Shown here one piece after another: positions 1 to 64,000 of a stretch of DNA of 64,000 nucleotides. Positions within the stretch are counted from its first letter, which is position 1; each line of letters begins with the position of its first letter. Made by a program: the position numbers and the translations under genes. This DNA is from Rhodospirillaceae bacterium (GTDB lineage: Bacteria > Pseudomonadota > Alphaproteobacteria > UBA828), in contig PBDG01000009.1 in NCBI GenBank assembly GCA_002717225.1, positions 76,563-140,562 on the forward strand. The letters run 5' to 3'. A model generated the notes under the pieces. It searched no databases and was not told where the DNA came from. It saw nothing but the letters and a program-made list of their open reading frames with translations.

Positions 1-798
1 CGGAATTGTAGCGGCGAAATCAGCAAGGGTAACCAGCAGTTGCTCACGCGCCGCGCCGGTTGGTCGGCCTCCAGGCAAATCGTTGATAGTCAGCTCTTTG
101 CCAAGGCGTAGGGCGTTAGAATCGGCAATGGCAGCGATACGTGTGGCGGTCTCTTCGATTTCCCCGCCCTGGAAAAGAGGGATCAGCGCGTTCGCCTGAT
201 CCATCATATAATCTGGCCAATGGGCAAGATGACGGTAGAGGGTAGGCACAATTTTGCGGGAGCCGTTGTCAGAGCCAATACGCAGCCGTAGGATTAATTC
301 GGCTAAGGCTGGTGGCATTTCCTCTAACTCCACCAGCGACGGCATGCCAGGAAACTTAGCAAGCGGCGTCGGCTTGCCACTATCACCGCTGCATTGCCCG
401 CCGGCTTCCTCCGATGCAAGTAGCAACATCAACACGCGCACAGCTATGATGTTGTGCGGATTGGCGGTGTTGTAGGCGGCAACAATATAGCTGATTGCAG
501 CTCGGTCCATCGGTTTGAGCGCAAGCGCCAGAGCCTTCTCGTGGGTGAGCAACGGTAATTCGGCAGCGAGCGGAACAGATGCCAATTTCTCTGCGGAGTC
601 ACTCAAAACACCTGATCGCATGACCGGCGCCAGCGCTCTCCAACCCCATTCAAGAACGCCGTTTTGGGTTGCAAGATGTCGGTAAATCAACGCTACCAAC
701 GGCACCCGGCAGCATGCCCTTATCTCGTCATAAATTGCCTTGATTTCGGTTGGAGCGTCCCGTTCAGAAAGTTCTGGCAATCTTTTTATATTTGCCAC
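1..798 (-). CDS. Partial CDS (3' end lies beyond the window start) of a hypothetical protein with two internal repeats; possibly DehI-like (halocarboxylic-acid dehalogenase family). The product is uncertain.
   Basis: Translating the minus strand gives an open frame from about 798 (GTG at 798 or 825, just after an in-frame TAA) through position 1. It reads ...EIKVANIKRLPELSERDAPTEIKAIYDEIRACCRVPLVALIYRHLATQNGVLEWGWRALAP...KIVPTLYRHLAHWPDYMMDQANALIPLF.... The two copies of a YRHLA..W / ALxP block point to a pseudo-dimeric fold. It was not in the ORF track because it has no in-window ATG start and is truncated. It is divergent from allA. Confidence 0.4.
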   Translation of the reverse strand, partial: MANIKRLPELSERDAPTEIKAIYDEIRACCRVPLVALIYRHLATQNGVLEWGWRALAPVMRSGVLSDSAEKLASVPLAAELPLLTHEKALALALKPMDRAAISYIVAAYNTANPHNIIAVRVLMLLLASEEAGGQCSGDSGKPTPLAKFPGMPSLVELEEMPPALAELILRLRIGSDNGSRKIVPTLYRHLAHWPDYMMDQANALIPLFQGGEIEETATRIAAIADSNALRLGKELTINDLPGGRPTGAAREQLLVTLADFAATIP

Positions 799-812
799 TT
801 TGATCTCCCGAT

Positions 813-1319
813 ATGGCTCACCCACTCTATAATAGCGTTATGGAAACCATAACCGCACGCGCCATCAACGCTGATTTCTTCGCACCTTACGGCCAACTAC
901 TAGACGTACCAGAGAAGCCCGGTCGTTACGACTTTCAAGCTGAGCTATTCAACGGTCGTGCTGACGCCAAACCGAACCTACTGCTGGTCCGGGCAAATGC
1001 GCAATCGCTGCCGCTCGACATGAAGTTGATGGAATGTCATCCGAAATCGAGCCAAGCCTTCTTTCCGCTCGACGTCCAGCGTTATCTCGTGTTGGTCTGC
1101 CCAAAAACCGCAGATGGCGAACCTGACACAGCACGCCTCGATGCGTTTATCGTCGGCGGGGCACAGGGCATCAATTATAATCCCGGCACCTGGCATCACC
1201 CGCTGACTGTGCTCGAGGGCGTCGGACGCTTCGCCGCCCTAGTGTGGGAAAATCACAGTGCCGCAGATACCGTATGGTACAAGCTTGCGGCAGAGCAACG
1301 GGTACGCATCGAAGCTTAA
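813..1319 (+). CDS. allA: Ureidoglycolate lyase (ureidoglycolate hydrolase family, cupin)
   Basis: 168 aa. Family hallmarks are ...MECHPKSSQAFFPL... and ...QGINYNPGTWHHPL..., and the size fits AllA. Confidence 0.7.
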   Translation: MAHPLYNSVMETITARAINADFFAPYGQLLDVPEKPGRYDFQAELFNGRADAKPNLLLVRANAQSLPLDMKLMECHPKSSQAFFPLDVQRYLVLVCPKTADGEPDTARLDAFIVGGAQGINYNPGTWHHPLTVLEGVGRFAALVWENHSAADTVWYKLAAEQRVRIEA

Positions 1320-1924
1320 CCCTGTTGGGTGTCGTGACGCAGGCCAATGCTATGGCGCTCGATCTTAATATCGCTCAGATAGTGAAACGGCCGGTCCTTG
1401 CGTCCAGCGAAGCCTGGCGCACGCATTAACAAAAGCTCGCCGGGTCGCCACGAAATCTCGCGCGCGCCAGAGCCGGAGCGCGTATCGGAGACGAAAAACC
1501 GGCCGTCGCCAGAAAGTTGAATCAGGGCAACAAGGCCGGTATAGCGCATATGATCGCGATGCGTAGTGATGCCGAAGGAGCCGGGATGATAGCGCTGCAC
1601 TACGAGATCATTAAAGCCAAGTCGCCCAGCCAGGACCGGCGGGCGCAAACCCTTAAGGGCAAGGGCAAGATGTTCCTCTAGTTCCGCCGCCAGGTTCCAA
1701 AGCGCGTTTGGTTTCGGCGGCGCCATACAGATGTCAAAATCCTGGCGTACAACACTTGCACCCGAACCAACCTGCCGCCTTCCGACGCGATAGGGAAGTA
1801 TCTGGGTAGCAGCTAGAAGCTGCGCTAGCTGCCTTGGCGCGAGCAATGGTAGGCTGGTCGCATCTTCCGCCACCAGACTCATCAGCGCATATCTAAGTTG
1901 ATCCGTACCGCTTACGAATTCCAC
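1316..1924 (-). CDS. Hypothetical protein, possibly of the 2OG-Fe(II) oxygenase superfamily
   Basis: 202-aa ORF convergent with allA. HRDH...H spacing (ITTHRDHMRYTG ... PFHY) is reminiscent of the HxD...H iron triad. This is weak, motif-level evidence only. Confidence 0.35.
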   Translation of the reverse strand: MEFVSGTDQLRYALMSLVAEDATSLPLLAPRQLAQLLAATQILPYRVGRRQVGSGASVVRQDFDICMAPPKPNALWNLAAELEEHLALALKGLRPPVLAGRLGFNDLVVQRYHPGSFGITTHRDHMRYTGLVALIQLSGDGRFFVSDTRSGSGAREISWRPGELLLMRAPGFAGRKDRPFHYLSDIKIERHSIGLRHDTQQG

Positions 1925-2215
1925 CCGTTCACTCTACCGTTATCCCAGTTGTTCGGGACCCAGATATAATTCGACCCGGACGACAAATGCGCAAGAATAG
2001 GAGACATAATACCGTATTAGCTTGACTTATCCTGCCTGAACTCCCATACGCGGGTCCAACGATACTCCCTTTGAGATCGATTTTCGATTAAATGCCGGCG
2101 TCAGTATTAGAACCGGCCTAATTTATTCCGGCAGATATGGATGTTTAGTTAGGTCGGCATTCGCCTTAAGTGCACTGCCGGAGCAATTCATTCAATAATG
2201 AAAGATTATCCTTAA

Positions 2216-3463
2216 ATGACCGACTTCTCTGGCCTCAACTTGGCCCAACCGATCCTTCGTGCCATCTCCGACAAAAGCTATACTCTCCCCACACCCATAC
2301 AACTAAAATCCATCCCACCACTCCTTGAGGGGCACGATCTATTGGGTATCGCCCAAACCGGTACCGGTAAAACCGCTGCCTTCGCGCTGCCGCTACTACA
2401 CCGCCTGGCGCAAAACCCTGGCACTGTCAAGCGTGGCAAACCGCGTGCGCTAATTCTCGTGCCAACGCGTGAACTTGCTAGCCAGGTTAGTGACAACTTA
2501 AGGAGCTACGGCCGACATCTACCTGTGTGCACCGCCGTTATTTTTGGTGGCACTAATATTCGACCACAAATTCGTGCGATGAGCCGCGGGGTAGATGTGC
2601 TGGTAGCAACGCCAGGCCGCTTACTCGACTTAATAAGCCAAGGCCATGTGCAACTCCATGTTATTGAGACTTTTATCCTCGACGAAGCCGACCGTATGCT
2701 GGATATGGGATTCTTGCCTGATGTCAAACGTATTATTACTAAGCTTCCCGCAAAGCGGCAGACCTTGCTTTTCTCTGCCACCATGCCGAAATCGATTTCA
2801 AAACTCGCTGCAAACCTATTGAACAACCCGAAACGGGTCGAGATTACGCCTGCAGCAAGCACCGTGGAGAAAGTGCAGCAGCGAGTTCTTTTCGTAACCA
2901 AAGAGAAGAAGCGCTCGCTTCTTACTAAGTTGCTTAATGACGAAGAAATTGGCCGCGTGCTGATATTCACGCGCACGAAGTACGGCGCGGACCGCGTTGC
3001 CAAGCATTTATATCGGGGCGGTATCCTAGCCAACGCGATTCATGGCAATAAGTCCCAGAATGCTCGCCAACGCGCACTTAAAAGTTTTTGCGCAGGCAAG
3101 ATCCGCGCGCTCGTGGCGACAGACATCGCAGCTCGTGGAATCGACATCAAGGATGTTACACATGTCATCAATTTTGACCTGCCTAGCGAGCCGGAGAGCT
3201 ATGTTCACCGTATCGGCCGAACGGCGCGAGCCGGTGCCGGCGGCATCGCCATCTCTTTTTGTGATCATGATGAGCGCAACCATTTGCGTAATATCGAGAA
3301 GACCATCGGCCTGAACGTCCCGGTTTTCACGGACCATCCATTTCATGATTCCGAAATCGAGAATTCAAAAACGCCGGGCAAGCGCAAATTAAGGAGCAAG
3401 CGTGTGGACCTGCAGCAACGCAACACCCAACGCACGAAGCGAAAGGCCAAAAAGGCGGCGTAA
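2216..3463 (+). CDS. rhlE: DEAD-box ATP-dependent RNA helicase
   Basis: Q-motif region, AQTGTGKTAAF (motif I), DEAD (LDEADRML), SAT, and HRIGRTARAG (motif VI). The basic K/R-rich C-terminal tail is typical of RhlE. Confidence 0.9.
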   Translation: MTDFSGLNLAQPILRAISDKSYTLPTPIQLKSIPPLLEGHDLLGIAQTGTGKTAAFALPLLHRLAQNPGTVKRGKPRALILVPTRELASQVSDNLRSYGRHLPVCTAVIFGGTNIRPQIRAMSRGVDVLVATPGRLLDLISQGHVQLHVIETFILDEADRMLDMGFLPDVKRIITKLPAKRQTLLFSATMPKSISKLAANLLNNPKRVEITPAASTVEKVQQRVLFVTKEKKRSLLTKLLNDEEIGRVLIFTRTKYGADRVAKHLYRGGILANAIHGNKSQNARQRALKSFCAGKIRALVATDIAARGIDIKDVTHVINFDLPSEPESYVHRIGRTARAGAGGIAISFCDHDERNHLRNIEKTIGLNVPVFTDHPFHDSEIENSKTPGKRKLRSKRVDLQQRNTQRTKRKAKKAA

Positions 3464-3530
3464 CCGCCATCGACCTTAATCGAATTGAGCGCCATAATGA
3501 GTGTTCAAATATATTGAGGAGAGCGCGGCT

Positions 3531-4361
3531 ATGCCGAAAGTCGAAGCAAACGGGATAAATATTTTCTACGAGTTTCTCGGCGACGGTGACCCGCTAGCGC
3601 TGATCGGTGGTTCGCTGTTTGGCCGGCAGAATTTTGGTATGGTGTGGGACGGCTTGGCCCAAAATTTTAAGCTGATTAGTTACGACCAGCGCGGCTATGG
3701 GCAAACAGACCGTCCCTTACAACAATACGATCTTGATATTTGGGCGGACGACCTTGCAGCCCTAATGGAGAAACTCGGTATTCCACGCGCTCACGTAATG
3801 GGCACTTCTGCCGGTGGCATGATCGCGCTCAAATTCGCCGCCAAATATCCCGACAAATGTATTGGAGTAGTGAGCGACTGCGCATTCGCAAAATGTGACG
3901 AGATGCGCAAGATCATGTTCCGCACTTGGCGCCACATGGCGCAAACCTGGGGCTGCTCGCCACAATTCGCTGATCACGTGCTAACCCAAGCGGTTGGCGC
4001 AGAATATCTCGACGGCCCGAACGGCCCGGCGATCGTAGATATGGTTCGCACCGTCGTCGGTTTGAATTCGCCCGAAACCGTTGTACAGGCTTGCCTTGCC
4101 ATGGAAAACATGGATTTGCGAGAGGATTGTAAAAAAATTCGCAATCCGACCCTCGTCATCACGGCGAAAAAAGATATGTTGACGCCCATGGAAACCGGCG
4201 CGAGCGGAGCTGGTGCACAATGGGTGGCGGATAATGTTCCAGGCTGCGAAATTATCGTATATGAGGATATTGGCCATGCTGATCTGGTCGAGTGCCCGGA
4301 GAAAACCATTGAATCTACCATCGAGTTTTTGCACCGAGCTAAGGACAAGGTACCCAATTAA
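3531..4361 (+). CDS. Alpha/beta-fold hydrolase
   Basis: GTSAGG nucleophile elbow (GxSxG) and a size of about 276 aa. Start taken at ATG 3531, which has a GAGGAG SD 9 nt upstream, rather than the track start at 3501. Confidence 0.75.
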   Translation: MPKVEANGINIFYEFLGDGDPLALIGGSLFGRQNFGMVWDGLAQNFKLISYDQRGYGQTDRPLQQYDLDIWADDLAALMEKLGIPRAHVMGTSAGGMIALKFAAKYPDKCIGVVSDCAFAKCDEMRKIMFRTWRHMAQTWGCSPQFADHVLTQAVGAEYLDGPNGPAIVDMVRTVVGLNSPETVVQACLAMENMDLREDCKKIRNPTLVITAKKDMLTPMETGASGAGAQWVADNVPGCEIIVYEDIGHADLVECPEKTIESTIEFLHRAKDKVPN

Positions 4362-4376
4362 GTTGAGCGACCGACT

Positions 4377-5609
4377 ATGAACAACGTTCCGCACATGTCC
4401 CGTCACGCGAGCGTCGGCGTCCGTGTCGGGCCTTACCGCATTGGGGGCGGTGCGCCAATATTGGTACAGAGTATGACCAATACTGATACGGCGGACGTGC
4501 AATCAACAGCCGATCAGGTAAGGGCGCTCGCCGAAGCGGGGTCAGAGTTGGTGCGGGTTACCGTCAATACGCCAGAAGCGGCAGCTGCAGTGCCGCATAT
4601 ACGCGAGCGCCTTGATGCAATGAATTGCGGCGTACCACTAGTTGGCGACTTTCACTATAACGGCCACAAGTTGCTGCGCGAACATCCGGCCTGTGCCGAA
4701 GCGCTAGCAAAATACCGCATCAATCCCGGCAATGTAGGCTTTCGTGAAAAACGCGATCGTCAATTCCAAACCATGATTGAAGTCGCTTTGGAATATAGCC
4801 GTCCGGTGCGCATTGGCGTTAATTGGGGCAGCCTGGATCAGGAATTATTAGCTGAATTAATGGACCAAAATGCCACTTTAGCGATACCACGCGAGGCGCA
4901 GGTGGTGATGCGCAAAGCTCTCGTGGAATCCGCGCTGCGCAGCGCGGCGATGGCAGAAGAAATAGGGCTCGAACGTGATCGCATCGTGATCTCCTGCAAG
5001 GTCAGTCAGGTGCAGGATTTGGTGGCGGTCTATGGCGATTTAGCGGCACGTTCGGATTATGCGCTTCACCTTGGTTTGACCGAGGCAGGTATGGGGTCGA
5101 AGGGAATTGTTGCTTCAACCGCAGCACTCGCCATCCTGCTGCAGAAGGGCATTGGCGATACTATCAGAGTCTCACTCACTCCCTCTCCAGGCGGCGACCG
5201 AACCCAGGAAGTGATTGTGGCGCAGGAGATCCTACAGACCATGGGCCTGCGTTCTTTCACACCATTGGTGACCGCCTGCCCTGGCTGTGGACGGACTACA
5301 AGCACTGTCTTTCAGGAACTGGCGGAAAAGATCCAAAGCCATGTACGTGTGCGCATGCCGGAATGGCAAAAGGACTATGTCGGCGTCGAGGATATGCAAC
5401 TCGCAGTGATGGGATGTATCGTCAACGGCCCGGGTGAAAGCAAACATGCCGATATCGGCATCAGCCTGCCGGGCACCGGCGAGACGCCTGCAGCACCAGT
5501 ATTTATCGATGGAGAAAAATCGGTGACACTACGTGGCGAAGGCATCGCCGAAGCGTTTCAAGATATCGTCGAGAATTATGTTGAGAGCCACTACGCCAAG
5601 CGTGGCTAG
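4377..5609 (+). CDS. ispG: 4-hydroxy-3-methylbut-2-en-1-yl diphosphate synthase (flavodoxin), MEP pathway
   Basis: [12 protein letters not shown] near the N-terminus, the CPGCGRT Fe-S motif, C-terminal GCIVNGPGE, and a length of 410 aa. Confidence 0.9.
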
Positions 5610-5886
5610 TTTAAATTTTCCTTAATTTCAAGCTGTTGTAATCATAGGGCCTGGCCGATCTATCTCCCTGCTTAATTTCACCAAGCGCTTCGGGAACCTG
5701 TTACGACGTAAAAGTCTTGGCTAAATATTCGCCACCCATTGCCGAAGCGGAATCATTGCGCCGACCCGAACGAAACGGCAATATAAACTCGATCGAAAGA
5801 GTTCTTTTAAATGAATATTTATTAAAATATTCACTAATTTATTTTAGACAGAGCTCCGACGTCATGTAGGCCCGGCCACACCAATA

Positions 5887-7599
5887 ATGGAATCGGCTAT
5901 GAGCGAAGTGACACAGCCCTATATTTGGGAACAATCCTATCCTGATGATATCGATTGGCATGCGCCATTAACGCCCCAGACCATGTCGGCCATGATGGAT
6001 GAAGCTGCTCGCAAATATGCCGCTCTCCCCGCAATCGATTTTCTCGGCCGAATATATAACTTCGCGGAAGTATCGGATTTGGTGAACCGCGCAGCCAAGG
6101 GACTGCAGAGTCATGGAATCGGCAAGGGTGATCGGGTCGGCCTTATGCTGCCCAACTGCCCGGCTATGGTGATTTCATATTATGCTGTGCTTCGCGCAGG
6201 TGCCACCGTTGTGAATTTTAACCCCCTATATGCCGAAGCAGAAATTCGCGCACAAATTGAAGATTCGGACTGTGGTATTCTTATTACTCTCGATATGCCG
6301 CTAATATACGATAAGGCAGCCAAGATGCTGGGGTCGACGCAATTAAGAACGATTGTGCTTGCTTCCTTGGCTGAGCAACTACCCTTCCCGAAGAACCTTC
6401 TCTATCGACTGCTTAAAAGGAAGGACATCGCAACGATGCCCTCGGATGGGCACCATCTGTCCTTCAGTGAACTTTGCTCTACGGACGGCAAACCCTCCAC
6501 TGTCGATGTCAATCCCGAGACTGACATTGCGGTGCTGCAATATACCGGCGGCACCACCGGCCTGCCCAAGGGTGCAATGCTTACTCACGCGAATCTCACC
6601 ACCAATGTTCAGCAAGCAACTTATCTCTTTCCTAAGACAGAGTTTGGCAAGGAAGTGTTGATAGGCGTGCTACCGCTGTTTCACGTTTTTGCTATGACAG
6701 TGGTGATGAATTTCAGCATCTTCGCTGGAGCCAAAATGATCCTCCTCCCGCGTTTCGAACTTGATACGACCCTAAAGGTCATTCACAAAAAGCGGCCAAC
6801 ATTTTTTCCAGCTGTGCCAACGATCTATATCGCCATCAACAACCATCCCGGCGTCGCCGCGGGTAAGTTTGATCTCACTTCGATGAAATATTGCCTCTCA
6901 GGCGGCGATACGTTGCCACGCGAAGTGCAGGAAAAATTCGAATCTTTGTCGGGCTGTCGCCTGTTGGAAGGTTATGGCCTTAGCGAGACGTCACCCGTGG
7001 CATTGTGTAACCCTTCAACAGGCGAATCGCGCGCAGGCTCGCTCGGCCTTCCAGCACCGGCAACGTTGGTCGAGATCACCGATATCGAAGACCCGTCCAA
7101 AGTGCTACCCCAAGGCGAAACCGGCGAAATCTGCATCACTGGCCCTCAGGTCATGAAAGGCTATTGGAATCGTGAGGATGAGACAGCGAGAGCACTGCTC
7201 GACGGGCGATTCCATACTGGGGACGTCGGGTATATTGATGCGGACGGATACACTTTCCTTATAGATCGCTTGAAAGAGATCATCCTAGCAGGTGGCTACA
7301 ATATCTACCCCCGCCATGTAGAAGAAGCTATATATCGCCACTCGGCAGTGGAGGAGGTAACAGTCGCCGGCATTGAGGATTCCTATCGCCAGCAAACCGT
7401 TAAGGCCTTCGTCAAGCTACGCGCGGGCCAGTCTCTTGACGCAGAAGCGCTTACCGCATTCCTCAAGGACAAACTCTCGCCCATCGAAATGCCCAAGGAA
7501 ATCGAGTTCCGCGACGAGTTACCAAAGACCTTGATCGGCAAACTATCGAAGAAGGAATTGATTGCCGAAGAAACCGCCAAGCGCAAAGCGACGACTTGA
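5887..7599 (+). CDS. Long-chain fatty-acid--CoA ligase (AMP-binding, FadD-like)
   Basis: AMP-binding motif YTGGTTGLPKGAM, GYGLSET, and the C-terminal lid. It is first in an operon with thiolase, HAD/ECH and ACAD genes. Confidence 0.85.
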   Translation: MESAMSEVTQPYIWEQSYPDDIDWHAPLTPQTMSAMMDEAARKYAALPAIDFLGRIYNFAEVSDLVNRAAKGLQSHGIGKGDRVGLMLPNCPAMVISYYAVLRAGATVVNFNPLYAEAEIRAQIEDSDCGILITLDMPLIYDKAAKMLGSTQLRTIVLASLAEQLPFPKNLLYRLLKRKDIATMPSDGHHLSFSELCSTDGKPSTVDVNPETDIAVLQYTGGTTGLPKGAMLTHANLTTNVQQATYLFPKTEFGKEVLIGVLPLFHVFAMTVVMNFSIFAGAKMILLPRFELDTTLKVIHKKRPTFFPAVPTIYIAINNHPGVAAGKFDLTSMKYCLSGGDTLPREVQEKFESLSGCRLLEGYGLSETSPVALCNPSTGESRAGSLGLPAPATLVEITDIEDPSKVLPQGETGEICITGPQVMKGYWNREDETARALLDGRFHTGDVGYIDADGYTFLIDRLKEIILAGGYNIYPRHVEEAIYRHSAVEEVTVAGIEDSYRQQTVKAFVKLRAGQSLDAEALTAFLKDKLSPIEMPKEIEFRDELPKTLIGKLSKKELIAEETAKRKATT

Positions 7600-7646
7600 A
7601 ACAGCAAAATTTGAGAATTCAAACAGAATCGAACGAGGCCCAACCC

Positions 7647-8783
7647 ATGAAACCCGTTGTCATCGCAGGATATAAAAGATCCCCCTTCCAGTTCGCCCAC
7701 AAGGGCCAATTGGTCAAAAAGCGGCCTGACGACCTGGCAGCCGACGTGGTACGCGGATTAATTGAGACAAGCGGGGTCGATCCATCTGGCATCGAGGATC
7801 TAATCATGGGCTGCGCCTTTCCCGAGGGCGAGCAGGGCTTTAACATGGGCCGCATCGTCGGTCTTCTGGCAGATTTGCCGATCTCTGTCGCTGGCGTCAC
7901 AGTCAACCGTTTCTGCGGCTCGTCTATGCAGTCGATCCACATTGCGGCCGGCGCGATCCAGATGAATGCCGGCGAAGCGTTTATCTGCGCCGGGGTAGAA
8001 TCCATGTCGCGTATCCCGATGGGTGGCTTCAACCCGATGCCCAATGCCGACCTCTTCGAGAAAAATGAAGGCGCCTACATGTCGATGGGCGAAACGGCAG
8101 AGAACCTTGCCGAGAAGTATCAAATCCCACGCGAGGAGCAAGAGGCGCTCGCCATTTCGAGTCACGCCAAAGCCGCTGCCGCGCGCGAAGATGGCAAGTT
8201 CAAGAGCGAGATCGTACCTATAGATTGCGATGGCGAGATCGTTGATCAGGATGGCTGTATCCGCACTGGGACCAATGCCGAAGATCTTGCCAAACTTGAA
8301 CCCGCCTTCGATGCGGAAGGCACGGTCACTGCCGGCACTTCATCACCACTGACTGACGGTGCATCAGCGGTACTGATCACTACAGAGGATTATGCCCAAG
8401 CCAATAATCTAGAGGTGCTTGCACGAATTAAAAGTGCAGCCGTCGCCGGTTGCCAGCCAGAAATTATGGGCTATGGCCCGGTAGTCTCCTCGGTAAAGGC
8501 GCTCGAGCGCGCCGGTATCTCAATGTCAGATATTGATGTAATCGAGCTCAACGAGGCCTTTGCCGTTCAGGCGCTGGCCTGTGTGCGTGAACTAACTATT
8601 GACCTTGACAAGATGAATTTAGATGGGGGTGCCATTGCGCTCGGCCATCCACTCGGTGCTACCGGCGCGCGTATTACTGGTAAGGCGGCGCAACTCCTGA
8701 ATCGCGAAAACAAGCGTTATGCACTAGCCACGCAATGCATCGGCGGCGGTCAGGGTATCTCCACCGTGCTCGAGGCGGCCTGA
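7647..8783 (+). CDS. Acetyl-CoA C-acyltransferase (3-ketoacyl-CoA thiolase)
   Basis: NRFCGSSMQ active-site Cys loop and a C-terminal GGGQG-type motif. Start moved to ATG 7647 (MKPVVIAGYKRSPF), which does not overlap the upstream ligase. Confidence 0.9.
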   Translation: MKPVVIAGYKRSPFQFAHKGQLVKKRPDDLAADVVRGLIETSGVDPSGIEDLIMGCAFPEGEQGFNMGRIVGLLADLPISVAGVTVNRFCGSSMQSIHIAAGAIQMNAGEAFICAGVESMSRIPMGGFNPMPNADLFEKNEGAYMSMGETAENLAEKYQIPREEQEALAISSHAKAAAAREDGKFKSEIVPIDCDGEIVDQDGCIRTGTNAEDLAKLEPAFDAEGTVTAGTSSPLTDGASAVLITTEDYAQANNLEVLARIKSAAVAGCQPEIMGYGPVVSSVKALERAGISMSDIDVIELNEAFAVQALACVRELTIDLDKMNLDGGAIALGHPLGATGARITGKAAQLLNRENKRYALATQCIGGGQGISTVLEAA

Positions 8784-11116
8784 TGGCAATTAATAAGGTC
8801 GCCGTTATCGGCGCTGGGTTGATGGGCGGCGGCATTGCTGCCCATGTCGCCAATGCAGGCACCGACGTGATCCTATTGGACATCGTGCCCGAGGGCGCAA
8901 AAAAGCGGAGCCAACTAGCGCTCGATTCAGTTGAGAGACTGCTGAAGACTGAGCCCGCCCCTTTTATGGACAAAAAAAACGCCAAACGCATTGCCTGCGG
9001 TAATATCGAGGACGATCTCAAGCTACTTGCTGACGCCGACTGGATCATTGAGGCGGTGATCGAAAAACTCGAGATCAAGCACGAAATCTATCGCTTGATC
9101 AACAAGGTGCGGAAACCTGGCAGCATCGTGTCCTCCAATACCTCGACGATCCCCTGCAGCGACTTAATGCGAGGCATGGACGAAAGCTTTCAACGCGATT
9201 TTCTCATCACCCATTTCTTCAATCCGCCACGCTATATGCGTTTGCTTGAAATTGTCAAAGGCGAGAAGACAAGCGATGATGCTGTCTACACGGTCAGCGA
9301 ATTCTCAGACATGAATCTGGGCAAAGGCGTAGTCGCCTGCAAGGACACACCAGGCTTTATAGCCAACCGTATTGGCACCTTTTGGATTCAAGCAGCCGTA
9401 GTGGAAGCATTTAAAGGGACGGTGACTATAGAAGAGGCAGATGCCGCCATCGGCCGCGCTCTTGGCATCCCAAAGACGGGAATTTTTGGCTTGATGGATT
9501 TGGTCGGCATCGACCTTATGCCTCTTGTTGGCAAGAGCCTCTATGACGCAGTACCCATGGACGACGCCTACCGGGCGATATATAGCGAGCCCGAGCAGAT
9601 TAAGAGCATGATTGCCGAGGGCTTGATCGGGCGCAAAGGTAAAGGCGGCTTCTATCGCCTCAACAACGAGGATGGCAAAAAGACCAAGCAAGTTATCGAC
9701 CTGGCAACGGGCGCGTATTCGACGGCTCAGCGCCCGACACCGGCAAGTGTCCGTGCCGCCGGCAAATCGCCACGCGCACTTTTCGAACATGGAGACGCGG
9801 TGAGCGATTTTGCCTGGCAGGTGATGTCTCAGACCCTCGTCTACGCGACCGAACTGATTCCCGAAATCGCTCAAGACGTTGTCGCCGTCGACAAAGCCAT
9901 GACCCTTGGCTATGCCTGGAAGCATGGTCCTTTCGAATTAATTGATCGGATCGGCGCGAGCTGGTTTACCGAACGCTTAAAAACTGAAGGTCGCAATATA
10001 CCTGCACTCCTTGCCAGTGCCGCCGAGAAAGGTGGGTTCTATCGGGTAGAAGGAGGGCGGCTTCAATATCTTTCGACCGACGACGAATACGTCACCGTCA
10101 AACGTGCTCCCGGCATCTTACTACTTTCCGACATCAAGCGCGCCGGTGAGCCAATTACACGCAACGGCTCAGCTTCTCTTTGGGATATAGGCAGTGGCGT
10201 CGCTTGCCTCGAATTTCACACTAAGATGAACGCAATCGACCCCGACGTACTCAACATGCTCAGCAAGTCGGTCGAGATCGTCAGCAGGGATTACAAGGCC
10301 TTAGTGCTACACAATGAGGGCACTAACTATTCGGTCGGCGTCAATCTCGGCCTAGCGCTGTTCGCTGCCAATGTAGCCGCTTGGCAGGTGATGGAAGATA
10401 TGATCAAAAGAGGACAGGACGTATTCAAGGAGCTAAAGTTTGCGCCCTTTCCGGTGGTTGGCGCACCCTCCGGTATGGCCTTGGGCGGTGGCTGCGAATC
10501 CCTTCTTCATTGCGACGCGGTGCAAGCCCATGCCGAAAGTTATATCGGCTTGGTAGAGGTCGGCGTCGGCCTCATTCCTGGTTGGGGCGGTTGCAAGGAA
10601 TTGCTGGTGCGCGGACTCACTGGCAAACGCGGTGGAATATTTGGGGGCGGTGCCATGCCGGTGATCTCCAAACTCTTTCAAACTATCGGCTTGGCGAAAG
10701 TGTCGCGTTCTGCGGCCCAGGCCTTTGGTTATGGCTATTTACGCGAAGGAGATCGCATCACTTTCAATCGGGATCGGCTTTTGGCCGATGCCAGGGACTA
10801 TGCACTGGAGCTCGCGGAAAACTATCAGACCCCCGAGCCGCAAGAGATCAAACTGCCTGGAAATTCGGCCCGCGTCGCGCTGATGATGGCGGTGCGGGGC
10901 CTTGCCAAGACGCGCAAGGCGACACCACACGATCTCACTGTGGTCGAACAACTTGGTATCGTGCTTACAGGTGGCAAAACCGATACCACAGAAGCGTTGT
11001 GCGAGGACGATATCTCCGCTCTCGAACGAAAAGCGCTAGCGACGCTGGCGAAGAATCCACTCACCCTAGCGCGCATGGAACATATGCTGGAAACCGGAAA
11101 GCCGCTCCGGAACTAG
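8783..11116 (+). CDS. Bifunctional 3-hydroxyacyl-CoA dehydrogenase (N-terminal) / enoyl-CoA hydratase-like (C-terminal) protein
   Basis: N-terminal Rossmann fold VAVIGAGLMGGGIA (3-HAD NAD-binding). The C-terminal half has crotonase-like blocks. Start assigned to the ATG at 8783, which overlaps the thiolase TGA as ATGA (MAINKVAV...). Confidence 0.8.
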   Translation: MAINKVAVIGAGLMGGGIAAHVANAGTDVILLDIVPEGAKKRSQLALDSVERLLKTEPAPFMDKKNAKRIACGNIEDDLKLLADADWIIEAVIEKLEIKHEIYRLINKVRKPGSIVSSNTSTIPCSDLMRGMDESFQRDFLITHFFNPPRYMRLLEIVKGEKTSDDAVYTVSEFSDMNLGKGVVACKDTPGFIANRIGTFWIQAAVVEAFKGTVTIEEADAAIGRALGIPKTGIFGLMDLVGIDLMPLVGKSLYDAVPMDDAYRAIYSEPEQIKSMIAEGLIGRKGKGGFYRLNNEDGKKTKQVIDLATGAYSTAQRPTPASVRAAGKSPRALFEHGDAVSDFAWQVMSQTLVYATELIPEIAQDVVAVDKAMTLGYAWKHGPFELIDRIGASWFTERLKTEGRNIPALLASAAEKGGFYRVEGGRLQYLSTDDEYVTVKRAPGILLLSDIKRAGEPITRNGSASLWDIGSGVACLEFHTKMNAIDPDVLNMLSKSVEIVSRDYKALVLHNEGTNYSVGVNLGLALFAANVAAWQVMEDMIKRGQDVFKELKFAPFPVVGAPSGMALGGGCESLLHCDAVQAHAESYIGLVEVGVGLIPGWGGCKELLVRGLTGKRGGIFGGGAMPVISKLFQTIGLAKVSRSAAQAFGYGYLREGDRITFNRDRLLADARDYALELAENYQTPEPQEIKLPGNSARVALMMAVRGLAKTRKATPHDLTVVEQLGIVLTGGKTDTTEALCEDDISALERKALATLAKNPLTLARMEHMLETGKPLRN

Positions 11117-11134
11117 ACAGTAGGAGAAAGAGAT

Positions 11135-12934
11135 ATGCAAATTTACAAAGCTCCCCTACGTGACATGCGCTTCGTCCTCCACGAATTACTGGACGCGAAA
11201 CAATTGAGCAAACTACCCGGCTACGAGGAAGCTACTGCTGATACCATCGATACCATCATCGAAGAGGGAGCAAAGTTCTGCCAGGACAAGCTTCTCCCGC
11301 TGAACCGCGTTGGCGATGAGGAAGGCTGTACCTATGAAAATGGCGTGGTACGTACGCCACCGGGTTTCAAACAGGCTTATAACGATTTTGTCGGTGCCGG
11401 TTGGCAGTCGATTTCTTCCGATCCGAACTATGGTGGTCAGGGCCTACCCGCACTGATGAATTTTGTGATCGAAGAGATGGTGTGTTCGACCAATATTGCC
11501 TTTGGGGTCTATCCGCTGTTGTCGCGCGGCGCTGCGTCCTTGATTGAGCGCCATGGCAGCGATGACATCAAGGAAACCTATCTGCCTCACCTTGCCGACG
11601 GCTCGTGGAGCGGCACCATGTGCCTAACGGAGAGCCAGTGCGGCACCGATCTCGGTCTCATCCGCACCAAGGCGGTGCCGGCTGGCAACGGAAAATATTC
11701 CATCAGTGGCAGCAAAATCTTTATTTCTGCCGGCGAACACGATTTGTCGGAGAATATTATCCATCTGGTGCTTGCCAAACTACCCGATGCGCCGGAAGGC
11801 GTGCGCGGAATTTCGCTTTTCCTAGTGCCTAAATTGAGCGTCAACGGCCGAGGCACGGCAGCTGAGGTCGGCTCACGGAACGGCGTGGCCTGTGGGTCGA
11901 TAGAGAAGAAGATGGGCATACACGGCTCAGCGACCTGCGTGATCAATTTCGACGAGGCCGAGGGTTATCTCATTGGCGATCCTCACAAAGGTCTGCGCTG
12001 CATGTTCACCATGATGAACGGCGCACGCCTCGGTGTCGGCATGCAGGGCCTGGCGCTCGGTGAGACGGCCTATCAGTCCGCCACCGCTTATGCCAAGGAA
12101 CGTCGCTCGGGCAAGAGCCTAACTAAGGGCACCAAGAGCGCCGATGTCGCGGATCCAATTATTGTCCACCCCGACGTGCGCAATATGTTGCTGACCGCGC
12201 GCGCCTATAACGAAGGCGCACGCGCGCTAGCCTATTGGACGGCGCTGCAGCTCGACCTCTCGACACACCACCCGGACGCCGAAACACGGCGCGATGCTGA
12301 CGAAATCGTGCAGCTAATGACGCCAGTCATCAAGGCGTTCCTCACCGACCGAGGTTTCGAGGCAGCCAATCTAGCCGTTCAGGTACATGGCGGACACGGC
12401 TATATCTCAGAGCACGGGATAGAGCAGCTCGTGCGCGATGCACGCATCGCCCAGCTCTATGAAGGCACCAACGGCATCCAAGCACTCGACTTGGTAGGTC
12501 GCAAACTCAGCCTCCATACAGGGCGACTCTTGCGCCATTTTTTTCATCCGGCGACGGAATTTGTCGAAACAAATCAAGAAACCGAAGAGCTCAAGGATTT
12601 AGTCCTGCCACTTGCCAAGGCTCTTGAAAAACTGCAGCAGGCGACTCTCGTGATTGCACAGAAGGGCCTCGGTGATCCGGAGGAAGCGGCCGCGGTGGCA
12701 ACAGATTATCTCAAAATGTTTGGTCTTGTTGCGGTTGGCTACATGTGGCTGCTAATGGCAGAAAAAGCCGTTGCCAAGGCTGCAGACGCTAATGGTGATG
12801 CCCGCTTCTACGCCAACAAGCTGAAAACCGCGCAGTTCTATATGCATAAGCTGCTACCGGATGCGTCAGCAGCTTTTCTCAGAATAATGACCGGCAAATA
12901 CGCGGCCGCTCAATTTAACGAGGAAGACTTCTAG
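11135..12934 (+). CDS. Large (about 600 aa) acyl-CoA dehydrogenase with C-terminal extension domain
   Basis: ACAD N-terminal, middle and C-terminal blocks (GGQGLP..., CLTESQCGTD, YEGTNGIQALDLVGRK) plus a long C-terminal tail typical of the FadE-like 600-aa class. Confidence 0.85.
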   Translation: MQIYKAPLRDMRFVLHELLDAKQLSKLPGYEEATADTIDTIIEEGAKFCQDKLLPLNRVGDEEGCTYENGVVRTPPGFKQAYNDFVGAGWQSISSDPNYGGQGLPALMNFVIEEMVCSTNIAFGVYPLLSRGAASLIERHGSDDIKETYLPHLADGSWSGTMCLTESQCGTDLGLIRTKAVPAGNGKYSISGSKIFISAGEHDLSENIIHLVLAKLPDAPEGVRGISLFLVPKLSVNGRGTAAEVGSRNGVACGSIEKKMGIHGSATCVINFDEAEGYLIGDPHKGLRCMFTMMNGARLGVGMQGLALGETAYQSATAYAKERRSGKSLTKGTKSADVADPIIVHPDVRNMLLTARAYNEGARALAYWTALQLDLSTHHPDAETRRDADEIVQLMTPVIKAFLTDRGFEAANLAVQVHGGHGYISEHGIEQLVRDARIAQLYEGTNGIQALDLVGRKLSLHTGRLLRHFFHPATEFVETNQETEELKDLVLPLAKALEKLQQATLVIAQKGLGDPEEAAAVATDYLKMFGLVAVGYMWLLMAEKAVAKAADANGDARFYANKLKTAQFYMHKLLPDASAAFLRIMTGKYAAAQFNEEDF

Positions 12935-12953
12935 AGAGCCGAAAGTACAGGCG

Positions 12954-13766
12954 ATGGCCTTCGGCAAGACCCCGGTTGAGAGCATTGATGCGCTGGCAGC
13001 GAGAGTCCATGACGGCGCAATGATCGCTGTCCCACCCGATTATTCCTTCGTCGCCATGGCGGCGACACGCGCCCTCATCCGCCGCGGCGCCCGCGATCTT
13101 CATATTCTCGCCGTACCACAAAGTGGCATCCAAGCAGATCTGCTGATCGGTGCCGGCTGCGTCACCATTATGGAGACAGCGGCAGTCAGCCTCGGTGAGC
13201 TCGGCGCGGCACCGCAATTCACTGCCGCCGTCAAGTCCAGCAGGATCGAAATCCGTGATTCAACCTGCCCGGCGATTCATGCCGGCCTTCAGGCAAGTGA
13301 AAAGGGCTTGCCCTTCATGCCACTGCGCGGCCTTATTGGGAGTGATTTGATGCGCATACGCGGTGATTGGAAGGAGAGCGAGAACCCCTTTGAGGAGGGT
13401 GACCGCATTGTCGTGCTGCCCGCCCTCAAACCAGATTTTGCACTCTTTCATTCACCTTTTGCTGATCGCAACGGCAATATCTGGCTCGGACGGCGGCGCG
13501 AGCTCGTCACCATGGCCCATGCCGCGAAAGGCGCTCTAGTGACGGTCGAGGAAATTCGCGATATCGACATCATGGAAGATGAAGCCTTGGCCGGGGGCTC
13601 CTTGCCGGCGCTTTACGTTACCGCCATCGCTGAAGCACCGAAAGGCGCCTGGCCGCTTGGCGTAGCTGGTCAATATGAACCGGACCGGGAACATCTTGCC
13701 AATTATGCTAAGAAGGCCACAGACGCCGATGGTTTTCAGGATTATCTCGCTGAGCACGGCGCATGA
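12954..13766 (+). CDS. CoA-transferase family I, subunit A-like
   Basis: 270 aa with glutaconate/3-oxoacid CoA-transferase alpha-like blocks. Its end overlaps the start of the B-subunit gene (ATGA). Confidence 0.6.
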   Translation: MAFGKTPVESIDALAARVHDGAMIAVPPDYSFVAMAATRALIRRGARDLHILAVPQSGIQADLLIGAGCVTIMETAAVSLGELGAAPQFTAAVKSSRIEIRDSTCPAIHAGLQASEKGLPFMPLRGLIGSDLMRIRGDWKESENPFEEGDRIVVLPALKPDFALFHSPFADRNGNIWLGRRRELVTMAHAAKGALVTVEEIRDIDIMEDEALAGGSLPALYVTAIAEAPKGAWPLGVAGQYEPDREHLANYAKKATDADGFQDYLAEHGA

Positions 13767-14500
13767 ACGCGCCGAAATACACAAAGACCGAGCTCCTTAT
13801 TGAAGTGATCGCCCGCATGTTGGACGGACTCAACCATGTCGCAGTCGGGGCATCTTCGCCAATCCCAGGTGCTGCGGCACTACTTGCCCGGGCGCGCTCG
13901 GGCGGCACACCCCGTGTTAGCGTGCTTTCCAGCCTACGCCATAATGATTTTACCGACGGCGCGCGCGAACTGTTCGATTGCGCAGCCCAGGGGAGAATCG
14001 ACGCCTTCTTTCTCGGTGGCGGTCAGATTGACGGCGAGGCCAATGTCAATCTAGTCGGTCTCGGCGATTACCCAAAACTTAATGTGCGCTTCGCAGGCTC
14101 ATATGGTTCGGCCTATCTATATTTCCTCGTGCCACGGGTAATTCTATTTCGCCCAGAGCATAGCCGCCGGGTAATGGTCTCAAAGGTCGATTTCATTTCC
14201 GCACCGGGCACCAGCCCGCCGGGCCTTTACCGGCCCGGCGGGCCATATGCCCTGGTGACCGAACGCTGCATCTTCTCCTTCAACAAAGAAGCGTGCCGTT
14301 TCTGCTTACAATCCATCCATGAAGGCGAAACGGTGGAAAGCATCCGTAAAAACACTGGCTTCGATTTTGACTGCCCACCGCAAACACTGCAAACACCACC
14401 ACCTTCGGCTACGGCCCTCGAGTTGATCCGCGGTGATGTAGGTATCAACATCGCTGAGGTCTATCCCAAATTCGCCCGCGAGTTTTTATCTCTCAGTTGA
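13763..14500 (+). CDS. CoA-transferase family I, subunit B-like
   Basis: 245 aa, translationally coupled to the preceding gene, with the usual beta-subunit size and Gly-rich blocks. Confidence 0.6.
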   Translation: MNAPKYTKTELLIEVIARMLDGLNHVAVGASSPIPGAAALLARARSGGTPRVSVLSSLRHNDFTDGARELFDCAAQGRIDAFFLGGGQIDGEANVNLVGLGDYPKLNVRFAGSYGSAYLYFLVPRVILFRPEHSRRVMVSKVDFISAPGTSPPGLYRPGGPYALVTERCIFSFNKEACRFCLQSIHEGETVESIRKNTGFDFDCPPQTLQTPPPSATALELIRGDVGINIAEVYPKFAREFLSLS

Positions 14501-16381
14501 AGGCTCTGCTACCGTAAATGCCTCCAGCGCTTCCTCAGCCTTGAGCCAATCCGCCTCGGCCTGGGAGATCGCCTGTTGCGCTGCATTCAGCTTGCGACCC
14601 AACTCGGCGAGGCGTTCGGGCGCGCATCCGTAAAGACTGCTGTCCACCATCTTGACCTCGATCTTGGCTTTCTCACGTTCGGCTTCAAGGAGGCGGTGCT
14701 CGGCACTCTCAGCGGCGCGCTTGAGCGGCGCGCGCTTGGCCCGCGCGGCGGCAGCATCGCGGCGCTGGGACTTGCCCTTCGCAAGTTTTTCTTGCGCTGG
14801 CTTCTTCTCAATGCTGGCTCCATTGCCGAGCACGAGGCGGCGATAATCGTCGAGATCTCCGTCATAAGAGCGTACGGTGCCATCGGCCACCAACCACAGC
14901 TGCTCTGCCGTCAACTCCAGAAAGTTCCAATCATGGCTAATAACCACCACCGCACCGGAGAACCCGTTTAGCACCTCAACCAACATGTCTCGGGTCTCCA
15001 TATCGAGATGATTGGTCGGTTCATCGAGCACAAGAATTTGTGGTGCGCCATGACTGATCATCGCAAGATTCAGTCGTGCCTTCTCACCGCCCGACAAGTT
15101 TTTCGCCACGATGTCCGCCTTTTCTCCACTAAACCCAAAGGCTCCGAGACGTGTCCGCACTTTGTTTGGGTCAGCCTTAACCATCAGGCGGGAAAGCTGC
15201 TGAAAGGCGCTTTCGCCAGCATCCAGCGTGTCGATCTGATGCTGGGCGAAATAGCCAACAGAAAGCTTGGGTGCACAGTGCATCTCGCCCGCCAACGGTA
15301 TAAGCTTGCCGGCAAGTAGCTTGGCAAAGGTTGTCTTGCCATTGCCGTTGGCACCCAAAAGGGCGATGCGATCGTCCGGGTCGAGGCGGATATCAAGCCC
15401 CTTCAAGACAGGTTTGCCAACAGCATATCCGGCCTGAACGCCCGAGAGGGTGATGAGCGGCGGGGCGAGCATTTCCGGTCTGGGAAAATCAATCTCAATA
15501 CCGGCGGATTCAATCGCGGGCGGTGTATCGTTCAAGCGAGCTAATGCTTTGAGGCGACTCTGCGCCTGGCGCGCCTTGCTGGCATTATAGCGAAAACGCG
15601 CGACAAAGCCTTGGAGCTTACGACGCTTGACCTCCGCACGAGCAAGGGCAGCAACTTCAGCCGACCGACGCTCGGCATATACCCTGGCAAAATTATCATA
15701 ACCGCCGGGATAGAGTGTCAATGAGCGGTTTGATAAATGCAAGATACCATCAGGTACAGAATTGAGAATATGGCGATCATGGCTGATCAATAGCAAGGTG
15801 TGAGGATAGTGACGTAGATGATTCTCCAACCACATAGTGGCTTCGAGATCGAGATGATTGGTTGGCTCGTCAAGAAGCAGCAAATCCGCTTCGGCAAAAA
15901 GTGCAGCAGCAAGCGAGACGCGCATCCGCCAACCACCGGAGAAATTGGACATTGGTTGGTGTTGCTCGGCTTCTACAAAGCCGAGTCCGGCAAGAATCGC
16001 AGCCGCACGTGCAGGAGCCGCATGGGCGCCAATCTCGTGCAGCCGGTTCTCGATTTCGGCTATGCGGTGGGCACTCTTAGTCTCCCCGATCTCGGTTATA
16101 AGAGCATGGCGCTCTGCATGAGCGATCAGTACTGTCTCAATCGGGGTCAAGGAGCCTCCTGAGACCTCCTGGGCAACGCTTGCCACCGTCACGCTCTTGG
16201 CCAACGCTAGAGTGCCAGCATCGGGCTCGATCAATCCGGAGATCAGTCGCAACAGAGTTGTTTTGCCGCTACCATTGCGCCCGACCAGGCCAATGCGCCG
16301 GCCACGCGCGATGCTTGCTGAAGCGTTTTCTAACAACGCCTTCCCACCGATTCGGTATGTGAGTGAGGAAATTGTCAACAT
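14486..16381 (-). CDS. ABC-F family ATPase (tandem ABC domains, no TMD; Uup/YheS-like) with C-terminal coiled-coil
   Basis: Two Walker A motifs (GRNGSGKTT, GANGNGKTT) and two signatures (FSGGWRMRV, LSGGEKARL). The C-terminal 100 aa is coiled-coil and charged. There is no membrane domain. Confidence 0.85.
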   Translation of the reverse strand: MLTISSLTYRIGGKALLENASASIARGRRIGLVGRNGSGKTTLLRLISGLIEPDAGTLALAKSVTVASVAQEVSGGSLTPIETVLIAHAERHALITEIGETKSAHRIAEIENRLHEIGAHAAPARAAAILAGLGFVEAEQHQPMSNFSGGWRMRVSLAAALFAEADLLLLDEPTNHLDLEATMWLENHLRHYPHTLLLISHDRHILNSVPDGILHLSNRSLTLYPGGYDNFARVYAERRSAEVAALARAEVKRRKLQGFVARFRYNASKARQAQSRLKALARLNDTPPAIESAGIEIDFPRPEMLAPPLITLSGVQAGYAVGKPVLKGLDIRLDPDDRIALLGANGNGKTTFAKLLAGKLIPLAGEMHCAPKLSVGYFAQHQIDTLDAGESAFQQLSRLMVKADPNKVRTRLGAFGFSGEKADIVAKNLSGGEKARLNLAMISHGAPQILVLDEPTNHLDMETRDMLVEVLNGFSGAVVVISHDWNFLELTAEQLWLVADGTVRSYDGDLDDYRRLVLGNGASIEKKPAQEKLAKGKSQRRDAAAARAKRAPLKRAAESAEHRLLEAEREKAKIEVKMVDSSLYGCAPERLAELGRKLNAAQQAISQAEADWLKAEEALEAFTVAEPSTER

Positions 16382-16562
16382 AGCTTGCCAGTCAAGCTCA
16401 TAACATGCGGAGGGTAGGCAAGGATATATCGGATCATGATGTCCTTTACATCAGGTGCGTAGAGAAGATTTACGCGGCCTCGTGGATAGCTGAGGCGATT
16501 CCGACAGTCCGTGATTTACTCTATGGCCATGGCAGTACAAATCACGCACACTTCCCACATTC

Positions 16563-17321
16563 ATGCCAGTTCTCCAACCAGCCAAATCTACCCACATTCT
16601 TGACCTGCCAGGTGGCAGAGAGGTCTTGCTCAACCTTCGGCGGAGCGCGAAGGCCCGGCATATATTGATCAAGATTAATGACGCAAATGGCAAGGTAGAG
16701 TTGGTCTTGCCAAGGCGTGCGGCGATCCGTGACGGCCTCACTTTCGCCAATGAGCGGGCGGGCTGGATAGAGAAACAGCTCAGTGCTCTGCCGGCGCCTG
16801 TTCCGTTCCAAGCCGGCACAGTGCTGCAGCTGATGGGCGAGCCACTTCTGTTGGCACGCCGACAAGGCGGCGCCAAACGCTTGCGGCGGATAGGTGGCCT
16901 GCTTGAGGTGCCGGGCGAAGATGCGCAATTTGCGGGGCACGTCCAATGCTGGCTGGTGGCGGAGGCTCGGCGCGAAATCGGCGAACGTGCAGAATCACTT
17001 GCAGCGAGAATTGGCCGCCCAGTCCACCACGTCGCCATCCGCGACACGGCAACGCGCTGGGGAAGCTGCTCGGCAGCAGGTAATTTGTCTTTTTCCTGGC
17101 GGCTAATTCTTGCGCCGCCCCGCGTACTAAATTATGTCGTGGCACACGAGGTGGCTCATCTCAACGAAATGAACCATAGCGCGAGTTTTTGGCACCTGGT
17201 CACAGAACTAGTGGGTGACCCGAGTTGCGAGCGTCTTTGGCTCCGACGGAACGGCAGTCAGCTTAAACGCTATGGACGGCAAGACCCGAGACTTGTTCCT
17301 CAACCATGCTCAACTCCTTGA
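16563..17321 (+). CDS. YgjP-like metal-dependent hydrolase (DUF45 / M48-family annotation)
   Basis: HEVAHL zinc motif in the context VVAHEVAHLNEMNHSASFW, plus a basic N-terminal region typical of YgjP/SprT-like proteins. Confidence 0.6.
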   Translation: MPVLQPAKSTHILDLPGGREVLLNLRRSAKARHILIKINDANGKVELVLPRRAAIRDGLTFANERAGWIEKQLSALPAPVPFQAGTVLQLMGEPLLLARRQGGAKRLRRIGGLLEVPGEDAQFAGHVQCWLVAEARREIGERAESLAARIGRPVHHVAIRDTATRWGSCSAAGNLSFSWRLILAPPRVLNYVVAHEVAHLNEMNHSASFWHLVTELVGDPSCERLWLRRNGSQLKRYGRQDPRLVPQPCSTP

Positions 17322-17486
17322 AATGGTGACGTTACCCAGCGCCACCCGTCGAAAATTGTCCCCAAATTATAATTCCGTGCACCATTTCATAGTTTTTGGG
17401 GTGCATCGAATTCGTTGCATGAACACATTTGTCGAAAAACGAATGTAGATTTCCCTACCACAGCAATAATTTATCATTGAATAAAT

Positions 17487-17502
17487 TAGTAAATATTTAC
17501 TA
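17487..17502. promoter_or_regulatory. Perfect 16-bp palindrome TAGTAAATATTTACTA, 9 bp upstream of the TetR start; candidate TetR operator overlapping its own promoter
   Basis: Read directly: tagtaaat/atttacta is self-complementary. It sits in an AT-rich 190-bp intergenic region immediately 5' of the TetR gene and the downstream exporter operon. Confidence 0.45.
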
Positions 17503-17510
17503 TACAAATC

Positions 17511-18134
17511 ATGATGGACAAAACACCTAGTGAATTATCGGGCGATACCCAGGCGCAAATTCTGGACGCTGCGACGGAACGCTTCCGCCATTATGGATAT
17601 AGCAAGACCACTATGGCGGAGGTCGCCGGCGATTGCGGAATGTCAGCCGGCAACATCTACCGATATTTCGAAAGTAAATCGGATATCGGCGCAGCCGTGA
17701 GCATTGCTTGGTTCGAGGCACTTCATCATACCGTGCGCTCAGCGATCTCCCAGCCAGGTCTCAATCCCAGGCAAAAACTCGAAGCATATGTCCTTACAAT
17801 CAACCGCTTCACCGTCGAAAGTCTCCAAAACACGCCGCATATCCAGGAGATGGTGGACTTTCTCTGCGAAGAGCGGCGCGATCTTGTCGAAGGCCATCTC
17901 GATTCTTGCCATGAAATCGTCGCTGGCATTCTCTTAGAAGGAGTTAAGTGTGGCACCTTTGAGATCCCGGATACCGCCACTGCCGCCCGCGCCGTTCTCA
18001 ATGCCACTGTTCGTTTCGAATATCCCCCTCTGCTTGCACTGAGTGGGGATACCGACTACGAGGCAGAAGCGCGCGCCCTGATCGCCTTGATCGTCGACGG
18101 CCTGCGTGGCCAACCGGTGGAAACCACAACTTGA
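17511..18134 (+). CDS. TetR/AcrR family transcriptional regulator
   Basis: N-terminal HTH LDAATERFRHYGYSKTTMAEVAGDCGMSAGNIYRYFESK and a length of 207 aa. Confidence 0.85.
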   Translation: MMDKTPSELSGDTQAQILDAATERFRHYGYSKTTMAEVAGDCGMSAGNIYRYFESKSDIGAAVSIAWFEALHHTVRSAISQPGLNPRQKLEAYVLTINRFTVESLQNTPHIQEMVDFLCEERRDLVEGHLDSCHEIVAGILLEGVKCGTFEIPDTATAARAVLNATVRFEYPPLLALSGDTDYEAEARALIALIVDGLRGQPVETTT

Positions 18135-18197
18135 GTTTCACCGGACAGTGCATCAACAAAAAATAATGAATTTCAATAAACAAGTACGCGCTTCCGC

Positions 18198-20543
18198 GTG
18201 GATAGGAGAAGGGCGAATTTGACCGATATCGCCAAAGAAGAAACGCGTCTCGAACGCTTCAGCGCAAATGTGCTGCATTGGCGTTGGCCAATTGTGGCGC
18301 TCACAGTGTTGTTCGTCGTTGTCATGGCGGCGGGCGGCCGCCATCTCACCATCAGCAATGACAGCCGAATTTTCTTTAGCGAAGACAATCCTCAGCTCCT
18401 TGCATTCGAAGCTCTGGAATCAACCTATACGGAAGCAAATACGGTTCTCATCGCAATCTCGCCCAAACCGGACTCCAGCACACCCAACATCTTCACCTCT
18501 GAATCACTGACCGCAATCGCTGAGCTAACCGAAGAGAGCTGGCAATTGCCTTATTCGACGCGCGTCGATTCGCTGACCAATTTTTCCCACACCTGGGCCG
18601 ATGGCGACGAGTTGATTGTCGAAGATTTGGTGCTCGACCCTGCGGATTTGAACGCGGAGAAGCTCACGCGCATCAAAGACATTGCACTTGGTGAAATTCA
18701 ACTGGTCAACCGGCTAGTCGGCGCTGACGGAAACACCACGGCGGTGCTTATCAATTTCGTCATGCCGAATGACGATGACAAAGCGGTTGAAGAAGTTTCA
18801 GATCGGGTCAGGGAAATTGTTGAGAATGCGCGCGCCAAACATCCCAACCTCGCCTATTACGTGACCGGCAGCATCATAACCAGCCGTGCCTTCGGTGATG
18901 CGACCTTCGATGACCTCTCTAGGCTGGGACCAATAATTATCGGCGTGATTTTCATTGTCATGGCGTTTCTGCTGCGTTCCGTGACAGGTACCATCGCCAC
19001 ACTTCTTGTGGTGGTCTTCGCCGCCCTGACGGCAATGGGCGCCGCCGGTTGGTCGGGGATGGTTTTATCATCGGGCAATGTTGGCGCACCAACCATCATT
19101 ATGACGGTTGCCATTGCTCATTCGGTCCATGTCATCTCCACCATCATGCTTGGCATGCGCTCAGGTCTTACCAAACGTGAGGCGATCCTAGAATCGCTCC
19201 GGGTAAATGTGCATCCCGTGTTTCTCACCACTCTCACGACGGCGATTGGTTTCTTGAGCATGAACTTTTCCGACGCACCGCCATTTCACACTCTCGGAAA
19301 TCTCGTCGCAATAGGCGTTGTAAGTGCAATGGTCTATGCGCTCGTGTTCGTGCCTGCCCTCGTATATATCCTACCACTTCACGTGCGCGCGCGCCCTCAA
19401 GGCAAGCAGGAATTCTTCGACAGATTTGGCGAATTTATCGTACGCCGACGCACACCGCTTCTCTTTGGCATGGCGGCAATCATTATCGGTCTCGCCTCGG
19501 GCGTGCCCCAGATTGAACTCAACGATAATTGGACAAAATATTTCGATGAACGCTACGAGTTTCGCCGCGACACCGACTACATCATCAACAATCTTACCGG
19601 CGTTGAGGCGTTCGAATTTTCCCTACCAGCCGGCGAAGAGGGTGGGATCAACGATCCTAATTATCTTGCCCGAGTGGACCGCTTCGCGGAATGGTATCGC
19701 GACCAGCCGAAAATCGTTCATGTCTCAGCCTTTTCCGACACTATGAAACGGCTGAATATGAACATGCATGGAGACGACCCAGCCTATTACCGTATTCCTA
19801 CCAACCGCGAATTGGCCGCGCAGTATCTGTTGCTCTATGAGCTGTCGCTGCCCTTCGGGCGTGACCTTAATGACCAAATCGATGTCAGTAAATCGGCGAC
19901 ACGCATGACAGTGATCGGGCGGGACATGTCAGCCAAGGAGCAGCGAGATTCCGCCGCCAGAGCGAACTCCTGGCTCAGGGAAAACATGCCAGCGGATATG
20001 GTCGCTGAAGCGACTGGCCTAACAATGATGTTCGCCTATATCTCTAAACGCAATATTGAGGGCATGTTACGCGGTACGGTGATTGCAATGGCGATAATTT
20101 CGCTAATCCTGATCGTCGCTCTGAAAAGTTTGCCTATCGGGCTTCTCAGCCTATTGCCCAATTTCGTCCCGGCAGCGATGAGCTTCGGTCTTTGGGGCTA
20201 TCTGATCGGTAATGTAGGTGTCGCTGCCTCTGTGGTAACTGCGGTGACCTTCGGTATTGTGGTTGACGATACGATTCACTTTCTTAGTAAATATCTCCGT
20301 GCCCGGCGCGAGCGCGGGCTAGACCCCCAACATGCCGTGCGCTTCGCATTTCGCTCCGTGGGCCATGCCCTCTGGACCACAACAGCAGTACTCACTGCGG
20401 GCTTTATTGTGCTCTCGACATCCGGCTTTGAAGTGAATTGGAATCTAGGGCTCCTCACGGCGATGACCATCGTCATTGCTCTTGCCGCTGATTTCTTTTT
20501 CTTAGCGCCACTTCTGATGAAACTCGATCGGAGAAAGTCATGA
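18198..20543 (+). CDS. RND-superfamily exporter of the MMPL/HpnN-like type (two 6-TM bundles with periplasmic domains)
   Basis: 781 aa. It has two hydrophobic clusters (about 240-400 and about 610-770) separated by soluble domains, which is the typical MMPL-family topology. Confidence 0.75.
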   Translation: MDRRRANLTDIAKEETRLERFSANVLHWRWPIVALTVLFVVVMAAGGRHLTISNDSRIFFSEDNPQLLAFEALESTYTEANTVLIAISPKPDSSTPNIFTSESLTAIAELTEESWQLPYSTRVDSLTNFSHTWADGDELIVEDLVLDPADLNAEKLTRIKDIALGEIQLVNRLVGADGNTTAVLINFVMPNDDDKAVEEVSDRVREIVENARAKHPNLAYYVTGSIITSRAFGDATFDDLSRLGPIIIGVIFIVMAFLLRSVTGTIATLLVVVFAALTAMGAAGWSGMVLSSGNVGAPTIIMTVAIAHSVHVISTIMLGMRSGLTKREAILESLRVNVHPVFLTTLTTAIGFLSMNFSDAPPFHTLGNLVAIGVVSAMVYALVFVPALVYILPLHVRARPQGKQEFFDRFGEFIVRRRTPLLFGMAAIIIGLASGVPQIELNDNWTKYFDERYEFRRDTDYIINNLTGVEAFEFSLPAGEEGGINDPNYLARVDRFAEWYRDQPKIVHVSAFSDTMKRLNMNMHGDDPAYYRIPTNRELAAQYLLLYELSLPFGRDLNDQIDVSKSATRMTVIGRDMSAKEQRDSAARANSWLRENMPADMVAEATGLTMMFAYISKRNIEGMLRGTVIAMAIISLILIVALKSLPIGLLSLLPNFVPAAMSFGLWGYLIGNVGVAASVVTAVTFGIVVDDTIHFLSKYLRARRERGLDPQHAVRFAFRSVGHALWTTTAVLTAGFIVLSTSGFEVNWNLGLLTAMTIVIALAADFFFLAPLLMKLDRRKS

Positions 20544-21334
20544 AACCCATAAACCTCTCCGCCCTTGTATTCGTGGCGACGCTCGCCGTCGGCACAATTC
20601 CCAGCTTTGGCGAAACCATGGAGGAGAAAGGGCTACGTATCGCCCAGGAGGCACAAGTGCGCGATACTGGATTCGGCAATTACACCGCCGACCAAACGAT
20701 GATCCTACGTAACAAACACGGCCAGGAAAGCGAGCGGCATCTGCGCATCAGGGTGCTTGAGAACGAGGCAGATGGCGATATGAGCTTAATCGTGTTCGAT
20801 CGACCACGCGACGTTAAAGGCACCGCTATGCTGACCCATTCACACAAGAGAGAAGATGATGATCAATGGCTTTACCTGCCGGCGCTCAAACGTGTGAAGC
20901 GCATTTCATCGTCCAATAAGGCAGGCTCCTTTATGGGTAGCGAGTTCGCCTATGAGGACATGACCAGCCAGGAACTCGAAAAATATACCCATCGTTGGCT
21001 GCGAGACGAACCATGTGGCGAATTGACCTGTTGGGTATCAGAACGGTCTCCCATAGGGAAAAAATCGGGGTATAGACGGCAAATATCGTGGGTTGATCAG
21101 AAAGAATATAGAATTTGGAAAGTTGATTACTATGACCGCAAAAATGCGCACCTAAAAACTCTGACAGTCCCTAGCCACCAACAATATCTAGGTAAATATT
21201 GGCGCGCTGATGAAATGCTGATGGTCAATCACCTTACCGGCAAGAGCACTCGGCTGATTTGGAACAATTATGATTTTAGCACAGACCTCAACGAAAACGA
21301 TTTCACTAAAGTCAGCCTGAAGCGGGCACGTTAA
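20540..21334 (+). CDS. LolA-like outer-membrane lipoprotein-sorting protein (periplasmic partner of MMPL exporters)
   Basis: Signal peptide MKPINLSALVFVATLAVG. Blocks ...DQWLYLPALKRVKRISS...GSFMGSEFAYEDM... match the LolA-like family that accompanies MMPL genes. It overlaps the MMPL stop by ATGA. Confidence 0.6.
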   Translation: MKPINLSALVFVATLAVGTIPSFGETMEEKGLRIAQEAQVRDTGFGNYTADQTMILRNKHGQESERHLRIRVLENEADGDMSLIVFDRPRDVKGTAMLTHSHKREDDDQWLYLPALKRVKRISSSNKAGSFMGSEFAYEDMTSQELEKYTHRWLRDEPCGELTCWVSERSPIGKKSGYRRQISWVDQKEYRIWKVDYYDRKNAHLKTLTVPSHQQYLGKYWRADEMLMVNHLTGKSTRLIWNNYDFSTDLNENDFTKVSLKRAR

Positions 21335-21336
21335 CT

Positions 21337-22578
21337 ATGCGCCACGTGGCCTTTACCATCCTGCTGGTGGGGCTTCTTTTCTACTCCACAGCACCAACTT
21401 CCGCCGATGATGATTTTGTATTCCAGGAAGTCACCGGGCGCATCAACTTAGAAAGTCGCTACTTCCCACAACATAGCCTCCATGACGGACAGCGTGAACA
21501 GAGCGTGTCGCTGGTCGCCGAGCCAGAGGTCTATATAGAAAACGAAGCCGCTCAAGGTCTCCTGCTCAAACCTTTCTTCCGATATGACAGTGCAGACGCA
21601 AGCCGAACTCATTGGGATCTGCGCGAGGCTTATGGCCTCTTTTACGGAGAGTTTGAAGACAGCGAGTGGGAGCTTCGCATCGGTTTGGATAAGGTATTTT
21701 GGGGTGTCGTCGAAGCGCGCCACATCGTCGATATCATTAATCAAACTGATCTGATTGAAAATCCAAACCAGGAGGAGAAACTTGGCCAGCCCATGGTGCA
21801 CGCCACCTGGCTAAACGATTTAGGCACCTTTGAAGCCTTTGTTCTGCCCTATTTCCGAAAGCGCGCATTTCAGAGTCGGACAGGGCGTCTCCGCAACCAG
21901 ATCCTCATCGACAGCAAACAATCCTCCTTTGAGAGCGCCGCCCAGCAGCGCCATCTTGACGTCGCGGCACGATATAGCCATAGCATCAACATACTCGATT
22001 TAGGCCTTTCCATTTTTGATGGCACCAACCGCAATCCAACCTTCACCCTCGGGTTAGATCCCGGCGGTGATGTGGTGCTGCTACCGCTTTATGAGCAAAT
22101 TCGTCAATATGGTGTGGACGCGCAGATCACTACCGGTGCCTGGTTGCTCAAATTCGAAGGTACTTGGCGTGAGGGCGAGCGCAACAGCGTGTCACTGGAG
22201 GAGGATTTCCTCTCCTTGGTCAGCGGCTTTGAATACACTTGGTATAGCATTCATGAGAGTGACATCGACCTAGGTCTGCTAATGGAATTTCTATATGACG
22301 GGCGTGATGAGCGCGCCACTGTCGCCACTGAAGAAGACCTCTTCGTCGCCGCCCGCCTCGCTTTCAACGACGAAGCGAGCACAGACGTGTTGTTTGGTAT
22401 CCAACAAGACCTGGATAAATCAACGCGCAACCTTTTTATTGAAGCCAACCGACGCCTAGACAACAATTTCTCCCTGGGTCTCGAAGGTACCGCTTTTCTC
22501 AATATAGACACCCATGACAGCCAGTTCGGATTACGCAAGGACAGTTACCTTCAACTCGATCTCACCTATCACTTTTAA
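21337..22578 (+). CDS. Probable outer-membrane beta-barrel protein (DUF1302-like)
   Basis: Signal peptide, alternating amphipathic strands, and a C-terminus LQLDLTYHF ending in an aromatic residue. It is cotranscribed with the exporter. Confidence 0.5.
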   Translation: MRHVAFTILLVGLLFYSTAPTSADDDFVFQEVTGRINLESRYFPQHSLHDGQREQSVSLVAEPEVYIENEAAQGLLLKPFFRYDSADASRTHWDLREAYGLFYGEFEDSEWELRIGLDKVFWGVVEARHIVDIINQTDLIENPNQEEKLGQPMVHATWLNDLGTFEAFVLPYFRKRAFQSRTGRLRNQILIDSKQSSFESAAQQRHLDVAARYSHSINILDLGLSIFDGTNRNPTFTLGLDPGGDVVLLPLYEQIRQYGVDAQITTGAWLLKFEGTWREGERNSVSLEEDFLSLVSGFEYTWYSIHESDIDLGLLMEFLYDGRDERATVATEEDLFVAARLAFNDEASTDVLFGIQQDLDKSTRNLFIEANRRLDNNFSLGLEGTAFLNIDTHDSQFGLRKDSYLQLDLTYHF

Positions 22579-22873
22579 TCGCTGTGGATCATAGGAATTA
22601 ACTCTTTGCAACGCCTCTAACTACCAGGCGAACACATAGGGTCTATCCTGAATCAAAACAATCACTTAATAGTACTATCGTTCAATGCGTTGCACTCTTG
22701 TGATCCATGTCCCGTCCAGGTTCTTTATCACACAGCGCCCCACGGCAAAGCTCTTAGGCAAACAGGTCAACCGTGTGAAACATAATATACCCGCAAGTAA
22801 TGTTTGCGTGAGACGCTCCCGGCTCAATAATTTGGCTCAATTCTCGGCCTGGTTATGCAACAGTGTCCACGAG

Positions 22874-23827
22874 TCATTCCAGTACGGTGGCATATTCTTC
22901 GATAGACAGTGTGTCTGGAATCAGACCCTGCTGCTGCATGAATTGGGCAAAGCGCATGTAGCGCGCACGGTCCAGAGCAGCGGGGCGCAGCGCGAAACGA
23001 GGCAGGGTATCGCGCCAGGCACGGCGGTTGAGTTCATCGTTTAATTCTTCCCGTCCACGAATGAAGAGTTCCCAGCTTACCTCCGGATGGTTAACAAGAT
23101 AGCGTACGCCGTCTTCCAGTGCATCGAGAAAGCGCCGCAGCACCTCGCGGTCCATGTGCTCTGGGTTGGCGACCAGGATCAACTCGTCATAACTCGGGAC
23201 CCCTTCCTCCTCAACATAGAAAGCTCGGCCCTCATAGCCCTCGATCGCCATCTGGTTGAGCTCAAAATTGCGATAGGCGCCTATCACCGCATCGACTTGG
23301 CCGGCCAACAGCGCTGGCGAGAGAGAAAAATTTACGTTCACTAAGGTAATGTCGGCGAGGGTGAGGCCGTGGCGTGCGAGCATAGCGCGCAGCAGGGCGT
23401 CCTCAAAGCCTCCAACGGAAAAGCCAACCTTACGGCCTTTCAGATCCGCTATCGTTTTTACGGGCCCATCCTTGAGCACGAGAAGGGTGTTCAAGGGAGT
23501 CGCCACCAGGGTACCAAAGCGGGTGAGCGGCAAGCCAGCGGCAACCTGGACATGAAGCTGCGGCTGGTATGAGACAGCAATATCAGCCTTGCCAGCGGCA
23601 ACCAACTTAGGTGGATCGTTTGGATCGGCCGGAGCGATCATCTCAACCTCAAGCTGCCGTTGCGCGAAATAGCCCATCTCCTCAGCGACAAAAAGCGGCG
23701 CATGGTCAGGATTGATAAACCAGTCGAGCAGCAGGATAAGTTTATCGTTCGCCCTGGCATGCGGTACTACCAGAAAAAGAATGAAGGCAGCTGGCAACAA
23801 AACTCTCAGCATAAAGTTGTAAATCAT
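22874..23827 (-). CDS. ABC transporter substrate-binding protein, NitT/TauT (NMT1/THI5-like) family
   Basis: Signal peptide plus the ...LLLDWFINPDHAPLFVAEEMGYF... block typical of sulfonate/nitrate/pyrimidine-precursor SBPs. Confidence 0.75.
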   Translation of the reverse strand: MIYNFMLRVLLPAAFILFLVVPHARANDKLILLLDWFINPDHAPLFVAEEMGYFAQRQLEVEMIAPADPNDPPKLVAAGKADIAVSYQPQLHVQVAAGLPLTRFGTLVATPLNTLLVLKDGPVKTIADLKGRKVGFSVGGFEDALLRAMLARHGLTLADITLVNVNFSLSPALLAGQVDAVIGAYRNFELNQMAIEGYEGRAFYVEEEGVPSYDELILVANPEHMDREVLRRFLDALEDGVRYLVNHPEVSWELFIRGREELNDELNRRAWRDTLPRFALRPAALDRARYMRFAQFMQQQGLIPDTLSIEEYATVLE

Positions 23828-23835
23828 ATGTCCGG

Positions 23836-24597
23836 TTACTCCTCTTTTTGCAGCGTCGATCGGTCAGGCTGCCACGGTAGGGCGCGGCGGAGAGCGTTAT
23901 CGATGACGAAATAGATCAGCACAGCGAAGATGGCTAAAGTGAACAAGGCGGCAAACATCAGATCAGCTTGTAGACGACCATTGGCATGCAGCATGAGGTA
24001 GCCGAGACCAGCGCTGGAGCCGACCCATTCACCGACAACTGCGCCAATAGGCGCAACAGCAGTGGCGACACGCAAACCGGAAGCAAGCGCCGGGAGCGCA
24101 GCAGGTATGCGAATATGAAGGAGCATCGTCCAGGGACTCGCGCCCATAGTTCGTGCTAGGTCAGTCCAGCCTGGATCGGTGCGTCTCAGGCCGTCGAAAA
24201 ATCCAGCGGCGACCGGAAAATAGATTATAAGCACAGCCATCGCCACTTTGGAAGCGATACCATATCCGAGCCACAGTACCAAGATCGGTGCAAGCGCGAA
24301 AACCGGCACCGCCTGACTTGCGACAAGAACTGGCAACAACCAGCGCTGCGCAGGCCGAAAATAGGCGAGCACAAGAGCGCTGAAAACGCCAAGTATAGTG
24401 CCGCAGAGAAGACCGAGGGTGATCTCCAACAAGGTTACGCCGGCATGGCCAAGGATCGCCATATGATTGGTCCACCAAGCAATGGCGACATCAGCGGGGG
24501 CCGGCAGAATGAAATGTGGTGCGCCGGTTAGCCAAACGATTATTTGCCATAGCAGGATCAAACCGGCAGCAATGATCAGCGGGCGAAAATAGCACAT
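23836..24597 (-). CDS. ABC transporter permease, NitT/TauT family
   Basis: 6-TM hydrophobic profile with an EAA-like loop, lying between the ATPase and SBP genes. Confidence 0.75.
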   Translation of the reverse strand: MCYFRPLIIAAGLILLWQIIVWLTGAPHFILPAPADVAIAWWTNHMAILGHAGVTLLEITLGLLCGTILGVFSALVLAYFRPAQRWLLPVLVASQAVPVFALAPILVLWLGYGIASKVAMAVLIIYFPVAAGFFDGLRRTDPGWTDLARTMGASPWTMLLHIRIPAALPALASGLRVATAVAPIGAVVGEWVGSSAGLGYLMLHANGRLQADLMFAALFTLAIFAVLIYFVIDNALRRALPWQPDRSTLQKEE

Positions 24598-25442
24598 TAA
24601 AAACCCGCCTCCGCTGCACCGAGCCGGCTTAGCAGTTCAGCATGGTGAGTAAGAAATTCAACATCTGCGGGATCGCGTGGGGTTTTACCGACGGGCGACG
24701 GCACCTCGGTAAGTTGCGCCGGTCGACCGGACATAATGAAGATGCATTCACCGAGGCGGAGTGCCTCCATCGGGTCATGGGTAACGAGCAGGATGGTGCG
24801 CCCGCGTAGGAGCTTGGTGGCAAGCTCCTGTAAACGCAGGCGAGTGACGGCATCGAGAGCAGAAAAGGGCTCGTCCATCAGCACCGTCGCACGTGCCTCC
24901 ATCAGAGTACGGGCGAGAGCAACACGCTGACGCATGCCACCAGAGAGCGCAGCTGGACGGGCATGCGCGTAGTTGTCTAGGCCCACCCTAGCGAGAAGGT
25001 CGCGGGCACGAGAACGATCTGGCGTATCGCTACGCAGACGCTGACCAAGAATTACATTGCCGAGTGCGTCGAGCCAGGGCAGCAGCAGGTCCTGCTGAGC
25101 CATATAGGCAGGTGGAGTAACAGCCCGATCAGAAACCTGATCACCGCTCACTATGAATTTGACTGATCCGCCGCCTTCGACCACCTCCAGGCCAGCGATC
25201 AGGCGCAGCAAGCTCGATTTGCCGACACCCGAGGGACCAAGAAGGACACTCACTCGCCCGGCTGGCAGTTCCAGGTCTAAATCATGAAAAAGAACAGAAC
25301 CCTCATAACTCAGATTGACCCGTGACAAACGGATCGCGGGTGGCGGTGAGAGGGGCTGAAAAAACTTTTCGCTGTTTGTCACATTCCCAGTTCCTACGCC
25401 GGCATTACCCGGGTCAGGTGTCGGGGTCGTTGGCAGCGCCAA
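24597..25442 (-). CDS. ABC transporter ATP-binding protein, NitT/TauT family
   Basis: Walker A GPSGVGKSS, signature LSGGMRQRVALARTL, and Walker B LLMDEPFSALD. It also has an N-terminal Pro/Thr-rich extension of about 35 aa. Confidence 0.85.
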   Translation of the reverse strand: MALPTTPTPDPGNAGVGTGNVTNSEKFFQPLSPPPAIRLSRVNLSYEGSVLFHDLDLELPAGRVSVLLGPSGVGKSSLLRLIAGLEVVEGGGSVKFIVSGDQVSDRAVTPPAYMAQQDLLLPWLDALGNVILGQRLRSDTPDRSRARDLLARVGLDNYAHARPAALSGGMRQRVALARTLMEARATVLMDEPFSALDAVTRLRLQELATKLLRGRTILLVTHDPMEALRLGECIFIMSGRPAQLTEVPSPVGKTPRDPADVEFLTHHAELLSRLGAAEAGF

Positions 25443-25623
25443 CCTCTCAGCATAATTAGCTCCCCCCGAGGAGACTCAAAATATGTCTGACAGCTGAGGT
25501 TAGCGCAAGGAGGAAAACCTCGTATTGACTTGGAAGAGTGGACCGTTTTTTAGATCGCCTAGTGCAAACCGAGGGCAACCGTATTACAAACTCATGGTCT
25601 TCTGTTGCAATATTCAATAGGCT

Positions 25624-26790
25624 GTGATGGACTTTCTCACACAAGACCAGGAAGCGCTCGACGAAACCATCTCACGAATCTGCGCAGATTTCGGCGACGA
25701 TTACTGGCTGGCGCGGGATACGGACGGGAACTATCCGGAAAAGTTCGTTGCCGCTATTGCCGACGGCGGCTGGCTTGGCATCGCCATGCCAGAGGCACAT
25801 GGTGGTGCCGGTCTCGGCGTCACTGAAGCGGCCCTCATGATGCGTCGCATCGCCCAGTCAGGGGGCGGCTTCGCTGCCGCGTCCTCAGTGCATATAAATA
25901 TTTTTGGGCCCCATCCGATCGTCAAATACGGTACGCCCGAACAACAGGCGCGCTTGTTGCCGCCGCTGATCCAGGGCCGCGACCGCACCTGCTTCGGTAT
26001 TACAGAGCCCAATGCGGGCCTTGACACTGGCGCGATAGAGACCCGCGCCGAGTGGGACGGCAGTCATTATGTGGTGCATGGCCAAAAACTCTGGACATCC
26101 ACCGCCCAGCGGGCCAGCAAAATTATGCTGCTCGCCCGTACCGAGGGCAAGGATATCGTCGCCAAAAGCACCGACGGCCTCTCCCTGTTCTACACTGACC
26201 TCGACCAGGCTCATGTCGAAATACGGGAGATCGCCAAGATGGGCCGCAAGGCAGTGGATTCCAACGCACTCTTTATTGACGGCCTGAAAATTTCGCGTGC
26301 CGATTTAATTGGCGAGGAAGGTGAGGGTTTCCACTGCCTCCTCGACGGCCTAAACCCTGAGCGCATATTAATCGGCGCCGAGGCAATCGGGTTGGGGCGC
26401 TGTGCACTCACTAAAGCAGTGAACTACGCCCGTGAGCGCGAAGTATTTGGCCGGCCTATCGGCCAGAATCAGGCTATCCAGCACCCTCTAGCCGAAGCTT
26501 GGGCGGAGCTGGAGGCAGCTGATTTGATGGTGTTCAAGGCAGCACGGCTCTACGACGCAGGTGAGGCTTGCGGCGCGGAAGCCAATGCTGGGAAACACCT
26601 TGCTGCCGAAGCGGCTCACAAAGCTTGCGAACGCGCCGTCCTCACCCTTGGCGGCATGGGTTACGCCAAAGAATATCACGTCGAACGCTATTTGCGCGAA
26701 AGCTATATCGCCCGCATCGCGCCGGTAAGCAGAGAAATGATTCTCAATTTCATCGCCGAACGGGTCTTGGATTTACCACGCTCTTATTAG
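25624..26790 (+). CDS. Acyl-CoA dehydrogenase family protein
   Basis: 388 aa with ACAD blocks (GITEPNAGLDTG, ...GEEGEGF..., the C-terminal helical domain and LGGMGY). Confidence 0.85.
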   Translation: MMDFLTQDQEALDETISRICADFGDDYWLARDTDGNYPEKFVAAIADGGWLGIAMPEAHGGAGLGVTEAALMMRRIAQSGGGFAAASSVHINIFGPHPIVKYGTPEQQARLLPPLIQGRDRTCFGITEPNAGLDTGAIETRAEWDGSHYVVHGQKLWTSTAQRASKIMLLARTEGKDIVAKSTDGLSLFYTDLDQAHVEIREIAKMGRKAVDSNALFIDGLKISRADLIGEEGEGFHCLLDGLNPERILIGAEAIGLGRCALTKAVNYAREREVFGRPIGQNQAIQHPLAEAWAELEAADLMVFKAARLYDAGEACGAEANAGKHLAAEAAHKACERAVLTLGGMGYAKEYHVERYLRESYIARIAPVSREMILNFIAERVLDLPRSY

Positions 26791-26914
26791 GCTCAGTTGA
26801 AACCGCCCCTGCCCAACACCCGCAGCCGCTCTTCCCCCCAACCTAATAGGCGTGATCCCTTCGCCATTAAGCAAACACTACGTTGCCAACAATTACGTCC
26901 GTTCGAAGTTTTCT

Positions 26915-28930
26915 CTATGCGACCCGAAGTGTCGGCGTTTCGTTACGCGCCTCGCCGGGAGCGTTCCAGTGGGACGCGGTCCGACGCTTCAGCATATCTC
27001 GGAATTGCTGGGTCGTTTTTGTCAGCAACTCGCCGGTACCCCAATCTACGATAACTCCATACTGGCGGATAAGATCAAGAGTATCGAGTTCCTTGGCGCG
27101 ATATTTTGCCGCAATCCCCTCGGCATCCTCATCCAGCCAAAGATGGCGGTTGTCCCGGATATAAGTGCGCTTAGCCTCGGTTTCAGTCTCGTCAACCTCA
27201 TATTCCGCAAGATCAGCGTCCACTTCACGTACGATTACACCATAATCTTTTGCTGCCCGCGAAATGGATACATAGCCCTCGCGCACATCGTCGCACACAG
27301 CCTGAATATCACGTTCCAGAGGATCACCAAGCCCGCCGCCGCCAGCTGAGGGCCTTGTCAGCACATCGCCGGATTCGACTGGTACACCAGAAAATAACGA
27401 GCCAAGATAACGTTCGCCCTGGCTGCCAGGATTGACCCAGACGCCATGCGGGATCGACGGCAAGCCACCCCATAAGCCCCAGGTGACCGAGCGCTCTCGA
27501 TCGCAGCAATAGGAAACTACGGAGCGTTCCGCGTCGGTCAAGGTGACCCCCTTCTCCACGCCCATCCCACCGCGCGAAGAGCCGGGGCCGCCAGAATCGA
27601 CGATCAACTCATGCTCGGTGGTAACCACAGGAGCAAGGCGCTCCTGGCCCTCGAAAGGCTGGGTGCCAAGTTGAACACCGAAAACCGGCCCGGAGGCAGC
27701 CCAGCCGTCGCGCCCGTTACGCGCGCCCCAGCCGCCGACCATCCAGTCGTACCACATGAAATAGGGTTGCCCCTCCTTGCGCCCATCGCGCCCACCGATG
27801 AGCAGGTATTCGAGATTAAAGGTACACGCCATCGCACGTTCAGGCAGAATCTCAGCCCACAACTCGAATACTGAGTTCATGATTTTCTCAAATGGCCCCG
27901 AACAAAACCCTGCGACCGGGGTTGGCCAATTAGCGTTGACTACCGAACCCTCTGGGCCAAGATCAACAGTAACCACCCGGTAAAAACCTGAATTGAGCGG
28001 GATGTCCGGCGACTGCATCTTGGTACCCGCAACAATCGCTGCGAATGCGCCGCCATAGCAACAATTGAGGAAGGTTGAGATCGTTTTCGGATGCGAATTC
28101 GAGAGGTCGTAATGCACCGAATCTCCATCGATGGTCATTTTGATGCGGATTGGTATAAGCCCTTCACCCTGCACAGGGTCCACGTCGATATAATCTTCTG
28201 TCTCCCAAACGCCGTCGGGCAGCTTCGCGATCCGCTGACGAGTGAGAGTCTCAACATAATCTTGAACCTCTCGGAATGATGTCTGGATCACCTCAACGCC
28301 GTATTTATCACAAAGGCGACAGATTTCTTTTTCCGCGATATTACATGCTTCAGCCTGGGCTTGTAGATCACCGATAATGTCGTCCGGAGCGCGGGTGTTG
28401 CTGGCGATGAGCTCAGCTACGTCAGAGAGGTAGACACCTTTGCTATATACCCGAACAGGCGTGATGCGCAGGCCCTCCGCCATGTGATCGAGCGCGTTCA
28501 CGTTGAACGAGCCAGGCACCGCGCCGCCTACATCGGCCCAATGACCGTTTGCCTGGGCAAATCCGAGATGGATATCCTTGTAGAAGATCGGGCGCACGAT
28601 GCGAGTATCATTGAAATGGGTGCCGCCCTGATAGACGTCGTTGACGACAAATGTATCACCGGGGTGCACATCGTCACCGAACTTATTAATCACGGCCTGT
28701 GCGGTGTAATGCAACGTTCCCACGTGAGCTGCAATATCGCCGCTTCCCTGCATAACCGTATTACCCTCCGTATCGCAAATGGCAGAGGAGAAGTCGCGTG
28801 ACCAGATGACGAAGGAATAGCAGGTCCGGAATATCTGCTCCGCCATTTGATCTACGATGTTGACATAGGCGTTTTTCAGAACCTCAAAGGTAACGGGATC
28901 CAGGGTGTAACCTTCTTTATTTGCACTCAC
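26915..28930 (-). CDS. Hydantoinase B / oxoprolinase / acetone-carboxylase alpha-like subunit (HyuB family) with a C-terminal extension of about 120 aa
   Basis: HyuB N-terminal block DPVTFEVLKNAYVNIVDQMAEQ and C-terminal GGGGLGDPLERD. Start re-assigned to GTG 28930, which has an AAGGAGA SD 7 nt upstream. This removes a 32-nt overlap with hyuA that the ATG at 28981 would create. Confidence 0.8.
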   Translation of the reverse strand: MSANKEGYTLDPVTFEVLKNAYVNIVDQMAEQIFRTCYSFVIWSRDFSSAICDTEGNTVMQGSGDIAAHVGTLHYTAQAVINKFGDDVHPGDTFVVNDVYQGGTHFNDTRIVRPIFYKDIHLGFAQANGHWADVGGAVPGSFNVNALDHMAEGLRITPVRVYSKGVYLSDVAELIASNTRAPDDIIGDLQAQAEACNIAEKEICRLCDKYGVEVIQTSFREVQDYVETLTRQRIAKLPDGVWETEDYIDVDPVQGEGLIPIRIKMTIDGDSVHYDLSNSHPKTISTFLNCCYGGAFAAIVAGTKMQSPDIPLNSGFYRVVTVDLGPEGSVVNANWPTPVAGFCSGPFEKIMNSVFELWAEILPERAMACTFNLEYLLIGGRDGRKEGQPYFMWYDWMVGGWGARNGRDGWAASGPVFGVQLGTQPFEGQERLAPVVTTEHELIVDSGGPGSSRGGMGVEKGVTLTDAERSVVSYCCDRERSVTWGLWGGLPSIPHGVWVNPGSQGERYLGSLFSGVPVESGDVLTRPSAGGGGLGDPLERDIQAVCDDVREGYVSISRAAKDYGVIVREVDADLAEYEVDETETEAKRTYIRDNRHLWLDEDAEGIAAKYRAKELDTLDLIRQYGVIVDWGTGELLTKTTQQFRDMLKRRTASHWNAPGEARNETPTLRVA

Positions 28931-28949
28931 GGTCCTCTTCTCCTTCTCT

Positions 28950-31004
28950 TCAGCTTTGCGCCAAGGGCACGTCGATAACAATCGTCAGGGAGGGATCGAC
29001 CTCCGCCTTCAGTCCGGGTGGAATAAGAACGGTTGAATCAAGCTGTTCGATGATCGCCGGTCCTTCCACCACGGCGCCGGCCTTCAATTTATCCCGATCA
29101 TAAACCGGTGTTTTGATCGACTCCGGTGCTTCGTCAAATACTACATCTCGCTCAGAATCTGGCTCTGGTGGCGTACCATCCAGATCATGCTCAGCAAATT
29201 CTGCTTTCGGCGTTTGGCCGGTGGCGGTGACAGTGAGACGGTAAACTTCGACGGGTGCATCGGGACGGGAGTAATTGTGCTCGCGACCATGTTCCTCATG
29301 GAATGACGCAGCCGCCTCATCAAGCGAGGTAATATTCTCGCCAACCTCTATCGACATAGCGCGCCATTGACCAAGATAGCGCATATCGACGTGGCGCTGA
29401 AAAGACATGCGGTCTTCTGTTACTCCTTCATGAGAAAGATGCTCACGGCCCTCGGCCTCCAGTTCCTGGAACGCGGCATCGACTTCCGCCATATCTACGT
29501 CTTCGAGTGCGCGCAAATACATGCGCGAGATATCATGCTTGATATCGACCAATAGGCAACCAAGCGCGGAGGTCACCCCAGGCGCTGGCGGAACCAACAC
29601 GGTGGGAATCGAAAGGTCTCGGGCCAGCGCGACACCGTGGAGCGGCCCCGCGCCACCAAAGGTCACCAAGGCAAAATCGCGAGGATCATAGCCGCGTCGG
29701 ATCGAAACTAGTCGAACCGCATCGGCCATATTAGCGTTCGCTACTTTGAGGATCGATACCGCTGCCTCTTGCAATGACAGACCGAGGGGTTCGGCAACCA
29801 CGCGGTTAATCGCCTCGGCGGATAGCGATTTATCAAGCGCAACCGCGCCACCGGCGAGGCGGTCGCTGAGGCGGCCAAGAACCACATTGGCATCACAATT
29901 TGTTGGTTCAGAACCGCCACGGCCATAGCAGGCCGGGCCGGGCGTCGAACCGGCGGATTGCGGCCCGTTGCGCAACGAGTTTGCCTCATCAATCCAGGCC
30001 AGTGAACCGCCACCTGCACCAATTGTCAGCACCTCGATGCTGGGGAAACAGATTGGATAGCCATACTCAATATACCAATCTGTGGTAACGCGCAGATTGC
30101 CCCGATCACACAGGGAAACATCTGTACTGGTGCCCCCCATATCAAGGCTAATGGAGTTTTCGTATCCAGCACGCTCTGCAACGAAGCGGCTAGCAATAGC
30201 GCCCGCCGCAATACCGGAAGCAGCCAACCGGGCGGGAAATTTTGACGCACCCTTCCCGGTCATCATGCCGCCACCAGAATGGAGTAGCAATACATCTTCC
30301 TTATAGCCACCCTCAGCCATCCGCTCTTCCAAGCGGGTCGTGTATTCACCGACGACGGGGGCGAGCACCGCATTGGCGACGGTGGTAGAAAAGCGCTCGT
30401 GTTCGAAGATTTCCGGCATGATTTCGCTTGAGAGCGAGATGTTCGCATCCGGAAGCTCTTCTTTGAGAATATCACGCATGCGCTCTTCATTAACAGGACT
30501 TGCGAATGCATTCGCGAAGCAAACAGCAATAGTTTTTACGCCCCGTTTGCGAATGATACGCGCTACTTCACGTGCCTCTTTTTCGTCGACCGGTTCCAAA
30601 ACCTTGCCCGCATAATCGATGCGCTCGCTAACCACTAAACGATTGCGGCGCGGAATATATGGCGGAGCCATTTCCTTATAGGTATCCCAAAGATCATCGC
30701 GCGTTCCGCGACGGATCTCGATAACGTCGCGGAAGCCCTTGGTGGTAACCATAATCGCTGGAGGGAAGTTACGCGTAATCAGTGCGTTGGTAGAAAGGGT
30801 CGTTCCGTGCGAAAAGAGCACCACATCCTTCAAATCAACGCCTGCCGCCGAAATGCCCGCCAACACCCCGTCGATAGGGTCGGGAGTAGTCGGAGATTTA
30901 GCAACATGGATTTTTCCCGTGGCTTCATCGAGTACGCAAACGTCGGTAAACGTGCCACCCACATCACAAGCTACTCTAACCGCCGCACCCGCATTATTGT
31001 TCAT
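28950..31004 (-). CDS. Hydantoinase A / oxoprolinase / acetone-carboxylase beta-like subunit (HyuA family)
   Basis: N-terminal VACDVGGTFTDVCVLD (ASKHA ATPase phosphate-1 motif), a length of 684 aa, and a second DMGGTSTDVS motif. Confidence 0.85.
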   Translation of the reverse strand: MNNNAGAAVRVACDVGGTFTDVCVLDEATGKIHVAKSPTTPDPIDGVLAGISAAGVDLKDVVLFSHGTTLSTNALITRNFPPAIMVTTKGFRDVIEIRRGTRDDLWDTYKEMAPPYIPRRNRLVVSERIDYAGKVLEPVDEKEAREVARIIRKRGVKTIAVCFANAFASPVNEERMRDILKEELPDANISLSSEIMPEIFEHERFSTTVANAVLAPVVGEYTTRLEERMAEGGYKEDVLLLHSGGGMMTGKGASKFPARLAASGIAAGAIASRFVAERAGYENSISLDMGGTSTDVSLCDRGNLRVTTDWYIEYGYPICFPSIEVLTIGAGGGSLAWIDEANSLRNGPQSAGSTPGPACYGRGGSEPTNCDANVVLGRLSDRLAGGAVALDKSLSAEAINRVVAEPLGLSLQEAAVSILKVANANMADAVRLVSIRRGYDPRDFALVTFGGAGPLHGVALARDLSIPTVLVPPAPGVTSALGCLLVDIKHDISRMYLRALEDVDMAEVDAAFQELEAEGREHLSHEGVTEDRMSFQRHVDMRYLGQWRAMSIEVGENITSLDEAAASFHEEHGREHNYSRPDAPVEVYRLTVTATGQTPKAEFAEHDLDGTPPEPDSERDVVFDEAPESIKTPVYDRDKLKAGAVVEGPAIIEQLDSTVLIPPGLKAEVDPSLTIVIDVPLAQS

Positions 31005-31274
31005 TTAAGTCGCCCCTCCCGAAAAACATCGTGAACACTGTAAAATTGATGGTATTTGCAATAGCTTCTCCCCACACTTCAACTCTTCAAAAGGTCTCTA
31101 GGTTAGCAAATTTTGCGGTAACTTAGTATCCGACACAGAGCATGTCCACGACAACACTCATTAATAATTTAATGTTTTTCCACGCTCGACAAGTGCGGTT
31201 ACATACGGCAAGAATTTACGGCTGGCCGACTGCGGCCACAAATTATTTTGATGTCAGAGCGAAAGAGGTGCCGC

Positions 31275-33386
31275 ATGGCGAGCTATCTTTGCGGAATCGA
31301 TATCGGTGGTACTTTTACCGATTGTGTTATCGTCGACGGAGCGGGTGCCGTCACCACTGCTAAGGCTCCGTCCACTCCGCATGATTTTGCCAGAGGTGTT
31401 CAAGACGCTCTGAAAGCCGCCAGCGGCAAATTGGATCTAGAATTAGACGAACTCTGTTCCGAAATCACCATGCTGAGCCATGGCACCACGGTTGGAACTA
31501 ACGCTATCATCCAGAAGCGCGGCGCCAAAGTTGGACTAATCACCACGCGCGGCCATAACGATGTAATCCACATCATGCGTGGCTCGCGCGGCCTCACCGG
31601 TAACGAGATTCGCCTGGTTGTGCATATCCCCGAAAGCCAGAAGCCAGACCCGATCATTCCCAAACGTCTGATCGAGGGTGTCTCAGAGCGAGTCGACTGC
31701 TTCGGCAAAGTCATCGTCAAGCTTAATGAAGAGGAGGCCGAGGCCGCGATCCGCCGCCTTCTGGAAAAAGACGTTGAAGCCATCGCTGTCTGCTTCCTTT
31801 GGTCATTCCTCGCCCCACAGCACGAGGCGCGGGTAAAGGAAATGATCGCCGATATCGCGCCCAATATGTTCGTCACCACCTCGCACGAGCTGGTCCCGAA
31901 ATGGGGCGAATATGAGCGTACCGCTGCAGTGGCGCTTAACGCTTATATTGGCCCACTCACCACCGGCTATATCGCCGGCGTAGCAAGCGACGTAGAGGGT
32001 CTCGGTTATCATCAACCGTTGCAAATCACGCAATGTGCTGGTGGCACCATTTCGGTCAACCGCGCAATGTCAGCGCCCTTACTAACCCTTGATTCCGGAC
32101 CGGTCGCCGGCGTCACTGGCTCGCAATATGCCGGCGGACTGATGGGCTATGACAATATCATTACCACTGACATGGGCGGAACCTCCTTTGATGTCGGCAT
32201 AATTCACGATGGCAAACCAGCCTTTTCCTACACTAGCCTAGTTCATCAATATGCCTATTATCTCTCCAAGGTAGATATTCAGACCATCGGCGCGGGCGGC
32301 GGCTCCAAGGCTTGGATCGATGAAACCTCAGGGATGCTACGCGTCGGCCCAGAAAGCGCTGGAGCGGCGCCCGGACCCGCCTGTTATGGTCGCGGCGGCG
32401 ATATTGCAACAGTAACCGACGCGGACCTACTGCTCGGCTATCTTGACGCGGAAAATTTTGCTGGTGGTTCCCTCACACTCGACCGTGCAGCAGCAGAAGC
32501 AGCGATCAGAAAGATTGCAGACCCTCTGGGGCTTAGCCAGCTTGAAGCCGCCGCTGGCATCGTCAAGATTGCTGAATTCCAAATGGCCGACCTCATTCGC
32601 AAGGTGACCATCCAGAAGGGATTTGATCCGCGAGATTTTGTGCTATTTGCTTTCGGCGGCGCTGGTCCAGTTCATGCCGGCGTGTTCGCCAAGGAGCTCG
32701 GTGTCTCAAAGGTTATCGTACCGCAGCGCGAGACCGCTTCGGTCTGGTGTGCCTTTGGTGCTGCGGCGGCAGACGTTCTACATGTTCATGAGCGGGTTAA
32801 CATGATGCGCTCACCCTTCGATGTCGTCGAATTGAACAACGTGCTCGGAGAATTGGAGAACCGCGCTAAAGCAGAATTGACAGCGGATGAAATCCTGCCT
32901 GAACGCCAGCACCTTCGCTTCGCCCTCGACATGCGCCACAAGGGGCAGATCAACGAAGTCGAGGTAGAAATTTCAGGGTCGTCCTTAGCAGAAGTCGATT
33001 TGCCTAAACTACGCGACGCCTTCGTCGGGCAATATGAACGCCAATATGGCCAGGGCGCCTCGTTGCCCGGAGCGCGCCTAGAAATCGTCACCTTCCGCTG
33101 CCGCGCCGCGGCAGATACAGCCAAACCACGCCTGACGCGAGCCGACAAAATGACCGCTACCATCGATGGTGCTGCGTTACGACCGGCGCGCTTAGTCTTT
33201 TGGACTGAATATAGCGAGACAATCGATACGCAAGTGTTCAACGGCGAGAAGCTCGCCCCTGGCAACGGTGTGTCCGGCCCGGCGATTGTCGAGACAGCGG
33301 ATACCACGGTTGTGCTTCATCCAGAACAAACTCTTGCAGTCGATGCGTTCGGAAATTTCGAACTCACGCTCGCAGCATCCAAATAG
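31275..33386 (+). CDS. Hydantoinase A family subunit (HyuA), second paralog
   Basis: GIDIGGTFTDCVIVDG and DMGGTSFDVG motifs. Start taken at ATG 31275, which has an AAAGAGG SD. Confidence 0.85.
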   Translation: MASYLCGIDIGGTFTDCVIVDGAGAVTTAKAPSTPHDFARGVQDALKAASGKLDLELDELCSEITMLSHGTTVGTNAIIQKRGAKVGLITTRGHNDVIHIMRGSRGLTGNEIRLVVHIPESQKPDPIIPKRLIEGVSERVDCFGKVIVKLNEEEAEAAIRRLLEKDVEAIAVCFLWSFLAPQHEARVKEMIADIAPNMFVTTSHELVPKWGEYERTAAVALNAYIGPLTTGYIAGVASDVEGLGYHQPLQITQCAGGTISVNRAMSAPLLTLDSGPVAGVTGSQYAGGLMGYDNIITTDMGGTSFDVGIIHDGKPAFSYTSLVHQYAYYLSKVDIQTIGAGGGSKAWIDETSGMLRVGPESAGAAPGPACYGRGGDIATVTDADLLLGYLDAENFAGGSLTLDRAAAEAAIRKIADPLGLSQLEAAAGIVKIAEFQMADLIRKVTIQKGFDPRDFVLFAFGGAGPVHAGVFAKELGVSKVIVPQRETASVWCAFGAAAADVLHVHERVNMMRSPFDVVELNNVLGELENRAKAELTADEILPERQHLRFALDMRHKGQINEVEVEISGSSLAEVDLPKLRDAFVGQYERQYGQGASLPGARLEIVTFRCRAAADTAKPRLTRADKMTATIDGAALRPARLVFWTEYSETIDTQVFNGEKLAPGNGVSGPAIVETADTTVVLHPEQTLAVDAFGNFELTLAASK

Positions 33387-33396
33387 GGATACAATT

Positions 33397-35688
33397 ATGC
33401 CCCGCATCAGCCAAATCACCGATACCACATTCGACGGTATCAACAATCCCTATGTGCCAAAAAAGGATCTTGACATTTCACCCAGTCTCAAACTGCACCG
33501 CGAGTGGGATGAAACCTTGGACCCGGTCACCTACGAGGTGATCCGCCACAATCTATGGAACATCAATGAAGAGCATGGCGCTACAATCCAGCGAATATCT
33601 GGTTCGCCAGTGGCTATGTTCGCTCTCGACCTTAATCCCTCGATTCTTACCGAGGATGCCGAATTCGTCTATTTCGGCCCCTATATGCAATACATGTCCG
33701 GCGTCACCGACACGCAGGTGAAATGGATTCTCGAATACCGCTCGGACAATCCGGGAATCAAGCCGGGAGATATGTTTCTCGCCAACGACCCTTGGGTCGG
33801 CGCAGCACATCAGATGGACGTAATGCTGATCTGCCCGGTCTTCCATGGTGACAAACTGTTTTGCTGGATCACCAATTGCCTCCATCAATACGATATCGGC
33901 GGCATCACCCCGGGCAGCTTCTGCCCGGCGGCAGAGAGCGCGTTCGACGAGGGCATCCTTATCCCGCCGGTGAAAATTGTCGAGAACGACGTAGTGCGCA
34001 AGGACATTGAAGCACTTTATCTCCGCTCGTCACGCAAGCCAGAGATGGTAGCGCTAGATTTCCGCGCTCAACTCGCTGGCAACATGACCGCTAAGACGCG
34101 CATCAAGGCACTGATTGATCGCTACGGTGCCAAGACCGTAAAAAGCGTGATGAAGAAGGTGATCGATAATTCCGAAGCTGCCTTCCTTTCAAAGCTAAAG
34201 AAAATCCCCGACGGGGTGTGGCGCGACCGCACATATGTTGAGGCCTGCCGCCCTGGCGACCGGCGTACCCACCGGGTGCAGATCGCGCTCACCAAGAAGG
34301 GGGACAAGCTGATCTTCGACAATGAGGGTACCGCGCCGCAAGACGGCGCCATGAACGCAACCTATTCCGGGTGGCGCGGTTCGGTGATGGTTGCAATCAA
34401 CGAGCTCTTGAGTTGGGATCAATATTTTGCGGTCGGTGGCGCTTTGCGCCATATCGAATTTGACCCAGTCCCTGGTACGCTTAACTGTGCTGATTTTCCT
34501 GCATCGGTCTCCACCGCACCGACGCAATCAATGGAAATCTCGCTCTATCCAGCCTATAACATCATCTCCAAGATGCTATATTCCGATGAAGAGCTGCGGC
34601 AAGACATCATGGGCATCGGTGGGACCAGTCAATGGCCGACCACCATCTTCCGTGGTATTGATCAATGGGGCGAACGATACGGCTATATTTTGATTGACCC
34701 GATAGGTGGATCTATTGGCGCGTTTGCACAAGGTGACGGCATCAACACTGGTGGCCAGGCAAGGACGCCGATCGGCCAGTTGCCCAATGTCGAACACAAT
34801 GAGCAACTCTTTCCCCTCCTATTCCTTTACCGCAAGGAGCTACCGGATTCAGGGGGCGCCGGGAAGTTCCGGGGCGGTCTCTCCGCGGAAAGCTGTTTCA
34901 TCCCACACAACACTGATTTCATCACCCAGGATACGCTTTCCTCCGGCAACGCTATCCCGACTTCAACCGGTATGATGGGCGGCTATCCGTCCACCACCAA
35001 CGCTTATACTTTCATCCGAGAGAGCGACATCTTTCAGCGCATGAAGGAGTCTAGGCTAATCGAAGACAGCTCCGAAGTAGCAGGCAACCCCCAACATCTC
35101 GAGCTACGCCAGGAAAATTTTGTGCAAAATTCAGCGGACGTTTATGCCGTGCGATGGTCTGGTGGCGGCGGCTTTGGCGATCCACTGCAACGCGACATCG
35201 AAAGGATCGTTCATGACCTGGAGCATCTCAATATTACGCCAAAAGCGGCGCGCGAGATTTTCGGCGCAGTGCTTGACGAAAATGAACAGGTAGATGTGGC
35301 GGCAACGGAAGAGAATCGTAACAAGATCCGCAAAGAACGCCTTGAGCGCCTCAAAAATGGCCAGGTGCCACGCGACAGCCATGCAGGAGAGACAGCTTTC
35401 CCTGCTGGAGATAATCTCGCGGTCTATGGCTCCGGCGATACCGCACGCTGGGGCTGCGCCCACTGCACCGCCGACCTTGGACCGATTGGTGAGAATTTCA
35501 AGGATGCATGTCTACGCGATGACCGCCCAGTTTCAGACTCCAACCCGCTGGTGGGCGACCCGGCTGTCTTTATTGATGATGCGGTCAATTTTCGCCTGTT
35601 TTATTGCCCATCCTGTGGTAATCAGATCGACAATGAAATAGCTGTGACCAGCGACGCTGTACTTCGCGACATTGAATTGACCGTGTAA
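33397..35688 (+). CDS. Hydantoinase B family subunit (HyuB), second paralog, with a C-terminal Cys4 (CxxC...CxxC) extension of about 150 aa
   Basis: HyuB blocks DPVTYEVIRHNLWNINEEHG and GGGGFGDPLQRD. The tail carries WGCAHC (Cys codons at 35454 and 35464) and YCPSCG (35605, 35614). Start taken at ATG 33397, after the hyuA stop. Confidence 0.8.
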   Translation: MPRISQITDTTFDGINNPYVPKKDLDISPSLKLHREWDETLDPVTYEVIRHNLWNINEEHGATIQRISGSPVAMFALDLNPSILTEDAEFVYFGPYMQYMSGVTDTQVKWILEYRSDNPGIKPGDMFLANDPWVGAAHQMDVMLICPVFHGDKLFCWITNCLHQYDIGGITPGSFCPAAESAFDEGILIPPVKIVENDVVRKDIEALYLRSSRKPEMVALDFRAQLAGNMTAKTRIKALIDRYGAKTVKSVMKKVIDNSEAAFLSKLKKIPDGVWRDRTYVEACRPGDRRTHRVQIALTKKGDKLIFDNEGTAPQDGAMNATYSGWRGSVMVAINELLSWDQYFAVGGALRHIEFDPVPGTLNCADFPASVSTAPTQSMEISLYPAYNIISKMLYSDEELRQDIMGIGGTSQWPTTIFRGIDQWGERYGYILIDPIGGSIGAFAQGDGINTGGQARTPIGQLPNVEHNEQLFPLLFLYRKELPDSGGAGKFRGGLSAESCFIPHNTDFITQDTLSSGNAIPTSTGMMGGYPSTTNAYTFIRESDIFQRMKESRLIEDSSEVAGNPQHLELRQENFVQNSADVYAVRWSGGGGFGDPLQRDIERIVHDLEHLNITPKAAREIFGAVLDENEQVDVAATEENRNKIRKERLERLKNGQVPRDSHAGETAFPAGDNLAVYGSGDTARWGCAHCTADLGPIGENFKDACLRDDRPVSDSNPLVGDPAVFIDDAVNFRLFYCPSCGNQIDNEIAVTSDAVLRDIELTV

Positions 35689-35729
35689 TCGATTTTGGCT
35701 TTGACCTAGAGAATGCTAGGCTCGGGAAC

Positions 35730-36203
35730 ATGACAACGCAATTTTCGATTCTCACAATCGCAGCCGCCATGCTTGTGCTCGTCGCCTGCGGACGCGGCCC
35801 CGAACTCACAGCTAGCTCCGCACCTACGCAAATTGGCGACGACACGACTGCGGCGTTTCAGCCGATTGCCGATGTGCCGATCCCCGAGGGTGCACGGCTC
35901 GATAGCGAGCGCAGTTTAGTACTCGGCGGAGAATATAATTGGACCGGCCGCTTGGTTTTCATGGTCAGCGAGTCGCCAGCCGATGCTTACGCGCTCTACC
36001 ATCAGGAAATGCAGCGGTTCGGATGGCGGCTGATCACCAGCGTACAGGCCGAATCGAGCGTGTTGGCCTTTAACCAAGGCAAACGTGTGGCAACTATTCA
36101 AATTGAGGGCCGCACACTCTCGGGCGCAACCATCGCCATCACTATGTCGCCGCGTCACGAAGGGAGCAGTGACTCTGTCGATGTAACGCCACTCGGCGAA
36201 TAA
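35730..36203 (+). CDS. Hypothetical lipoprotein
   Basis: Signal peptide with lipobox LVAC|G (MTTQFSILTIAAAMLVLVACGRG). No recognisable catalytic motif. Confidence 0.5.
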   Translation: MTTQFSILTIAAAMLVLVACGRGPELTASSAPTQIGDDTTAAFQPIADVPIPEGARLDSERSLVLGGEYNWTGRLVFMVSESPADAYALYHQEMQRFGWRLITSVQAESSVLAFNQGKRVATIQIEGRTLSGATIAITMSPRHEGSSDSVDVTPLGE

Positions 36204-36224
36204 TTTTGGGAGAAGGAACATACG

Positions 36225-36299
36225 ATGAAAAAGCATTTCAACTTCTCCAATGGGCATAAATATCTGATTACGCGCTACACGCAAAACGTGCCCCAGTAA
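36225..36299 (+). CDS. Candidate 24-aa small ORF (MKKHFNFSNGHKYLITRYTQNVPQ) with a strong Shine-Dalgarno
   Basis: GGAGAAGG lies 7 nt upstream of the ATG. It sits in a 190-bp gap between the lipoprotein gene and the convergent hydratase gene. There is no homology support. Confidence 0.2.
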   Translation: MKKHFNFSNGHKYLITRYTQNVPQ

Positions 36300-36393
36300 T
36301 GTGAAGCACTAAAGCGTGATAATTAATCCTTTGGTATATTACGAGCAAAGCAGGCGTTAGTATCGCTCACTTCTTCCTCTGCAATAAATCCAA

Positions 36394-37182
36394 CTAATTG
36401 GTGAACCGGACACTCAGTTTGCCGAGGGTGCCAAAATCTGCCAGTACATCGTCATCCGGCCCAATTGACTGAGGCACGATGCAAGTACCAGTAGTGACTA
36501 TGTCTCCAGCGCGGAGTGCGCCACCTTGAGCGACGCGGTCGTTAGCAAGCCAGGCAAGGGCAATGCGTGGATCGCCCAGCACATTTGCACCGGTGCCATC
36601 CGCCACCTTTTTGCCGTTAATGTATAGGTGCGCACTATGAGCCGCCAGATCGAGATTTCGCCAGCATTCCGACACTGCGTCGCCGAGTACAAAAAATTCA
36701 GTACAGGCATTATCTGCGATCAGCTGAGGTGCGCCAACGTTGGTAAAATTTTCGTAGCGCGAATCCGGGATTTCAAGGCCACAATGAAGCGCCTTGGTCG
36801 CTGCCACTACATCCTCGGGCAAGTAGTCTCGCCCGCGTGCCGGCAGGTCCTCGCCGAGGAGAAAGACGAATTCCGCCTCAATCACCGCCATGTGCAAATG
36901 CGCCACCGGTAGCTCGGAACCCGCCCGGTGCATTTTGCCGGCGAGCAGACGGCCAGCGAGTGGCTTGTCAACGCCAATATGTTTCTGCCCGGCAGTACTG
37001 GTGGCGGCGATCTTCCAACCGATCGGCGGCCAACCAGTCAAATTCACGAGCGCTTCTTGCACCTCATAGCCTTCTGCTATGCTTGCTGGACGGCAAGCCT
37101 CTGGCAGAGACTTGATACGGCTATGACAGCTCCAATTATGCCAAATAATCGCAGCGGCTTCGCTTGCGCGCTCGTCTTCCAT
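36394..37182 (-). CDS. 2-keto-4-pentenoate hydratase / 2-oxo-hept-ene-dioate hydratase-like (MhpD/HpaH fold)
   Basis: 262 aa with the family's conserved acidic, metal-binding C-terminal half (GDIVTTGT..., EAEFVFLLG). Confidence 0.55.
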   Translation of the reverse strand: MEDERASEAAAIIWHNWSCHSRIKSLPEACRPASIAEGYEVQEALVNLTGWPPIGWKIAATSTAGQKHIGVDKPLAGRLLAGKMHRAGSELPVAHLHMAVIEAEFVFLLGEDLPARGRDYLPEDVVAATKALHCGLEIPDSRYENFTNVGAPQLIADNACTEFFVLGDAVSECWRNLDLAAHSAHLYINGKKVADGTGANVLGDPRIALAWLANDRVAQGGALRAGDIVTTGTCIVPQSIGPDDDVLADFGTLGKLSVRFTN

Positions 37183-37468
37183 TACGCACTCTTAGCGCAC
37201 CAGCGGACGGTGGACAAGCCGCGCTCGATTATCTTGAACAGCATCCGGAATCAACTCATTAAGATCATAATTTGCACTACCAACAGATTTTACTCTCGCG
37301 ACCTAAGTCTAGAATCCCACCGCCAAGATATATGCACATCCAACGTGGCCGAAAGGTTCTAATGGGAGGGAGAGGCAAAATCATTTGCAACAAATTCTGC
37401 CAGGCCGGCAACCACTGAATTAATGGTAACGATGGGGGTGCTCTTCTCTAATATGAGGAGCACTAATT

Positions 37469-40400
37469 CTACCGGTTTGCTGATTCTACCTTCGAGTTAA
37501 CATCGACGGCCAGTTGTCGTGCGACAAGCGTGGCATAAAGACCGCCTCTGGCGAGAAGACTGGCATGATCGCCTGCTTCTCGCACCTTACCATCCTCCAT
37601 AACGACGATCTGATCTGCATCACGCACAGTCGACAACCGGTGGGCTATAACAACGGTAGTGCGATCGACCATAAGCTCATCAAGAGCATGGCGCACAGCT
37701 TGCTCATTTAGCGCATCAAGATGCGAGGTAGCTTCGTCAAGAATAAGTATCGGTGCGTCCTTAAGGAAGGCACGAGCAATAGCGATTCGCTGGCGCTGAC
37801 CACCAGAAAGCCGCGTGCCGCGTTCGCCGACCTCCGTATCGAGGCCGTCAGGGAGGGCAGCTGTGAAATCCTCCAGCGCCGCACGGCGGATGGCGGCATC
37901 CACCTCGGTAGGACTCGCCTCCGGCCGAGCGATCAGTATATTGCCCCGGATGGTGTCGTTGAAGAGATAAGTGTCCTGAGCTACGAGGGCGATACGCCCG
38001 CGTAAATCATCGAGCCGCCACTCCTTGAGGTCCCGGCCATTCAGATTGACTACGCCTTCATCAGGATCCCAAAAACGCATCAAAAGATGAGCTAGCGTCG
38101 TCTTGCCCGCACCGGACGGCCCAACCAGAGCGAGTGTGCTTCCCGCCGACAAACTAAGGCTAACATTGTGGAGTGCTGGATCTCTAATGCCAGGATAGGT
38201 GAAGCTAACATTGTTGAGATCCAGTGCCGCACTGCCACTATGCGCCTCGGGCGCTATCGCCCTACCGTCGGTTACCGTCACTCGCTCGCTATGTACACCA
38301 TGCAATCGCCTTGTGCCGCCGAGGGTATCAGCAAGCTGACGGCCGATATTGGCAATTTCCGATACTGGGAGGAAAGCAGCCATGGCCAAGAGTGTGAGAA
38401 GCGGTAGCATGGTACGATCCAAATCGCCCGAATTCACCAAGGACGCGCCAGTGATGACCACGGCAAGGCCACCGAGGCCCGTGACTGTCTCTACTAGCGC
38501 GGTTTGGACTGTGAGATCGCTGAAAAATGGCAGCCGAAGCGAATGGTGGCGGCGCACCAAGTCAATCAATTGTTTGCCGCGTCGTGCCTCCTGTCGAAAA
38601 GCCATAATTTCCGCCAGGCCCTGCAGAGTATCGACCATATGGGCGTTTAGTGCTCCCTGCGCCTCACTCGCACCTGAGGCAAGCCGATCAACCCGCTTGC
38701 GCATGAGAAACGGCGAAAGTGCGATCAATGCAAGGAAAGGGACCAACGCAATGGCCATTGGCCAACCGAAAAAGAGGACCACGGCAACCACCGCGGCTGG
38801 AACTAACACCGCGACAAATGCAGGAGCTACGGTATGAGCAAAAAAGAATTCGACATTCTCGATATCTTGGGTCGCCATAGCCACCAAATCACCGCTTCGT
38901 CGGCGCAAGAGATAAGCCGGCGCTAAAGCGTCAAGCTTGGCGAATAACGCGATGCGCATTTGTGTCAACAAGCGGAACGCCATGTCATGCGCGACCCAAG
39001 ATTCAAGCCAATGGAGGATGCCAGCAAAAGGTGCAAGGGCGTATAACGCGATCAGGAGATCACCAAACTGCTCACCATTGCGTACCGCTGCCACGACGAA
39101 AGCGCTTAACACACCCACACCGATCAGAGCTACCACACGGGCAACACCGAGAAGGAAAGCGAGGCCGACGCGCTTGCGCACCGGATGGACGAGGTGCAAA
39201 AGCAATCCGGCAGCACGCCACCAACCCATCTCACCAGCGCGTAATATCTCATCGGACGGCTGTAGCCGGTCTAACTGCATATCCTCGAGTGGCGACGCAG
39301 TTGCGTCTGGTGCAACATTCACTGTGGTTACATTTTTGATCTTATTTACACCGGAGACCGCCTCCTCCACCTGGCCTGACATCAATCGAGCATAGACACC
39401 ACTCTTTTTCATAAGCGATTGGTGGCTACCCTCTTCAACCAGTGCACCCTCATAGAGCACCAGGATACGGTCTGCATCAATCACGCTGGATAAGCGATGA
39501 GCAAGAATCAAAACGGTCCGACCATGCATCAACCGGTCGAGGGCCTGTTGAATGACCGCTTCGTTTTCCGCATCCACGGCCGAAAGAGCTTCATCGAGCA
39601 CCAGAAAGGGCGCATCACGCAAAAGCGCCCGAGCGATAGCGATTCGCTGACGTTGGCCTCCCGAAAGCCTAACGCCGCGTTCACCAATCACCGTCTTATA
39701 GCCTTGAGGCAAGCGCAAGATGAAATCATGCGCATTGGCGGCACGCGTTGCTGCTTCGATTTCCTCATCGGTTGCGTCTGGCTTACCAAAGCGAATGTTT
39801 TCTTCTGCAGTACCGTGAAACAGGTAGGTGTCTTGGTGCACCACGGCAAAATGCTCACGGATTTGGGCAAAACTGAGGTCACGAAGATCCTTACCACCAA
39901 GGAAAACGCGCCCGTTCTCGGGCTCGTAGAGTCTGAGTGCAAGGCGAACGATAGAGGATTTTCCACATCCACTCGGGCCAACTATACCGATGCGTTCGCC
40001 AGCCTTAATCTCGAAGCTAAGGTCCCGGTGCGCAGGCTTCCGACCGCCAGGATACGAAAAGCATACGCCCTCAAAGCGAAGCGAAGCCTCCAGTCCTCCC
40101 TTTGGCAGCAGAGCGTTTGGTGTGTCACACACCAGGGGTTTCTCGCCGAGAAGCGCGAACAGGCCTTCAGCAGCCGACTGACCGAGCATACCTTGATGCA
40201 ACAGGATTCGGAGATCACGCATTGGGCGGAACAGTTCGATCCCCATCATGAGAACAATTAGCAGCACGCCAATGTCTATTTCTCCGTCCACCACCCTCCA
40301 GGCGCCAATGCTTAGCGCCAGTGCCGCACCTATAGCGATACCACCATCAGTAATACCGCGCGACAGCGAATTGGTTGCCAGTACCCACATGGTGCGCCGG

Positions 40401-41086
40401 AAAAGGTCATGCGCTTTAGCGGTGAGTTCAGCTGCACGTGCGCTGCTTTGGCCAAAAGACTTAAGCGTGCCAAGACCCTGCACCGAATCAAGAAATTCTG
40501 CACCATAGACGGAATATGAGCGTTGCCGTGCCTGGGCGGCAGCACGGTCAAAACGGTGGAAAGCAGCGGGCGCAATTAGCGTGAAAACGGCGAAACCGAA
40601 CATTGCGCCAGCGAGCGATAGATCTAAAAATGCCATAAAAATAAAGATGCCAATGGGTGTCAGAGCGGCGACGCAAAGCTGCGGTAGATACTGGCCAAAA
40701 TAAGTCTCGAGTTGTTCAACCCCGTCAATCAAGGTAAGGAGAGTAGACCCGGTACGCTTACGCCCAAAAAAGGCTGGGCCAAGGGCAATGACGTGCTCAT
40801 AAAGCCTGCGACGGAGCTCAACCTGCACCGTCGCAGCGGTGCGATGAGCCATCATGTTACGGGCATATTCCAACAATCCGCGTAACACCATCACGGCAGC
40901 TGTGAGCGCGAAAGGTAGGATCAGTTCGCCGATTGGCTGACCGACAAAGACCTTGCTGAGTAGCCAACCCAACAGCGCCAATCGAGCCACTCCTGAAGCC
41001 GCTGCCAGCAGGCCAAGAGCGACGGATGCAGCGATGCGTAGGCGCACGCCCTTAGTGAAGGTCCAGAGCCGGTGGTCGAGATACAT
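37469..41086 (-). CDS. Fused double ABC exporter (TMD-NBD-TMD-NBD, 1205 aa), CydD-CydC-like
   Basis: Two complete half-transporters in one ORF: two 6-TM regions, two Walker A motifs (GPSGCGKSS, GPSGAGKTT), and two signatures LSGGQRQRIAIARA. The N-terminal half resembles CydD and the C-terminal half CydC. Confidence 0.8.
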   Translation of the reverse strand: MYLDHRLWTFTKGVRLRIAASVALGLLAAASGVARLALLGWLLSKVFVGQPIGELILPFALTAAVMVLRGLLEYARNMMAHRTAATVQVELRRRLYEHVIALGPAFFGRKRTGSTLLTLIDGVEQLETYFGQYLPQLCVAALTPIGIFIFMAFLDLSLAGAMFGFAVFTLIAPAAFHRFDRAAAQARQRSYSVYGAEFLDSVQGLGTLKSFGQSSARAAELTAKAHDLFRRTMWVLATNSLSRGITDGGIAIGAALALSIGAWRVVDGEIDIGVLLIVLMMGIELFRPMRDLRILLHQGMLGQSAAEGLFALLGEKPLVCDTPNALLPKGGLEASLRFEGVCFSYPGGRKPAHRDLSFEIKAGERIGIVGPSGCGKSSIVRLALRLYEPENGRVFLGGKDLRDLSFAQIREHFAVVHQDTYLFHGTAEENIRFGKPDATDEEIEAATRAANAHDFILRLPQGYKTVIGERGVRLSGGQRQRIAIARALLRDAPFLVLDEALSAVDAENEAVIQQALDRLMHGRTVLILAHRLSSVIDADRILVLYEGALVEEGSHQSLMKKSGVYARLMSGQVEEAVSGVNKIKNVTTVNVAPDATASPLEDMQLDRLQPSDEILRAGEMGWWRAAGLLLHLVHPVRKRVGLAFLLGVARVVALIGVGVLSAFVVAAVRNGEQFGDLLIALYALAPFAGILHWLESWVAHDMAFRLLTQMRIALFAKLDALAPAYLLRRRSGDLVAMATQDIENVEFFFAHTVAPAFVAVLVPAAVVAVVLFFGWPMAIALVPFLALIALSPFLMRKRVDRLASGASEAQGALNAHMVDTLQGLAEIMAFRQEARRGKQLIDLVRRHHSLRLPFFSDLTVQTALVETVTGLGGLAVVITGASLVNSGDLDRTMLPLLTLLAMAAFLPVSEIANIGRQLADTLGGTRRLHGVHSERVTVTDGRAIAPEAHSGSAALDLNNVSFTYPGIRDPALHNVSLSLSAGSTLALVGPSGAGKTTLAHLLMRFWDPDEGVVNLNGRDLKEWRLDDLRGRIALVAQDTYLFNDTIRGNILIARPEASPTEVDAAIRRAALEDFTAALPDGLDTEVGERGTRLSGGQRQRIAIARAFLKDAPILILDEATSHLDALNEQAVRHALDELMVDRTTVVIAHRLSTVRDADQIVVMEDGKVREAGDHASLLARGGLYATLVARQLAVDVNSKVESANR

Positions 41087-41136
41087 ATTTTTATCTATTT
41101 CTAGCTATAAGGTGCCGCACAGCCGGCCCGGATAGC

Positions 41137-41700
41137 TCAGAGCTTACGATTGAGAGGAATGTGCGGTGCCGCATCGCGCCGCAGAATGCCAATCTCGCGC
41201 GGATCTTCTGCTTCGAGCACTTCGCTCCGCGTCTTGACAAAGCCGTGGTGATGATAGAAACCAAGCGCCCCAGGGTGATCGAGATCGCAGGTATCCAGTG
41301 TGATGCGTTTCAGCCCAGGGCGCCAAGCGGCAAAGATCAACGCTCGCATCATATAACCGCCGAGACCACAGCCGATAAAGTCGGGCATCAAGCCAAAATA
41401 GCGAATGGCCCGAGCATCTTCGGCACTCTTATAGTGTTCTACAAAACCGGCAAATTTGCCAGCCACTCGAAGAAAGTGAAACTCCGTGCCAGCATCCTCG
41501 ATCGACTGCCGTAGCTCATCGTCGTCGAGCACGACACGCTCCCACCACAGCCAGTCCTCGCCCACCTGCAGCACCTTCTTTCGGTAAGTTGAGACGGAGA
41601 TTCCGGTTTCCTGAGTAAAGCTCGTTTTCGCGGGTGCAGAAAGTGCTCTATTATCAGGCGGTTCAGTTCGCTCCATATATGTAACGCGCCAGCTCAACAT
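41137..41700 (-). CDS. GNAT-family N-acetyltransferase
   Basis: Acetyl-CoA-binding core ...IGCGLGGYMMRALIF... and ...GALGFYHHHGFV.... The start may instead be the internal ATG at 41673. Confidence 0.7.
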   Translation of the reverse strand: MLSWRVTYMERTEPPDNRALSAPAKTSFTQETGISVSTYRKKVLQVGEDWLWWERVVLDDDELRQSIEDAGTEFHFLRVAGKFAGFVEHYKSAEDARAIRYFGLMPDFIGCGLGGYMMRALIFAAWRPGLKRITLDTCDLDHPGALGFYHHHGFVKTRSEVLEAEDPREIGILRRDAAPHIPLNRKL

Positions 41701-41722
41701 AAATTCTATCCTTCCGACCGCG

Positions 41723-42490
41723 CTAAATTCCCAGAGAAAAACCCTCGTCTAGCACGACAAGTGCGCCATGCATGGCGCGACTGTCGTCGCTGGCGAGATA
41801 AAGCGCGGCGCGCGCCATGTCGATGGCATCAGAATATGTCCGGCCGCTTGGCGTGGACGCAGCCATCGCGTCATACATCGGCCGTAATTCAGGATCGGTG
41901 CGAATATCTTCGTTCATCGGTGTCGCTGTGTTACCGGGTAGAATCGCATTTACCCTTATCCCTTTCGGCGCGAGCTCCTGAGCGAAGGCGCGCGTCATAA
42001 AGTTTACTCCGGCTTTAGCGCTGCAATAGGCAGAGTATCCACCGAGTGCCATGACTCCGGCCACAGAAGACAGGTTTATGATGCGGCCACCGCCTTGTGC
42101 AATCATGATGGGCGCCACTTCCTGAACGCAAAAAAACAAGCCTTTCATGTTAATGTCCATCAGGCGATCGTAATCGACTTCCGATGTTTCACCTACTGGC
42201 GTCGGATAGAATACCCCGGCTGAATTGACGAGAATGTTGATGCTGCCAAAATCCGACTTTACCGCCGCCACAACTTTGGAAACCTCTGACACCTTGCTGA
42301 GATCGCCGACATATGGCTTAGCATGACCGCCCGCCGCTTTAATGCGTGCGACCACTGACTCCGCCTTGGACATATCCGAACTTCCCACTACCGCCACTTG
42401 AGCGCCTTCCTCTGCAAACAAGCCGGCACAGGCCTCACCGATGCCAGAGGTGCCACCGGTAATTAGTGCTACATTTCCATCCAACTTCAT
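41723..42490 (-). CDS. SDR-family short-chain dehydrogenase/reductase
   Basis: TGGTSGIG cofactor motif, NSAG, and the Y-x3-K catalytic pair (YCSAK). Confidence 0.85.
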   Translation of the reverse strand: MKLDGNVALITGGTSGIGEACAGLFAEEGAQVAVVGSSDMSKAESVVARIKAAGGHAKPYVGDLSKVSEVSKVVAAVKSDFGSINILVNSAGVFYPTPVGETSEVDYDRLMDINMKGLFFCVQEVAPIMIAQGGGRIINLSSVAGVMALGGYSAYCSAKAGVNFMTRAFAQELAPKGIRVNAILPGNTATPMNEDIRTDPELRPMYDAMAASTPSGRTYSDAIDMARAALYLASDDSRAMHGALVVLDEGFSLGI

Positions 42491-42527
42491 TTAGCTCTCC
42501 CGAAACTCAGTTTAAATAAACTTACCA

Positions 42528-43340
42528 TTAATCGCCTTTCACTGTCGCAATCACCTTGTCTGCAAAAGTTAATAGGTCGTCACCTTCAATGATTCCAGCT
42601 GCGTGGGCACGGGCGTTGGTATGCGAGATAACGCCCGTTTTCCAGGTAGAGCGCGAATCGCCGATGCGAGCACTCATTGCTGCCACTGTAGCAGCGATCA
42701 CCTCTTCACGGTCGAGTGCCGACAGGCGTGAGAATCCGCTATTATCCGCTGAGCCGCCAGCATCGTTAAAAATGACGGCGAGAGGTGGCCCTGGAATAGG
42801 TTCGTTTTTCAGGCTACCAAAACGCGCACCATGAGAGGCTGTGATCATCACCCTACCCTTGTCATCAGGCACGACGAGGGCGGTAGAATCGACGCCCCAC
42901 ACTTCGGGCTCTCCTTCACGTTTTCGGATGCGAAAGCGAGATTCACCGAATTCAGGCGCTGCGCCCTCCCATTGAAGGGCCTTGGCCATGCGTCTAGCTG
43001 CCTCGCGGCAAGTCATGCCGACGGCGCAACCAAGAGCCCCGGCGGCCTGGTTAACATGACTGAGAATGCCGCGCGCTAACTGATCCTCACCATCGGCGAT
43101 ACGCGCACTCATATGCTCCAGTGTTACCGCCGGCATGTTGATAGCGTCCAAGAAAGCGAGCCCACTGATACCGGCCGAGTCCTTGCCTATACCGGCGTTG
43201 TGCAGAACGACCGCACGTACGCCAGCCTTAGCCGCCAGATAGGCTGCATAAACTCCGCCGTGGGAACCGCCGATCACCACCTTGCCACGATGTTGGGGGC
43301 CGAGCACAGTCACGGTATCAACGCAAATCATCTCCGTCAT
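42528..43340 (-). CDS. Hypothetical protein with internal duplication (two GSHGG/ASHGA-containing half-domains)
   Basis: 270 aa. The N-half has VVIGGSHGGVYAAYLAAKAGVRAVVLHNAGIGKDSAG and the C-half VMITASHGARFGSLKN...AVIFNDAGGSADNSG. I could not place it in a family from memory. Confidence 0.45.
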   Translation of the reverse strand: MTEMICVDTVTVLGPQHRGKVVIGGSHGGVYAAYLAAKAGVRAVVLHNAGIGKDSAGISGLAFLDAINMPAVTLEHMSARIADGEDQLARGILSHVNQAAGALGCAVGMTCREAARRMAKALQWEGAAPEFGESRFRIRKREGEPEVWGVDSTALVVPDDKGRVMITASHGARFGSLKNEPIPGPPLAVIFNDAGGSADNSGFSRLSALDREEVIAATVAAMSARIGDSRSTWKTGVISHTNARAHAAGIIEGDDLLTFADKVIATVKGD

Positions 43341-43545
43341 GACGCCGATACCATATCTAGGATTAACCGAACTTGCTCACCACCACTTTGACCGGGAGTT
43401 CCAACACCAAAGGCCCTGTCACCTCCATCTTGAACCTCACGATTCAACTTTCCCTGTTGCACCCTAACTCTAGAGAAAGCGCATTATACGGTTTGAGACA
43501 GTCGACAAAAATTTGTGGCGGGCCACTGCGCGACGACACGCGCCT

Positions 43546-44250
43546 CTAGCCACCCATGCCGACGAACTCCCGTACCAAATCAGGGTCAGAAAGTTGATCG
43601 GGAGAGACTTCGTTAACCAGTTGACCGCGCTGGATTATGTGAACGCGCTGGCTAAGCGAGGCTATGAAATCAAGATTCTGCTCTACTAAAACGATGGTCA
43701 GATTCCGGCTCGTTCGGAGGCTGTGCAGTATTTCGATGATTTCTTCAACAATGGAGGGTTGAATACCTTCGGTTGGCTCATCGAGGAGCAGCAGACTGGG
43801 ACCACCGCAAAGACAGCGCGCGAGTGCAAGGATCTGCTGCTCACCGCCTGAGAGGACGCGGCCTGCACGATCCAGGAGCGGTTTTAGACGCGGGAACGTC
43901 TCCAGCACCTCTTCCAGAACTTTCTCTTCGTCTACCTTGTGCATCGCCATGGCGATCTTGAGATTGTCGACAACCGAAAGATTGGGAAAAATATCGCGCC
44001 CCTGCGGCACATAGCCCACACCGCTCAAGTTGCGTTTATAGGCAGGCATGCGAGTAATGTTTTGGCCATTCAATTCGATGGTACCATCGGTGGGGCGTAA
44101 AAGACCTATTAACGCCTTCAAAAGTGTCGTCTTGCCCATGCCATTATGACCAAGAATGCCGACGAACTCGCCCTCGGCAACATTGAGGTCAATGCCATGC
44201 AGGATTGGAATACGCCCGTAAGCGGTTTTTAGCCCGGAAACTGCGAGCAT
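43546..44250 (-). CDS. HAAT-family (branched-chain amino acid/amide-type) ABC transporter ATP-binding protein, LivF-like
   Basis: Walker A GHNGMGKTT, signature LSGGEQQILALARCL, and a size of 234 aa. Confidence 0.85.
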   Translation of the reverse strand: MLAVSGLKTAYGRIPILHGIDLNVAEGEFVGILGHNGMGKTTLLKALIGLLRPTDGTIELNGQNITRMPAYKRNLSGVGYVPQGRDIFPNLSVVDNLKIAMAMHKVDEEKVLEEVLETFPRLKPLLDRAGRVLSGGEQQILALARCLCGGPSLLLLDEPTEGIQPSIVEEIIEILHSLRTSRNLTIVLVEQNLDFIASLSQRVHIIQRGQLVNEVSPDQLSDPDLVREFVGMGG

Positions 44251-44252
44251 AG

Positions 44253-45017
44253 TCAGGCGACCTCCCGCTTGCCCAGGTAAACGTCGCGCACATCCTGGTT
44301 CTTGAGCACGTTGTCCATCGTATCCTCTACCAGGATGGCGCCCTGGTTGAACACGGTGACCCTGTTGGCAATCGCCTTGATGAATTGCATGTCATGCTCG
44401 ACGACAATGAGTGAAGCGGTGCGGTTGATCTCACGAATCATCTCAGTTGTCCGGTGAACTTCTTCGTGGGTCATGCCGGCTGTCGGTTCGTCCAACAAAA
44501 TTAACTCCGGATCGCCGGTTAGCACGATGGCGAGTTCGACGCCTTGGCGCTCGCCATGAGCGAGTTGACCGACGAGGCGGTTAGCCACTCCGGTGAGGCC
44601 GATACGCTCGAGAATCTCATCGACCACCCGGTTGGATTCGCGATTGCTGTGATAGCGCCGCGCCGATAGCCAGATATTCTCTCGCACATCGAGGCCATCG
44701 AACACACTCGGCACCTGGGTCTTAATGCCGATACCTCGGCGCGCGATCTGATGGGTATGCGAGCCAGTAATATCATCGCCGCGGTAAATTACATGCCCTG
44801 ACGTCGGCTTGTATTGATGGGTAAGACAGCGAAAGAAGGTTGTCTTACCGGCTCCGTTGGGACCAATCAGGCACCGCAGTTCACCTTCAGCCATGCTGAA
44901 ATCAACATTGTCCACCGCTACCACGCCGCCAAACCGCATGGTAAGGCCGCGCGTCTCCAAAATGGGTCGCGCTGCATCAGTCACCCGCGCGCCCCTCCCG
45001 AGCGCCATTTCTGGCAC
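44253..45017 (-). CDS. HAAT-family ABC transporter ATP-binding protein, LivG-like
   Basis: Walker A GPNGAGKTT, signature LAHGERQGVELA, and the C-terminal LivG-type extension. The exact start is uncertain: 45017 overlaps the permease gene. Confidence 0.8.
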   Translation of the reverse strand: MPEMALGRGARVTDAARPILETRGLTMRFGGVVAVDNVDFSMAEGELRCLIGPNGAGKTTFFRCLTHQYKPTSGHVIYRGDDITGSHTHQIARRGIGIKTQVPSVFDGLDVRENIWLSARRYHSNRESNRVVDEILERIGLTGVANRLVGQLAHGERQGVELAIVLTGDPELILLDEPTAGMTHEEVHRTTEMIREINRTASLIVVEHDMQFIKAIANRVTVFNQGAILVEDTMDNVLKNQDVRDVYLGKREVA

Positions 45018-46068
45018 TATCGCCCCCCTCGTCTGTTGGTCGCGTCCAGGGTAAAAAACGTAGCGCTAGCATTTGCGCCGTGGGTTGAAGACCCTGTGGT
45101 ACGGCAAGCACGAAGAGGAGGATGATGCCGCCGAATACGAGGTAGGTGTTCAACCAGCCCGCGAAATTCTGCGTGCCCAACCAATTGTAGAGCATGAGGA
45201 GAGCAAGCGAGCCCAACATTGGTCCGATTAACGTACCAACGCCGCCGATCAGCACCCACATGATGATCTGCGCGGCAAGCGCAAGAGCAAATTTATCGGG
45301 ATTGACAAAATTGTTGAAGGTCACCAGCAAGAAGCCGGCCAGCCCAGCGATGCCGCCGCCGATGGTAAAGGTGATCATCTTGTAGAAGCGAACGTCGTAG
45401 CCAAGCAACTCGGCGCGTGTTTCATTTTCCTTGATAGCGACGATCACCCTGCCGAAATGGGTGCGCAACAGAAATCGCAGACCAAAATAGACCAGAATAA
45501 GTAGTGCCATAGCCACATAAAATTTGTCGTCAGGCCACAAGAGAGAGTCAGGAAAGCCAGGCCAGTTGGGGTCGGGTATCGAGGAAATGCCGTTGAAGCC
45601 CATTAGGCGTGCTTTGCCAATCACCCATTCTTCCCCCGAGGTCGAACGGATGAAGGCATATAGAATGAGCGTGACTGCAAGTGTGACCACGGCGAGATAA
45701 ACATCGTTCAATCGGCCATAGAACATGAAATAGCCAAGCAGCATGGCAAACGCCGCCGGTATAAAGATTGCGAGCAATATGGGAACGGTGCTTTCTCCCA
45801 TATTGATCACTCCAATTGCGTAGACATAGCCACCAAGACCGAAAAAGGCTGACTGGCCGAAACAGAGAATCCCGCCGAAGCCCCAGATAAAGGCAAGCGA
45901 GAGCGCCAACATGGCCATGGCGATGAAGAGAATCACCTTCAACAGTGTGAAGAGATCGAAAATTGTCGGCCCAAGAAACAGGAGCGCCAACATTATTGCA
46001 CCAGTGACCATCAAGCCGCGGGTGTTCCAGCTGTTGAAGTCAAACGTCTTCAGCATCGAATTGAACAT
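44977..46068 (-). CDS. HAAT-family ABC transporter permease, LivM-like
   Basis: 363-aa polytopic membrane protein in the liv-type operon. Confidence 0.8.
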   Translation of the reverse strand: MFNSMLKTFDFNSWNTRGLMVTGAIMLALLFLGPTIFDLFTLLKVILFIAMAMLALSLAFIWGFGGILCFGQSAFFGLGGYVYAIGVINMGESTVPILLAIFIPAAFAMLLGYFMFYGRLNDVYLAVVTLAVTLILYAFIRSTSGEEWVIGKARLMGFNGISSIPDPNWPGFPDSLLWPDDKFYVAMALLILVYFGLRFLLRTHFGRVIVAIKENETRAELLGYDVRFYKMITFTIGGGIAGLAGFLLVTFNNFVNPDKFALALAAQIIMWVLIGGVGTLIGPMLGSLALLMLYNWLGTQNFAGWLNTYLVFGGIILLFVLAVPQGLQPTAQMLALRFLPWTRPTDEGGDSARNGAREGRAGD

Positions 46069-46934
46069 CAGAGCGACCTGCGGAAAATTTTTCCAGTAAT
46101 GCCCTGCGGCAAGATGCGCAGCAACAATACCGCGACGATGAGGAGCGCGACACCGCCGATAATCGGTGTAGTCTCATAGGTAACGAGCTGGCGCACCGTA
46201 CCGAACACACCGGAAGCAACGATAGTACCAGTAATAGCTCCAGTGCCGGCAGTGATCACCGTGATAAATGCCTGGGCAACATAAGTGAAGCCAACGGTCG
46301 GGATAATCTGCGAGATCGGCGCCAAAAGACCACCGGCCAAACCAGTAAGCGCAGCGCCAATGCCAAAAGTCACCATGTAGACCTTGGGCGGGCTGATTCC
46401 GAGAGCCGCCGCCTGATCGGCATTCTGCATAGTGCCACGTGCAATCAGCCCGAGCTTGGTACGGGTGAAGGCGAGATAAATTCCCGCGAAAAGAATTACA
46501 GTCAGGCCGATCAGCACCAGCCGGTATACAGAAAGCTGATATTGGCCGATGCTAAAATTGCCCATCGGCGCCGAAACACCGGTGATGTAATTGCCAAAAA
46601 TGGAGGTAACTATACCGATCAAGAGAAGGCTCAAACCCCAGGTGGCAATCAGCGTGTCAACCAAGCGGCCGTAAAAGAAGCGGATCAAAAAGCGTTCCGC
46701 AAGAATGCCGATAACGCCAACAACAAGAGGCGACAGGATCAGCATAGAGACCCATATATTCACGCCAGCATTTGTGGCAACCACCGTGGTATAGCCACCA
46801 AGCATCATGAATTCGCCATGCGCGAAATTGATTACGCGCATCATGCCGAAAATGATCGCCAGCCCAGCGCATGTAAGCGCCAGGCTGGAAATCCCGTTCA
46901 GCACTTCGATTATGAGAAGTGCGGCCGTATCCAC
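46068..46934 (-). CDS. HAAT-family ABC transporter permease, LivH-like
   Basis: 288-aa polytopic membrane protein with the N-terminal motif LNGISSLALTCAGLAIIFG.... Confidence 0.8.
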   Translation of the reverse strand: MDTAALLIIEVLNGISSLALTCAGLAIIFGMMRVINFAHGEFMMLGGYTTVVATNAGVNIWVSMLILSPLVVGVIGILAERFLIRFFYGRLVDTLIATWGLSLLLIGIVTSIFGNYITGVSAPMGNFSIGQYQLSVYRLVLIGLTVILFAGIYLAFTRTKLGLIARGTMQNADQAAALGISPPKVYMVTFGIGAALTGLAGGLLAPISQIIPTVGFTYVAQAFITVITAGTGAITGTIVASGVFGTVRQLVTYETTPIIGGVALLIVAVLLLRILPQGITGKIFRRSL

Positions 46935-46980
46935 GGCTGAACCTTTAGGGCTTCCTGTTTGAGGTTATGCTGTTCCGCTT

Positions 46981-48219
46981 TTATAGAATGGGCTCAAGAT
47001 GCGCATCCATATCGGGCGTCTTGGTCAGATCACAGCGATCAACCACGTCGCTAGGATAAAGCTGACTGTAACTGTCAAAAATCTTCCAGCTTTGATTCTG
47101 GCACTCAGCTACATGCATATCCTGGATGACATGATTTGTTACCGGGTCAACGACCATGTGGCCCGCTGGGCCATCCCAAGCGATATCGCCGCTGCGAAGC
47201 GCATCCATCACTGCTTGACGCTCGTGCGTACCTGCCTTCTTGACACCCTCAGCCCACAGCATGGTTCCAAGATAGCCGCCGATACCAACCGCGTTGAGGT
47301 ACGGCGCATCGGAGCCAAAACGCTTATGATAGCGCGCTACGAAATCCTTATTGGCTGGCAGGTCGATTTCCTGAAAGTAAGGCTGAGCGCTGACGATGCC
47401 GTTACTCTCTTCTGGCTGAAGCTGCATATGTTCATTGCCAACGCCGAATGTGCAAGAAACGATCGGAATTTTGTTGAGCATTCCGGCCGCTGCCCACTGG
47501 CGGTAGAAACCCATGTGTGCTGCGCCCACAAGGCAGGTTGCGAGCCAATCAGGCTTGGCCTCCTGAATCTTGGCAATCGCCGGACCGAATTCGGTAACAT
47601 CGAGCGGGAAGTGATCACGCTGCAGTACTTCGCCGCCAAGGTCTCCAGAGAATTTCTGCAGCCATTTGCCAATGATTTGCGGCGCGTTATAGTCAGCCCC
47701 GATGTAATAGGCCTTCTTACCGCGATTATTGAAACCGAACTCCGCCGTAGGCTTCACCCACTGCACGGCGCCCACGCCCGAAACGAAATTGTTGATATCG
47801 CAAACGCCGCCTTCATAAATGACACTGTACCAGAGGAGGGTTTTGTAGCGCCGGAGTATTGGGCGAATGACTTCGCGCGACGCACTGGTGATAGCACCGT
47901 GTACAAGATCAACCCGCTCTTTGAGAGCCGCTTCCTGAGCATATTGTGCGTAAAGCTCCATGCTCGACTGCGGGTCATATTTGATCAATCTAATTTTCTT
48001 GCCATTTAGGCCGCCGGCAGCGTTGATTTCCTCAACCGCAAGCTCGCAGGTCATAGTCATCGGTGTACCGTAAATATCGAGACCACCTGATTGGTCAAAC
48101 AGCGAGGCAATTACGATCTCGTCATCCGCCTTACTCTTATAAGGCAAGATGCTGGCGGCAAAAGCGGTGCCAAGACCAGCACCCGCGCCCTTTAAAACAG
48201 TTCTGCGTGAAAGTTTCAT
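46981..48219 (-). CDS. HAAT-family periplasmic substrate-binding protein (LivK / amide-urea-binding-like) with a Tat-type signal
   Basis: N-terminal MKLSRRTVLKGAGAGLGTAFAA is a twin-arginine-like signal. The size and fold match type-I PBPs of the Leu/Ile/Val/urea/amide family. Confidence 0.8.
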   Translation of the reverse strand: MKLSRRTVLKGAGAGLGTAFAASILPYKSKADDEIVIASLFDQSGGLDIYGTPMTMTCELAVEEINAAGGLNGKKIRLIKYDPQSSMELYAQYAQEAALKERVDLVHGAITSASREVIRPILRRYKTLLWYSVIYEGGVCDINNFVSGVGAVQWVKPTAEFGFNNRGKKAYYIGADYNAPQIIGKWLQKFSGDLGGEVLQRDHFPLDVTEFGPAIAKIQEAKPDWLATCLVGAAHMGFYRQWAAAGMLNKIPIVSCTFGVGNEHMQLQPEESNGIVSAQPYFQEIDLPANKDFVARYHKRFGSDAPYLNAVGIGGYLGTMLWAEGVKKAGTHERQAVMDALRSGDIAWDGPAGHMVVDPVTNHVIQDMHVAECQNQSWKIFDSYSQLYPSDVVDRCDLTKTPDMDAHLEPIL

Positions 48220-48493
48220 TATTCGGCTACCTCCCTGATGAGCCTGTTCCGGTCAATGTATCAAGTTACCTAAACAAATTATTGGCGCATATTATGACTA
48301 TCATCCAATGGCACGCACGCAATATTTTTCTTATCAAGCAAAATCTTCCTTTGTGACTATTCTATTTGCCCCCACAAAACCATATCTATTCCCACCCGCC
48401 AATCCATATTTTCTTAAAAAATGCTGTCCCGGCAAGCTCTTTACGGGTACCAACCTCGGTTCTACTCCGTTTTATATGATCTGTAGAGGAGCG

Positions 48494-49507
48494 ATGGAAT
48501 ATCTTTTCGGCGACCCACCGGACCCAGGCGCGGTAAAAGAGATTGCCCCTGGCCTCCAGTGGCTGCGCATGCCACTCCCAATGGCACTCGATCATATTAA
48601 TCTCTGGCTAATCGAGGATGGTTCGGGCTGGACCTTAATTGACACCGGCCTATACAGCGGTTTGTCTCAAAAACTTTGGCGCAATGTGCTCAACAATCTC
48701 CTCGGCGGGCGGCCTCTGACACGGGTAATCTGCACCCATTTTCACCCCGATCACGTTGGGATGGCGGGCTGGCTTGTGGAAGAGACCGGCGCAGAATTTT
48801 GGATGGCGCGTGAGGAATGGCTTTACGCCAGAGTTCTGGCAATAGATACGGGCGAACACTTTACCGATGCCATGGTGGCGCATTACCACCGCGCCGGAGG
48901 TAGCCCGGAATATCTTGCCAAGCTTCGTGAACGAGGAGCATTTTTCTCGGGCATCGTCTCGGAAGTGCCCCGCAGCATTCAGCGTATTCGCGACGGCGAC
49001 GCATTCAAGATCGGTGGGAAGCAGTGGCACGTAGTAGTTGGCAACGGCCACGCCCCGGAGCACACTTGTCTGCTTTCGAGAGAACTCGGTTTATTTATTT
49101 CGGGCGATATAGTCTTGCCACGCATTTCACCACACATTGGCGTCTATGCGGACGAGCCCGACGGCAATCCACTGAGGGACTATTTAGAGACTCTGGAAAA
49201 ATTTCACGCGTTGCCGGACGATGCTATCGTCTTGCCATCGCATAACGAGCCTTTCCGCGGCCTGCACAAGCGTCTCAGCGAACTGCAACAGCATCATGCC
49301 GAGCGGCTCAAAGAATTTTCTCACGCCTGCGTCACGCCAGCGACCGCCCTCGACGTTGCGAAACAGGTGTTCGCACGGCGCCTAGATTCGGCGCAACTCG
49401 GCTTCGCCATCGCTGAGACAGTCGCGCACCTCAATTACCTGATTGCTGACGAGCAGATCAAACGCCGAACCAATGAAGATGGCGTCTATCTCTACCAAAA
49501 AATCTAA
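48494..49507 (+). CDS. MBL-fold metallo-hydrolase
   Basis: ICTHFHPDHVGMAGW (HxHxDH) and downstream His/Asp ligands. Start re-assigned to ATG 48494, which has a GAGGAG SD. The track ORF began inside an AT-rich promoter region. Confidence 0.75.
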   Translation: MEYLFGDPPDPGAVKEIAPGLQWLRMPLPMALDHINLWLIEDGSGWTLIDTGLYSGLSQKLWRNVLNNLLGGRPLTRVICTHFHPDHVGMAGWLVEETGAEFWMAREEWLYARVLAIDTGEHFTDAMVAHYHRAGGSPEYLAKLRERGAFFSGIVSEVPRSIQRIRDGDAFKIGGKQWHVVVGNGHAPEHTCLLSRELGLFISGDIVLPRISPHIGVYADEPDGNPLRDYLETLEKFHALPDDAIVLPSHNEPFRGLHKRLSELQQHHAERLKEFSHACVTPATALDVAKQVFARRLDSAQLGFAIAETVAHLNYLIADEQIKRRTNEDGVYLYQKI

Positions 49508-50661
49508 AAACCCAGATAACGATCGACCATATCTCGCAGAATTAGTGCGGCATCAACCATTTGATCAAGCGGAACATACTCGTTGGCGGCATGACTTGTA
49601 GCGCCGTCACCTGGGCCGAAATTACAGATCTCGATCTCATCATCGGCGAAATAACGCCCCTCGCTAACCGCCAGCGCATTAACAAAATTCGGAGCTAAAC
49701 CACGGCGGGCTTCAATAGCGGCGGCAAGCGCTGCGATACCAGGACCATCTTTTTTTGGCGAGAAACCGTTGGTGCCAGTCAGAAATTCTGTTGAAAAACT
49801 TTCGGGCGGCTCATTCACATCAGCAAGAATTTCCACTACCTCATCGTAGGCGGCGCAGACATCCTCTTCAGGTAACAGGCGACGGTCGATCTCAAGCCAG
49901 CACGAACTTGGCACGACATTAACATTATGCCCGCCCTGAATCCGCCCGATGTTCATCGTCGAACGCTTCTCGCCATTGACGCGTTTTTCGAGACGCGGCT
50001 CAAGCACCCGGCGCAAATGATCAACCAGGCGCATCATACGAAGAATTGCGTTATCTCCAGCTTGCGGATCACCGCCATGAGCGGCACGTCCTGTCACAGT
50101 TATACGCAGCCAGAGAACGCCGCGCTCCTCGGTGATGAGCTCGTTTTGCGTCGGCCCGCCGACCAGCAAGAAATCCGGCCTGAGCGCATCCGATTCGCGC
50201 AAAAAGCGCATGCCATTTGGACCAAGCCTCTCCTCGTCGCCAGTGAATGTGAAGACAACCTCACCCTTCTTGGGGCCGCCTCGACGCATTATCTCCTCGC
50301 CGAGCCAGATATGAAGTGCCGTAGATCCTTTGCAATTATTGGCACCGAGGCCGTAGATCGCGCCATTGCGCTTAACAGCTTCAAAGGGATCGCTCAGCCA
50401 ATCACCGAGATCACCAACTTCTACCGTATCGATATGACAGTTGAATCCAAACTGTGGCGACCCTGTGCCAACGCGGGCCACGAGATTGTCAATGCTAGGG
50501 GCGCAGCTCTTGGTTTCGCAGATGTAACCAGCGGACTCAAAGCGAGCGCGAATATAAGCGCACATTTTCCTTGTGTCACCCGGTGGATAGGTTGAAGGTA
50601 TGCCGATAAGGTCGCCCAAGATATCGGTCAGTTCGTGTGTGAGTTTGGCTTCGCTCGTCAT
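49504..50661 (-). CDS. M20-family metallopeptidase / deacylase (ArgE/DapE-like)
   Basis: 385 aa with M20 catalytic and dimerisation blocks (...HIDTVEVGD..., ...GANNCKGS..., ...EEIMRRGG...). Confidence 0.8.
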   Translation of the reverse strand: MTSEAKLTHELTDILGDLIGIPSTYPPGDTRKMCAYIRARFESAGYICETKSCAPSIDNLVARVGTGSPQFGFNCHIDTVEVGDLGDWLSDPFEAVKRNGAIYGLGANNCKGSTALHIWLGEEIMRRGGPKKGEVVFTFTGDEERLGPNGMRFLRESDALRPDFLLVGGPTQNELITEERGVLWLRITVTGRAAHGGDPQAGDNAILRMMRLVDHLRRVLEPRLEKRVNGEKRSTMNIGRIQGGHNVNVVPSSCWLEIDRRLLPEEDVCAAYDEVVEILADVNEPPESFSTEFLTGTNGFSPKKDGPGIAALAAAIEARRGLAPNFVNALAVSEGRYFADDEIEICNFGPGDGATSHAANEYVPLDQMVDAALILRDMVDRYLGF

Positions 50662-50938
50662 AGGTCGGGGAGAGTGGTTTCGACTGGTTCAGGCGGGAGC
50701 ATAGACACGATAAACGAAGAGATGCAGAAAATTTTGACTGATTAGCCACGAATTGAACTACCGATCTATCTCCACCAAGCAAAGTAAGGCCAACTAATTC
50801 CCGTATTTATCTCTGTCGCAGTTTGCTTGGGAAAATGCACAATCTTTAGCAAAGACACAAAGTTTTAGCGGTTTTCTGGGACAAATCCACAATTCATTTA
50901 AGGAAACTTTATTCCTTAAATTCAATTGCACGGAACGT

Positions 50939-50966
50939 GGCGAGGGGCTAGTCTCGCGCCCTCGCC
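50939..50966 (+). promoter_or_regulatory. Stem-loop GGCGAGGG-N12-CCCTCGCC in the 5' leader, 23 nt upstream of the amidotransferase start codon
   Basis: Read directly: ggcgaggg gctagtctcgcg ccctcgcc is an 8-bp perfect stem. It is followed by the GAAGGGG SD and the ATG at 50989, and lies inside a 330-bp AT-rich leader. Confidence 0.3.
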
Positions 50967-50988
50967 AAATCGGCGAAGGGGAATATCT

Positions 50989-51909
50989 ATGTGCGGAATC
51001 GCAGGCATCATGTTCAAAAATGGTCGAACTGACCATGAAACGGGCGTGGCGCTAATCGATATGCTCGATGGCTGCCAACACAGGGGTCCGGATTCCACGG
51101 GCTTTGCGCTCTATGGCGAAGAACACACGAGCGAGCTCAAGTTACGCTTTCTTATTGGAGACGGCACCGCGGCCGATGACTCCGTCGAACTGATCAAGAG
51201 TGCGCTGGAGGATCATGATGCGGAAATCGTCGACGATATGCGCATCGGCAACAATTATCAGGCGCTGGTGCGCTTTAACGGCGATCTACGCAGCTTTGCC
51301 TATGCGATGGAACACGCGGCGCCCGATGCTAAAGTCATCTCCATCGGACAGAGCCTAGATATCGTCAAAGATGTGGGCGGCGCCCATGATGTAGATGACC
51401 GCTTCGACGTACATAACTTTAAAGGCAGCCATGGCCTCGGCCATGTGCGCCTCGCCACCGAATCGGATGTCCGCCCGGAATCAGCGCACCCTTTCTGGGC
51501 TACTGGTTTTTCCGACGTCGCCATCGTCCATAACGGCCAGATCACCAATTATTGGAAGATGCGCCGCCGGCTTGAGCAACGCGGATTTGAATTCCGCACC
51601 GACAATGATAGTGAATTAGTTGCTGTCTATCTTGCCGACAAAATGTCCCAGGGAGTGCCTCTGCGCGAAGCCCTAAAAGCTTCGATTGAAGATTTGGACG
51701 GCACTTTTTCCTTCCTCGTCTCGACCAAGGACGAAATCGGCTATGCCAAGGATAATCTCGCCGCGAAACCGATGGTCATGTACGAAACCGACGACCTCAT
51801 CGCCATCGCTTCGGAAGAAGTGTCCCTTAATCGCCTGTTTCCGGGCCACGCACTGAACACCAAGGAGCCCCCGCCGGGGAGCTATGATACATGGTCCAAA
51901 TCGACCTAG
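50989..51909 (+). CDS. Class-II (Ntn) glutamine amidotransferase, GlxB/MgsA-like subunit of a split glutamate-synthase-like enzyme
   Basis: The mature N-terminus after Met is CGIAGI, the class-II GATase nucleophile Cys. The size is about 306 aa. Start set at ATG 50989. Confidence 0.8.
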   Translation: MCGIAGIMFKNGRTDHETGVALIDMLDGCQHRGPDSTGFALYGEEHTSELKLRFLIGDGTAADDSVELIKSALEDHDAEIVDDMRIGNNYQALVRFNGDLRSFAYAMEHAAPDAKVISIGQSLDIVKDVGGAHDVDDRFDVHNFKGSHGLGHVRLATESDVRPESAHPFWATGFSDVAIVHNGQITNYWKMRRRLEQRGFEFRTDNDSELVAVYLADKMSQGVPLREALKASIEDLDGTFSFLVSTKDEIGYAKDNLAAKPMVMYETDDLIAIASEEVSLNRLFPGHALNTKEPPPGSYDTWSKST

Positions 51910-53843
51910 CGGAAATTCCAGTCCGCCAGGCCAACGAACTTATCCGCAAATATGGGGCCGACGGCGAGGATATTGATATAATTAACCCCGACGCGCGACA
52001 TCACGTCGGCGTAGGGTTGACCGACCCAGTGACTGTGCGCGTGCACGGGTCCGCAGGTTATTTCTGCGCTGGCTTGACCGATGCGGCCCACTTCGAGATT
52101 GAAAGCAACGTCGGCTGGGGCCTTGGCGACAATATGTATACAGGCTCTGTTATCGTTGGCGGAAATGCCAGCGCAATCGCCGGCGTGGCGATACGCGGCG
52201 CCGAAATTGTCATCAAAGGCAATATGGGATCGCGCGCCGGACAAGTAATGAAAGCGGGCACACTCTTGTGCTGTGGCAATGCAAATTTTATGGCCGGCTA
52301 TCTCATGTATGGCGGGCGCATCATCATCCTGGGCGATTCCGGCGAACGCGTCGGTGAAGATATGGCCGCCGGTGAGATTTATGTCGGTGGAAAGGTTCAG
52401 TCGCTTGGCTCCGATGCCAAAATGGGCGATACGGAAAGCAGCAAAATTGACGAGCTACGCGCCTTTCTCGACCGTTACAAGATTACCTTTAATGGCGATT
52501 TCCAGAAAATTGTCAACGAAGGCAAAAAGCTGCATTACAAAACCTCAGAACGGCCGATGCGCAGCCTTCCCTTTGTCGGATTCTCGGGAAAATCGGATTA
52601 CTGGAACCCGAAAATTCAGGAAGATATTCATATAAAATCACAGATTGGCCGCTATCGCGTACGTGGTTATGGCGGTGCGCGGGAACTGCCACACCTGGCA
52701 GATATCGGATTCGCGCGGAATATCTCCGGGTTAAATGAGATTTCCAACCCGGTGTCCAAGGTCGAGATGCGCACGCTGATCGGCGGCAAACACGGGGCGC
52801 AACCGCTCGACCTTTCAATGCCGGTGATGATCGCGCCAATGAGCTATGGCGCGTTGAGCCGTTCCACCAAACAAGCCATCGGTATCGCCTCATCGCTCGC
52901 AGGAATCGCGGAAAATACCGGTGAAGGTGGTATGAGCGACGCCCAGCGTGGTGCCGCGGAGCAATTGGTTTTCCAAATGCTTGGTGGACGGCTTGGTTGG
53001 AACATCCATGATATGAAACGCGCCAATGGGTTGGAGATCTATATTAGCCAGGGCGCCAAGCCCGGCTTCGGCGGTCAGCTCATGGCGAAAAAGGTGACCA
53101 AGGAACTAGCCGAAATTCGAGGTATCCCCCAAGGCATCGATCTGCGCTCACCATCGCGGCATCCGGATATTCTGGGCGGCGACGATCTCCTCATCAAGGT
53201 CGAGGAAATGCGCGAAGCAACAGGATATCGTTTGCCGGTCAGCGTCAAGCTAGGCGCCGGACGGGTGCGCGACGACATCAAGATCGCTTACAAGGATGGC
53301 TTCGATTTTGTCGAGCTCGACGGCATGCAGGGCTCAACCGGTGCCGGTGGCGCAGAAGTCATGGAATATGTTGGCATTCCCACTATCTCAGCGATCATGG
53401 ACGCGCTTGATGGTCTGGCGGAGATCGACGCCGACGGCAAAATTCAAATCATTCTCATGGGTGGTCTGCGCGACGGCGTGGACGCAGTCAAATCGCTTTG
53501 TCTCGGCGCCGATGCGGTGGCCTTTGGCAACGCCACGATCATCGCCGGCGGTTGCATTTCCTGCATGCAGTGCCATGTTGGTCAGTGTGTGACCGGCATC
53601 GCAACCCAGGACCCCGAGCATGAGAAGCGCTACCGCCCGGAAATCGAAGCGCATAATATCCACCGCTTTCTCGAAGGAGTGCGCTGGCAGATCGCAGCGC
53701 TGACCCACGCACTCGGCTATGGAGATGTCAAATCTCTCAACCGGGACGACCTCGTCGCCCTGACCCCAGAGGCGGCGGAGATCACGCGCCTTCCCTACCG
53801 GCCAGAGCTTCGCGAACAACAGCATCTCAGCAAGGCAGTCTAA
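51891..53843 (+). CDS. Fusion protein: GXGXG-repeat domain (N-terminal, GlxC/GltB C-terminal-domain-like) + glutamate-synthase FMN/Fe-S central domain (GlxD/GltB domain-2-like)
   Basis: N-terminal 230 aa has G-rich beta-helix repeats (VIVGGNASAIAG..., VIKGNMGSRAGQV..., LCCGNANFMAGY..., IILGDSGERVGED..., IYVGGKV). The C-terminal 420 aa has NTGEGG, QGAKPGFGGQL, DGMQGSTGAGG, and the 3Fe-4S motif C-x5-C-x4-C followed by VTGIATQDP. Confidence 0.8.
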   Translation: MVQIDLAEIPVRQANELIRKYGADGEDIDIINPDARHHVGVGLTDPVTVRVHGSAGYFCAGLTDAAHFEIESNVGWGLGDNMYTGSVIVGGNASAIAGVAIRGAEIVIKGNMGSRAGQVMKAGTLLCCGNANFMAGYLMYGGRIIILGDSGERVGEDMAAGEIYVGGKVQSLGSDAKMGDTESSKIDELRAFLDRYKITFNGDFQKIVNEGKKLHYKTSERPMRSLPFVGFSGKSDYWNPKIQEDIHIKSQIGRYRVRGYGGARELPHLADIGFARNISGLNEISNPVSKVEMRTLIGGKHGAQPLDLSMPVMIAPMSYGALSRSTKQAIGIASSLAGIAENTGEGGMSDAQRGAAEQLVFQMLGGRLGWNIHDMKRANGLEIYISQGAKPGFGGQLMAKKVTKELAEIRGIPQGIDLRSPSRHPDILGGDDLLIKVEEMREATGYRLPVSVKLGAGRVRDDIKIAYKDGFDFVELDGMQGSTGAGGAEVMEYVGIPTISAIMDALDGLAEIDADGKIQIILMGGLRDGVDAVKSLCLGADAVAFGNATIIAGGCISCMQCHVGQCVTGIATQDPEHEKRYRPEIEAHNIHRFLEGVRWQIAALTHALGYGDVKSLNRDDLVALTPEAAEITRLPYRPELREQQHLSKAV

Positions 53844-53844
53844 G

Positions 53845-56376
53845 TTGGCAGCGAGTAAAGACAGCGGAGTGGAAGCTCCCATGCTTCTTCCGGCTGAAAT
53901 GCCGGACGATACGGACGACCTGCATTTTGTCCCTGCACCCTGCCAGGTGGCCTGCCCTGTCGGAACCGACGCGCCTTCCTATATAGCCTATATATGGGAA
54001 GGCAAATATGAGGAAGCGTTCGAGGCGATTACCGCTACCAACCCATTCAGCTCGATTTGCGGACGGGTGTGCGATGCCCCATGCGAACCTGCCTGCAGAC
54101 GGGTACAATCAGATGGGCCCGTGCAAATCCGCAATCTCAAGCGTTACGTCATGGATGAAATTGGCGACCGGCTCGATCCGCCTCCCGTGCCAGTCACCCA
54201 GAAAGAGACGGTGGCCATCGTCGGGTCCGGACCGGCCGGCTTAGTCGCCGCGCATGATTTGTCGATCGCCGGCTATGAAGTCCACGTCTACGAGATGACC
54301 GACCGGCTAGGTGGAATGATGATATGGGGCATCCCCGCTTTCCGCTTGCCACCCGGCGTGATTGACGAAGACATTCAGCGCCTAACCAAGCGCTGTCCTG
54401 GCCTCAAGATTCACCTCAACACTGCGCTGGGCGATGGTGTGACACTGGAGGAACTAAAGGAGCGCCATGACGCCGTGGTGCTCGCCATTGGCTCCTGGTG
54501 GGGCAAAAAGATGGGAATTCCGGGAGACACCGACACGCGGGTCATCGACGGCGTGCAGTTCCTGCGTGACGTCAATGCTGGCGCACGGCCGGAAATGCCG
54601 GAAACCGTGGTCGTGGTCGGCGGCGGGGACGTCGCCATGGACGCCTGCCGAGTCGCCAAGAGACTTCCTGGCTGCAAGCACGTCAAAGTGATCTATCGTC
54701 GGGGGCCGGACGAGATTCCGGCGCGCGCCATTGAGCTTGAGGGGGCCGTCAAAGAGGATATCGAATTCATCTACAACACCCAACAAACCGCCGTTTCTCC
54801 AAAGGGCAACCAGCTCGCCATCACCTGCCTTAAAACCGAGTTGGGTGAACCAGACGAAGAAGGCCGGCGCGTTCCAGTCGAGATAGTGGGCAGCGAGCAC
54901 GAGATTGAATGCGGTATGATCATTGCCTCGATCGGCCAGCAGGGCAAATGTGCTCATCTCGACGAGAAAGGCATGATGCTGAGTGATCGCGTGCGGACAG
55001 AATGGGGCAGTATGTTGACCGACGACCCAAAAGTCTTCGCCGCCGGCGACGGCGCTTTCGGCGGATCAACTATCGTCATGGCCATGCATCACGGTCAACG
55101 CGTCGCTTATTACGTGAAGGCGTTTCTCGAAGGCCATAGGGACCCTATGCCCTACCGCCAACCCTTCCGCACCCGACGGGTGCCTCTGGCGCAGGATCTC
55201 GAGTGGGAGAAGCTGCCGTTACAAGAACCCGCCTTTCACGGGCTAGGCGCCAATCCGATCGAGTTCCCCGAGATCGAAGATACTTATGGCAGCGACACGG
55301 CACGCAATGAGGCAGCGCGCTGCTATCGCTGCGACGCAGAGACTGGTACTGCTGACTATTCCGTGCGCCACCGCGAGGACATTTTCACCATGGCGCGCAC
55401 CAACCCACTCGACGAGCGTTCGCATGCCACAATGCTTGCGCGCCGCTTGCAGCCGCGCGATAACCCTTTTCCAGACCACCGAAAGGCCACGCTGGACGAT
55501 CTCATCTTTCTGCCAGCCAATCTGACCCGACTGGTGATTGACCCCTACCGCGAGGCATGCCGAATTGACACGGAACTCGGCGCCGGACGCTTCGTTATGG
55601 AGCAACCCTTTATCGCTACCGGATTCGACGACGCACCAGGTCAAGTACGTGAAGCCATTGCCGAGGGCCTAAAGGATTTTGACACTCCCTATCTCGGAGT
55701 ACGCGCTCTTTCAACGGATGTTCCCTGGCTGCAACTGGTCGTGCCGGGGCAGATCGCACCGAGCACTGACGCGGCGGCGCAGATTCATAACCTAGGTCAC
55801 GAATTTCGACCGATTGAGACGACGCGTCTGACAGAAAACCAACTTCTTGGCTTGTCGGTTTCCTCTCCCGACATACTGGAAGAAACGATCTCTTATGCCC
55901 TGGCGAAGAAATTTGATATACTCCTCCTCGACGGCAGCGGCGGCCTCGGCACGCCCTGGGCCGAGCTCTCCGGTGAACCCAATCTAACCATCCTGCGCGA
56001 CGCCGTCGCTATTCTCAGACGTATTGGGCGAGAGGAAGAGATCGACCTGATTTTTTTCGGTGGTGTTCGCTCGGGCACTGATACGGCTAAGCTGGTAGCG
56101 CTCGGTAGCATGGCGGTGGTGCTTGGCGTTACCCTGGGACTGGCCGCTGGAGCTGAAATTAGAGACCGGCACGACATGCAATTCTCCGCCGATCGTGACA
56201 AAAATGATCGCGCCGAAGCGGTGGCCCATATTCTTAATGCTAGCGCCCAAGAAGCGTCGATGATGGCGCGGTGCACCGGCAAGACCAATCTGCAAAACGT
56301 CGAGCCGGAGGATTTGCGCGCAATTACCATCGCCACCGCCAAAGCCACCGGTATCCCGCTCGCCGGCACGCTTTGA
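53845..56376 (+). CDS. Fusion protein: GltD-like NAD(P)H:flavin/Fe-S oxidoreductase (N-terminal, about 470 aa) + degenerate second glutamate-synthase-like TIM-barrel domain (C-terminal, about 370 aa)
   Basis: N-terminal Cys-rich block ...CQVACPVGTDAP...ICGRVCDAPCEPACRR..., then IVGSGPAGLVAAHDL (FAD) and VVGGGDVAMDACRVA (NADPH). The C-terminal half has LDDLIFLPANLTR, ILLLDGSGGLGTPW and IFFGGVRSGTDTAKLVALGSMAVVLG, but lacks the NTGEGG and QGAKPG motifs. Confidence 0.8.
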   Translation: MAASKDSGVEAPMLLPAEMPDDTDDLHFVPAPCQVACPVGTDAPSYIAYIWEGKYEEAFEAITATNPFSSICGRVCDAPCEPACRRVQSDGPVQIRNLKRYVMDEIGDRLDPPPVPVTQKETVAIVGSGPAGLVAAHDLSIAGYEVHVYEMTDRLGGMMIWGIPAFRLPPGVIDEDIQRLTKRCPGLKIHLNTALGDGVTLEELKERHDAVVLAIGSWWGKKMGIPGDTDTRVIDGVQFLRDVNAGARPEMPETVVVVGGGDVAMDACRVAKRLPGCKHVKVIYRRGPDEIPARAIELEGAVKEDIEFIYNTQQTAVSPKGNQLAITCLKTELGEPDEEGRRVPVEIVGSEHEIECGMIIASIGQQGKCAHLDEKGMMLSDRVRTEWGSMLTDDPKVFAAGDGAFGGSTIVMAMHHGQRVAYYVKAFLEGHRDPMPYRQPFRTRRVPLAQDLEWEKLPLQEPAFHGLGANPIEFPEIEDTYGSDTARNEAARCYRCDAETGTADYSVRHREDIFTMARTNPLDERSHATMLARRLQPRDNPFPDHRKATLDDLIFLPANLTRLVIDPYREACRIDTELGAGRFVMEQPFIATGFDDAPGQVREAIAEGLKDFDTPYLGVRALSTDVPWLQLVVPGQIAPSTDAAAQIHNLGHEFRPIETTRLTENQLLGLSVSSPDILEETISYALAKKFDILLLDGSGGLGTPWAELSGEPNLTILRDAVAILRRIGREEEIDLIFFGGVRSGTDTAKLVALGSMAVVLGVTLGLAAGAEIRDRHDMQFSADRDKNDRAEAVAHILNASAQEASMMARCTGKTNLQNVEPEDLRAITIATAKATGIPLAGTL

Positions 56377-56380
56377 CTTC

Positions 56381-56416
56381 AACGGGCCATGAGAACAACC
56401 CGTTATATGCTGTTTT
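56381..56416 (+). terminator. Candidate intrinsic terminator (AACGGG-N12-CCCGTT hairpin followed by a T-rich tract)
   Basis: Read directly: aacgggccatgagaacaacccgtt atatgctgttttg lies 5 nt after the stop of the 843-aa gene. The stem is only 6 bp and the U-tract is interrupted. Confidence 0.3.
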
Positions 56417-56565
56417 GAGCGCCAGGTACCCGCTTCTCCGCAATTGGCCTATTCCGTAACAACTCGACAGCACCGTCGGGCTTGCCGGAATGTCTTCCGT
56501 CTTTCGGTTAATGGAAGCTCTGCTGCGATTTCCTTGCGGCAAATAAACAACTAAACTCCAGCAGC

Positions 56566-57852
56566 ATGGATATATCGCTCAATTACGGTAAAACCCAACT
56601 TGTCGTAACGCTACCGGATGACCTTGAAGTCCGTGTCATCCGCAAGCCTGACATGCCGCTCCTGGATGATCCGGTGGCAACACTCGAAGCCTCGTTTGCC
56701 AAGCCAGACGGCGGCCCAAATCTCGCCTATCTTGCCAGAAAAGCACAAACAGCCTGTATTCTCATTTGCGACATCACACGCCCAGTGCCAAACAGTGTAT
56801 TGCTGCCACCGCTCCTCCGTGCGCTTCTCGCTGCCGGGCTAGGCAGGGAAAACATCGTTATTCTCGTCGCCACCGGTCTGCACCGGCCAAATGAAGACGA
56901 GGAGCTGGCCGAGTTGGTCGGTGATCCCTGGGTGATGGAGAATTTTGCCGTCGTCAATCATTTTGCCCGCGACGATGCCTCACATGTTTCACTCGGACGC
57001 ACAAGGAGTGGAACAAAAGTCATGCTAGATAAACGCTTCGTAGAAGCGGACCTCCGCATCGCCACTGGTCTAGTAGAGCCCCATTTCATGGCTGGCTGGT
57101 CCGGTGGGCGCAAGGTGATCGCGCCGGGAGTCGCCCATGCCGAGACCATTACCACCTTCCACAGCGCAAGGTTTATGGAGCATCCTAATTGCGCCAATTG
57201 CGTGCTCGACGGCAATCCGCTGCATGACGAACAACTTGAAATTATCGCCATGTTAGGCTGCGTCAGTGCGATCAATGTAGTGATCAATGAGGATCGTCGT
57301 ATTTCAATGATTAATTTCGGTGAGGTAGTAAAAAGCCATATGGCAGCGGTAGATCATGTCCGCACCTATGCCGAAGTCCCAATGCCGGAGCGCTTCTCCA
57401 CCGTGATTACCAGCGCCGCGGGCTACCCCCTCGACAAGACCTACTATCAAACAGTGAAAGGCATGGTCGGTCCGCTAGATATCCTGAAGCCTGGTGGAAC
57501 TCTCGTCATTGCCTCGGCCTGTTCCGAAGGCATGGGCTCGGCGGAATATATCACCTCCCAACGTAATCTGATGAATATGGGCGCTGATCGCTTCCTCAAA
57601 CATATCGAGTCTAAAAGTCACGCAGCGGTCGATGAATGGCAGACCGAGATGCTTTTGAAACCGCTTCGCTCGGGCCAAGTGGTTCTCTACACTGAAGGCC
57701 TAACGGAAGAGGAACTCTCCCTTACCGCCGTGAAACCCACCACCTCAATTGACCAAGCAATAGTTGCAGCAGTCGCTGACGCTAACGACAAGCGCATAGC
57801 GGTTATTCCGGAAGGGCCCTATGTGGTTCCACGATACCGGCCCGGGATTTGA
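56566..57852 (+). CDS. LarA-family (nickel-pincer-nucleotide-dependent lactate racemase-like, DUF2088) protein
   Basis: The N-terminal domain matches LarA blocks: ...ILICDITRPVPNSVLLPPLL..., ...VILVATGLHRP..., ...VNHFARDD..., ...ATGLVEPHFMAGWSGGRKVIAPGVA.... The last block carries the cofactor-tethering Lys and the catalytic His region. Length 428 aa. Confidence 0.75.
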   Translation: MDISLNYGKTQLVVTLPDDLEVRVIRKPDMPLLDDPVATLEASFAKPDGGPNLAYLARKAQTACILICDITRPVPNSVLLPPLLRALLAAGLGRENIVILVATGLHRPNEDEELAELVGDPWVMENFAVVNHFARDDASHVSLGRTRSGTKVMLDKRFVEADLRIATGLVEPHFMAGWSGGRKVIAPGVAHAETITTFHSARFMEHPNCANCVLDGNPLHDEQLEIIAMLGCVSAINVVINEDRRISMINFGEVVKSHMAAVDHVRTYAEVPMPERFSTVITSAAGYPLDKTYYQTVKGMVGPLDILKPGGTLVIASACSEGMGSAEYITSQRNLMNMGADRFLKHIESKSHAAVDEWQTEMLLKPLRSGQVVLYTEGLTEEELSLTAVKPTTSIDQAIVAAVADANDKRIAVIPEGPYVVPRYRPGI

Positions 57853-59402
57853 CAACGCCCGACCCCTCTGGCGGAGGACCGCTGCCGCCTAACCGTTTCA
57901 CTAATATTTGCGTTCTAGTAGCGACGGTGTGTGGCTCAAGTCTTGCAATTATTGATGCCACCGCCATTAACGTCGCCCTTCCAGCCATTCAAGACGGACT
58001 CAATGCAGATATCACCTCACTGCAATGGGTGATCGAGTCCTATGCGCTGTTCCTCGGCGCCTTAATTCTGGTCGGTGGTGTGTTGGGTGACCATTTCGGA
58101 CGAAAGCGGATGTTTGCCATCGGTGTCATCATCTTTGCCTCCGCTTCCGCCTGGTGTGGCCTAGCTGAGGGCGTGATGCAATTGATCGTCGCTCGCGGCT
58201 TTCAAGGCATTGGTGCGGCGCTCGTAGTGCCCGGCAGTCTAGCGCTGTTGAGCGCCCATTTCCCACAAGAGCAACGGGGCCCGGCAATTGGACAATGGGC
58301 TTCGTTCACAACACTCGCTATCGTTCTCGGGCCGTTATTGGGCGGGGTACTTGTAGACACGGCGTCGTGGCGTTGGGTTTTTTTTATTAACCTGCCCATT
58401 GCTGCTATTCTGCTTTTCGTGCTTTATCTCGGCGTACCGGAAAGCCGAAATGAGAGCCAGGCAGGCAAACTCGACATTGTAGGCGCCGCATTCATCACCC
58501 TCGGCTTGGGCGGCTTGGTGTTCGGCCTGCTCGAATCCGCGCACTTGGGCTTTAGCGCGCTTGAGGTATGGGGCTCTATAACGGCGGGCATAGTGATCAT
58601 ACTTGCCTTCATTTACCGACAAATGACTGTGAAATTCCCTATGCTGCCGCTCGACCTGTTTCGCTCCCGCGCCTTTTCCGGCGCTAATATTATGACATTC
58701 CTGCTCTATGGCGCGATGACAGGCTGTCTATTTTTCCTTCCCTTCAACCTAATGCAGGTACACGGATGGAGCGCGACGGAAGCCGGTGCCGCGCTGCTAC
58801 CACTTATCTTGCTTATCTCCCTCTTCTCTCTTGCCGCCAGTAAACTGGTGGCTAAGCTCGGTCAACGCATACCGCTCACCAGTGGTGCATGCATCGCCGC
58901 ACTGGGATTTGCACTCCTCGCCTTGCCTAGCAACGACAGCGGCTATTGGTCTGGCTTCCTGCCAGGCATAGCCGTACTTGGGCTAGGTCTTGGAATCGCC
59001 GTGGCGCCCCTCACCATCGTCGTTATGGGGGCAGTGCCGACCGATCGCTCCGGCCTCGCTTCAGGTGTCAACAATGCAGCTTCGCGCGTCGCCATGTTGA
59101 TGGCAGTGGCAATTTTCGGGGTAGTAATGTTTGAGATCTTTTCAAGTCAGTTACAGAGTGCGCTTCAGGTCATGCCGCTTGACAACGCCAGCCGGATACA
59201 AATCTCGGAACGCATGGTGCACCTATCGGGCCTGCAGCCACCGGATGGTCTTAAAGCCAACGTGGCGGAACAACTGCATGTCGCGGTCGGCGAGTCCTTC
59301 GTCGCCGGCTTTCGGGCTGTCTCTCTAATCGCTGCAGGTGCAGCGCTTGCCGGTGGCCTAATTGCCGGATTAACGATTCCGCCGCGCGCGGATGTGAAGT
59401 AG
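57849..59402 (+). CDS. MFS transporter, 14-TM DHA2 (EmrB/QacA-like) family
   Basis: 517 aa with 14 predicted hydrophobic segments and the GDHFGRKRM motif-A-like loop. It overlaps the LarA-like stop by ATGA. Confidence 0.8.
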   Translation: MTTPDPSGGGPLPPNRFTNICVLVATVCGSSLAIIDATAINVALPAIQDGLNADITSLQWVIESYALFLGALILVGGVLGDHFGRKRMFAIGVIIFASASAWCGLAEGVMQLIVARGFQGIGAALVVPGSLALLSAHFPQEQRGPAIGQWASFTTLAIVLGPLLGGVLVDTASWRWVFFINLPIAAILLFVLYLGVPESRNESQAGKLDIVGAAFITLGLGGLVFGLLESAHLGFSALEVWGSITAGIVIILAFIYRQMTVKFPMLPLDLFRSRAFSGANIMTFLLYGAMTGCLFFLPFNLMQVHGWSATEAGAALLPLILLISLFSLAASKLVAKLGQRIPLTSGACIAALGFALLALPSNDSGYWSGFLPGIAVLGLGLGIAVAPLTIVVMGAVPTDRSGLASGVNNAASRVAMLMAVAIFGVVMFEIFSSQLQSALQVMPLDNASRIQISERMVHLSGLQPPDGLKANVAEQLHVAVGESFVAGFRAVSLIAAGAALAGGLIAGLTIPPRADVK

Positions 59403-59411
59403 TCTCATGAT

Positions 59412-60962
59412 ATGCGCACGCCCTTGATGGATTTGGACAGAGCCCACTTCGACGTCGTAGTGATCGGCGCCGGGGTCAATGGCGCAAGCACGACACAGCA
59501 TCTTGCCGCCGCCGGCTTCACTACACTTCTCGTAGAGCAGAATGATTTCGCCTCCGGCTCCTCGAGCCGCTCCAGCCGCCTATTGCATTGCGGCCTCCGT
59601 TATCTTGCACCGGGCTGCTCCATGTGGGAGTTCGCCTTTCATCCGAACCGCCTGATAACGGCGCTCTCCATGGCGCGCCAAGCGATGGAGTCACGCAGCC
59701 AAATGGTGCGCGAAACACCCGAGCGCGTACGATCGATGACCTTCTCCTATCCAATCTATAAGGAATCACCTTATGCGCCGTGGCAGATTGATCTCGCCTT
59801 CAACATATTGAAAGCACTCGGGCCGAAGGACGTACCACTCGACTATCGCCGCCTCAACCGCTCGGAGGCACACACCCGGCCACTTCTGCAATGGCTAAGG
59901 GATATGGATGCCCTCAAGGGTATCGCCCAGTTCCGCGAATATCGTTTCGAATGGCCTGAGCGAATTGCTCTCGATACGGTGCTCGATGCCGCCCGGCTAG
60001 GTGCGCAAGTCCGTAACCATACGGCTTTACGAGGGGTTGAGCGTGAGGCCGATGGTAATTGGCGGCTTACCTTGGCAGATAAGCTGGCGACGGAAGAAGT
60101 GACCGTAACGGCAACAGCGTTGGTCAACACTGCCGGTATCTGGATCGATAGGGTCAATCGCATGGCCGATAGCAATGTGGGACGGCGTATCACCGGCACA
60201 AAGGGCATCCATTGTATGTTCCGCCTGCCGGCGAACTGCGCTGATCAAGGAATCGCCAGCATGAACCGTGACGACGAACCGTTTTACTGCGTCCCCTGGC
60301 GCGGACTCCACTATGTCGGGCCAACGGAAACCCTCTACGACGGCAATATCGACGATATTCACCCAGAAGAAGAAGAAATTGAATGGCTCCTGGATGAGGC
60401 CAACCACCTATTACCAGGAGCTGAATTCAAGCGAGAAAAAATGCTGTTCGCCTGGGCCGGCGTACGGCCGCTCACTTACGATCCAGCGCAACCCAAAGGC
60501 GCCAGGAGCCGTGAATTGCACGATCTGTCGGGCGAAGGCTTCGATAATCTTTTTGCATTGACTGCCGGGCCGATCATGACCCATCGCTCGGCTGGCGAAC
60601 TTCTGACCAAGCATGTCGCGAAGCGGGTACGCCCCTCTGGCACGCCGGGTAGGCTAAGCTTCAGCGCAAAAACCTATCCCGACAACACTAATTCGCTGGC
60701 CATCGACGATGCATGGCCGGAAACGACCTTCGCTGATCTCAACCACGCGGTGGCCCATGAGCTACCCGCCAATCTAATCGATCTTCTGTTCCGCCGCACC
60801 GGCAATGGCTGGACCGCCTCAATGGGCGCACCCATGGCCGAGCAGGCAGCACGCCAGGTAGCGGAGCAAATGGGCTGGGACGAAGCGCGAATCCAGGCCG
60901 AAACTCAAGCCTATAAGGATTACGTCGCACGCAATCACCTATGGCACGGCGCGAATGATTGA
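59412..60962 (+). CDS. FAD-dependent oxidoreductase of the glycerol-3-phosphate dehydrogenase (GlpD/GlpA) family
   Basis: DVVVIGAGVNGASTTQHLAAAGF (FAD Rossmann fold) and SSRSSRLLHCGLRYL, a near-exact GlpD-family signature. Length 516 aa. Confidence 0.8.
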   Translation: MRTPLMDLDRAHFDVVVIGAGVNGASTTQHLAAAGFTTLLVEQNDFASGSSSRSSRLLHCGLRYLAPGCSMWEFAFHPNRLITALSMARQAMESRSQMVRETPERVRSMTFSYPIYKESPYAPWQIDLAFNILKALGPKDVPLDYRRLNRSEAHTRPLLQWLRDMDALKGIAQFREYRFEWPERIALDTVLDAARLGAQVRNHTALRGVEREADGNWRLTLADKLATEEVTVTATALVNTAGIWIDRVNRMADSNVGRRITGTKGIHCMFRLPANCADQGIASMNRDDEPFYCVPWRGLHYVGPTETLYDGNIDDIHPEEEEIEWLLDEANHLLPGAEFKREKMLFAWAGVRPLTYDPAQPKGARSRELHDLSGEGFDNLFALTAGPIMTHRSAGELLTKHVAKRVRPSGTPGRLSFSAKTYPDNTNSLAIDDAWPETTFADLNHAVAHELPANLIDLLFRRTGNGWTASMGAPMAEQAARQVAEQMGWDEARIQAETQAYKDYVARNHLWHGAND

Positions 60963-61856
60963 TTAGACCGGCGCAAACTCGCTGTCGCCATCGAGTTCAC
61001 CGTCACAGGTCGCGCGGCCAGTCTCGACCATATGAATTAGATGGGCTAATACCGAGCGCGCAGCAGCGGCGTGCAGCACCGGGTCAACATCGGCGTAGAT
61101 CAACCGCACCATCTCTGGGATGCGGCTGATGCCATCATCCAGACATTTGCCGATCTGCACCTCGCGGGCCTCGCGGTGATTAATCAGTGCGGCAATAAAT
61201 GTCCCCGGTGATTCGATTGCTGGCCCATGGGTCGGCCATAAGCGAATCTCTGCGCGCCCAGCGAGGCGCCGGCAAGAGGCTAAGTAATCCGCCATACTAC
61301 CATCTGGCGGCGAGACCACCGTGGTCGACCAGCCCATCACATGATCTCCGGAAAACAAAACCTGCTCCTCTTCGAGCGCGAAACACAGATGATTCGAGGT
61401 GTGCCCCGGAGTATGAATCGCCTCGAGGGTCCAACCGGAGCCTGAAATCACATCACCATCTCCAACAAAAATATCTGGCGCGAAGTCGCGATCAGCCCCC
61501 TCCTCGACTTCTTCACCTGTTCGCCCCCCACCATGAGGTCCGAAGCCGTAACTTTTTGCGCCGGTAATTTCCTGCATATAACGCACCGCTGGCGAATGAT
61601 CGCGATGGGTGTGGGTCACCAATAAGTGACTAACCGTCTCGCCCTTAATTGCACCCAAGAGCGCCTCGACATGCGGTGTCAAATCTGGTCCAGCATCGAC
61701 AACCGCCACCTCGCCACGACCAACGATATAAGTGCCGGTGCCATAAAAAGTAAAAGGCCCCGGATTATTGGCAACGACACGGCGGATCAGCGGGGATAGC
61801 GTGTCGCAAACACCATAAGTGAAATCGAGCTCACGCTTAAACGGGATGCCAGCCAT
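60963..61856 (-). CDS. MBL-fold metallo-hydrolase (hydroxyacylglutathione-hydrolase-like)
   Basis: LLVTHTHRDHSPA (HxHxDH) motif. Length 297 aa. Confidence 0.75.
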   Translation of the reverse strand: MAGIPFKRELDFTYGVCDTLSPLIRRVVANNPGPFTFYGTGTYIVGRGEVAVVDAGPDLTPHVEALLGAIKGETVSHLLVTHTHRDHSPAVRYMQEITGAKSYGFGPHGGGRTGEEVEEGADRDFAPDIFVGDGDVISGSGWTLEAIHTPGHTSNHLCFALEEEQVLFSGDHVMGWSTTVVSPPDGSMADYLASCRRLAGRAEIRLWPTHGPAIESPGTFIAALINHREAREVQIGKCLDDGISRIPEMVRLIYADVDPVLHAAAARSVLAHLIHMVETGRATCDGELDGDSEFAPV

Positions 61857-61874
61857 GGCGCGCTCCTTTTGCTA

Positions 61875-62921
61875 CTAAAGTCCGCCCGGGCGGGAAGGAT
61901 CTTCACCAGGCGGTCCGCGGCGGCCGGGTATACCATGCTCACGAGTGGCGCCACTTGGGGTGGCCGGTGTTTTTCCTCCTGGAGGCATATCACCCGAGCC
62001 AGTGAGATGAAGGAAGATATCCTCCAAATCCGGCTCATCAGTCGAGAGATCGCAAATCGTTACGCCAGCGCGGCGCACAATGTCGAGGATCTGGCCAATC
62101 TCGGTTTTGCTCCTGAGATAGCGCACAGCAAGCCGGCGCGGATCACGCAACGCGGTTTCAAAGTCACTTAGCCCTTTAGGGACCTCCGCCATCTCCTCAG
62201 CACTGACAATCACCAGTTCTTTAACATCAAGGCGCTCAATTAGGCTCGCTGTCCGTTCGCAAGCAATTAACCTACCTTTATCAATGATGGCGATGGTGTC
62301 GCACAACGCTTCAGCCTCTTCAAGATAATGGGTGGTTAACACTACAGTGACGCCACGCGCATTCAATGCGCGCAAATGCGACCAGAGCTGCTGACGCAGT
62401 TCAACATCGACGCCTGCTGTCGGCTCGTCAAGGATGATGATTGGCGGTGAGTGAACCAGCGCTTTGGCAACCATCAAACGTCGACGCATACCGCCGGAAA
62501 GGGCGCGCGGATAGGTCTCGGCCTGATCGGTGAGACCCACCGCGTCGAGGATGTCGGCGGTGCAACGCTCGGGAGCGCGCAGGCCAAAATAACCAGCCTG
62601 AGCCTCAAGCGCTTCGCGTGCCGTGAAATAGGGATCGAGCACAAGTTCCTGCGGCACCACGCCGATGGAAAGCCGCGCGCCCCTTGTCTCACGATCGATA
62701 TCGTAACCCCAGATCGCGGCATTGCCGGAGGTCTTGTTGGTCAGTCCGGCAAGAATATTGATGAAAGTAGATTTTCCTGCACCGTTAGGGCCCAGAAGAC
62801 CGAAAAACGAACCGCGCGGGATATTAAGGTCGAATTTTTGGAGCGCAACTGTCTCTGAGTGGCGCCGGTGATAGACCTTACGCAAGCTGCGTGCCTCGAC
62901 AGCGTTTTCAGGAAAGCTCAT
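61875..62921 (-). CDS. ABC-2-type ABC transporter ATP-binding protein with a Pro/Gly-rich C-terminal tail
   Basis: Walker A GPNGAGKST, signature LSGGMRRRLMVAKAL, and Walker B IIILDEPTAGVD. The last 40 aa are low-complexity (PPGGKTPATPSGATREHGIPGRRGPPGEDPSRPGGL). Confidence 0.8.
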   Translation of the reverse strand: MSFPENAVEARSLRKVYHRRHSETVALQKFDLNIPRGSFFGLLGPNGAGKSTFINILAGLTNKTSGNAAIWGYDIDRETRGARLSIGVVPQELVLDPYFTAREALEAQAGYFGLRAPERCTADILDAVGLTDQAETYPRALSGGMRRRLMVAKALVHSPPIIILDEPTAGVDVELRQQLWSHLRALNARGVTVVLTTHYLEEAEALCDTIAIIDKGRLIACERTASLIERLDVKELVIVSAEEMAEVPKGLSDFETALRDPRRLAVRYLRSKTEIGQILDIVRRAGVTICDLSTDEPDLEDIFLHLTGSGDMPPGGKTPATPSGATREHGIPGRRGPPGEDPSRPGGL

Positions 62922-63031
62922 GGCCGAACTCGCCCAGCCGGAGAGCGTTGTGAATGGTTGATCACCATAGCCGAATGGGTATCATTCGCGGCGTTGGCGG
63001 GTCAAATGGAGCACGCTAGAAGGGCTACGCT

Positions 63032-63208
63032 ATGAGCACAAATATCGATACCCCGGAAACGGTCGAAGCCGACAGCACCGAAGTCAGTTGTGATGGTGGT
63101 GGCGATCTTGGCCATCCGCGCGTCTACCTCAACATGGGCGATAAAGGCGAAGTCGATTGTCCCTATTGCGATCGTAAATTCGTCCTTACAACTGAGCACG
63201 CATCGTAA
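63032..63208 (+). CDS. Small zinc-finger protein (zf-CHCC-like, 58 aa)
   Basis: Found by direct translation, not in the ORF track: MSTNIDTPETVEADSTEVSCDGGGDLGHPRVYLNMGDKGEVDCPYCDRKFVLTTEHAS. The C...HPRVYL...CPYC pattern is the conserved small Zn-finger protein common in alphaproteobacteria. Confidence 0.6.
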   Translation: MSTNIDTPETVEADSTEVSCDGGGDLGHPRVYLNMGDKGEVDCPYCDRKFVLTTEHAS

Positions 63209-64000
63209 TCTTTTTTCCTCGACAGGAGAATGCCATCCAGAGAACCAACGGCAGCGCAAACGCCGAAAGCGTTGCGTTGGCCCAGTAGGCATCCGCACCC
63301 AAGAGACCATAGAGCCAGCCAGCAAGCAATAAACCCGCACCAAGACCGGCGCCATAGGTCAGCCCGCCCAATAAGCCTTGCGCTGAATTAGCATATGAAT
63401 CGGGTACTGCACTTGTAATGAACAGCATGGCGCCAAGATGCATCGCGGCGAAACTCGCGGCATGGAGTATCTGCGCCAAGGCGACAATCCACAGTTCCAC
63501 CGTTAACGCCAGCACCATCCACCGTATTGCTCCCAACCCCGCCGCCGCCGCGATTAACCCGACCGGCCCCATGCGCCTCACCAAAGGGGAGCCAAAAGCA
63601 AAAAGCAGAATTTCCGCCACCACCCCCTCTCCCCATAGTAATCCCACCGTCAGATGCGAGTAGCCTACCGAAGTCCAATGAATGGACGAGAAACCGTAAT
63701 AGACCCCGTGGGCCGCCTGAATCACTGCCGTCGCGAGTATAAACAGCAAAAACGACCGGCTAGCGAGCAACGTCTTCAACGGTAAGAACCCCTGTGCCCG
63801 TTGTGCCGTCAGAGCGCGCGGCAGGATGAGCGAGGTAACGAACAGTACCGCCAGTGTTACCAGTAGCAAGGTGACAATAGTCGAGGCCGGCAAACTGCCA
63901 TGCATATCCAACAACCAGCCGCCAGCGATGGAGGCTAGAACGAAGGAGACCGAGCCCCACAGACGGACTCGGCCATAGCCATAATCTGCTGAAACGGATC
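63186..64000 (-). CDS. MFS transporter, partial (5' end beyond window end)
   Basis: The frame stays open upstream of the track's ATG at 63914, all the way to position 64000 (...SVSADYGYGRVRLWGSVSFVLASIAGGWLLDMHGSLPAS...). The visible part has 6 hydrophobic helices typical of an MFS C-terminal half. Confidence 0.6.
   Translation of the reverse strand, partial: SVSADYGYGRVRLWGSVSFVLASIAGGWLLDMHGSLPASTIVTLLLVTLAVLFVTSLILPRALTAQRAQGFLPLKTLLASRSFLLFILATAVIQAAHGVYYGFSSIHWTSVGYSHLTVGLLWGEGVVAEILLFAFGSPLVRRMGPVGLIAAAAGLGAIRWMVLALTVELWIVALAQILHAASFAAMHLGAMLFITSAVPDSYANSAQGLLGGLTYGAGLGAGLLLAGWLYGLLGADAYWANATLSAFALPLVLWMAFSCRGKKITMRAQL

Follow-up and report, generated by a model that had tools for sequence, protein, structure and literature searches.

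Two hyuA/hyuB gene pairs facing each other across a short intergenic region raise the question of whether their four products form one heteromeric enzyme or two separate ones. The locus lies in a 64,000-nucleotide stretch of Rhodospirillaceae DNA (contig PBDG01000009.1), referred to here as the window.

Gene organization of the locus

Four long uninterrupted ORFs were found, with hyuB1-hyuA1 (pair 1) facing hyuA2-hyuB2 (pair 2; Table 1). The gap between the two hyuA starts spans positions 31005-31274, exactly 270 bp, as a previous sequence-only reading had described. The superfamily assignment made there was also correct: Pfam Hydantoinase_B matched hyuB1 (4e-147) and hyuB2 (6e-103) far past chance, and both HyuAs matched Hydant_A_N, Hydantoinase_A and Hydant_A_C (1e-84 and 8e-86). 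The lengths given for HyuA1, HyuB1 and HyuB2 agreed, while HyuA2, listed as 704 aa, is one residue shorter when counted from its ATG. The hyuB1 ORF reaches back to a TTG at 28981 (688 aa), and its orthologs are 666-674 aa long. HyuA1 carries the motifs DVGGTFTD and DMGGTSTD; the ERxDxxG motif of the two HyuAs reads SERIDYAG and SERVDCFG, its first residue being Ser, not Arg/Lys.

Alignment with seven relatives placed the start of homology upstream of hyuA2 at about 31180. The leader contains a promoter-like TCGACA-N18-AAGAAT at 31186-31215 (consensus scan), a GC-rich hairpin at 31223-31238 (RNAalifold; no covariation support) and the ribosome-binding site GAAAGAGG.

Table 1. Features of the hyuA/hyuB locus, in window positions.
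Feature	Position	Strand	Description
Importer, NMT1/THI5-type ABC system	22874-25442		TPP riboswitch precedes importer
Acyl-CoA dehydrogenase (ACAD)	25624-26790	+	Pfam ACAD domains
Lineage-specific segment with pair 1	26791-31180 (approximate)		ACAD stop codon to conserved hyuA2 leader
hyuB1	26915-28930	-	671 aa from GTG; HyuB (beta) of pair 1, hydrolase (Hyd) branch
hyuA1	28950-31004	-	684 aa; HyuA (alpha, ATP-binding ASKHA) of pair 1
Conserved hyuA2 leader	31180-31274	+	Alignment with seven relatives
hyuA2	31275-33386	+	703 aa from ATG behind GAAAGAGG; HyuA (alpha) of pair 2
hyuB2	33397-35688	+	763 aa; beta part and fused gamma domain
hyuB2, HyuB (beta) part	33397-35397	+	aa 1-667
hyuB2, fused gamma domain	35398-35688	+	aa 668-763; acetone-carboxylase-gamma/ApcB-type zinc ribbon
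157-aa lipoprotein	35730-36203	+	Lipobox LVAC; directly 3' of hyuB2
FAA-hydrolase-family (MhpD/HpaH-like) hydratase or decarboxylase	36394-37182	-	Pfam FAA_hydrolase; convergent with pair 2

Independence of the two pairs

Identity was 25% between HyuB1 and HyuB2 and 35% between HyuA1 and HyuA2; by this divergence, the paralogs are old. Three syntenic relatives (L004, L005 and L007; 87-89% identity) carry the same two flanking regions around the locus as the window and lack pair 1, and in these ACAD stands immediately upstream of hyuA2, at a distance of 118-230 bp. Of the genome loci retrieved with HyuB2, 80 in all, 56 contained a close homolog of HyuA2 (59-92% identity), which stood directly upstream of hyuB2 in the loci examined; pair-1 orthologs (96% identity) occurred only in L001 and L002.

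For pair 1, 84 loci were examined, 80 from metagenomes and four from protein look-ups. Within them, pair 2 gave only paralog-level cross-matches (24-37% identity), which reflect pair 1 itself, and the roughly 80 loci outside the window lineage are without pair 2. The remaining relatives, L088-L090, belong to the window lineage, and their contigs stop short of pair 2.

Since each pair stands alone in relatives and the syntenic L004, L005 and L007 lack pair 1, this pair looks like a lineage-specific insertion of roughly 4.4 kb. No repeats flanking the segment were found; we infer the direction of the event.

The sequence-only reading had proposed that all four proteins assemble into one heteromer under a shared divergent promoter region, as in acetophenone carboxylase (Apc) with its paralogous large subunits. 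The adjacency of the genes, their divergence across 270 bp and the use of two HyuA paralogs by Apc (PMC5214803) agree with this proposal, as does retention of the arrangement in L001, L002 and L088-L090, the last three within the limit of their contigs. However, the pairs are found singly in nearly all relatives, including the syntenic ones, translational coupling joins each hyuA to the hyuB of its own pair, the pairs fall on different tree branches, and Apc contains only a single beta subunit. Because each pair occurs independently, the proposal is largely refuted and now seems highly improbable. Pairs 1 and 2 probably encode separate two-subunit enzymes and are found together only in the window lineage.

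Pair 2 and its fused gamma domain

No other feature of the locus is as informative as the gamma subunit fused to HyuB2. Residues 668-761 of HyuB2 matched Pfam Acetone_carb_G (3.5e-9 with the full protein, 1.2e-10 with the domain by itself) and NCBIfam ApcB (1.6e-7). The domain aligns to 5l9w_C, both CxxC motifs included, and its Foldseek matches were 5l9w_C, 5svc_C and 5m45_C. The four zinc-ribbon cysteines (C687-x2-C690 and C737-x2-C740) are invariant. The metal tetrad D78/H138/D141/H163, invariant across 42 family members, lines up with published metal ligands (PMC8453981). The extension is thus a fused gamma-type zinc ribbon, and pair 2 therefore shows the same alpha-beta-gamma composition as ketone carboxylases. 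Both HyuBs do exceed Hyd-type beta subunits (about 580 aa), as had been noticed earlier, but their extensions differ in nature and the gamma domain had been overlooked.

The nearest solved relative of HyuB2 was the Apc delta subunit (ApcD, 5l9w_A; 184 bits), which was also its nearest fold (Foldseek E 2e-27, TMt 0.69), with both AlphaFold models being of moderate confidence only (pLDDT 69 and 67). In phmmer searches against the PDB, HyuA2 scored 430 bits with ApcC, 425 with CapA, 416 with N-methylhydantoinase (NMHase) and 325 with Acx beta. A rough neighbour-joining tree, built on saturated distances, grouped pair 1 with CapB and NMHase and placed pair 2 in a large, mostly gamma-fused clade outside acetone carboxylase (Acx) and Apc (23-28% identity). 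A gamma tail was present in 81 of 130 full-length HyuB2-related cluster representatives; because the clade is so large and diverse, it is uncertain whether its chemistry is uniform.

The Apc core complex of Aromatoleum aromaticum (PDB 5L9W; ApcA-D plus ApcE) shares the D-H-D-H tetrad with HyuB2, but identity to Apc delta is just 28% and the NCBIfam ApcD/ApcC/ApcB scores reached 220/450/31 against cut-offs of 1500/1500/250. Unlike Apc, pair 2 has neither a dedicated alpha-prime paralog nor an epsilon subunit, and its gamma is fused to beta, whereas in Apc it is encoded by a separate gene between both alpha genes.

Acetone carboxylase AcxABC of Xanthobacter autotrophicus (PDB 5SVB, 5SVC, 5M45) resembles pair 2 in fold (TM about 0.6) and shares its alpha-beta-gamma composition and order, gamma following beta (PMC5214803). 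Pair 2 could on these grounds be a true Acx ortholog serving ordinary acetone catabolism; marine and freshwater MAGs contain many members of its family, marine bacteria have been proposed to carboxylate acetone (bioRxiv 10.64898/2026.08.16.745133), and the window includes a thiolase and a CoA-transferase A/B pair. In contrast, the identity of HyuB2 to Acx alpha of X. autotrophicus is only 23%, and in the tree Acx lies beyond the HyuB2 clade. The beta part of HyuB2 (about 650 vs. 776 aa) is about 120 aa shorter and its fused gamma part (about 95 vs. about 165 aa) about 70 aa shorter than in Acx. Asp78 occupies the first metal/gating position, where Acx has the gating Glu89 (alignment; PMC8453981), and no sigma-54 AcxR-type regulator is adjacent. 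Orthology to Acx is accordingly improbable.

Another explanation takes both pairs as ATP-dependent amidohydrolases (lactamases or hydantoinases), the gamma of HyuB2 being a structural zinc ribbon only. Gamma sits far from the active sites, is dispensable for complex integrity and is unlikely to take a direct part in carboxylation (PMC5214803); it is therefore a correlate, not proof, of carboxylase chemistry. HyuA2 scored nearly equally with CapA, NMHase and ApcC, HyuB2 has Asp like Hyd and Apc enzymes and not the Glu89 of Acx (PMC8453981), and in one alphaproteobacterial subclade a HyuB2 homolog adjoins two class-III aminotransferases. However, the gamma subunit is found in Acx and Apc and missing from every Hyd complex described so far (PMC5214803), and the top sequence and fold match of HyuB2 is a carboxylase beta subunit.

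The recurrent neighbours of pair 2 in other lineages (TetR, enoyl-CoA hydratase, thiolase-like, AMP-ligase, family III CoA-transferase and ACAD) work on acyl-CoA and keto-acids, not on amines or nitrogen compounds, which also speaks against two amidohydrolases. These CoA-related genes cluster in gammaproteobacterial loci that are related to one another, and their counts are therefore not independent observations; unrelated genes stand beside other loci. Taken together, two amidohydrolases are unlikely, though this explanation retains some weight, and pair 2 is better read as a putative ATP-dependent ketone carboxylase.

Pair 1 and the hydrolase branch

The nearest solved relatives of HyuB1 were NMHase (7hk5, 280 bits) and caprolactamase (6yra_B, 268 bits), and its top fold matches were 9h03_A and 6yra_B. 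HyuA1 scored 471 bits with NMHase, 412 with CapA, 310 with ApcC and 230 with Acx beta (phmmer against the PDB). The genes follow the hydAB order and a gamma subunit is absent.

Caprolactamase CapAB of Pseudomonas jessenii (PDB 6YRA) shares the alpha-beta composition and tree branch of pair 1, and the HyuB1 tetrad D46/H105/D108/H130 (alignment columns checked) corresponds to D41/H99/D102/H124 of CapB; the two folds match with a Foldseek TMt of 0.79. Identity is nevertheless 33%, the NCBIfam CapA and CapB scores (537 and 339) lie below the cut-off of 1000, the vicinal Cys410-Cys411 of CapB is replaced by F417-G418, and the aminotransferase neighbour is absent. HyuB1 also bears an extra tail of about 75-90 aa, conserved throughout its family and predicted to be helical at about aa 581-650 (pLDDT 83-95); no Pfam family matched residues 596-671 or thereabouts. 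The NMHase of PDB 7HK5 and 9H03 (1288 aa), the top-scoring solved relative and top fold match, is a single A-B fusion polypeptide with about 31-33% identity to pair 1 and, in the alignment made here, Gln at the fourth tetrad position.

Pair-1 family loci recurrently contain UrtA/AmiC-like binding proteins (19 loci), AmiR/ANTAR regulators (nine loci) and Liv/Urt-type ABC components. No AmiC/AmiR partner was found within the window, and the Urt-like transporter near pair 1 is also present in L005, which lacks the pair.

A housekeeping 5-oxoprolinase or canonical NMHase would be consistent with the nearest solved structures, NMHase and a caprolactamase deposited as 'hydantoinase/5-oxoprolinase', and with the JGI label 'N-methylhydantoinase B' for pair-1 relatives. 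Such a role is doubtful, given little credence here: identity is just 33%, the pair is accessory and missing from close relatives of the window lineage, its family bears the additional conserved tail, and its associations at other loci are with AmiC/AmiR-type amide sensing and Urt-like transport instead of glutathione or creatinine genes. Pair 1 is better regarded as a candidate ATP-dependent cyclic-amide hydrolase.

All NCBIfam equivalog scores of both pairs were far under their cut-offs, and identities to solved members were 23-33%. On these figures neither pair is orthologous to a characterised 5-oxoprolinase, NMHase, caprolactamase, Acx or Apc. Each pair does occur singly in relatives, which the sequence-only reading had listed among the observations that would refute it.

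Neighbouring genes

The ACAD and MhpD-like genes are as previously described, but the supposed NitT/TauT importer is under TPP riboswitch control and is therefore a thiamine-precursor importer and no catabolic partner. The FAA-hydrolase-family gene scored far under the NCBIfam dmpE/HpaH cut-offs and lies near pair 2 in L001, L003, L005 and L021. The lipoprotein gave no Pfam match and is kept in close relatives only (58-80% identical in L001-L006 and L051). A block of CoA-ligase, thiolase, HADH/ECH, ACAD and CoA-transferase A/B genes occupies window positions 5887-14500 and counts in favour of the carboxylase reading of pair 2.

Proposed explanation

The explanation preferred here, with a probability of roughly 0.6, is that two unrelated enzymes have been juxtaposed, pair 2 being ketone-carboxylase-like and pair 1 cyclic-amide-hydrolase-like. 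A segment of about 4.4 kb with hyuA1-hyuB1 would have been inserted between the ACAD gene and the hyuA2-hyuB2 promoter, making the pairs neighbours. The degradative carboxylase or ring-opening role suggested previously remains plausible.

If pair 2 works as Acx and Apc do, HyuA2 would spend ATP on phosphorylating bicarbonate, a ketone in its enol form, or both, and the activated species would react at the HyuB2 metal site to give a beta-keto acid, which CoA-dependent enzymes may then take over. An aliphatic ketone is the probable substrate. If pair 1 works as caprolactamase and NMHase do, it would activate a cyclic amide, lactam or hydantoin-like, at the expense of ATP, followed by metal-assisted ring opening, and would probably serve in nitrogen or carbon scavenging.

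Gene Structure of the hyu Locus

Two hyuA/hyuB pairs facing each other had been described in the sequence-only reading, and the open reading frames and Pfam matches agreed with it: four intact hyu genes were found, with exactly 270 bp between the starts of hyuA1 and hyuA2. Pair 1 comprises hyuB1 and hyuA1, pair 2 hyuA2 and hyuB2, and in both pairs the hyuA stop is followed by the hyuB start within about 20 nt. The hyuB1 frame can be extended to a TTG at 28981; its orthologs are 666–674 aa long.

Membership of the hydantoinase/ketone-carboxylase superfamily, as HyuA and HyuB subunits, was likewise confirmed by domains, motifs and the metal tetrad. The Pfam family Hydantoinase_B matched the two HyuBs at 4e-147 and 6e-103, and Hydant_A_N, Hydantoinase_A and Hydant_A_C were all present in HyuA1 and HyuA2. 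The ASKHA phosphate-binding motifs D[VI]GGTFTD and DMGGTS could be read in both HyuAs, as could ERxDxxG (SERIDYAG, SERVDCFG), preceded by Ser, not Arg or Lys, as the first residue. Alignment to the published metal ligands (CapB D41/H99/D102/H124, ApcD D65/H123/D126/H148, Acx H150/D153/H175; PMC8453981) gave the tetrads D46/H105/D108/H130 in HyuB1 and D78/H138/D141/H163 in HyuB2.

Features of the window discussed in the text, in order of position
Feature	Position	Strand	Remarks
Acyl-CoA synthetase, thiolase, 3-hydroxyacyl-CoA dehydrogenase/enoyl-CoA hydratase, ACAD, CoA-transferase A/B block	5887-14500	+	
MMPL/RND-like transporter, LolA-like protein, 413-aa protein	18198-22578	+	413-aa protein: weak DUF1302, E 1e-3
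ABC ATPase, permease, NMT1/THI5-like binding protein operon	22874-25373	-	directly downstream of TPP riboswitch
TPP riboswitch RF00059	25374-25476	-	58.4 bits; gathering score 54.3
Pair-1 segment	~26791-31180		roughly 4.4 kb
hyuB1	26915-28930	-	671 aa from GTG; intact ORF
hyuA1	28950-31004	-	684 aa; intact ORF
hyuA2 leader	31186-31274	+	
hyuA2	31275-33386	+	703 aa; start behind GAAAGAGG
hyuB2	33397-35688	+	763 aa; intact ORF
1205-aa ABC exporter	37469-41086	-	two complete halves (transmembrane domain + ATPase, twice)
Urt-like transporter	43546-48219		
GATase-domain protein, GXGXG + Glu_synthase protein, Fer4_20/pyridine-nucleotide oxidoreductase	50926-56376	+	
LarA-like gene	56566-57852		

C-Terminal Regions of the Two HyuB Proteins

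Both HyuBs are indeed extended at the C-terminus, as had been noted, but the nature of the extensions differs, that of HyuB2 being Acetone_carb_G and that of HyuB1 a conserved tail outside Pfam. Residues 668–761 of HyuB2 matched Acetone_carb_G (3.5e-9 for the whole protein, 1.2e-10 for the domain alone) and also the NCBIfam model of ApcB. Both CxxC motifs aligned with the small subunit of acetophenone carboxylase (Apc) in structure 5l9w_C, and C687, C690, C737 and C740 were invariant among 42 family members. HyuB2 is therefore a beta-gamma fusion. In a fold search with the AlphaFold model, the gamma domain matched 5l9w_C as well as 5svc_C and 5m45_C of acetone carboxylase (Acx). A gamma subunit with four conserved cysteines was present in pair 2 only, as this C-terminal fusion; pair 1 is without such a domain.

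The HyuB1 tail (about aa 596–671) had no Pfam match at E up to 1. In the HyuB1 family alignment Y610, D619, R622, W630, G631, G633 and W655 were invariant, and the tail was predicted as confident helices (pLDDT 83–95). The vicinal Cys-Cys of caprolactamase CapB was considered as a shared pocket feature and rejected, the invariant C475-C476 of HyuB1 aligning at a non-equivalent position.

Independence of the Two Pairs

The two pairs do not form one heteromeric enzyme; they represent two different uncharacterised subfamilies brought side by side by chance in this lineage. The Apc-like four-subunit heteromer considered in the sequence-only reading was contradicted by synteny, each pair standing alone in relatives. 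Single occurrence of orthologous pairs, which that reading had itself named as counting against it, was observed in both genome and metagenome loci. A recent duplication of the hyuAB pair was ruled out because the paralogs are only 25% (HyuB1 and HyuB2) and 35% (HyuA1 and HyuA2) identical; judged by sequence, both the HyuA and HyuB paralogs are old.

Of the 80 best genome loci retrieved with HyuB2, 56 contained a close HyuA2 homolog (59–92% identity), directly upstream of hyuB2 in the loci examined, and orthologs of pair 1 adjoined pair 2 only in L001 and L002, which belong to the window's own lineage. In the related loci L004, L005 and L007 (87–89% identical), an acyl-CoA dehydrogenase (ACAD) gene is followed after 118–230 bp by hyuA2, and pair 1 is absent. 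The window and these three loci share their flanks, namely the MMPL, LolA-like, 413-aa and ACAD genes upstream and the lipoprotein, FAH and ABC exporter genes downstream. The homology upstream of hyuA2 begins at about 31180, which, together with the ACAD-hyuA2 order in relatives, delimits the pair-1 segment. A mobile-element origin of this segment was considered, and neither signature was found: flanking terminal direct or inverted repeats were lacking, and no marked composition change was seen.

For pair 1, 80 metagenome loci fetched with HyuB1 were taken into account together with loci from Aminobacter, Pseudonocardia and Kiloniellales. Pair 2 was represented there by paralog-level cross-matches only (24–37% identity), the contigs of the window lineage (L088–L090) stopping before pair 2.

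In several gammaproteobacterial loci (L026, L030, L032, L066, L068, L069 and L080), a second HyuA/HyuB pair was observed 7–10 kb from pair 2. It belongs to another subfamily, with 38–40% identity to HyuA1 and 29–32% to HyuB1; clustering of different hyuAB pairs therefore recurs independently. As the present locus illustrates, two adjacent hyuAB pairs are no evidence for an Apc-like multi-paralog complex.

The hyuA2 leader was conserved in alignments of relatives, with a promoter-like TCGACA-N18-AAGAAT. A GC-rich hairpin within it varies in sequence among relatives with the pairing kept, and an invariant GCGGC might pair with GCCGC before the ATG, masking the ribosome-binding site. Apart from this possible pairing, RNAalifold gave essentially no covariation, and a structured-RNA reading of the leader was rejected.

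Comparison with Characterised Enzymes

Three types of complex are distinguished in the superfamily: the hydrolase branch (Hyd) with hydAB, Acx with acxAB followed by acxC (gamma), and Apc with apcABCD(E) and an extra alpha-prime subunit; the gamma subunit is missing from all Hyd complexes, and function is as yet unreadable from sequence (PMC5214803). Only a handful of superfamily members are characterised.

For both pairs, all NCBIfam equivalog scores lay far under their cut-offs. Against CapA and CapB (cut-off 1000), pair 1 scored 537 and 339 bits and pair 2 scored 578 and 158 bits; against ApcA, ApcB, ApcC and ApcD, pair 2 scored 277, 31, 450 and 220 bits, with cut-offs of 1250, 250, 1500 and 1500, respectively. 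Among solved structures searched with phmmer, HyuB2 was closest to ApcD (184 bits), followed by CapB (117), Acx alpha (112) and N-methylhydantoinase (NMHase, 111), and HyuB1 to NMHase (280 bits), followed by CapB (268), ApcD (116) and Acx (75). HyuA2 gave 430 bits with ApcC, 425 with CapA, 416 with NMHase and 325 with Acx beta, and HyuA1 gave 471 bits with NMHase, 412 with CapA and 310 with ApcC.

A neighbour-joining HyuB tree was calculated from 144 sequences, comprising both window HyuBs, family members, 130 full-length cluster representatives and four references transcribed from PDB alignments. In this tree, which is rough because its distances are saturated, the HyuB1 family grouped with CapB and NMHase, at 33% identity to either, and the HyuB2 family lay inside a large, mostly gamma-fused radiation that excluded ApcD (28%) and Acx alpha (23%). 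Fold searches agreed with the tree. Tight clustering with characterised oxoprolinases or N-methylhydantoinases, named beforehand as an outcome that would speak against a carboxylase or lactamase role, was not observed.

Pair 1 shows the features of the Hyd branch: alpha and beta subunits only, the hydAB order, the grouping with CapB and NMHase, and the corresponding fold matches. Pair 2 groups outside the characterised Hyd beta subunits; it combines an Acx-type gene order, with gamma fused, and a sequence nearest to Apc beta. Placement in the characterised Acx alpha clade was rejected: identity is 23%, and Acx falls outside the HyuB2 clade of the tree. In Acx the HyuB-like subunit has about 720–776 aa and a separate gamma about 165 aa, whereas in pair 2 the beta part has about 650 aa and gamma about 95 aa; Glu89 of Acx, the gating/metal position of XaAc, is replaced by Asp78 in HyuB2. 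Apc possesses a divergent second HyuA (alpha-prime) that does not contact beta, and an epsilon subunit. Pair 2 has neither: no epsilon candidate adjoins it, and the sole other HyuA here, HyuA1, has an alpha-type ERxDxxG core and a coupled beta subunit of its own, and most pair-2 loci lack it.

Family and Likely Role of Pair 1

Members of the pair-1 family share 62–92% identity; they occur in Alphaproteobacteria, among them cultured Aminobacter, Mesorhizobium, Methylobacterium and Methyloligella, and in Actinobacteria such as Pseudonocardia. The Aminobacter and Mesorhizobium orthologs are 79% identical. Its recurrent neighbours were UrtA/AmiC-like binding proteins (19 loci, with scores under the UrtA cut-off), AmiR/ANTAR regulators (9 loci), Liv/Urt-type permeases and ATPases and, in 8 loci, a directly downstream membrane protein with weak similarity to cytosine permease. 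Taken together with the Hyd-branch placement, these AmiC/AmiR and Urt-like neighbours, which are circumstantial for cyclic-amide hydrolysis, suggest that pair 1 is a putative ATP-dependent hydrolase acting on a small cyclic amide that an AmiC-type receptor would sense. No report of AmiC/AmiR-linked hydantoinases was found in the searchable literature.

In the hyuA1-ortholog leaders of three pair-1 loci (L108, L116 and L146), a strong hairpin resembling a terminator (GCCACC...GGTGGC, then a T run) lies between the promoter region and hyuA, and would be consistent with AmiR/ANTAR antitermination control. Across the family the upstream sequences show no conservation, and only these three leaders have the hairpin.

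The window's pair 1 arrived without its AmiC/AmiR/Urt partners. Neither the hairpin nor an AmiR gene was found in the window lineage, no AmiR/ANTAR domain was detected in the window ORFs scanned against Pfam or NCBIfam, and an Rfam search of 25000–37500 (E up to 1) for known RNA elements around the hyu genes, ANTAR included, returned only the TPP riboswitch. The Urt-like transporter of the window was considered as a partner, and no specific link to pair 1 was accepted because the same transporter is found in L005, which is without pair 1.

Other Neighbours in the Window

The sequence-only reading had regarded three neighbours as catabolic. Of these, ACAD is truly conserved beside pair 2 in close relatives, as synteny shows, and the FAA-hydrolase-family gene is likewise kept near pair 2. 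The third, the NitT/TauT importer, is no catabolic partner; its operon follows the TPP riboswitch. Because the TTG annotated as the ATPase start (25442) falls in the aptamer, translation must in fact begin further downstream. L002, L004 and L005 are without this operon, which appears to encode a thiamine-precursor importer of the ThiXYZ type and has no relation to the hyu genes.

The MMPL, LolA-like and 413-aa genes precede ACAD-hyuA2-hyuB2 on the same strand and are syntenic in L004 and L005; they may form a hydrophobic-substrate handling system linked to pair 2. The halves of the 1205-aa exporter resemble MsbA and CydDC, and 81% identity is kept in L005. Further downstream, the GATase, Glu_synthase and oxidoreductase genes form a glutamate-synthase-like or N-methylglutamate-synthase-like set, followed by the LarA-like gene.

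Family and Likely Role of Pair 2

The HyuB2 family is at least 68–69% identical across Alpha- and Gammaproteobacteria, SAR324 and Acidimicrobiales among the best 120 clusters and best 80 genome loci, and the mean column identity was 78% among 42 sampled members. All these best matches came from uncultured aquatic or groundwater MAGs, with no named cultured strain among them. The library-wide search returned 1285 50%-identity clusters (E up to 1e-30), those just beyond the family being only about 43% identical.

A CxxC...CxxC tail was present in 81 of the 130 full-length representatives related to HyuB2, so beta-gamma fusion is common in nature; no description of gamma-fused HyuB proteins was found in the searchable literature. 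A few relatives are HyuA-HyuB single polypeptides: P0283 (1030 aa), with a gamma-type CxxC...CxxC tail, and P0286 (1430 aa), P0317 (1340 aa) and P0385 (1402 aa), in which the pattern did not detect it.

In an alphaproteobacterial subclade (L010, L012, L013, L016, L018–L020, L022–L024 and L044), a full-length HyuB2-gamma homolog (77–80% identical; match at about 10001–12290 in most loci) was observed with HyuA absent within 10 kb. Among the loci examined, it lies downstream of sucA-sucB-lpd in L010, L012, L013, L018 and L022, and in L010 two class-III aminotransferase genes come next.

Recurrent neighbours of pair 2 were TetR (15 loci), enoyl-CoA hydratase (13), family III CoA-transferase (9), and thiolase-like, AMP-ligase and ACAD genes (6 each), counts that are phylogenetically non-independent and drawn from variable neighbourhoods. 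The SAR324 locus carries a cupin, a 3-hydroxyacid dehydrogenase-like gene, an AMP-ligase and an enoyl-CoA hydratase. In the window, the block starting with acyl-CoA synthetase, 17–25 kb from pair 2, holds the enzyme kinds for beta-keto-acid use. A beta-keto-acid product would first be activated as its CoA ester and then split by a thiolase, the course followed in acetone catabolism. From the fit of this block and the CoA-related neighbours to such a product, we infer that pair 2 is a putative ATP-dependent ketone carboxylase, its identity to characterised carboxylases being low. The gamma subunit is remote from the active sites (PMC5214803). That the HyuA2/HyuB2-gamma clade as a whole is a large family of fused ATP-dependent carboxylases, fixing bicarbonate onto acetone or other small ketones, is given a probability of roughly one in four.

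Biological Implications

The tailed hydrolase-branch family of pair 1 is well defined, strongly conserved and linked to AmiC/AmiR amide sensing, and genetics is feasible in its cultured members Aminobacter, Mesorhizobium, Methylobacterium and Pseudonocardia. Pair 2, with its beta-gamma fusion, is of greater interest, a presumed new variant of the ketone-carboxylase kind by analogy; its fused family is carboxylase-like, well defined, strongly conserved and widespread in uncultured aquatic Proteobacteria. Should this family carboxylate ketones, it would bear on marine ketone turnover and heterotrophic CO2 fixation, as an unrecognised route, other than canonical AcxABC, for consuming ketones and assimilating CO2 heterotrophically in oligotrophic waters. 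Should it not, a gamma subunit could no longer be taken as the mark of a carboxylase.

Follow-up and report, generated by a model that had tools for sequence, protein, structure and literature searches.

The published classification of HyuA/HyuB-type enzymes recognizes three operon types, namely hydAB without a gamma subunit, acxABC, and apcABCD(E), and gamma has been reported from the carboxylases only and from no Hyd enzyme (PMC5214803). In this family, the HyuB body houses the catalytic metal site, a tetrad of Asp-His-Asp-His (PMC8453981; for its role see also PMC5543143). Of the ketone carboxylases that depend on ATP but not on biotin, acetone carboxylase of Xanthobacter autotrophicus (AcxABC; structures 5m45, 5svb, and 5svc) consists of one ATPase, one HyuB-type subunit and gamma, encoded in the order acxA, acxB, acxC (PMC5214803); in its metal site, the first Asp is replaced by Glu (PMC8453981). 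Acetophenone carboxylase of Aromatoleum aromaticum (Apc; 5l9w) needs alpha-prime and epsilon as well, and its separate gamma polypeptide (ApcB) is encoded upstream of, but not adjacent to, the beta gene apcD. On the hydrolase side, CapAB (6yra), the HyuAB N-methylhydantoinase, and 5-oxoprolinase share an ASKHA ATPase and a Hydantoinase_B body with the Asp-His-Asp-His site, and are devoid of gamma (PMC5214803). HyuA/HyuB pairs are routinely labelled hydantoinase/oxoprolinase or N-methylhydantoinase, which hides their actual activity.

The metal ligands of gamma are Cys22/25/75/78 in Apc (PMC5214803) and Cys74/76/124/127 in Acx (PMC5543143), in a fold described as Yippee-like (PMC5543143). Apc beta has a C-terminal arm that embraces gamma, which is described as "not essential for integrity" and lies distant from the active sites (PMC5214803).

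The 64-kb window analysed here, that is, the whole stretch of 64,000 nucleotides, contains two HyuAB pairs, and the HyuB of the second pair (HyuB2) ends in a gamma-like domain (Table 1). A single continuous ORF spans the fusion gene, with the cysteine-rich segment (35290..35688) in frame at its 3' end. The ATG at 33397 lies 10 nt past the HyuA2 stop codon (33384-33386) and is preceded by an AGGGA Shine-Dalgarno-like motif, and the TAA stop codon occupies 35686-35688. Homologs of the fusion are 756-782 aa long and begin with MPRISE/Q. HyuB2 residues are numbered from codon 33400, thus one below Met-based numbering. The true start of HyuA2 is probably an ATG near 31275. The PF02538 match to HyuB2 is full-length (profile positions 1-519 of 519), and the residues D77/H137/D140/H162 align with D65/H123/D126/H148 of Apc-beta and are unchanged in nine divergent fused proteins.

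Table 1. Features of the HyuB2-gamma locus and of the neighboring HyuAB pair (window coordinates).
Feature	Position	Strand	Basis and details
HyuB2-gamma fusion gene, complete	33397..35688	+	ORF; 763 aa from Met
Hydantoinase_B domain, beta-type catalytic body	33520..35184	+	PF02538, E 4.8e-103; residues 41-595
Catalytic metal tetrad	33628..33885	+	D77 (33628-30), H137 (33808-10), D140 (33817-19), H162 (33883-85)
C-terminal arm and linker	35185..35397	+	Residues 596-666, long helix 633-651, enters gamma domain; DSSP of AlphaFold model
Gamma-subunit-like domain (Acetone_carb_G)	35398..35679	+	Residues 667-760; PF08882
First CxxC knuckle, WGCAHC	35455..35466	+	C686 (35455-57), C689 (35464-66); turn between strands 683-686 and 691-695
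Second CPxC knuckle, YCPSCG	35605..35616	+	C736 (35605-07), P737, C739 (35614-16); turn between strands 729-735 and 742-749
HyuA2, ATP-binding partner subunit	31248..33386	+	Pfam Hydant_A_N, Hydantoinase_A, Hydant_A_C
HyuA1 and HyuB1, caprolactamase-like pair without gamma	28950..31004 and 26915..28981	-	Pfam, NCBIfam

The preliminary description of this DNA had correctly located a cysteine-rich extension with WGCAHC and YCPSCG motifs on HyuB2 only; the extension of HyuB1 is cysteine-free. The extension is real but shorter than the 130 residues first given, since residues 631-650 are part of a C-terminal helical arm common to other HyuB/Apc-beta proteins, leaving ~110 residues beyond the shared HyuB core. 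The spacing of the two CxxC pairs, put at about 50 residues, was well judged (47 residues separate C689 from C736); calling it that of a classic zinc ribbon is imprecise. Classical zinc-ribbon families (Zn_ribbon_SprT, YjdM, Nudix, and others) matched the CPSCG knuckle only (E 0.013 to 0.1), with scores far below their cut-offs, and both the zinc-ribbon and the rubredoxin readings were rejected because these families either scored below threshold or gave no match. The tail did match the Pfam gamma family PF08882 significantly (E 1.6e-10), scoring 41.6 bits on its own and 37.5 bits as part of the full-length protein (gathering score, 21), and its best NCBIfam match was ApcB (35.6 bits). It further retrieved the acetophenone carboxylase gamma subunit 5l9w_C, at E 3.2e-6 as a single sequence and 1.4e-14 as a profile, and the profile also matched the acetone carboxylase chains 5m45_C (E 3e-7) and 5svb_C.

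Alignment with gamma-subunit sequences, proposed earlier as a check, placed all four tail cysteines on published metal ligands: C686/C689 correspond to C22/C25 of Apc-gamma and C74/C76 of Acx-gamma, and C736/C739 to C75/C78 and C124/C127, respectively. Their conservation in orthologs, on which the earlier reading had been staked, was borne out. All four are kept in 119 of 119 close homologs, and almost every one of 150 representative matches has them where the column is covered; they are unchanged both in nine fused proteins at 32-42% identity and in 12 stand-alone relatives of ~100 aa. The tail evolves faster than the body (median identity 52% vs 77%), and the cysteines are nonetheless retained; a fifth one, C704, is kept in close relatives only. 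We thus regard the HyuB2 tail as very probably a covalently fused homolog of the gamma subunit of biotin-independent, ATP-dependent ketone carboxylases (AcxC, ApcB). It is not a separate small polypeptide with its own gene but part of the continuous ORF 33397-35688, and homologs are fused likewise. Given this homology and the aligned cysteines, the term alpha-gamma fusion used in the preliminary description is therefore correct in Acx naming; the same fusion is beta-gamma in the unified naming (PMC5214803).

An AlphaFold model of HyuB2-gamma, built on a 99-sequence alignment, reached a pLDDT of 83.2 and a pTM of 0.87, with tail pLDDT values of 88-96, and placed both CxxC motifs at hairpin turns. 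Foldseek superposed the tail on 5l9w_C at an rmsd of 2.3 Å over 101 columns and matched it to 5svc_C, 5svb_C, and 5m45_C at probability 1.0; the body retrieved 5l9w_A (TM 0.68/0.76) and 5m45_A. From the 2.3 Å superposition and the hairpin-turn location of the two CxxC motifs, we infer that the four thiols would converge in the predicted fold.

Apc is the best match to both halves of the fusion, in sequence as in structure. Like the HyuB2 tail, Apc-gamma has four cysteines in two CxxC knuckles ~50 residues apart, is of similar length (129 aa), and is without the N-terminal extension seen in Acx-gamma. The systems differ in that gamma is fused here and that alpha-prime and epsilon are absent, one HyuA adjoining HyuB2 and the other pairing with HyuB1 on the opposite strand; identity between HyuB2-gamma and Apc is only ~25%, and the scores fall far under the NCBIfam equivalog cut-offs. 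Acx, in turn, has the equal complement of one ATPase, one HyuB-type subunit and gamma, with an observed Zn(Cys)4 site in its gamma. It uses three genes vs two here, in an order (HyuA-like, HyuB-like, gamma) that is the order of HyuA2, the HyuB2 body and the gamma domain, so that acxB fused to acxC by read-through would yield the HyuB2-gamma architecture. The relationship to AcxB/AcxC is nevertheless not close: body identity is ~21%, and Acx-gamma has a CxC first knuckle and ~50 extra N-terminal residues that the HyuB2 tail lacks, the tail aligning only from Acx-gamma residue 57. The Yippee, Mis18, and MsrB zinc-binding beta domains also carry two CxxC knuckles ~45-50 residues apart around one zinc, as in the tail; their weak profile matches (E 0.008 to 0.7) agree with the Yippee-like fold described for gamma, but the similarity is marginal and without functional link.

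The first HyuAB pair is of another kind. HyuB1 shares 25% identity with HyuB2, is alignable to it up to residue 647 only, and continues with an extension of its own of ~75 residues; its NCBIfam scores (CapB 338.7 bits vs ApcD 109) place it with the gamma-less CapAB, HyuAB, and 5-oxoprolinase type, to which HyuB2 does not belong. A six-frame search of the 64-kb window with the tail profile returned one copy (E 8.7e-37; runner-up E 0.73), and no separate gamma for pair 1 was found anywhere in it. The first pair is therefore without gamma, either fused or separate, as the preliminary description had stated. The accompanying proposal that the tail marks pair 2 as the metal-dependent member is not supported, because HyuB1 and HyuB2 both keep the Asp-His-Asp-His catalytic site, and the gamma zinc is described as having a structural role and a place remote from the active sites (PMC5214803, PMC5543143). 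At the level of sequence, the comparison shows the two pairs as putative enzymes of distinct function, not redundant paralogs.

We placed HyuB2 among its Hydantoinase_B relatives by comparative bit scores only. The closest solved relative of the body is Apc-beta (5l9w_A, E 2.9e-53, 184 bits vs 117 for CapB), and 5m45_A scored 111.9 bits. NCBIfam models gave 219.9 bits for ApcD vs 158.7 for CapB, which is short of equivalog-level similarity to Apc (ApcD cut-off 1500; for the ApcB match of the tail, cut-off 250). HyuA2 scored 578 bits with CapA and 450 with ApcC, both under the equivalog cut-offs. Because gamma is known from carboxylases only, HyuA2/HyuB2-gamma is, by analogy, plausibly carboxylase-like. 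Judging from these sequence relationships, we lean slightly toward a carboxylase acting on some ketone substrate, for which the prospects appear nearly even, over a lactam or hydantoin hydrolase, which retains a substantial minority share. Genes for a CoA ligase, hydratases, and a B12-dependent acyl-CoA mutase that adjoin divergent fused paralogs were counted toward this lean. Against it stand the sub-cut-off NCBIfam scores, the lack of nearby alpha-prime and epsilon genes, and the higher CapA than ApcC score of HyuA2 (578 > 450). Gene neighborhoods, too, vary across the close family and are not diagnostic.

If the enzyme were such a hydrolase, the gamma domain would be the same, the catalytic activity would be ATP-dependent amidohydrolysis of the lactamase, hydantoinase, or oxoprolinase type, and gamma would be an unreliable marker of carboxylases. 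The hyuA-hyuB two-gene plan, shared with CapAB, HyuAB, and 5-oxoprolinase, fits this, as do the affinity of HyuA2 to the CapA model and the lack of a second ATPase or epsilon subunit, although acetone carboxylase also runs with a single ATPase subunit (PMC5214803, PMC5543143). The catalytic tetrad is common to hydrolases and carboxylases (PMC8453981), and the family is annotated as N-methylhydantoinase B, a label that is automatic. On the other hand, all characterized gamma-bearing enzymes are carboxylases and all characterized Hyd enzymes lack gamma (PMC5214803), the HyuB2 body is nearest to Apc-beta, and CoA-ester metabolism genes lie beside the divergent fused paralogs.

With either chemistry, HyuA2 and HyuB2-gamma would form the subunit complement of acetone carboxylase (alpha-beta-gamma, presumably dimerised) with two genes where the latter has three. 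HyuA2 would spend ATP to phosphorylate the substrate, and the activated intermediate would pass to the Asp77/His137/Asp140/His162 metal site of HyuB2, where a bond would be made (carboxylation) or broken (hydrolysis). In the small, all-beta gamma domain, the knuckles C686-x2-C689 and C736-P-x-C739 would hold one structural Zn(II) via four thiolates. This domain most likely packs on the beta-type body of HyuB with a docking geometry as in Apc, gripped by the C-terminal helical arm, which in HyuB2 would run straight on into it. The zinc domain itself would take no direct part in catalysis.

That the Cys4 site is an iron centre of rubredoxin-like type, or a regulatory switch sensing redox state or metal, appears improbable compared with a passive structural zinc. 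In its favor we counted the CPxCG sequence of the second knuckle, which we take to resemble the rubredoxin motif. Gamma has no established function, and two reports describe acetone carboxylases that differ in their metals by species, iron included (PMC5543143, PMC10865871), but the published Fe/Mn question concerns the catalytic site. The HyuB2 tail gave no match to the rubredoxin Pfam family, and its spacing and predicted fold fit gamma and Yippee-like domains. Furthermore, zinc was modelled four-coordinate at the homologous Cys site of Acx (PMC5543143), and Apc holds two Zn per heterooctamer (PMC5214803).

The fusion recurs in more than 2,000 database proteins and in 420 species genomes, its hosts being mostly uncultured aquatic Alpha- and Gammaproteobacteria and SAR324. 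The 80 best-matching genome loci all come from MAGs and all carry it; so do 119 of the 120 best homologs, from many independent assemblies and sources, and eight full-length representatives of distinct 50%-identity clusters. This breadth, together with a significant PF08882 match where zinc ribbons stay below threshold, makes it very unlikely that the tail is an artefact or chance product, that is, two genes joined by an assembly error or frameshift, or else an unrelated zinc ribbon of generic type, even though split HyuB and gamma gene pairs do occur elsewhere and several zinc-ribbon Pfam families weakly match the CPSCG knuckle. HyuA, the gene directly upstream and in the same orientation in 45 of 69 related loci, is the sole conserved neighbor; around these 69 loci, none of alpha-prime, epsilon, carbonic anhydrase, or CoA transferase was conserved. 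The two-gene, gamma-fused form is common in uncultured aquatic bacteria, and no member of the clade has been characterized. Open-access papers yielded no description of a HyuB-gamma fusion. A 2026 preprint on Arctic Ocean acetone carboxylases reports deep-branching AcxB-like clades of uncertain substrate and does not describe fusions.

The HyuA2/HyuB2-gamma cassette has the gene count of hydAB and the subunit complement of acxABC. We tentatively propose, at somewhat less than even likelihood, that HyuA/HyuB-gamma is a widespread fourth type of biotin-independent, ATP-dependent ketone carboxylase beside acxABC and apcABCDE, that would act on a small ketone, possibly a volatile one (acetone or butanone, for example); the fused gamma would then be a simple sequence marker to tell these carboxylases from similar two-gene hydantoinases and lactamases. 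Should gamma track carboxylase chemistry, thousands of genes could be cheaply re-annotated, and the cassette would point to abundant uncultured bacteria of aquatic habitats incorporating CO2 in a ketone-dependent manner. Moreover, the fusion sets gamma at a fixed 1:1 ratio to the catalytic subunit, so that HyuB2-gamma would be a convenient system for studying gamma function by truncation and Cys-to-Ser substitution. A split relative, like the published acx gene order, speaks for a fusion of neighboring genes: its HyuB is 43% identical, and a gamma gene of 102 aa overlaps the HyuB stop codon by 14 nt.

The flagged region (35290..35688) is the 3' end of a single plus-strand ORF, that of HyuB2, the second HyuB paralog. 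Both cysteine motifs lie in frame within it, which confirms the Cys4 tail that the preliminary description assigned to this protein; the tail is real, but only ~110 of the 130 residues attributed to the extension lie beyond the shared HyuB core. Residues are counted here from position 33400, which renders them one lower than in Met-based numbering. The two cysteine pairs are separated by a 47-residue spacer, and conservation of a fifth tail cysteine, C704, is limited to close relatives.

Features of the HyuB2 gene and its cysteine-rich tail
Feature	Position	Strand	Remarks
Start codon ATG	33397-33399	+	10 bases past the TAG stop of HyuA (31248..33386); AGGGA ahead
WGC(686)AHC(689) motif	35455-35466	+	
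YC(736)PSC(739)G motif	35605-35616	+	
Stop codon TAA	35686-35688	+	

Pfam searches assigned HyuB2 residues 667-760 to a known family, PF08882 ('acetone carboxylase gamma subunit'), with 41.6 bits when the tail was scored on its own (E 1.6e-10; gathering score 21). The top NCBIfam model for the tail was ApcB of acetophenone carboxylase (Apc), at a score far below its equivalog cut-off. Among solved structures, the single tail sequence retrieved gamma from the core complex of acetophenone carboxylase (5l9w_C, E 3.2e-6), whose WYCHDC and FYCPGC line up with the two tail motifs. A profile built from nine fused tails and 12 stand-alone relatives of ~100 aa matched the same chain at E 1.4e-14, as well as the acetone carboxylase (Acx) gamma chains 5m45_C (E 3e-7) and 5svb_C (E 5.6e-7), with all four cysteines aligned. 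Indeed, these residues coincide with the published metal ligands, namely Cys22/25/75/78 of Apc-gamma, which bound mercury and are favoured as the zinc site (PMC5214803), and Cys74/76/124/127 of Acx-gamma, a four-coordinate zinc site (PMC5543143). The core idea of a gamma equivalent fused to HyuB was therefore right. The label 'Zn ribbon' is only loosely apt, since gamma is described as Yippee-like (PMC5543143) and zinc-ribbon Pfam families reached E 0.013-0.1 at best on the CPSCG knuckle. Weak profile matches to MsrB, Yippee-like 5 and Mis18 agree with the former description.

A search of 5.8 billion proteins with HyuB2 yielded 2,068 matches at E ≤ 1e-10. The best 120 show 69-92% identity and lengths of 751-782 aa, except the partial P0021; all but two, one of them a partial sequence, carry both PF02538 and PF08882, and their source labels read merely 'hydantoinase B/oxoprolinase family' or 'N-methylhydantoinase B'. 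The four tail cysteines are present in 119/119 full-length members. Exhaustive searching with only the tail as query returned 372 cluster representatives, the best 150 of which comprise eight full-length fused proteins, each from a different 50%-identity cluster, 55 fragments with a HyuB C-terminus plus tail, and many short stand-alone forms. C686, C689, P737, C736 and C739 are invariant in nine fused proteins of only 32-42% identity. GTDB representative genomes contributed 420 loci encoding a HyuB2 relative; over the best 80, median identity was 52% in the tail vs 77% in the body, and a faster-diverging tail with retained cysteines fits a structural metal site. These 80 loci all derive from metagenome-assembled genomes, with no cultured isolate; they represent Alpha- and Gammaproteobacteria, SAR324 and other groups, and their record titles point to marine, lake and groundwater sources; the nearest is an 'uncultured Rhizobiaceae' genome (93% identity). 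Several are named Klebsiella or Enterobacteriaceae, yet their contigs resemble environmental Gammaproteobacteria, and these names are probably taxonomic mislabels.

The HyuB2 structure predicted from a 99-sequence alignment (pLDDT 83.2, tail 88-96; pTM 0.87) places each CxxC motif at the turn joining two beta strands (683-686 and 691-695 for the first, 729-735 and 742-749 for the second). Foldseek comparison with the PDB retrieved 5l9w_A (Apc-beta; TM 0.68/0.76), 5m45_A (acetone carboxylase alpha) and 6yra_B (caprolactamase CapB) for the body. The tail separately retrieved the Acx gamma chains at probability 1.0 and superposed on 5l9w_C with an rmsd of 2.3 Å across 101 columns, which implies that the four thiols converge in the model. 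In the published complexes, gamma wraps the HyuB-type subunit and is embraced by the C-terminal arm of the latter; it is distant from both active sites, and the zinc it carries was judged structural (PMC5214803, PMC5543143). Because the known gamma is held by this arm, and the modelled HyuB2 arm (residues 596-666, long helix 633-651) continues directly into the gamma domain, the tail would be a structural Zn(Cys)4 module that stays tethered to the body. The alpha-beta-gamma architecture would here be encoded by two genes; HyuA2 would phosphorylate the substrate using ATP, with chemistry then predicted at the D77/H137/D140/H162 site of the HyuB2 body. This tetrad is invariant among fused proteins and aligns with D65/H123/D126/H148 of Apc-beta and D41/H99/D102/H124 of CapB (PMC8453981).

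HyuB1 (26915..28981, minus strand) shares 25% identity with HyuB2 in an alignment that reaches only HyuB2 residue 647. It is clearly CapB-like (NCBIfam: CapB 338.7 vs ApcD 109 bits) and ends, past the CapB-like core, in a different, cysteine-free extension of ~75 residues. No other gamma-like sequence was found in any frame of the 64-kb window; the first HyuAB pair does lack a gamma tail, as had been proposed. The accompanying claim that only the second pair is metal-dependent fails, because HyuB1 retains the same tetrad. HyuB1 is adjoined by an acyl-CoA dehydrogenase (25624-26790), and right beside the pair lies an ABC importer (22874-25442, minus strand; NMT1/THI5-type substrate-binding protein, permease, ATPase) that may take up its substrate.

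The sole conserved neighbour of HyuB2 relatives is a HyuA gene immediately upstream on the same strand, at 45 of the 69 loci where ORF calling recovered the relative; enoyl-CoA hydratase, TetR, thiolase-like, methyltransferase and SAM hydrolase genes vary. A second ATPase subunit, an epsilon subunit and a separate gamma gene are all missing from the HyuA2/HyuB2 context. One locus (L084, 1-1543) carries a split form, in which a HyuB 43% identical to HyuB2 is followed by a stand-alone 102-aa Acetone_carb_G (PF08882) gene, whose start overlaps the HyuB stop by 14 nt, and then by a TetR regulator. This split pair, taken with the published order acxA-acxB-acxC (PMC5214803), points clearly to the joining of neighbouring genes as the source of the fused form. 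The two-domain architecture is already marked on thousands of database proteins in precomputed Pfam annotation; a search of open-access literature found no paper describing the fusion, which is absent from the published three-way operon-type classification (PMC5214803). It is common and unremarkable as a fusion event, and the enzyme function is putative.

That HyuA2/HyuB2-gamma is a carboxylase is plausible, albeit tentative. Gamma has been reported from Acx and Apc only, every characterised hydrolase being devoid of it (PMC5214803), and the HyuB2 body is nearest Apc-beta among solved structures (184 bits vs 117 for CapB and 112 for Acx-alpha). NCBIfam likewise ranks ApcD (219.9) over CapB (158.7), the reverse of HyuB1. 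In addition, two divergent fused paralogs cluster with CoA ligase, hydratase, SDR and B12-dependent acyl-CoA mutase genes, a setting that would fit onward metabolism of an acid product. However, every score falls well short of its equivalog cut-off, HyuA2 is closer to the CapA than to the ApcC model, and close-family neighbourhoods are non-diagnostic; a hydrolase is only slightly less likely.

Directly downstream of HyuB2, a 157-aa ORF (35730-36203, plus strand) without Pfam match has a lipoprotein-like N-terminus (hydrophobic stretch to ...LVACG) and is kept in only the 5-7 closest relatives. Elsewhere on the plus strand, the window holds a fatty-acid beta-oxidation-type cluster (5887-12934; acyl-CoA ligase, thiolase, 3-hydroxyacyl-CoA dehydrogenase/enoyl-CoA hydratase fusion, acyl-CoA dehydrogenase) and, at 51891-56376, a glutamate-synthase-like protein (GXGXG + Glu_synthase domains) followed by a Fer4_20/Pyr_redox_2 protein of dihydropyrimidine-dehydrogenase or small-GltD type. 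The divergent fused paralogs, ~42% identical to HyuB2, reside at L085 5891-17385 (same layout in L086) and L087 5868-16984. There, the ligase is AMP-binding, the mutase combines MM_CoA_mutase and B12-binding domains and the hydratases are ECH/MaoC; L085 also encodes a sigma-54 activator. Such repeated co-occurrence is a hint that the enzyme's step is followed by a CoA-ester pathway in which the carbon skeleton is rearranged.

Follow-up and report, generated by a model that had tools for sequence, protein, structure and literature searches.

Three consecutive genes (g1, g2 and g3) in the window, i.e. the 64-kb stretch of DNA that was analysed, appear to encode one NAD(P)H-dependent glutamate-synthase-type complex, which, with moderate confidence and judging from sequence, most likely has GOGAT activity, converting glutamine and 2-oxoglutarate to glutamate. 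Nitrogen enters biomass mainly through glutamate synthase, the architecture of which has been regarded as settled. The trio is an undescribed arrangement of known glutamate-synthase-type parts: as the original prediction had it, literature searches gave no published description of the architecture. The genes and their domains are as follows.

g1, 50989..51909, + strand: stand-alone class-II (Ntn) glutamine amidotransferase, GlxB/MgsA type, 306 aa, N-terminal Met-Cys.
g2, 51891..53843, + strand: GXGXG beta-helix (GlxC/MgsB type) fused to an FMN synthase barrel (GlxD/MgsC/GltB type), 650 aa.
g2 GXGXG beta-helix, 51993..52445, + strand: aa 35-185; Pfam PF01493, E 1.3e-13; NCBIfam formylmethanofuran dehydrogenase subunit C-like.
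g2 FMN/synthase (beta/alpha)8 barrel, 52794..53720, + strand: aa 302-610, with the QGAKPGFGGQL loop; Pfam PF01645 (Glu_synthase), E 8e-89, and alignment with GltB and MgsC.
g2 Fe-S cluster motif, 53553..53588, + strand: C555-x2-C558-x2-C561-x4-C566, from the ortholog alignment.
g3, 53845..56376, + strand: GltD-like Fe-S/FAD/NAD(P)H reductase followed by a shortened synthase-type barrel (Pfam, NCBIfam), 843 aa from TTG or 831 aa from the ATG at 53881.
g3 Fe-S domain, 53935..54159, + strand: aa 31-105, with C33, C37, C72, C76, C80 and C84; Pfam Fer4_20, E 6e-23.
g3 FAD/NAD(P)H module, 54208..55095, + strand: aa 122-417; Pfam Pyr_redox_2.
g3 C493-x2-C496, 55321..55332, + strand: in an extension past the reductase module, invariant in 26 sequences.
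g3 shortened Glu_synthase-type TIM barrel, 55477..56373, + strand: aa 545-843; GGVRSGTD kept, QGAKPG loop and Fe-S cysteines lacking.

All three open reading frames were found at these positions on the + strand, and a Pfam HMM search agrees with the predicted domain content and order for each protein. A ribosome-binding site (GAAGGGGA) lies 7 nt 5' of the g1 ATG, and the protein starts with MCGIAG, the N-terminus of a Cys1 class-II amidotransferase. The g1 and g2 genes overlap by 19 nt; the g2 stop (TAA, 53841-53843) is followed, one base on, by the TTG of g3 at 53845, a spacing repeated in related loci. The three genes are thus translationally coupled, as had been proposed from the sequence, and scans for promoters and terminators gave background level only. 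The g1 protein matches Pfam GATase_6 and GATase_7 (E 3e-20), is 38% identical to Paracoccus aminophilus MgsA over its full length and shows 68-97% identity across related loci.

The g2 protein is 35% identical to MgsB, 37% to MgsC and 34% to residues 861-1128 of Escherichia coli GltB (BLASTP), which, together with the g1 comparison, bears out the proposed kinship to GlxBCD/MgsABC (35-38% identity to P. aminophilus MgsA/MgsB/MgsC). By tblastn, g2 is colinear, at 35-37% identity, with neighbouring genes of the glxC and glxD types; these occur on many plasmids, P. aminophilus pAMI6 with its mgsA-mgsB-mgsC-glnT cluster among them. Because of this colinearity, g2 is taken to be a fusion of adjacent glxC/mgsB- and glxD/mgsC-type genes. 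Indeed, the usual order of glxBCD/mgsABC genes is already GATase, GXGXG, FMN barrel, so that a circular permutation of GltB, as first suggested, is not the simplest reading. The motifs QGAKPGxGGQL and KVT..IA..R, common to GltB and MgsC, are kept in g2, where QGAKPGFGGQL and KVT..LAEIR align with GltB; the active-site residue numbers 903, 969, 972, 978 and 992 had no sensible mapping to E. coli GltB, and conservation is therefore given at the level of motifs. GltB and MgsC both work on 2-oxoglutarate/glutamate. With their 2-oxoglutarate-site motifs retained in g2, the 'unknown 2-oxo acid' of the original prediction is unnecessarily open.

Within the cluster motif, C555, C558 and C561 are found in 40/40 aligned orthologs and C566 in 39/40, the exception being an ambiguous X. 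C555, C561 and C566 align with C1102, C1108 and C1113 of E. coli GltB, i.e. the C-x5-C-x4-C pattern of the GltB [3Fe-4S] ligands is present, plus the extra conserved C558. Both P. aminophilus MgsC and the MgsC-like protein of locus L058 lack cysteines there; by this alignment the motif, which the original prediction had not read, sets g2 apart from MgsC. The four cysteines probably bind a [4Fe-4S] cluster where GltB has [3Fe-4S]. Because the cluster cysteines are kept and the reductase g3 adjoins, g2 would need external electrons, as in GOGAT.

By sequence and fold, the nearest relatives of the reductase part of g3 are NfnA and the GltD-like modules in 9bov and 8oh5. For g3 itself, over 3,797 homologs with a length near 840 aa were found. 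All six cysteines of its Fe-S domain are invariant in the alignment of 26 sequences and correspond to E. coli GltD C55, C59, C94, C98, C104 and C108; counterparts of GltD C47 and C50 are missing, so that six of the eight cluster cysteines are matched. C493-x2-C496 is a candidate replacement for the two missing ligands. The C-terminal barrel matches Pfam Glu_synthase weakly over aa 680-764, with E 3.6e-5 and a score that passes the gathering threshold, and is short by about 90 residues, the catalytic loop included; without this loop and without cluster cysteines, it is the degenerate synthase barrel that had been predicted on a GltD-like partner. Its GGVRSGTD (FMN-phosphate-type) motif and many polar residues are invariant, and its C-terminal tail EPEDL...IPLAGT is nearly identical to that of MgsC. 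The g3 barrel and that of GlxD/MgsC are paralogs. Since fusions of the g3 barrel to g2 also occur, one including the reductase and one lacking it, the barrel probably serves for docking or as part of a tunnel, but a catalytic role may be retained, since the phosphate-type motif and the invariant polar residues are kept. No Pfam Glu_syn_central match was found in g1, g2 or g3, and the g3 barrel has no sequence match to the GltB central domain: its GltB alignment falls on the FMN-barrel part, and hhalign against single-sequence E. coli GltB gave a weak match in that same region (probability 1.2%). On these grounds, a possible functional analogy with the central domain is put forward, but not homology. 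A full-length g3 counterpart was absent from 72,556 plasmid records, and identification of g3 with the dimethylamine monooxygenase DmmABC was dropped, as nothing in PMC5520151 ties that enzyme to this architecture.

A survey of gene neighbourhoods found the same architecture well beyond the window, with the trio colinear in 81/81 non-redundant related loci having enough flank; the genes are far beyond chance. Related loci are 63-98% identical, come from several phyla and all belong to metagenome-assembled genomes. At least 483 species-level genomes carry the trio, among them Alpha- and Gammaproteobacteria, Planctomycetota and Latescibacterota, the carriers found being all uncultured and mostly marine; database labels on the family read 'glutamate synthase', 'FAD-dependent oxidoreductase' or, wrongly, 'amidophosphoribosyltransferase'. 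Two fusion variants are known: P0161 joins g2 and g3 in a single 1486-aa chain, and P0167 joins g2 to the g3 barrel without the reductase module, with the cluster motif kept.

The trio shares with GltB/GltD (EC 1.4.1.13) the Cys1 Ntn amidotransferase, the FMN barrel, the GXGXG beta-helix and a GltD-type FAD/NAD(P)H reductase with a putative pair of [4Fe-4S] clusters, as well as cluster cysteines at GltB's three positions and an extra shortened barrel beside the catalytic one, comparable to the GltB central domain (PMC8097209). It differs in consisting of three polypeptides rather than two and in the beta-helix being N-terminal to the FMN barrel, whereas GltB, of about 1500 aa, has the order GATase, central, FMN, GXGXG. 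Moreover, g1 is of the GlxB type, about 300 aa long, and gave no BLAST match to the GltB amidotransferase at E 1e-3; the extra barrel is on the reductase chain, with no Glu_syn_central recognizable by sequence; g2 has a fourth cluster cysteine; and two of GltD's eight cysteines are relocated or missing in g3. Closest by sequence is MgsABC/GlxBCD (EC 2.1.1.21), which has the GATase, GXGXG, FMN barrel order in common with the trio and, with part of the trio family, also neighbours such as type III glutamine synthetase (GS), sox/mgd-like genes, folD and Amt. In contrast to that system, the GlxC and GlxD parts are fused in g2, and a gene is added for the GltD-like reductase with its truncated GlxD-type barrel; the four-cysteine motif is absent from MgsC, although this lack of cluster cysteines describes two MgsC-type proteins and is not an established family definition. 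P0167, which is not from this window, resembles ferredoxin-dependent glutamate synthase (EC 1.4.7.1) in having the cluster motif without a reductase, as Fd-GOGAT compares with NADPH-GOGAT, but its domain order and extra barrel are trio-like and not GltS-like.

In the proposed reaction, the N-terminal cysteine of g1 would hydrolyse the gamma-amide of glutamine, the presumed nitrogen donor, and a tunnel in the protein would carry the freed ammonia to the g2 FMN site, where it would add to 2-oxoglutarate; the 2-iminoglutarate would then be reduced by reduced FMN. Electrons would flow from NAD(P)H to the FAD of g3, its two predicted [4Fe-4S] clusters and the four-cysteine cluster of g2. As a non-catalytic synthase-barrel paralog, the g3 barrel would dock the reductase on g2 and may line the tunnel like the truncated 'central' barrel of GltB, which is possibly derived from the FMN barrel and lines the ammonia tunnel (PMC8097209). 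The trio has the full set of NADPH-GOGAT catalytic modules (GATase, GXGXG helix, FMN barrel, GltD-like reductase), and the Rosetta-stone fusions P0161 and P0167 favour a common complex. The original prediction of a reductive amination fed by an amidotransferase is supported.

Gene neighbourhoods, counted with tblastn panels over the 81 related loci with enough flank (longest-ORF gene calling in high-GC loci had produced antisense artefacts, namely clusters c3, c10, c11, c13 and c19), bear on the identity of the substrate. In 17 of 50 well-flanked loci, the neighbours of the trio are all unrelated and non-recurring, which suggests a self-sufficient unit acting on common metabolites. No canonical gltB was found in the window or in any fetched locus. 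Where neighbours recur, glutamine-synthetase-family genes, Amt (14/81) and GlnE fit with nitrogen assimilation. A type III GS (GmaS-like) is present in 18/81 loci, usually directly 3' of g3; it scores 675 bits on TIGR03105 (cut-off 470) and is 59% identical to P. aminophilus GmaS/GlnT, which follows mgsABC. Sox/mgd-like subunits (8/81) and folD (5/81) also recur. The original prediction that the methylamine pathway does not explain the trio holds for the 64-kb window, where neither gmaS nor mgd is found, but not for these other loci.

The methylamine-type neighbourhoods make a serious rival, even if a tentative one, of the possibility that the trio is a reductive N-methylglutamate synthase ('methyl-GOGAT'), driven by NAD(P)H and acting on gamma-glutamylmethylamide and 2-oxoglutarate. 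N-Methylglutamate synthase has been proposed to work in the manner of GOGAT, with 2-oxoglutarate receiving the methylamide from gamma-glutamylmethylamide, and its reductant is unknown (PMC6237917). GmaS would make gamma-glutamylmethylamide, g1 would hydrolyse it, and methylamine would be channelled to 2-oxoglutarate on g2, where electrons passed on from NAD(P)H by g3 would reduce the N-methylimine, to yield N-methylglutamate plus glutamate; a sox/mgd-like dehydrogenase would then pass the C1 unit to tetrahydrofolate. Besides the placement of type III GS and Amt, this agrees with the closer similarity of g1 and g2 to MgsA/B/C than to GltB and with loci L017, L019, L036 and L039, where the trio stands exactly at the mgsABC position of a methylamine cluster continued by folD and soxB/D/A/G-like genes, with no split mgsABC seen in L017, L019 or L039. 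Both facts count against GOGAT proper, as do the FMN-phosphate-type motif of the g3 barrel and its lack of a sequence match to the GltB central domain. Yet gmaS, mgd and Amt are all missing within 10 kb of the trio in the window and in about two thirds of the well-flanked loci, and trios from methylamine-type and unrelated contexts are 63-77% identical, which suggests one neighbour-independent function. In L058 and L065, a canonical, cysteine-free split mgsABC-like set lies directly after the trio and before the type III GS, which speaks against the trio being simply that synthase.

Glutamine-dependent reductive amination of another 2-oxo acid is unlikely. A LarA-like 2-hydroxyacid racemase gene and an M20 ArgE/DapE-family deacylase gene, to which it might be tied, lie on either side of the trio in this window and likewise in 16-17 of the related loci, and g2 is only 34-37% identical to characterised relatives; however, these neighbours are limited to one alphaproteobacterial clade and absent in all other trio lineages, the g2 substrate-loop motifs match those of 2-oxoglutarate/glutamate enzymes, and no recurrent partner points to another acceptor. 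The LarA/M20 neighbourhood was thus rejected as a functional clue, being clade-specific synteny, and no link to glutamate synthase was found in the LarA paper (PMC11770544). Still more improbable is that g3 is a self-contained enzyme like dihydropyrimidine dehydrogenase (DPD), its FMN barrel carrying out a second redox reaction, with g1-g2 as a redox-neutral GlxBCD-type operon partner. DPD, where an FMN-type TIM barrel follows, and Nfn/Hyl-type fusions do likewise join a GltD-like electron-input module to an additional domain with a catalytic or carrier function, and the invariant phosphate-binding-type motif and polar residues of the g3 barrel would suit such a role. Nevertheless, the DPD match is limited to aa 29-430 of g3, whose barrel is of the Glu_synthase type, with no DHO_dh match and no C-terminal ferredoxin domain, and a partner of the molybdopterin or NfnB type is absent; some 90 residues are missing from the barrel, and its retention with g2 in P0167 after loss of the reductase ties it to g2. 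Furthermore, the g2 cluster motif, absent in redox-neutral MgsC, demands an electron partner, for which g3 is the sole operon candidate.

The novelty of the trio family lies in a glutamate-synthase machine apparently built from GlxBCD-type parts, with a four-cysteine synthase site and a cut-down synthase barrel on the reductase. The trio may be its carriers' route for nitrogen from ammonium or methylamine into glutamate; if it is their GOGAT, metabolic reconstructions based on gltBD will miss it. It is conceivable, though doubtful, that the trio is the missing 'reductive' N-methylglutamate synthase, with the corollary that the g3 barrel would be a living analogue of the acquisition of the GltB central domain by synthase-barrel duplication. 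In any case, the g3 barrel is a model, open to experiment, of how the central domain arose and what it does (PMC8097209). Use of gamma-glutamylmethylamide by the trio would explain a reductive synthesis of N-methylglutamate and reveal its reductant (PMC6237917), and, together with GmaS, a methyl-GOGAT would complete a GS/GOGAT-like cycle bringing methylamine nitrogen straight into glutamate in abundant uncultured marine bacteria.

The original prediction of a three-gene set with an unusual domain order was correct in every structural detail. The three genes (g1, g2 and g3, together the trio) and their surroundings are as follows.

43546-48219: Liv/urea/amide-type ABC transporter, with a binding protein at 46981-48219 (reverse strand; Peripla_BP_5/6)
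48308-49507: metallo-beta-lactamase-fold protein
49504-50661, reverse strand: M20 ArgE/DapE-family deacylase, divergent from g1
50989-51909, forward strand: g1, 306 aa, class-II amidotransferase (Pfam GATase_6 and GATase_7)
51891-53843, forward strand: g2, 650 aa, GXGXG beta-helix (aa 35-185) and Glu_synthase FMN barrel (aa 302-610, E 8e-89)
53845-56376, forward strand: g3, 843 aa, Fer4_20 (aa 31-105) and Pyr_redox_2 (aa 122-417)
56566-57852, forward strand: LarA-like protein (nickel-pincer-cofactor 2-hydroxyacid racemase family), 190 nt after g3

An MFS transporter and a GlpD-like FAD oxidoreductase are also neighbours of the trio. A ribosome-binding site (GAAGGGGA) lies 7 nt 5' of the start of g1, whose product begins with Met-Cys-Gly-Ile-Ala-Gly; g1 and g2 overlap by 19 nt, and the TTG start of g3 (53845) is one base past the g2 stop. 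This start yields 843 residues, the length of most homologs; an ATG 36 nt on (53881), with GGAG 11 nt upstream, yields the 831-aa protein of the public record. The first ~14 residues are unconserved and the g3 start is ambiguous between the two codons. Residues 1-500 of g3 match NCBIfam 'glutamate synthase small subunit'-type models (E 1e-112 or better), and at aa 680-764 there is a Glu_synthase match that is weak but exceeds the gathering score.

The kinship of g1 and g2 is evident from BLASTP comparison with the mgsA-mgsB-mgsC-glnT cluster of Paracoccus aminophilus pAMI6, one locus of the glxBCD/mgsABC gene order: g1 is 38% identical to MgsA, and g2 is 35% identical to MgsB and 37% to MgsC, besides 34% to residues 861-1128 of Escherichia coli GltB. 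On many plasmids, g2 aligns colinearly (35-37% identity) with neighbouring glxC- and glxD-type genes. The domain order of g2 is that of the glxBCD/mgsABC genes with the last two fused, and not, as had been proposed, a circular permutation of GltB; by descent, the trio belongs to GlxBCD/MgsABC stock. What sets g2 apart from MgsC above all is its iron-sulfur site. The g2 protein carries the motif C555-x2-C558-x2-C561-x4-C566, whereas no cysteine occupies the cluster positions in P. aminophilus MgsC or in the MgsC-like protein encoded beside the trio at L058, a related locus from another genome. Every one of the 40 aligned orthologs has the first three cysteines, and 39 have C566, the remaining one showing an ambiguous X there; C555, C561 and C566 align with the [3Fe-4S] ligands C1102, C1108 and C1113 of E. 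coli GltB. Since these GltB-like cysteines are kept, g2 would be a GlxCD-type synthase built, like GltB and unlike MgsC, for receiving electrons. The fourth cysteine gives rise to a ferredoxin-like CxxCxxC pattern and suggests that the cluster is [4Fe-4S].

The first 430 residues of g3 form a reductase of GltD type, 33% identical to the E. coli protein; in the PDB, they match GltD, NfnA and related modules by sequence. Invariant C33, C37, C72, C76, C80 and C84 correspond to GltD C55, C59, C94, C98, C104 and C108; equivalents of GltD C47 and C50 are missing in the cysteine comparison. An extension past the flavin module holds an invariant C493-x2-C496 pair, which may be the source of these two cluster ligands. 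A second synthase-type barrel spans residues 545-843, as indicated by profile-profile alignment with the g2 barrel (probability 97.7%, E 1.6e-12), by 31.6% identity to MgsC (BLASTP, E 1e-18) and by near-identical C-terminal tails (EPEDLRAIT..GIPLAGT in g3, EPEDLCSLT..GVPLAGT in MgsC). The C-terminal part of g3 is covered by no solved structure; the AlphaFold model of the barrel part alone has a pLDDT of 83.6. Compared with catalytic barrels, this barrel is ~90 residues shorter and has neither the QGAKPG loop nor the cluster cysteines; a GGVRSGTD phosphate-binding-type motif is invariant. Its strong conservation marks it as functional and not decaying. It is plausibly the functional counterpart of the central domain of GltB, a truncated barrel, perhaps of FMN-barrel origin, lining the ammonia tunnel (PMC8097209); homology to that domain was not detected by sequence. 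C572 (55558-55560) and C810 (56272-56274) of the barrel are invariant in two alignments, of 26 and 39 sequences.

More than 3,797 g3 homologs are found in the database; the best 120 of these are ~840 aa long, share 66-100% identity and, wherever an organism is named, come from metagenome-assembled genomes (MAGs). The public entries for the trio itself are MBI05679.1 to MBI05681.1, from the MAG of a marine 'Rhodospirillaceae bacterium', g2 and g3 being named 'glutamate synthase'; the name 'amidophosphoribosyltransferase' for g1 (MBI05679.1) is a misannotation, due to the class-II amidotransferase fold common to both enzymes. In a scan of one genome per species, relatives were present in 483 of 185,579 species, and the best 80 carriers, all MAGs, belong to Alpha- and Gammaproteobacteria, Acidiferrobacterales, Planctomycetota, Latescibacterota, Opitutales and Acidimicrobiia. 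In a set of 81 non-redundant loci, all those with sufficient flank have the genes in the order g1-g2-g3, with identities of 68-97% (g1), 70-98% (g2) and 63-95% (g3). No full-length g3 was found among 72,556 plasmid records. Only 480 of 1.84 billion cluster representatives are matched by the g3 barrel (51 at E 1e-30 or better); its family is compact.

The 64-kb window contains no gmaS, mgd or gltB, nor the lar cofactor genes larB, larC and larE. The statement that no gmaS or mgd genes are nearby thus stands for this stretch but does not extend to other loci. There, over the 81 loci, a type III glutamine synthetase (GSIII; TIGR03105, 675 bits against a cut-off of 470) occurs in 18, usually directly after g3, Amt in 14, Sox/mgd-like alpha, beta, gamma and delta subunits in eight and folD in five; 11 of 12 GSIII copies compared are ~59% identical to P. 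aminophilus GlnT/GmaS. At four loci (L017, L019, L036 and L039) the arrangement is g1-g2-g3-GSIII-folD-...-soxB/D/A/G-like, the trio occupying the position of mgsABC in pAMI6. At L058 and L065, a split mgsA/B/C-like set without the cysteines lies between the trio and GSIII, and a further GS-like gene and a glxB/CD set (glxB and fused glxCD) precede the trio on the reverse strand, in what looks like an amine-assimilation island. These two loci (~1,200-17,700) hold three glutamate-synthase-like sets within 23 kb, with GntR-type and PuuR-like regulators between them.

Flanks of 5 kb or more on either side are available for 50 loci. GSIII, Amt or sox-like genes lie within 10 kb in 17 of these, and an M20 gene, nearly always with a LarA-like gene, is present in 14; in 17, none of the recurring neighbours searched for is seen, and the genes around the trio are unrelated and do not recur. 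Both the M20 deacylase and the LarA-like gene of the window recur in a single alphaproteobacterial clade only: the former is found at the corresponding position in 16 related loci (54-82% identity), the latter after the trio in 17. The LarA-like protein scores below every NCBIfam LarA-family cut-off (362 bits where LarA requires 460, and 308 where malate racemase requires 500). The periplasmic binding protein is 77-98% identical in 11 related loci, above the conservation of the trio in the same genomes. Farther away, two divergent hydantoinase/oxoprolinase A and B pairs lie at 26915-31004 (reverse strand) and 31248-35688 (forward strand), the B subunit of the latter having an acetone-carboxylase-gamma-like C-terminal domain.

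Fusion variants bear on how the parts work together. P0161, a 1486-aa protein from the representative search, joins g2 and g3 in a single chain (GXGXG, Glu_synthase, Fer4_20, Pyr_redox_2 and barrel), and this Rosetta-stone fusion argues that g2 and g3 would act as one complex. In P0167 (1031 aa; locus L087, 6001-9096), g2 is joined directly to a g3-type barrel without the reductase module and with the four-cysteine motif intact, which would link the extra barrel with the synthase and not with the reductase. P0167 is possibly a ferredoxin-dependent form, its relation to the trio mirroring that of Fd-GOGAT to NADPH-GOGAT. Its neighbours encode SoxD/A/G-like proteins, an HTH-cupin regulator, a GlxB-type amidotransferase, a glutamine-synthetase-family protein and a YbaK-like protein.

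On the basis of its anatomy, the trio is probably a reductive amidotransferase acting on 2-oxoglutarate and driven by NAD(P)H through g3. The 2-oxo acid of unknown identity originally proposed as substrate is unlikely, given that the substrate-loop motifs QGAKPGxGGQL and KVT..IA..R are common to g2, MgsC and GltB. An independent, DPD-like role for g3 seems very unlikely. In its working the trio would be like NADPH-GOGAT; in architecture it is not a member of GltBD, being split, with another domain order and an extra cluster cysteine, and without the central domain by sequence. Nor does it share the redox-neutral, reductase-free character of the Mgs proteins examined. No description of a g2 fusion with the cluster site, or of GltD fused to a truncated synthase barrel, was found in the literature, most subscription journals lying outside the search. 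As the nitrogen donor, glutamine, i.e. a GOGAT reaction, is favoured at about even chances, because the trio stands by itself in many unrelated contexts, the window among them, because mgsABC-like genes coexist with it at L058 and L065, and because its recurring neighbours are general nitrogen-assimilation genes. The serious rival, which we consider possible but hold only tentatively, is gamma-glutamylmethylamide, which would make the trio a reductive N-methylglutamate synthase; in favour of this are its descent from GlxBCD and the fact that, in several methylamine-type clusters, it takes exactly the place of mgsABC. The reductant of N-methylglutamate synthase has been described as unknown (PMC6237917), and the gamma-glutamylmethylamide reading, if true, would address that question.
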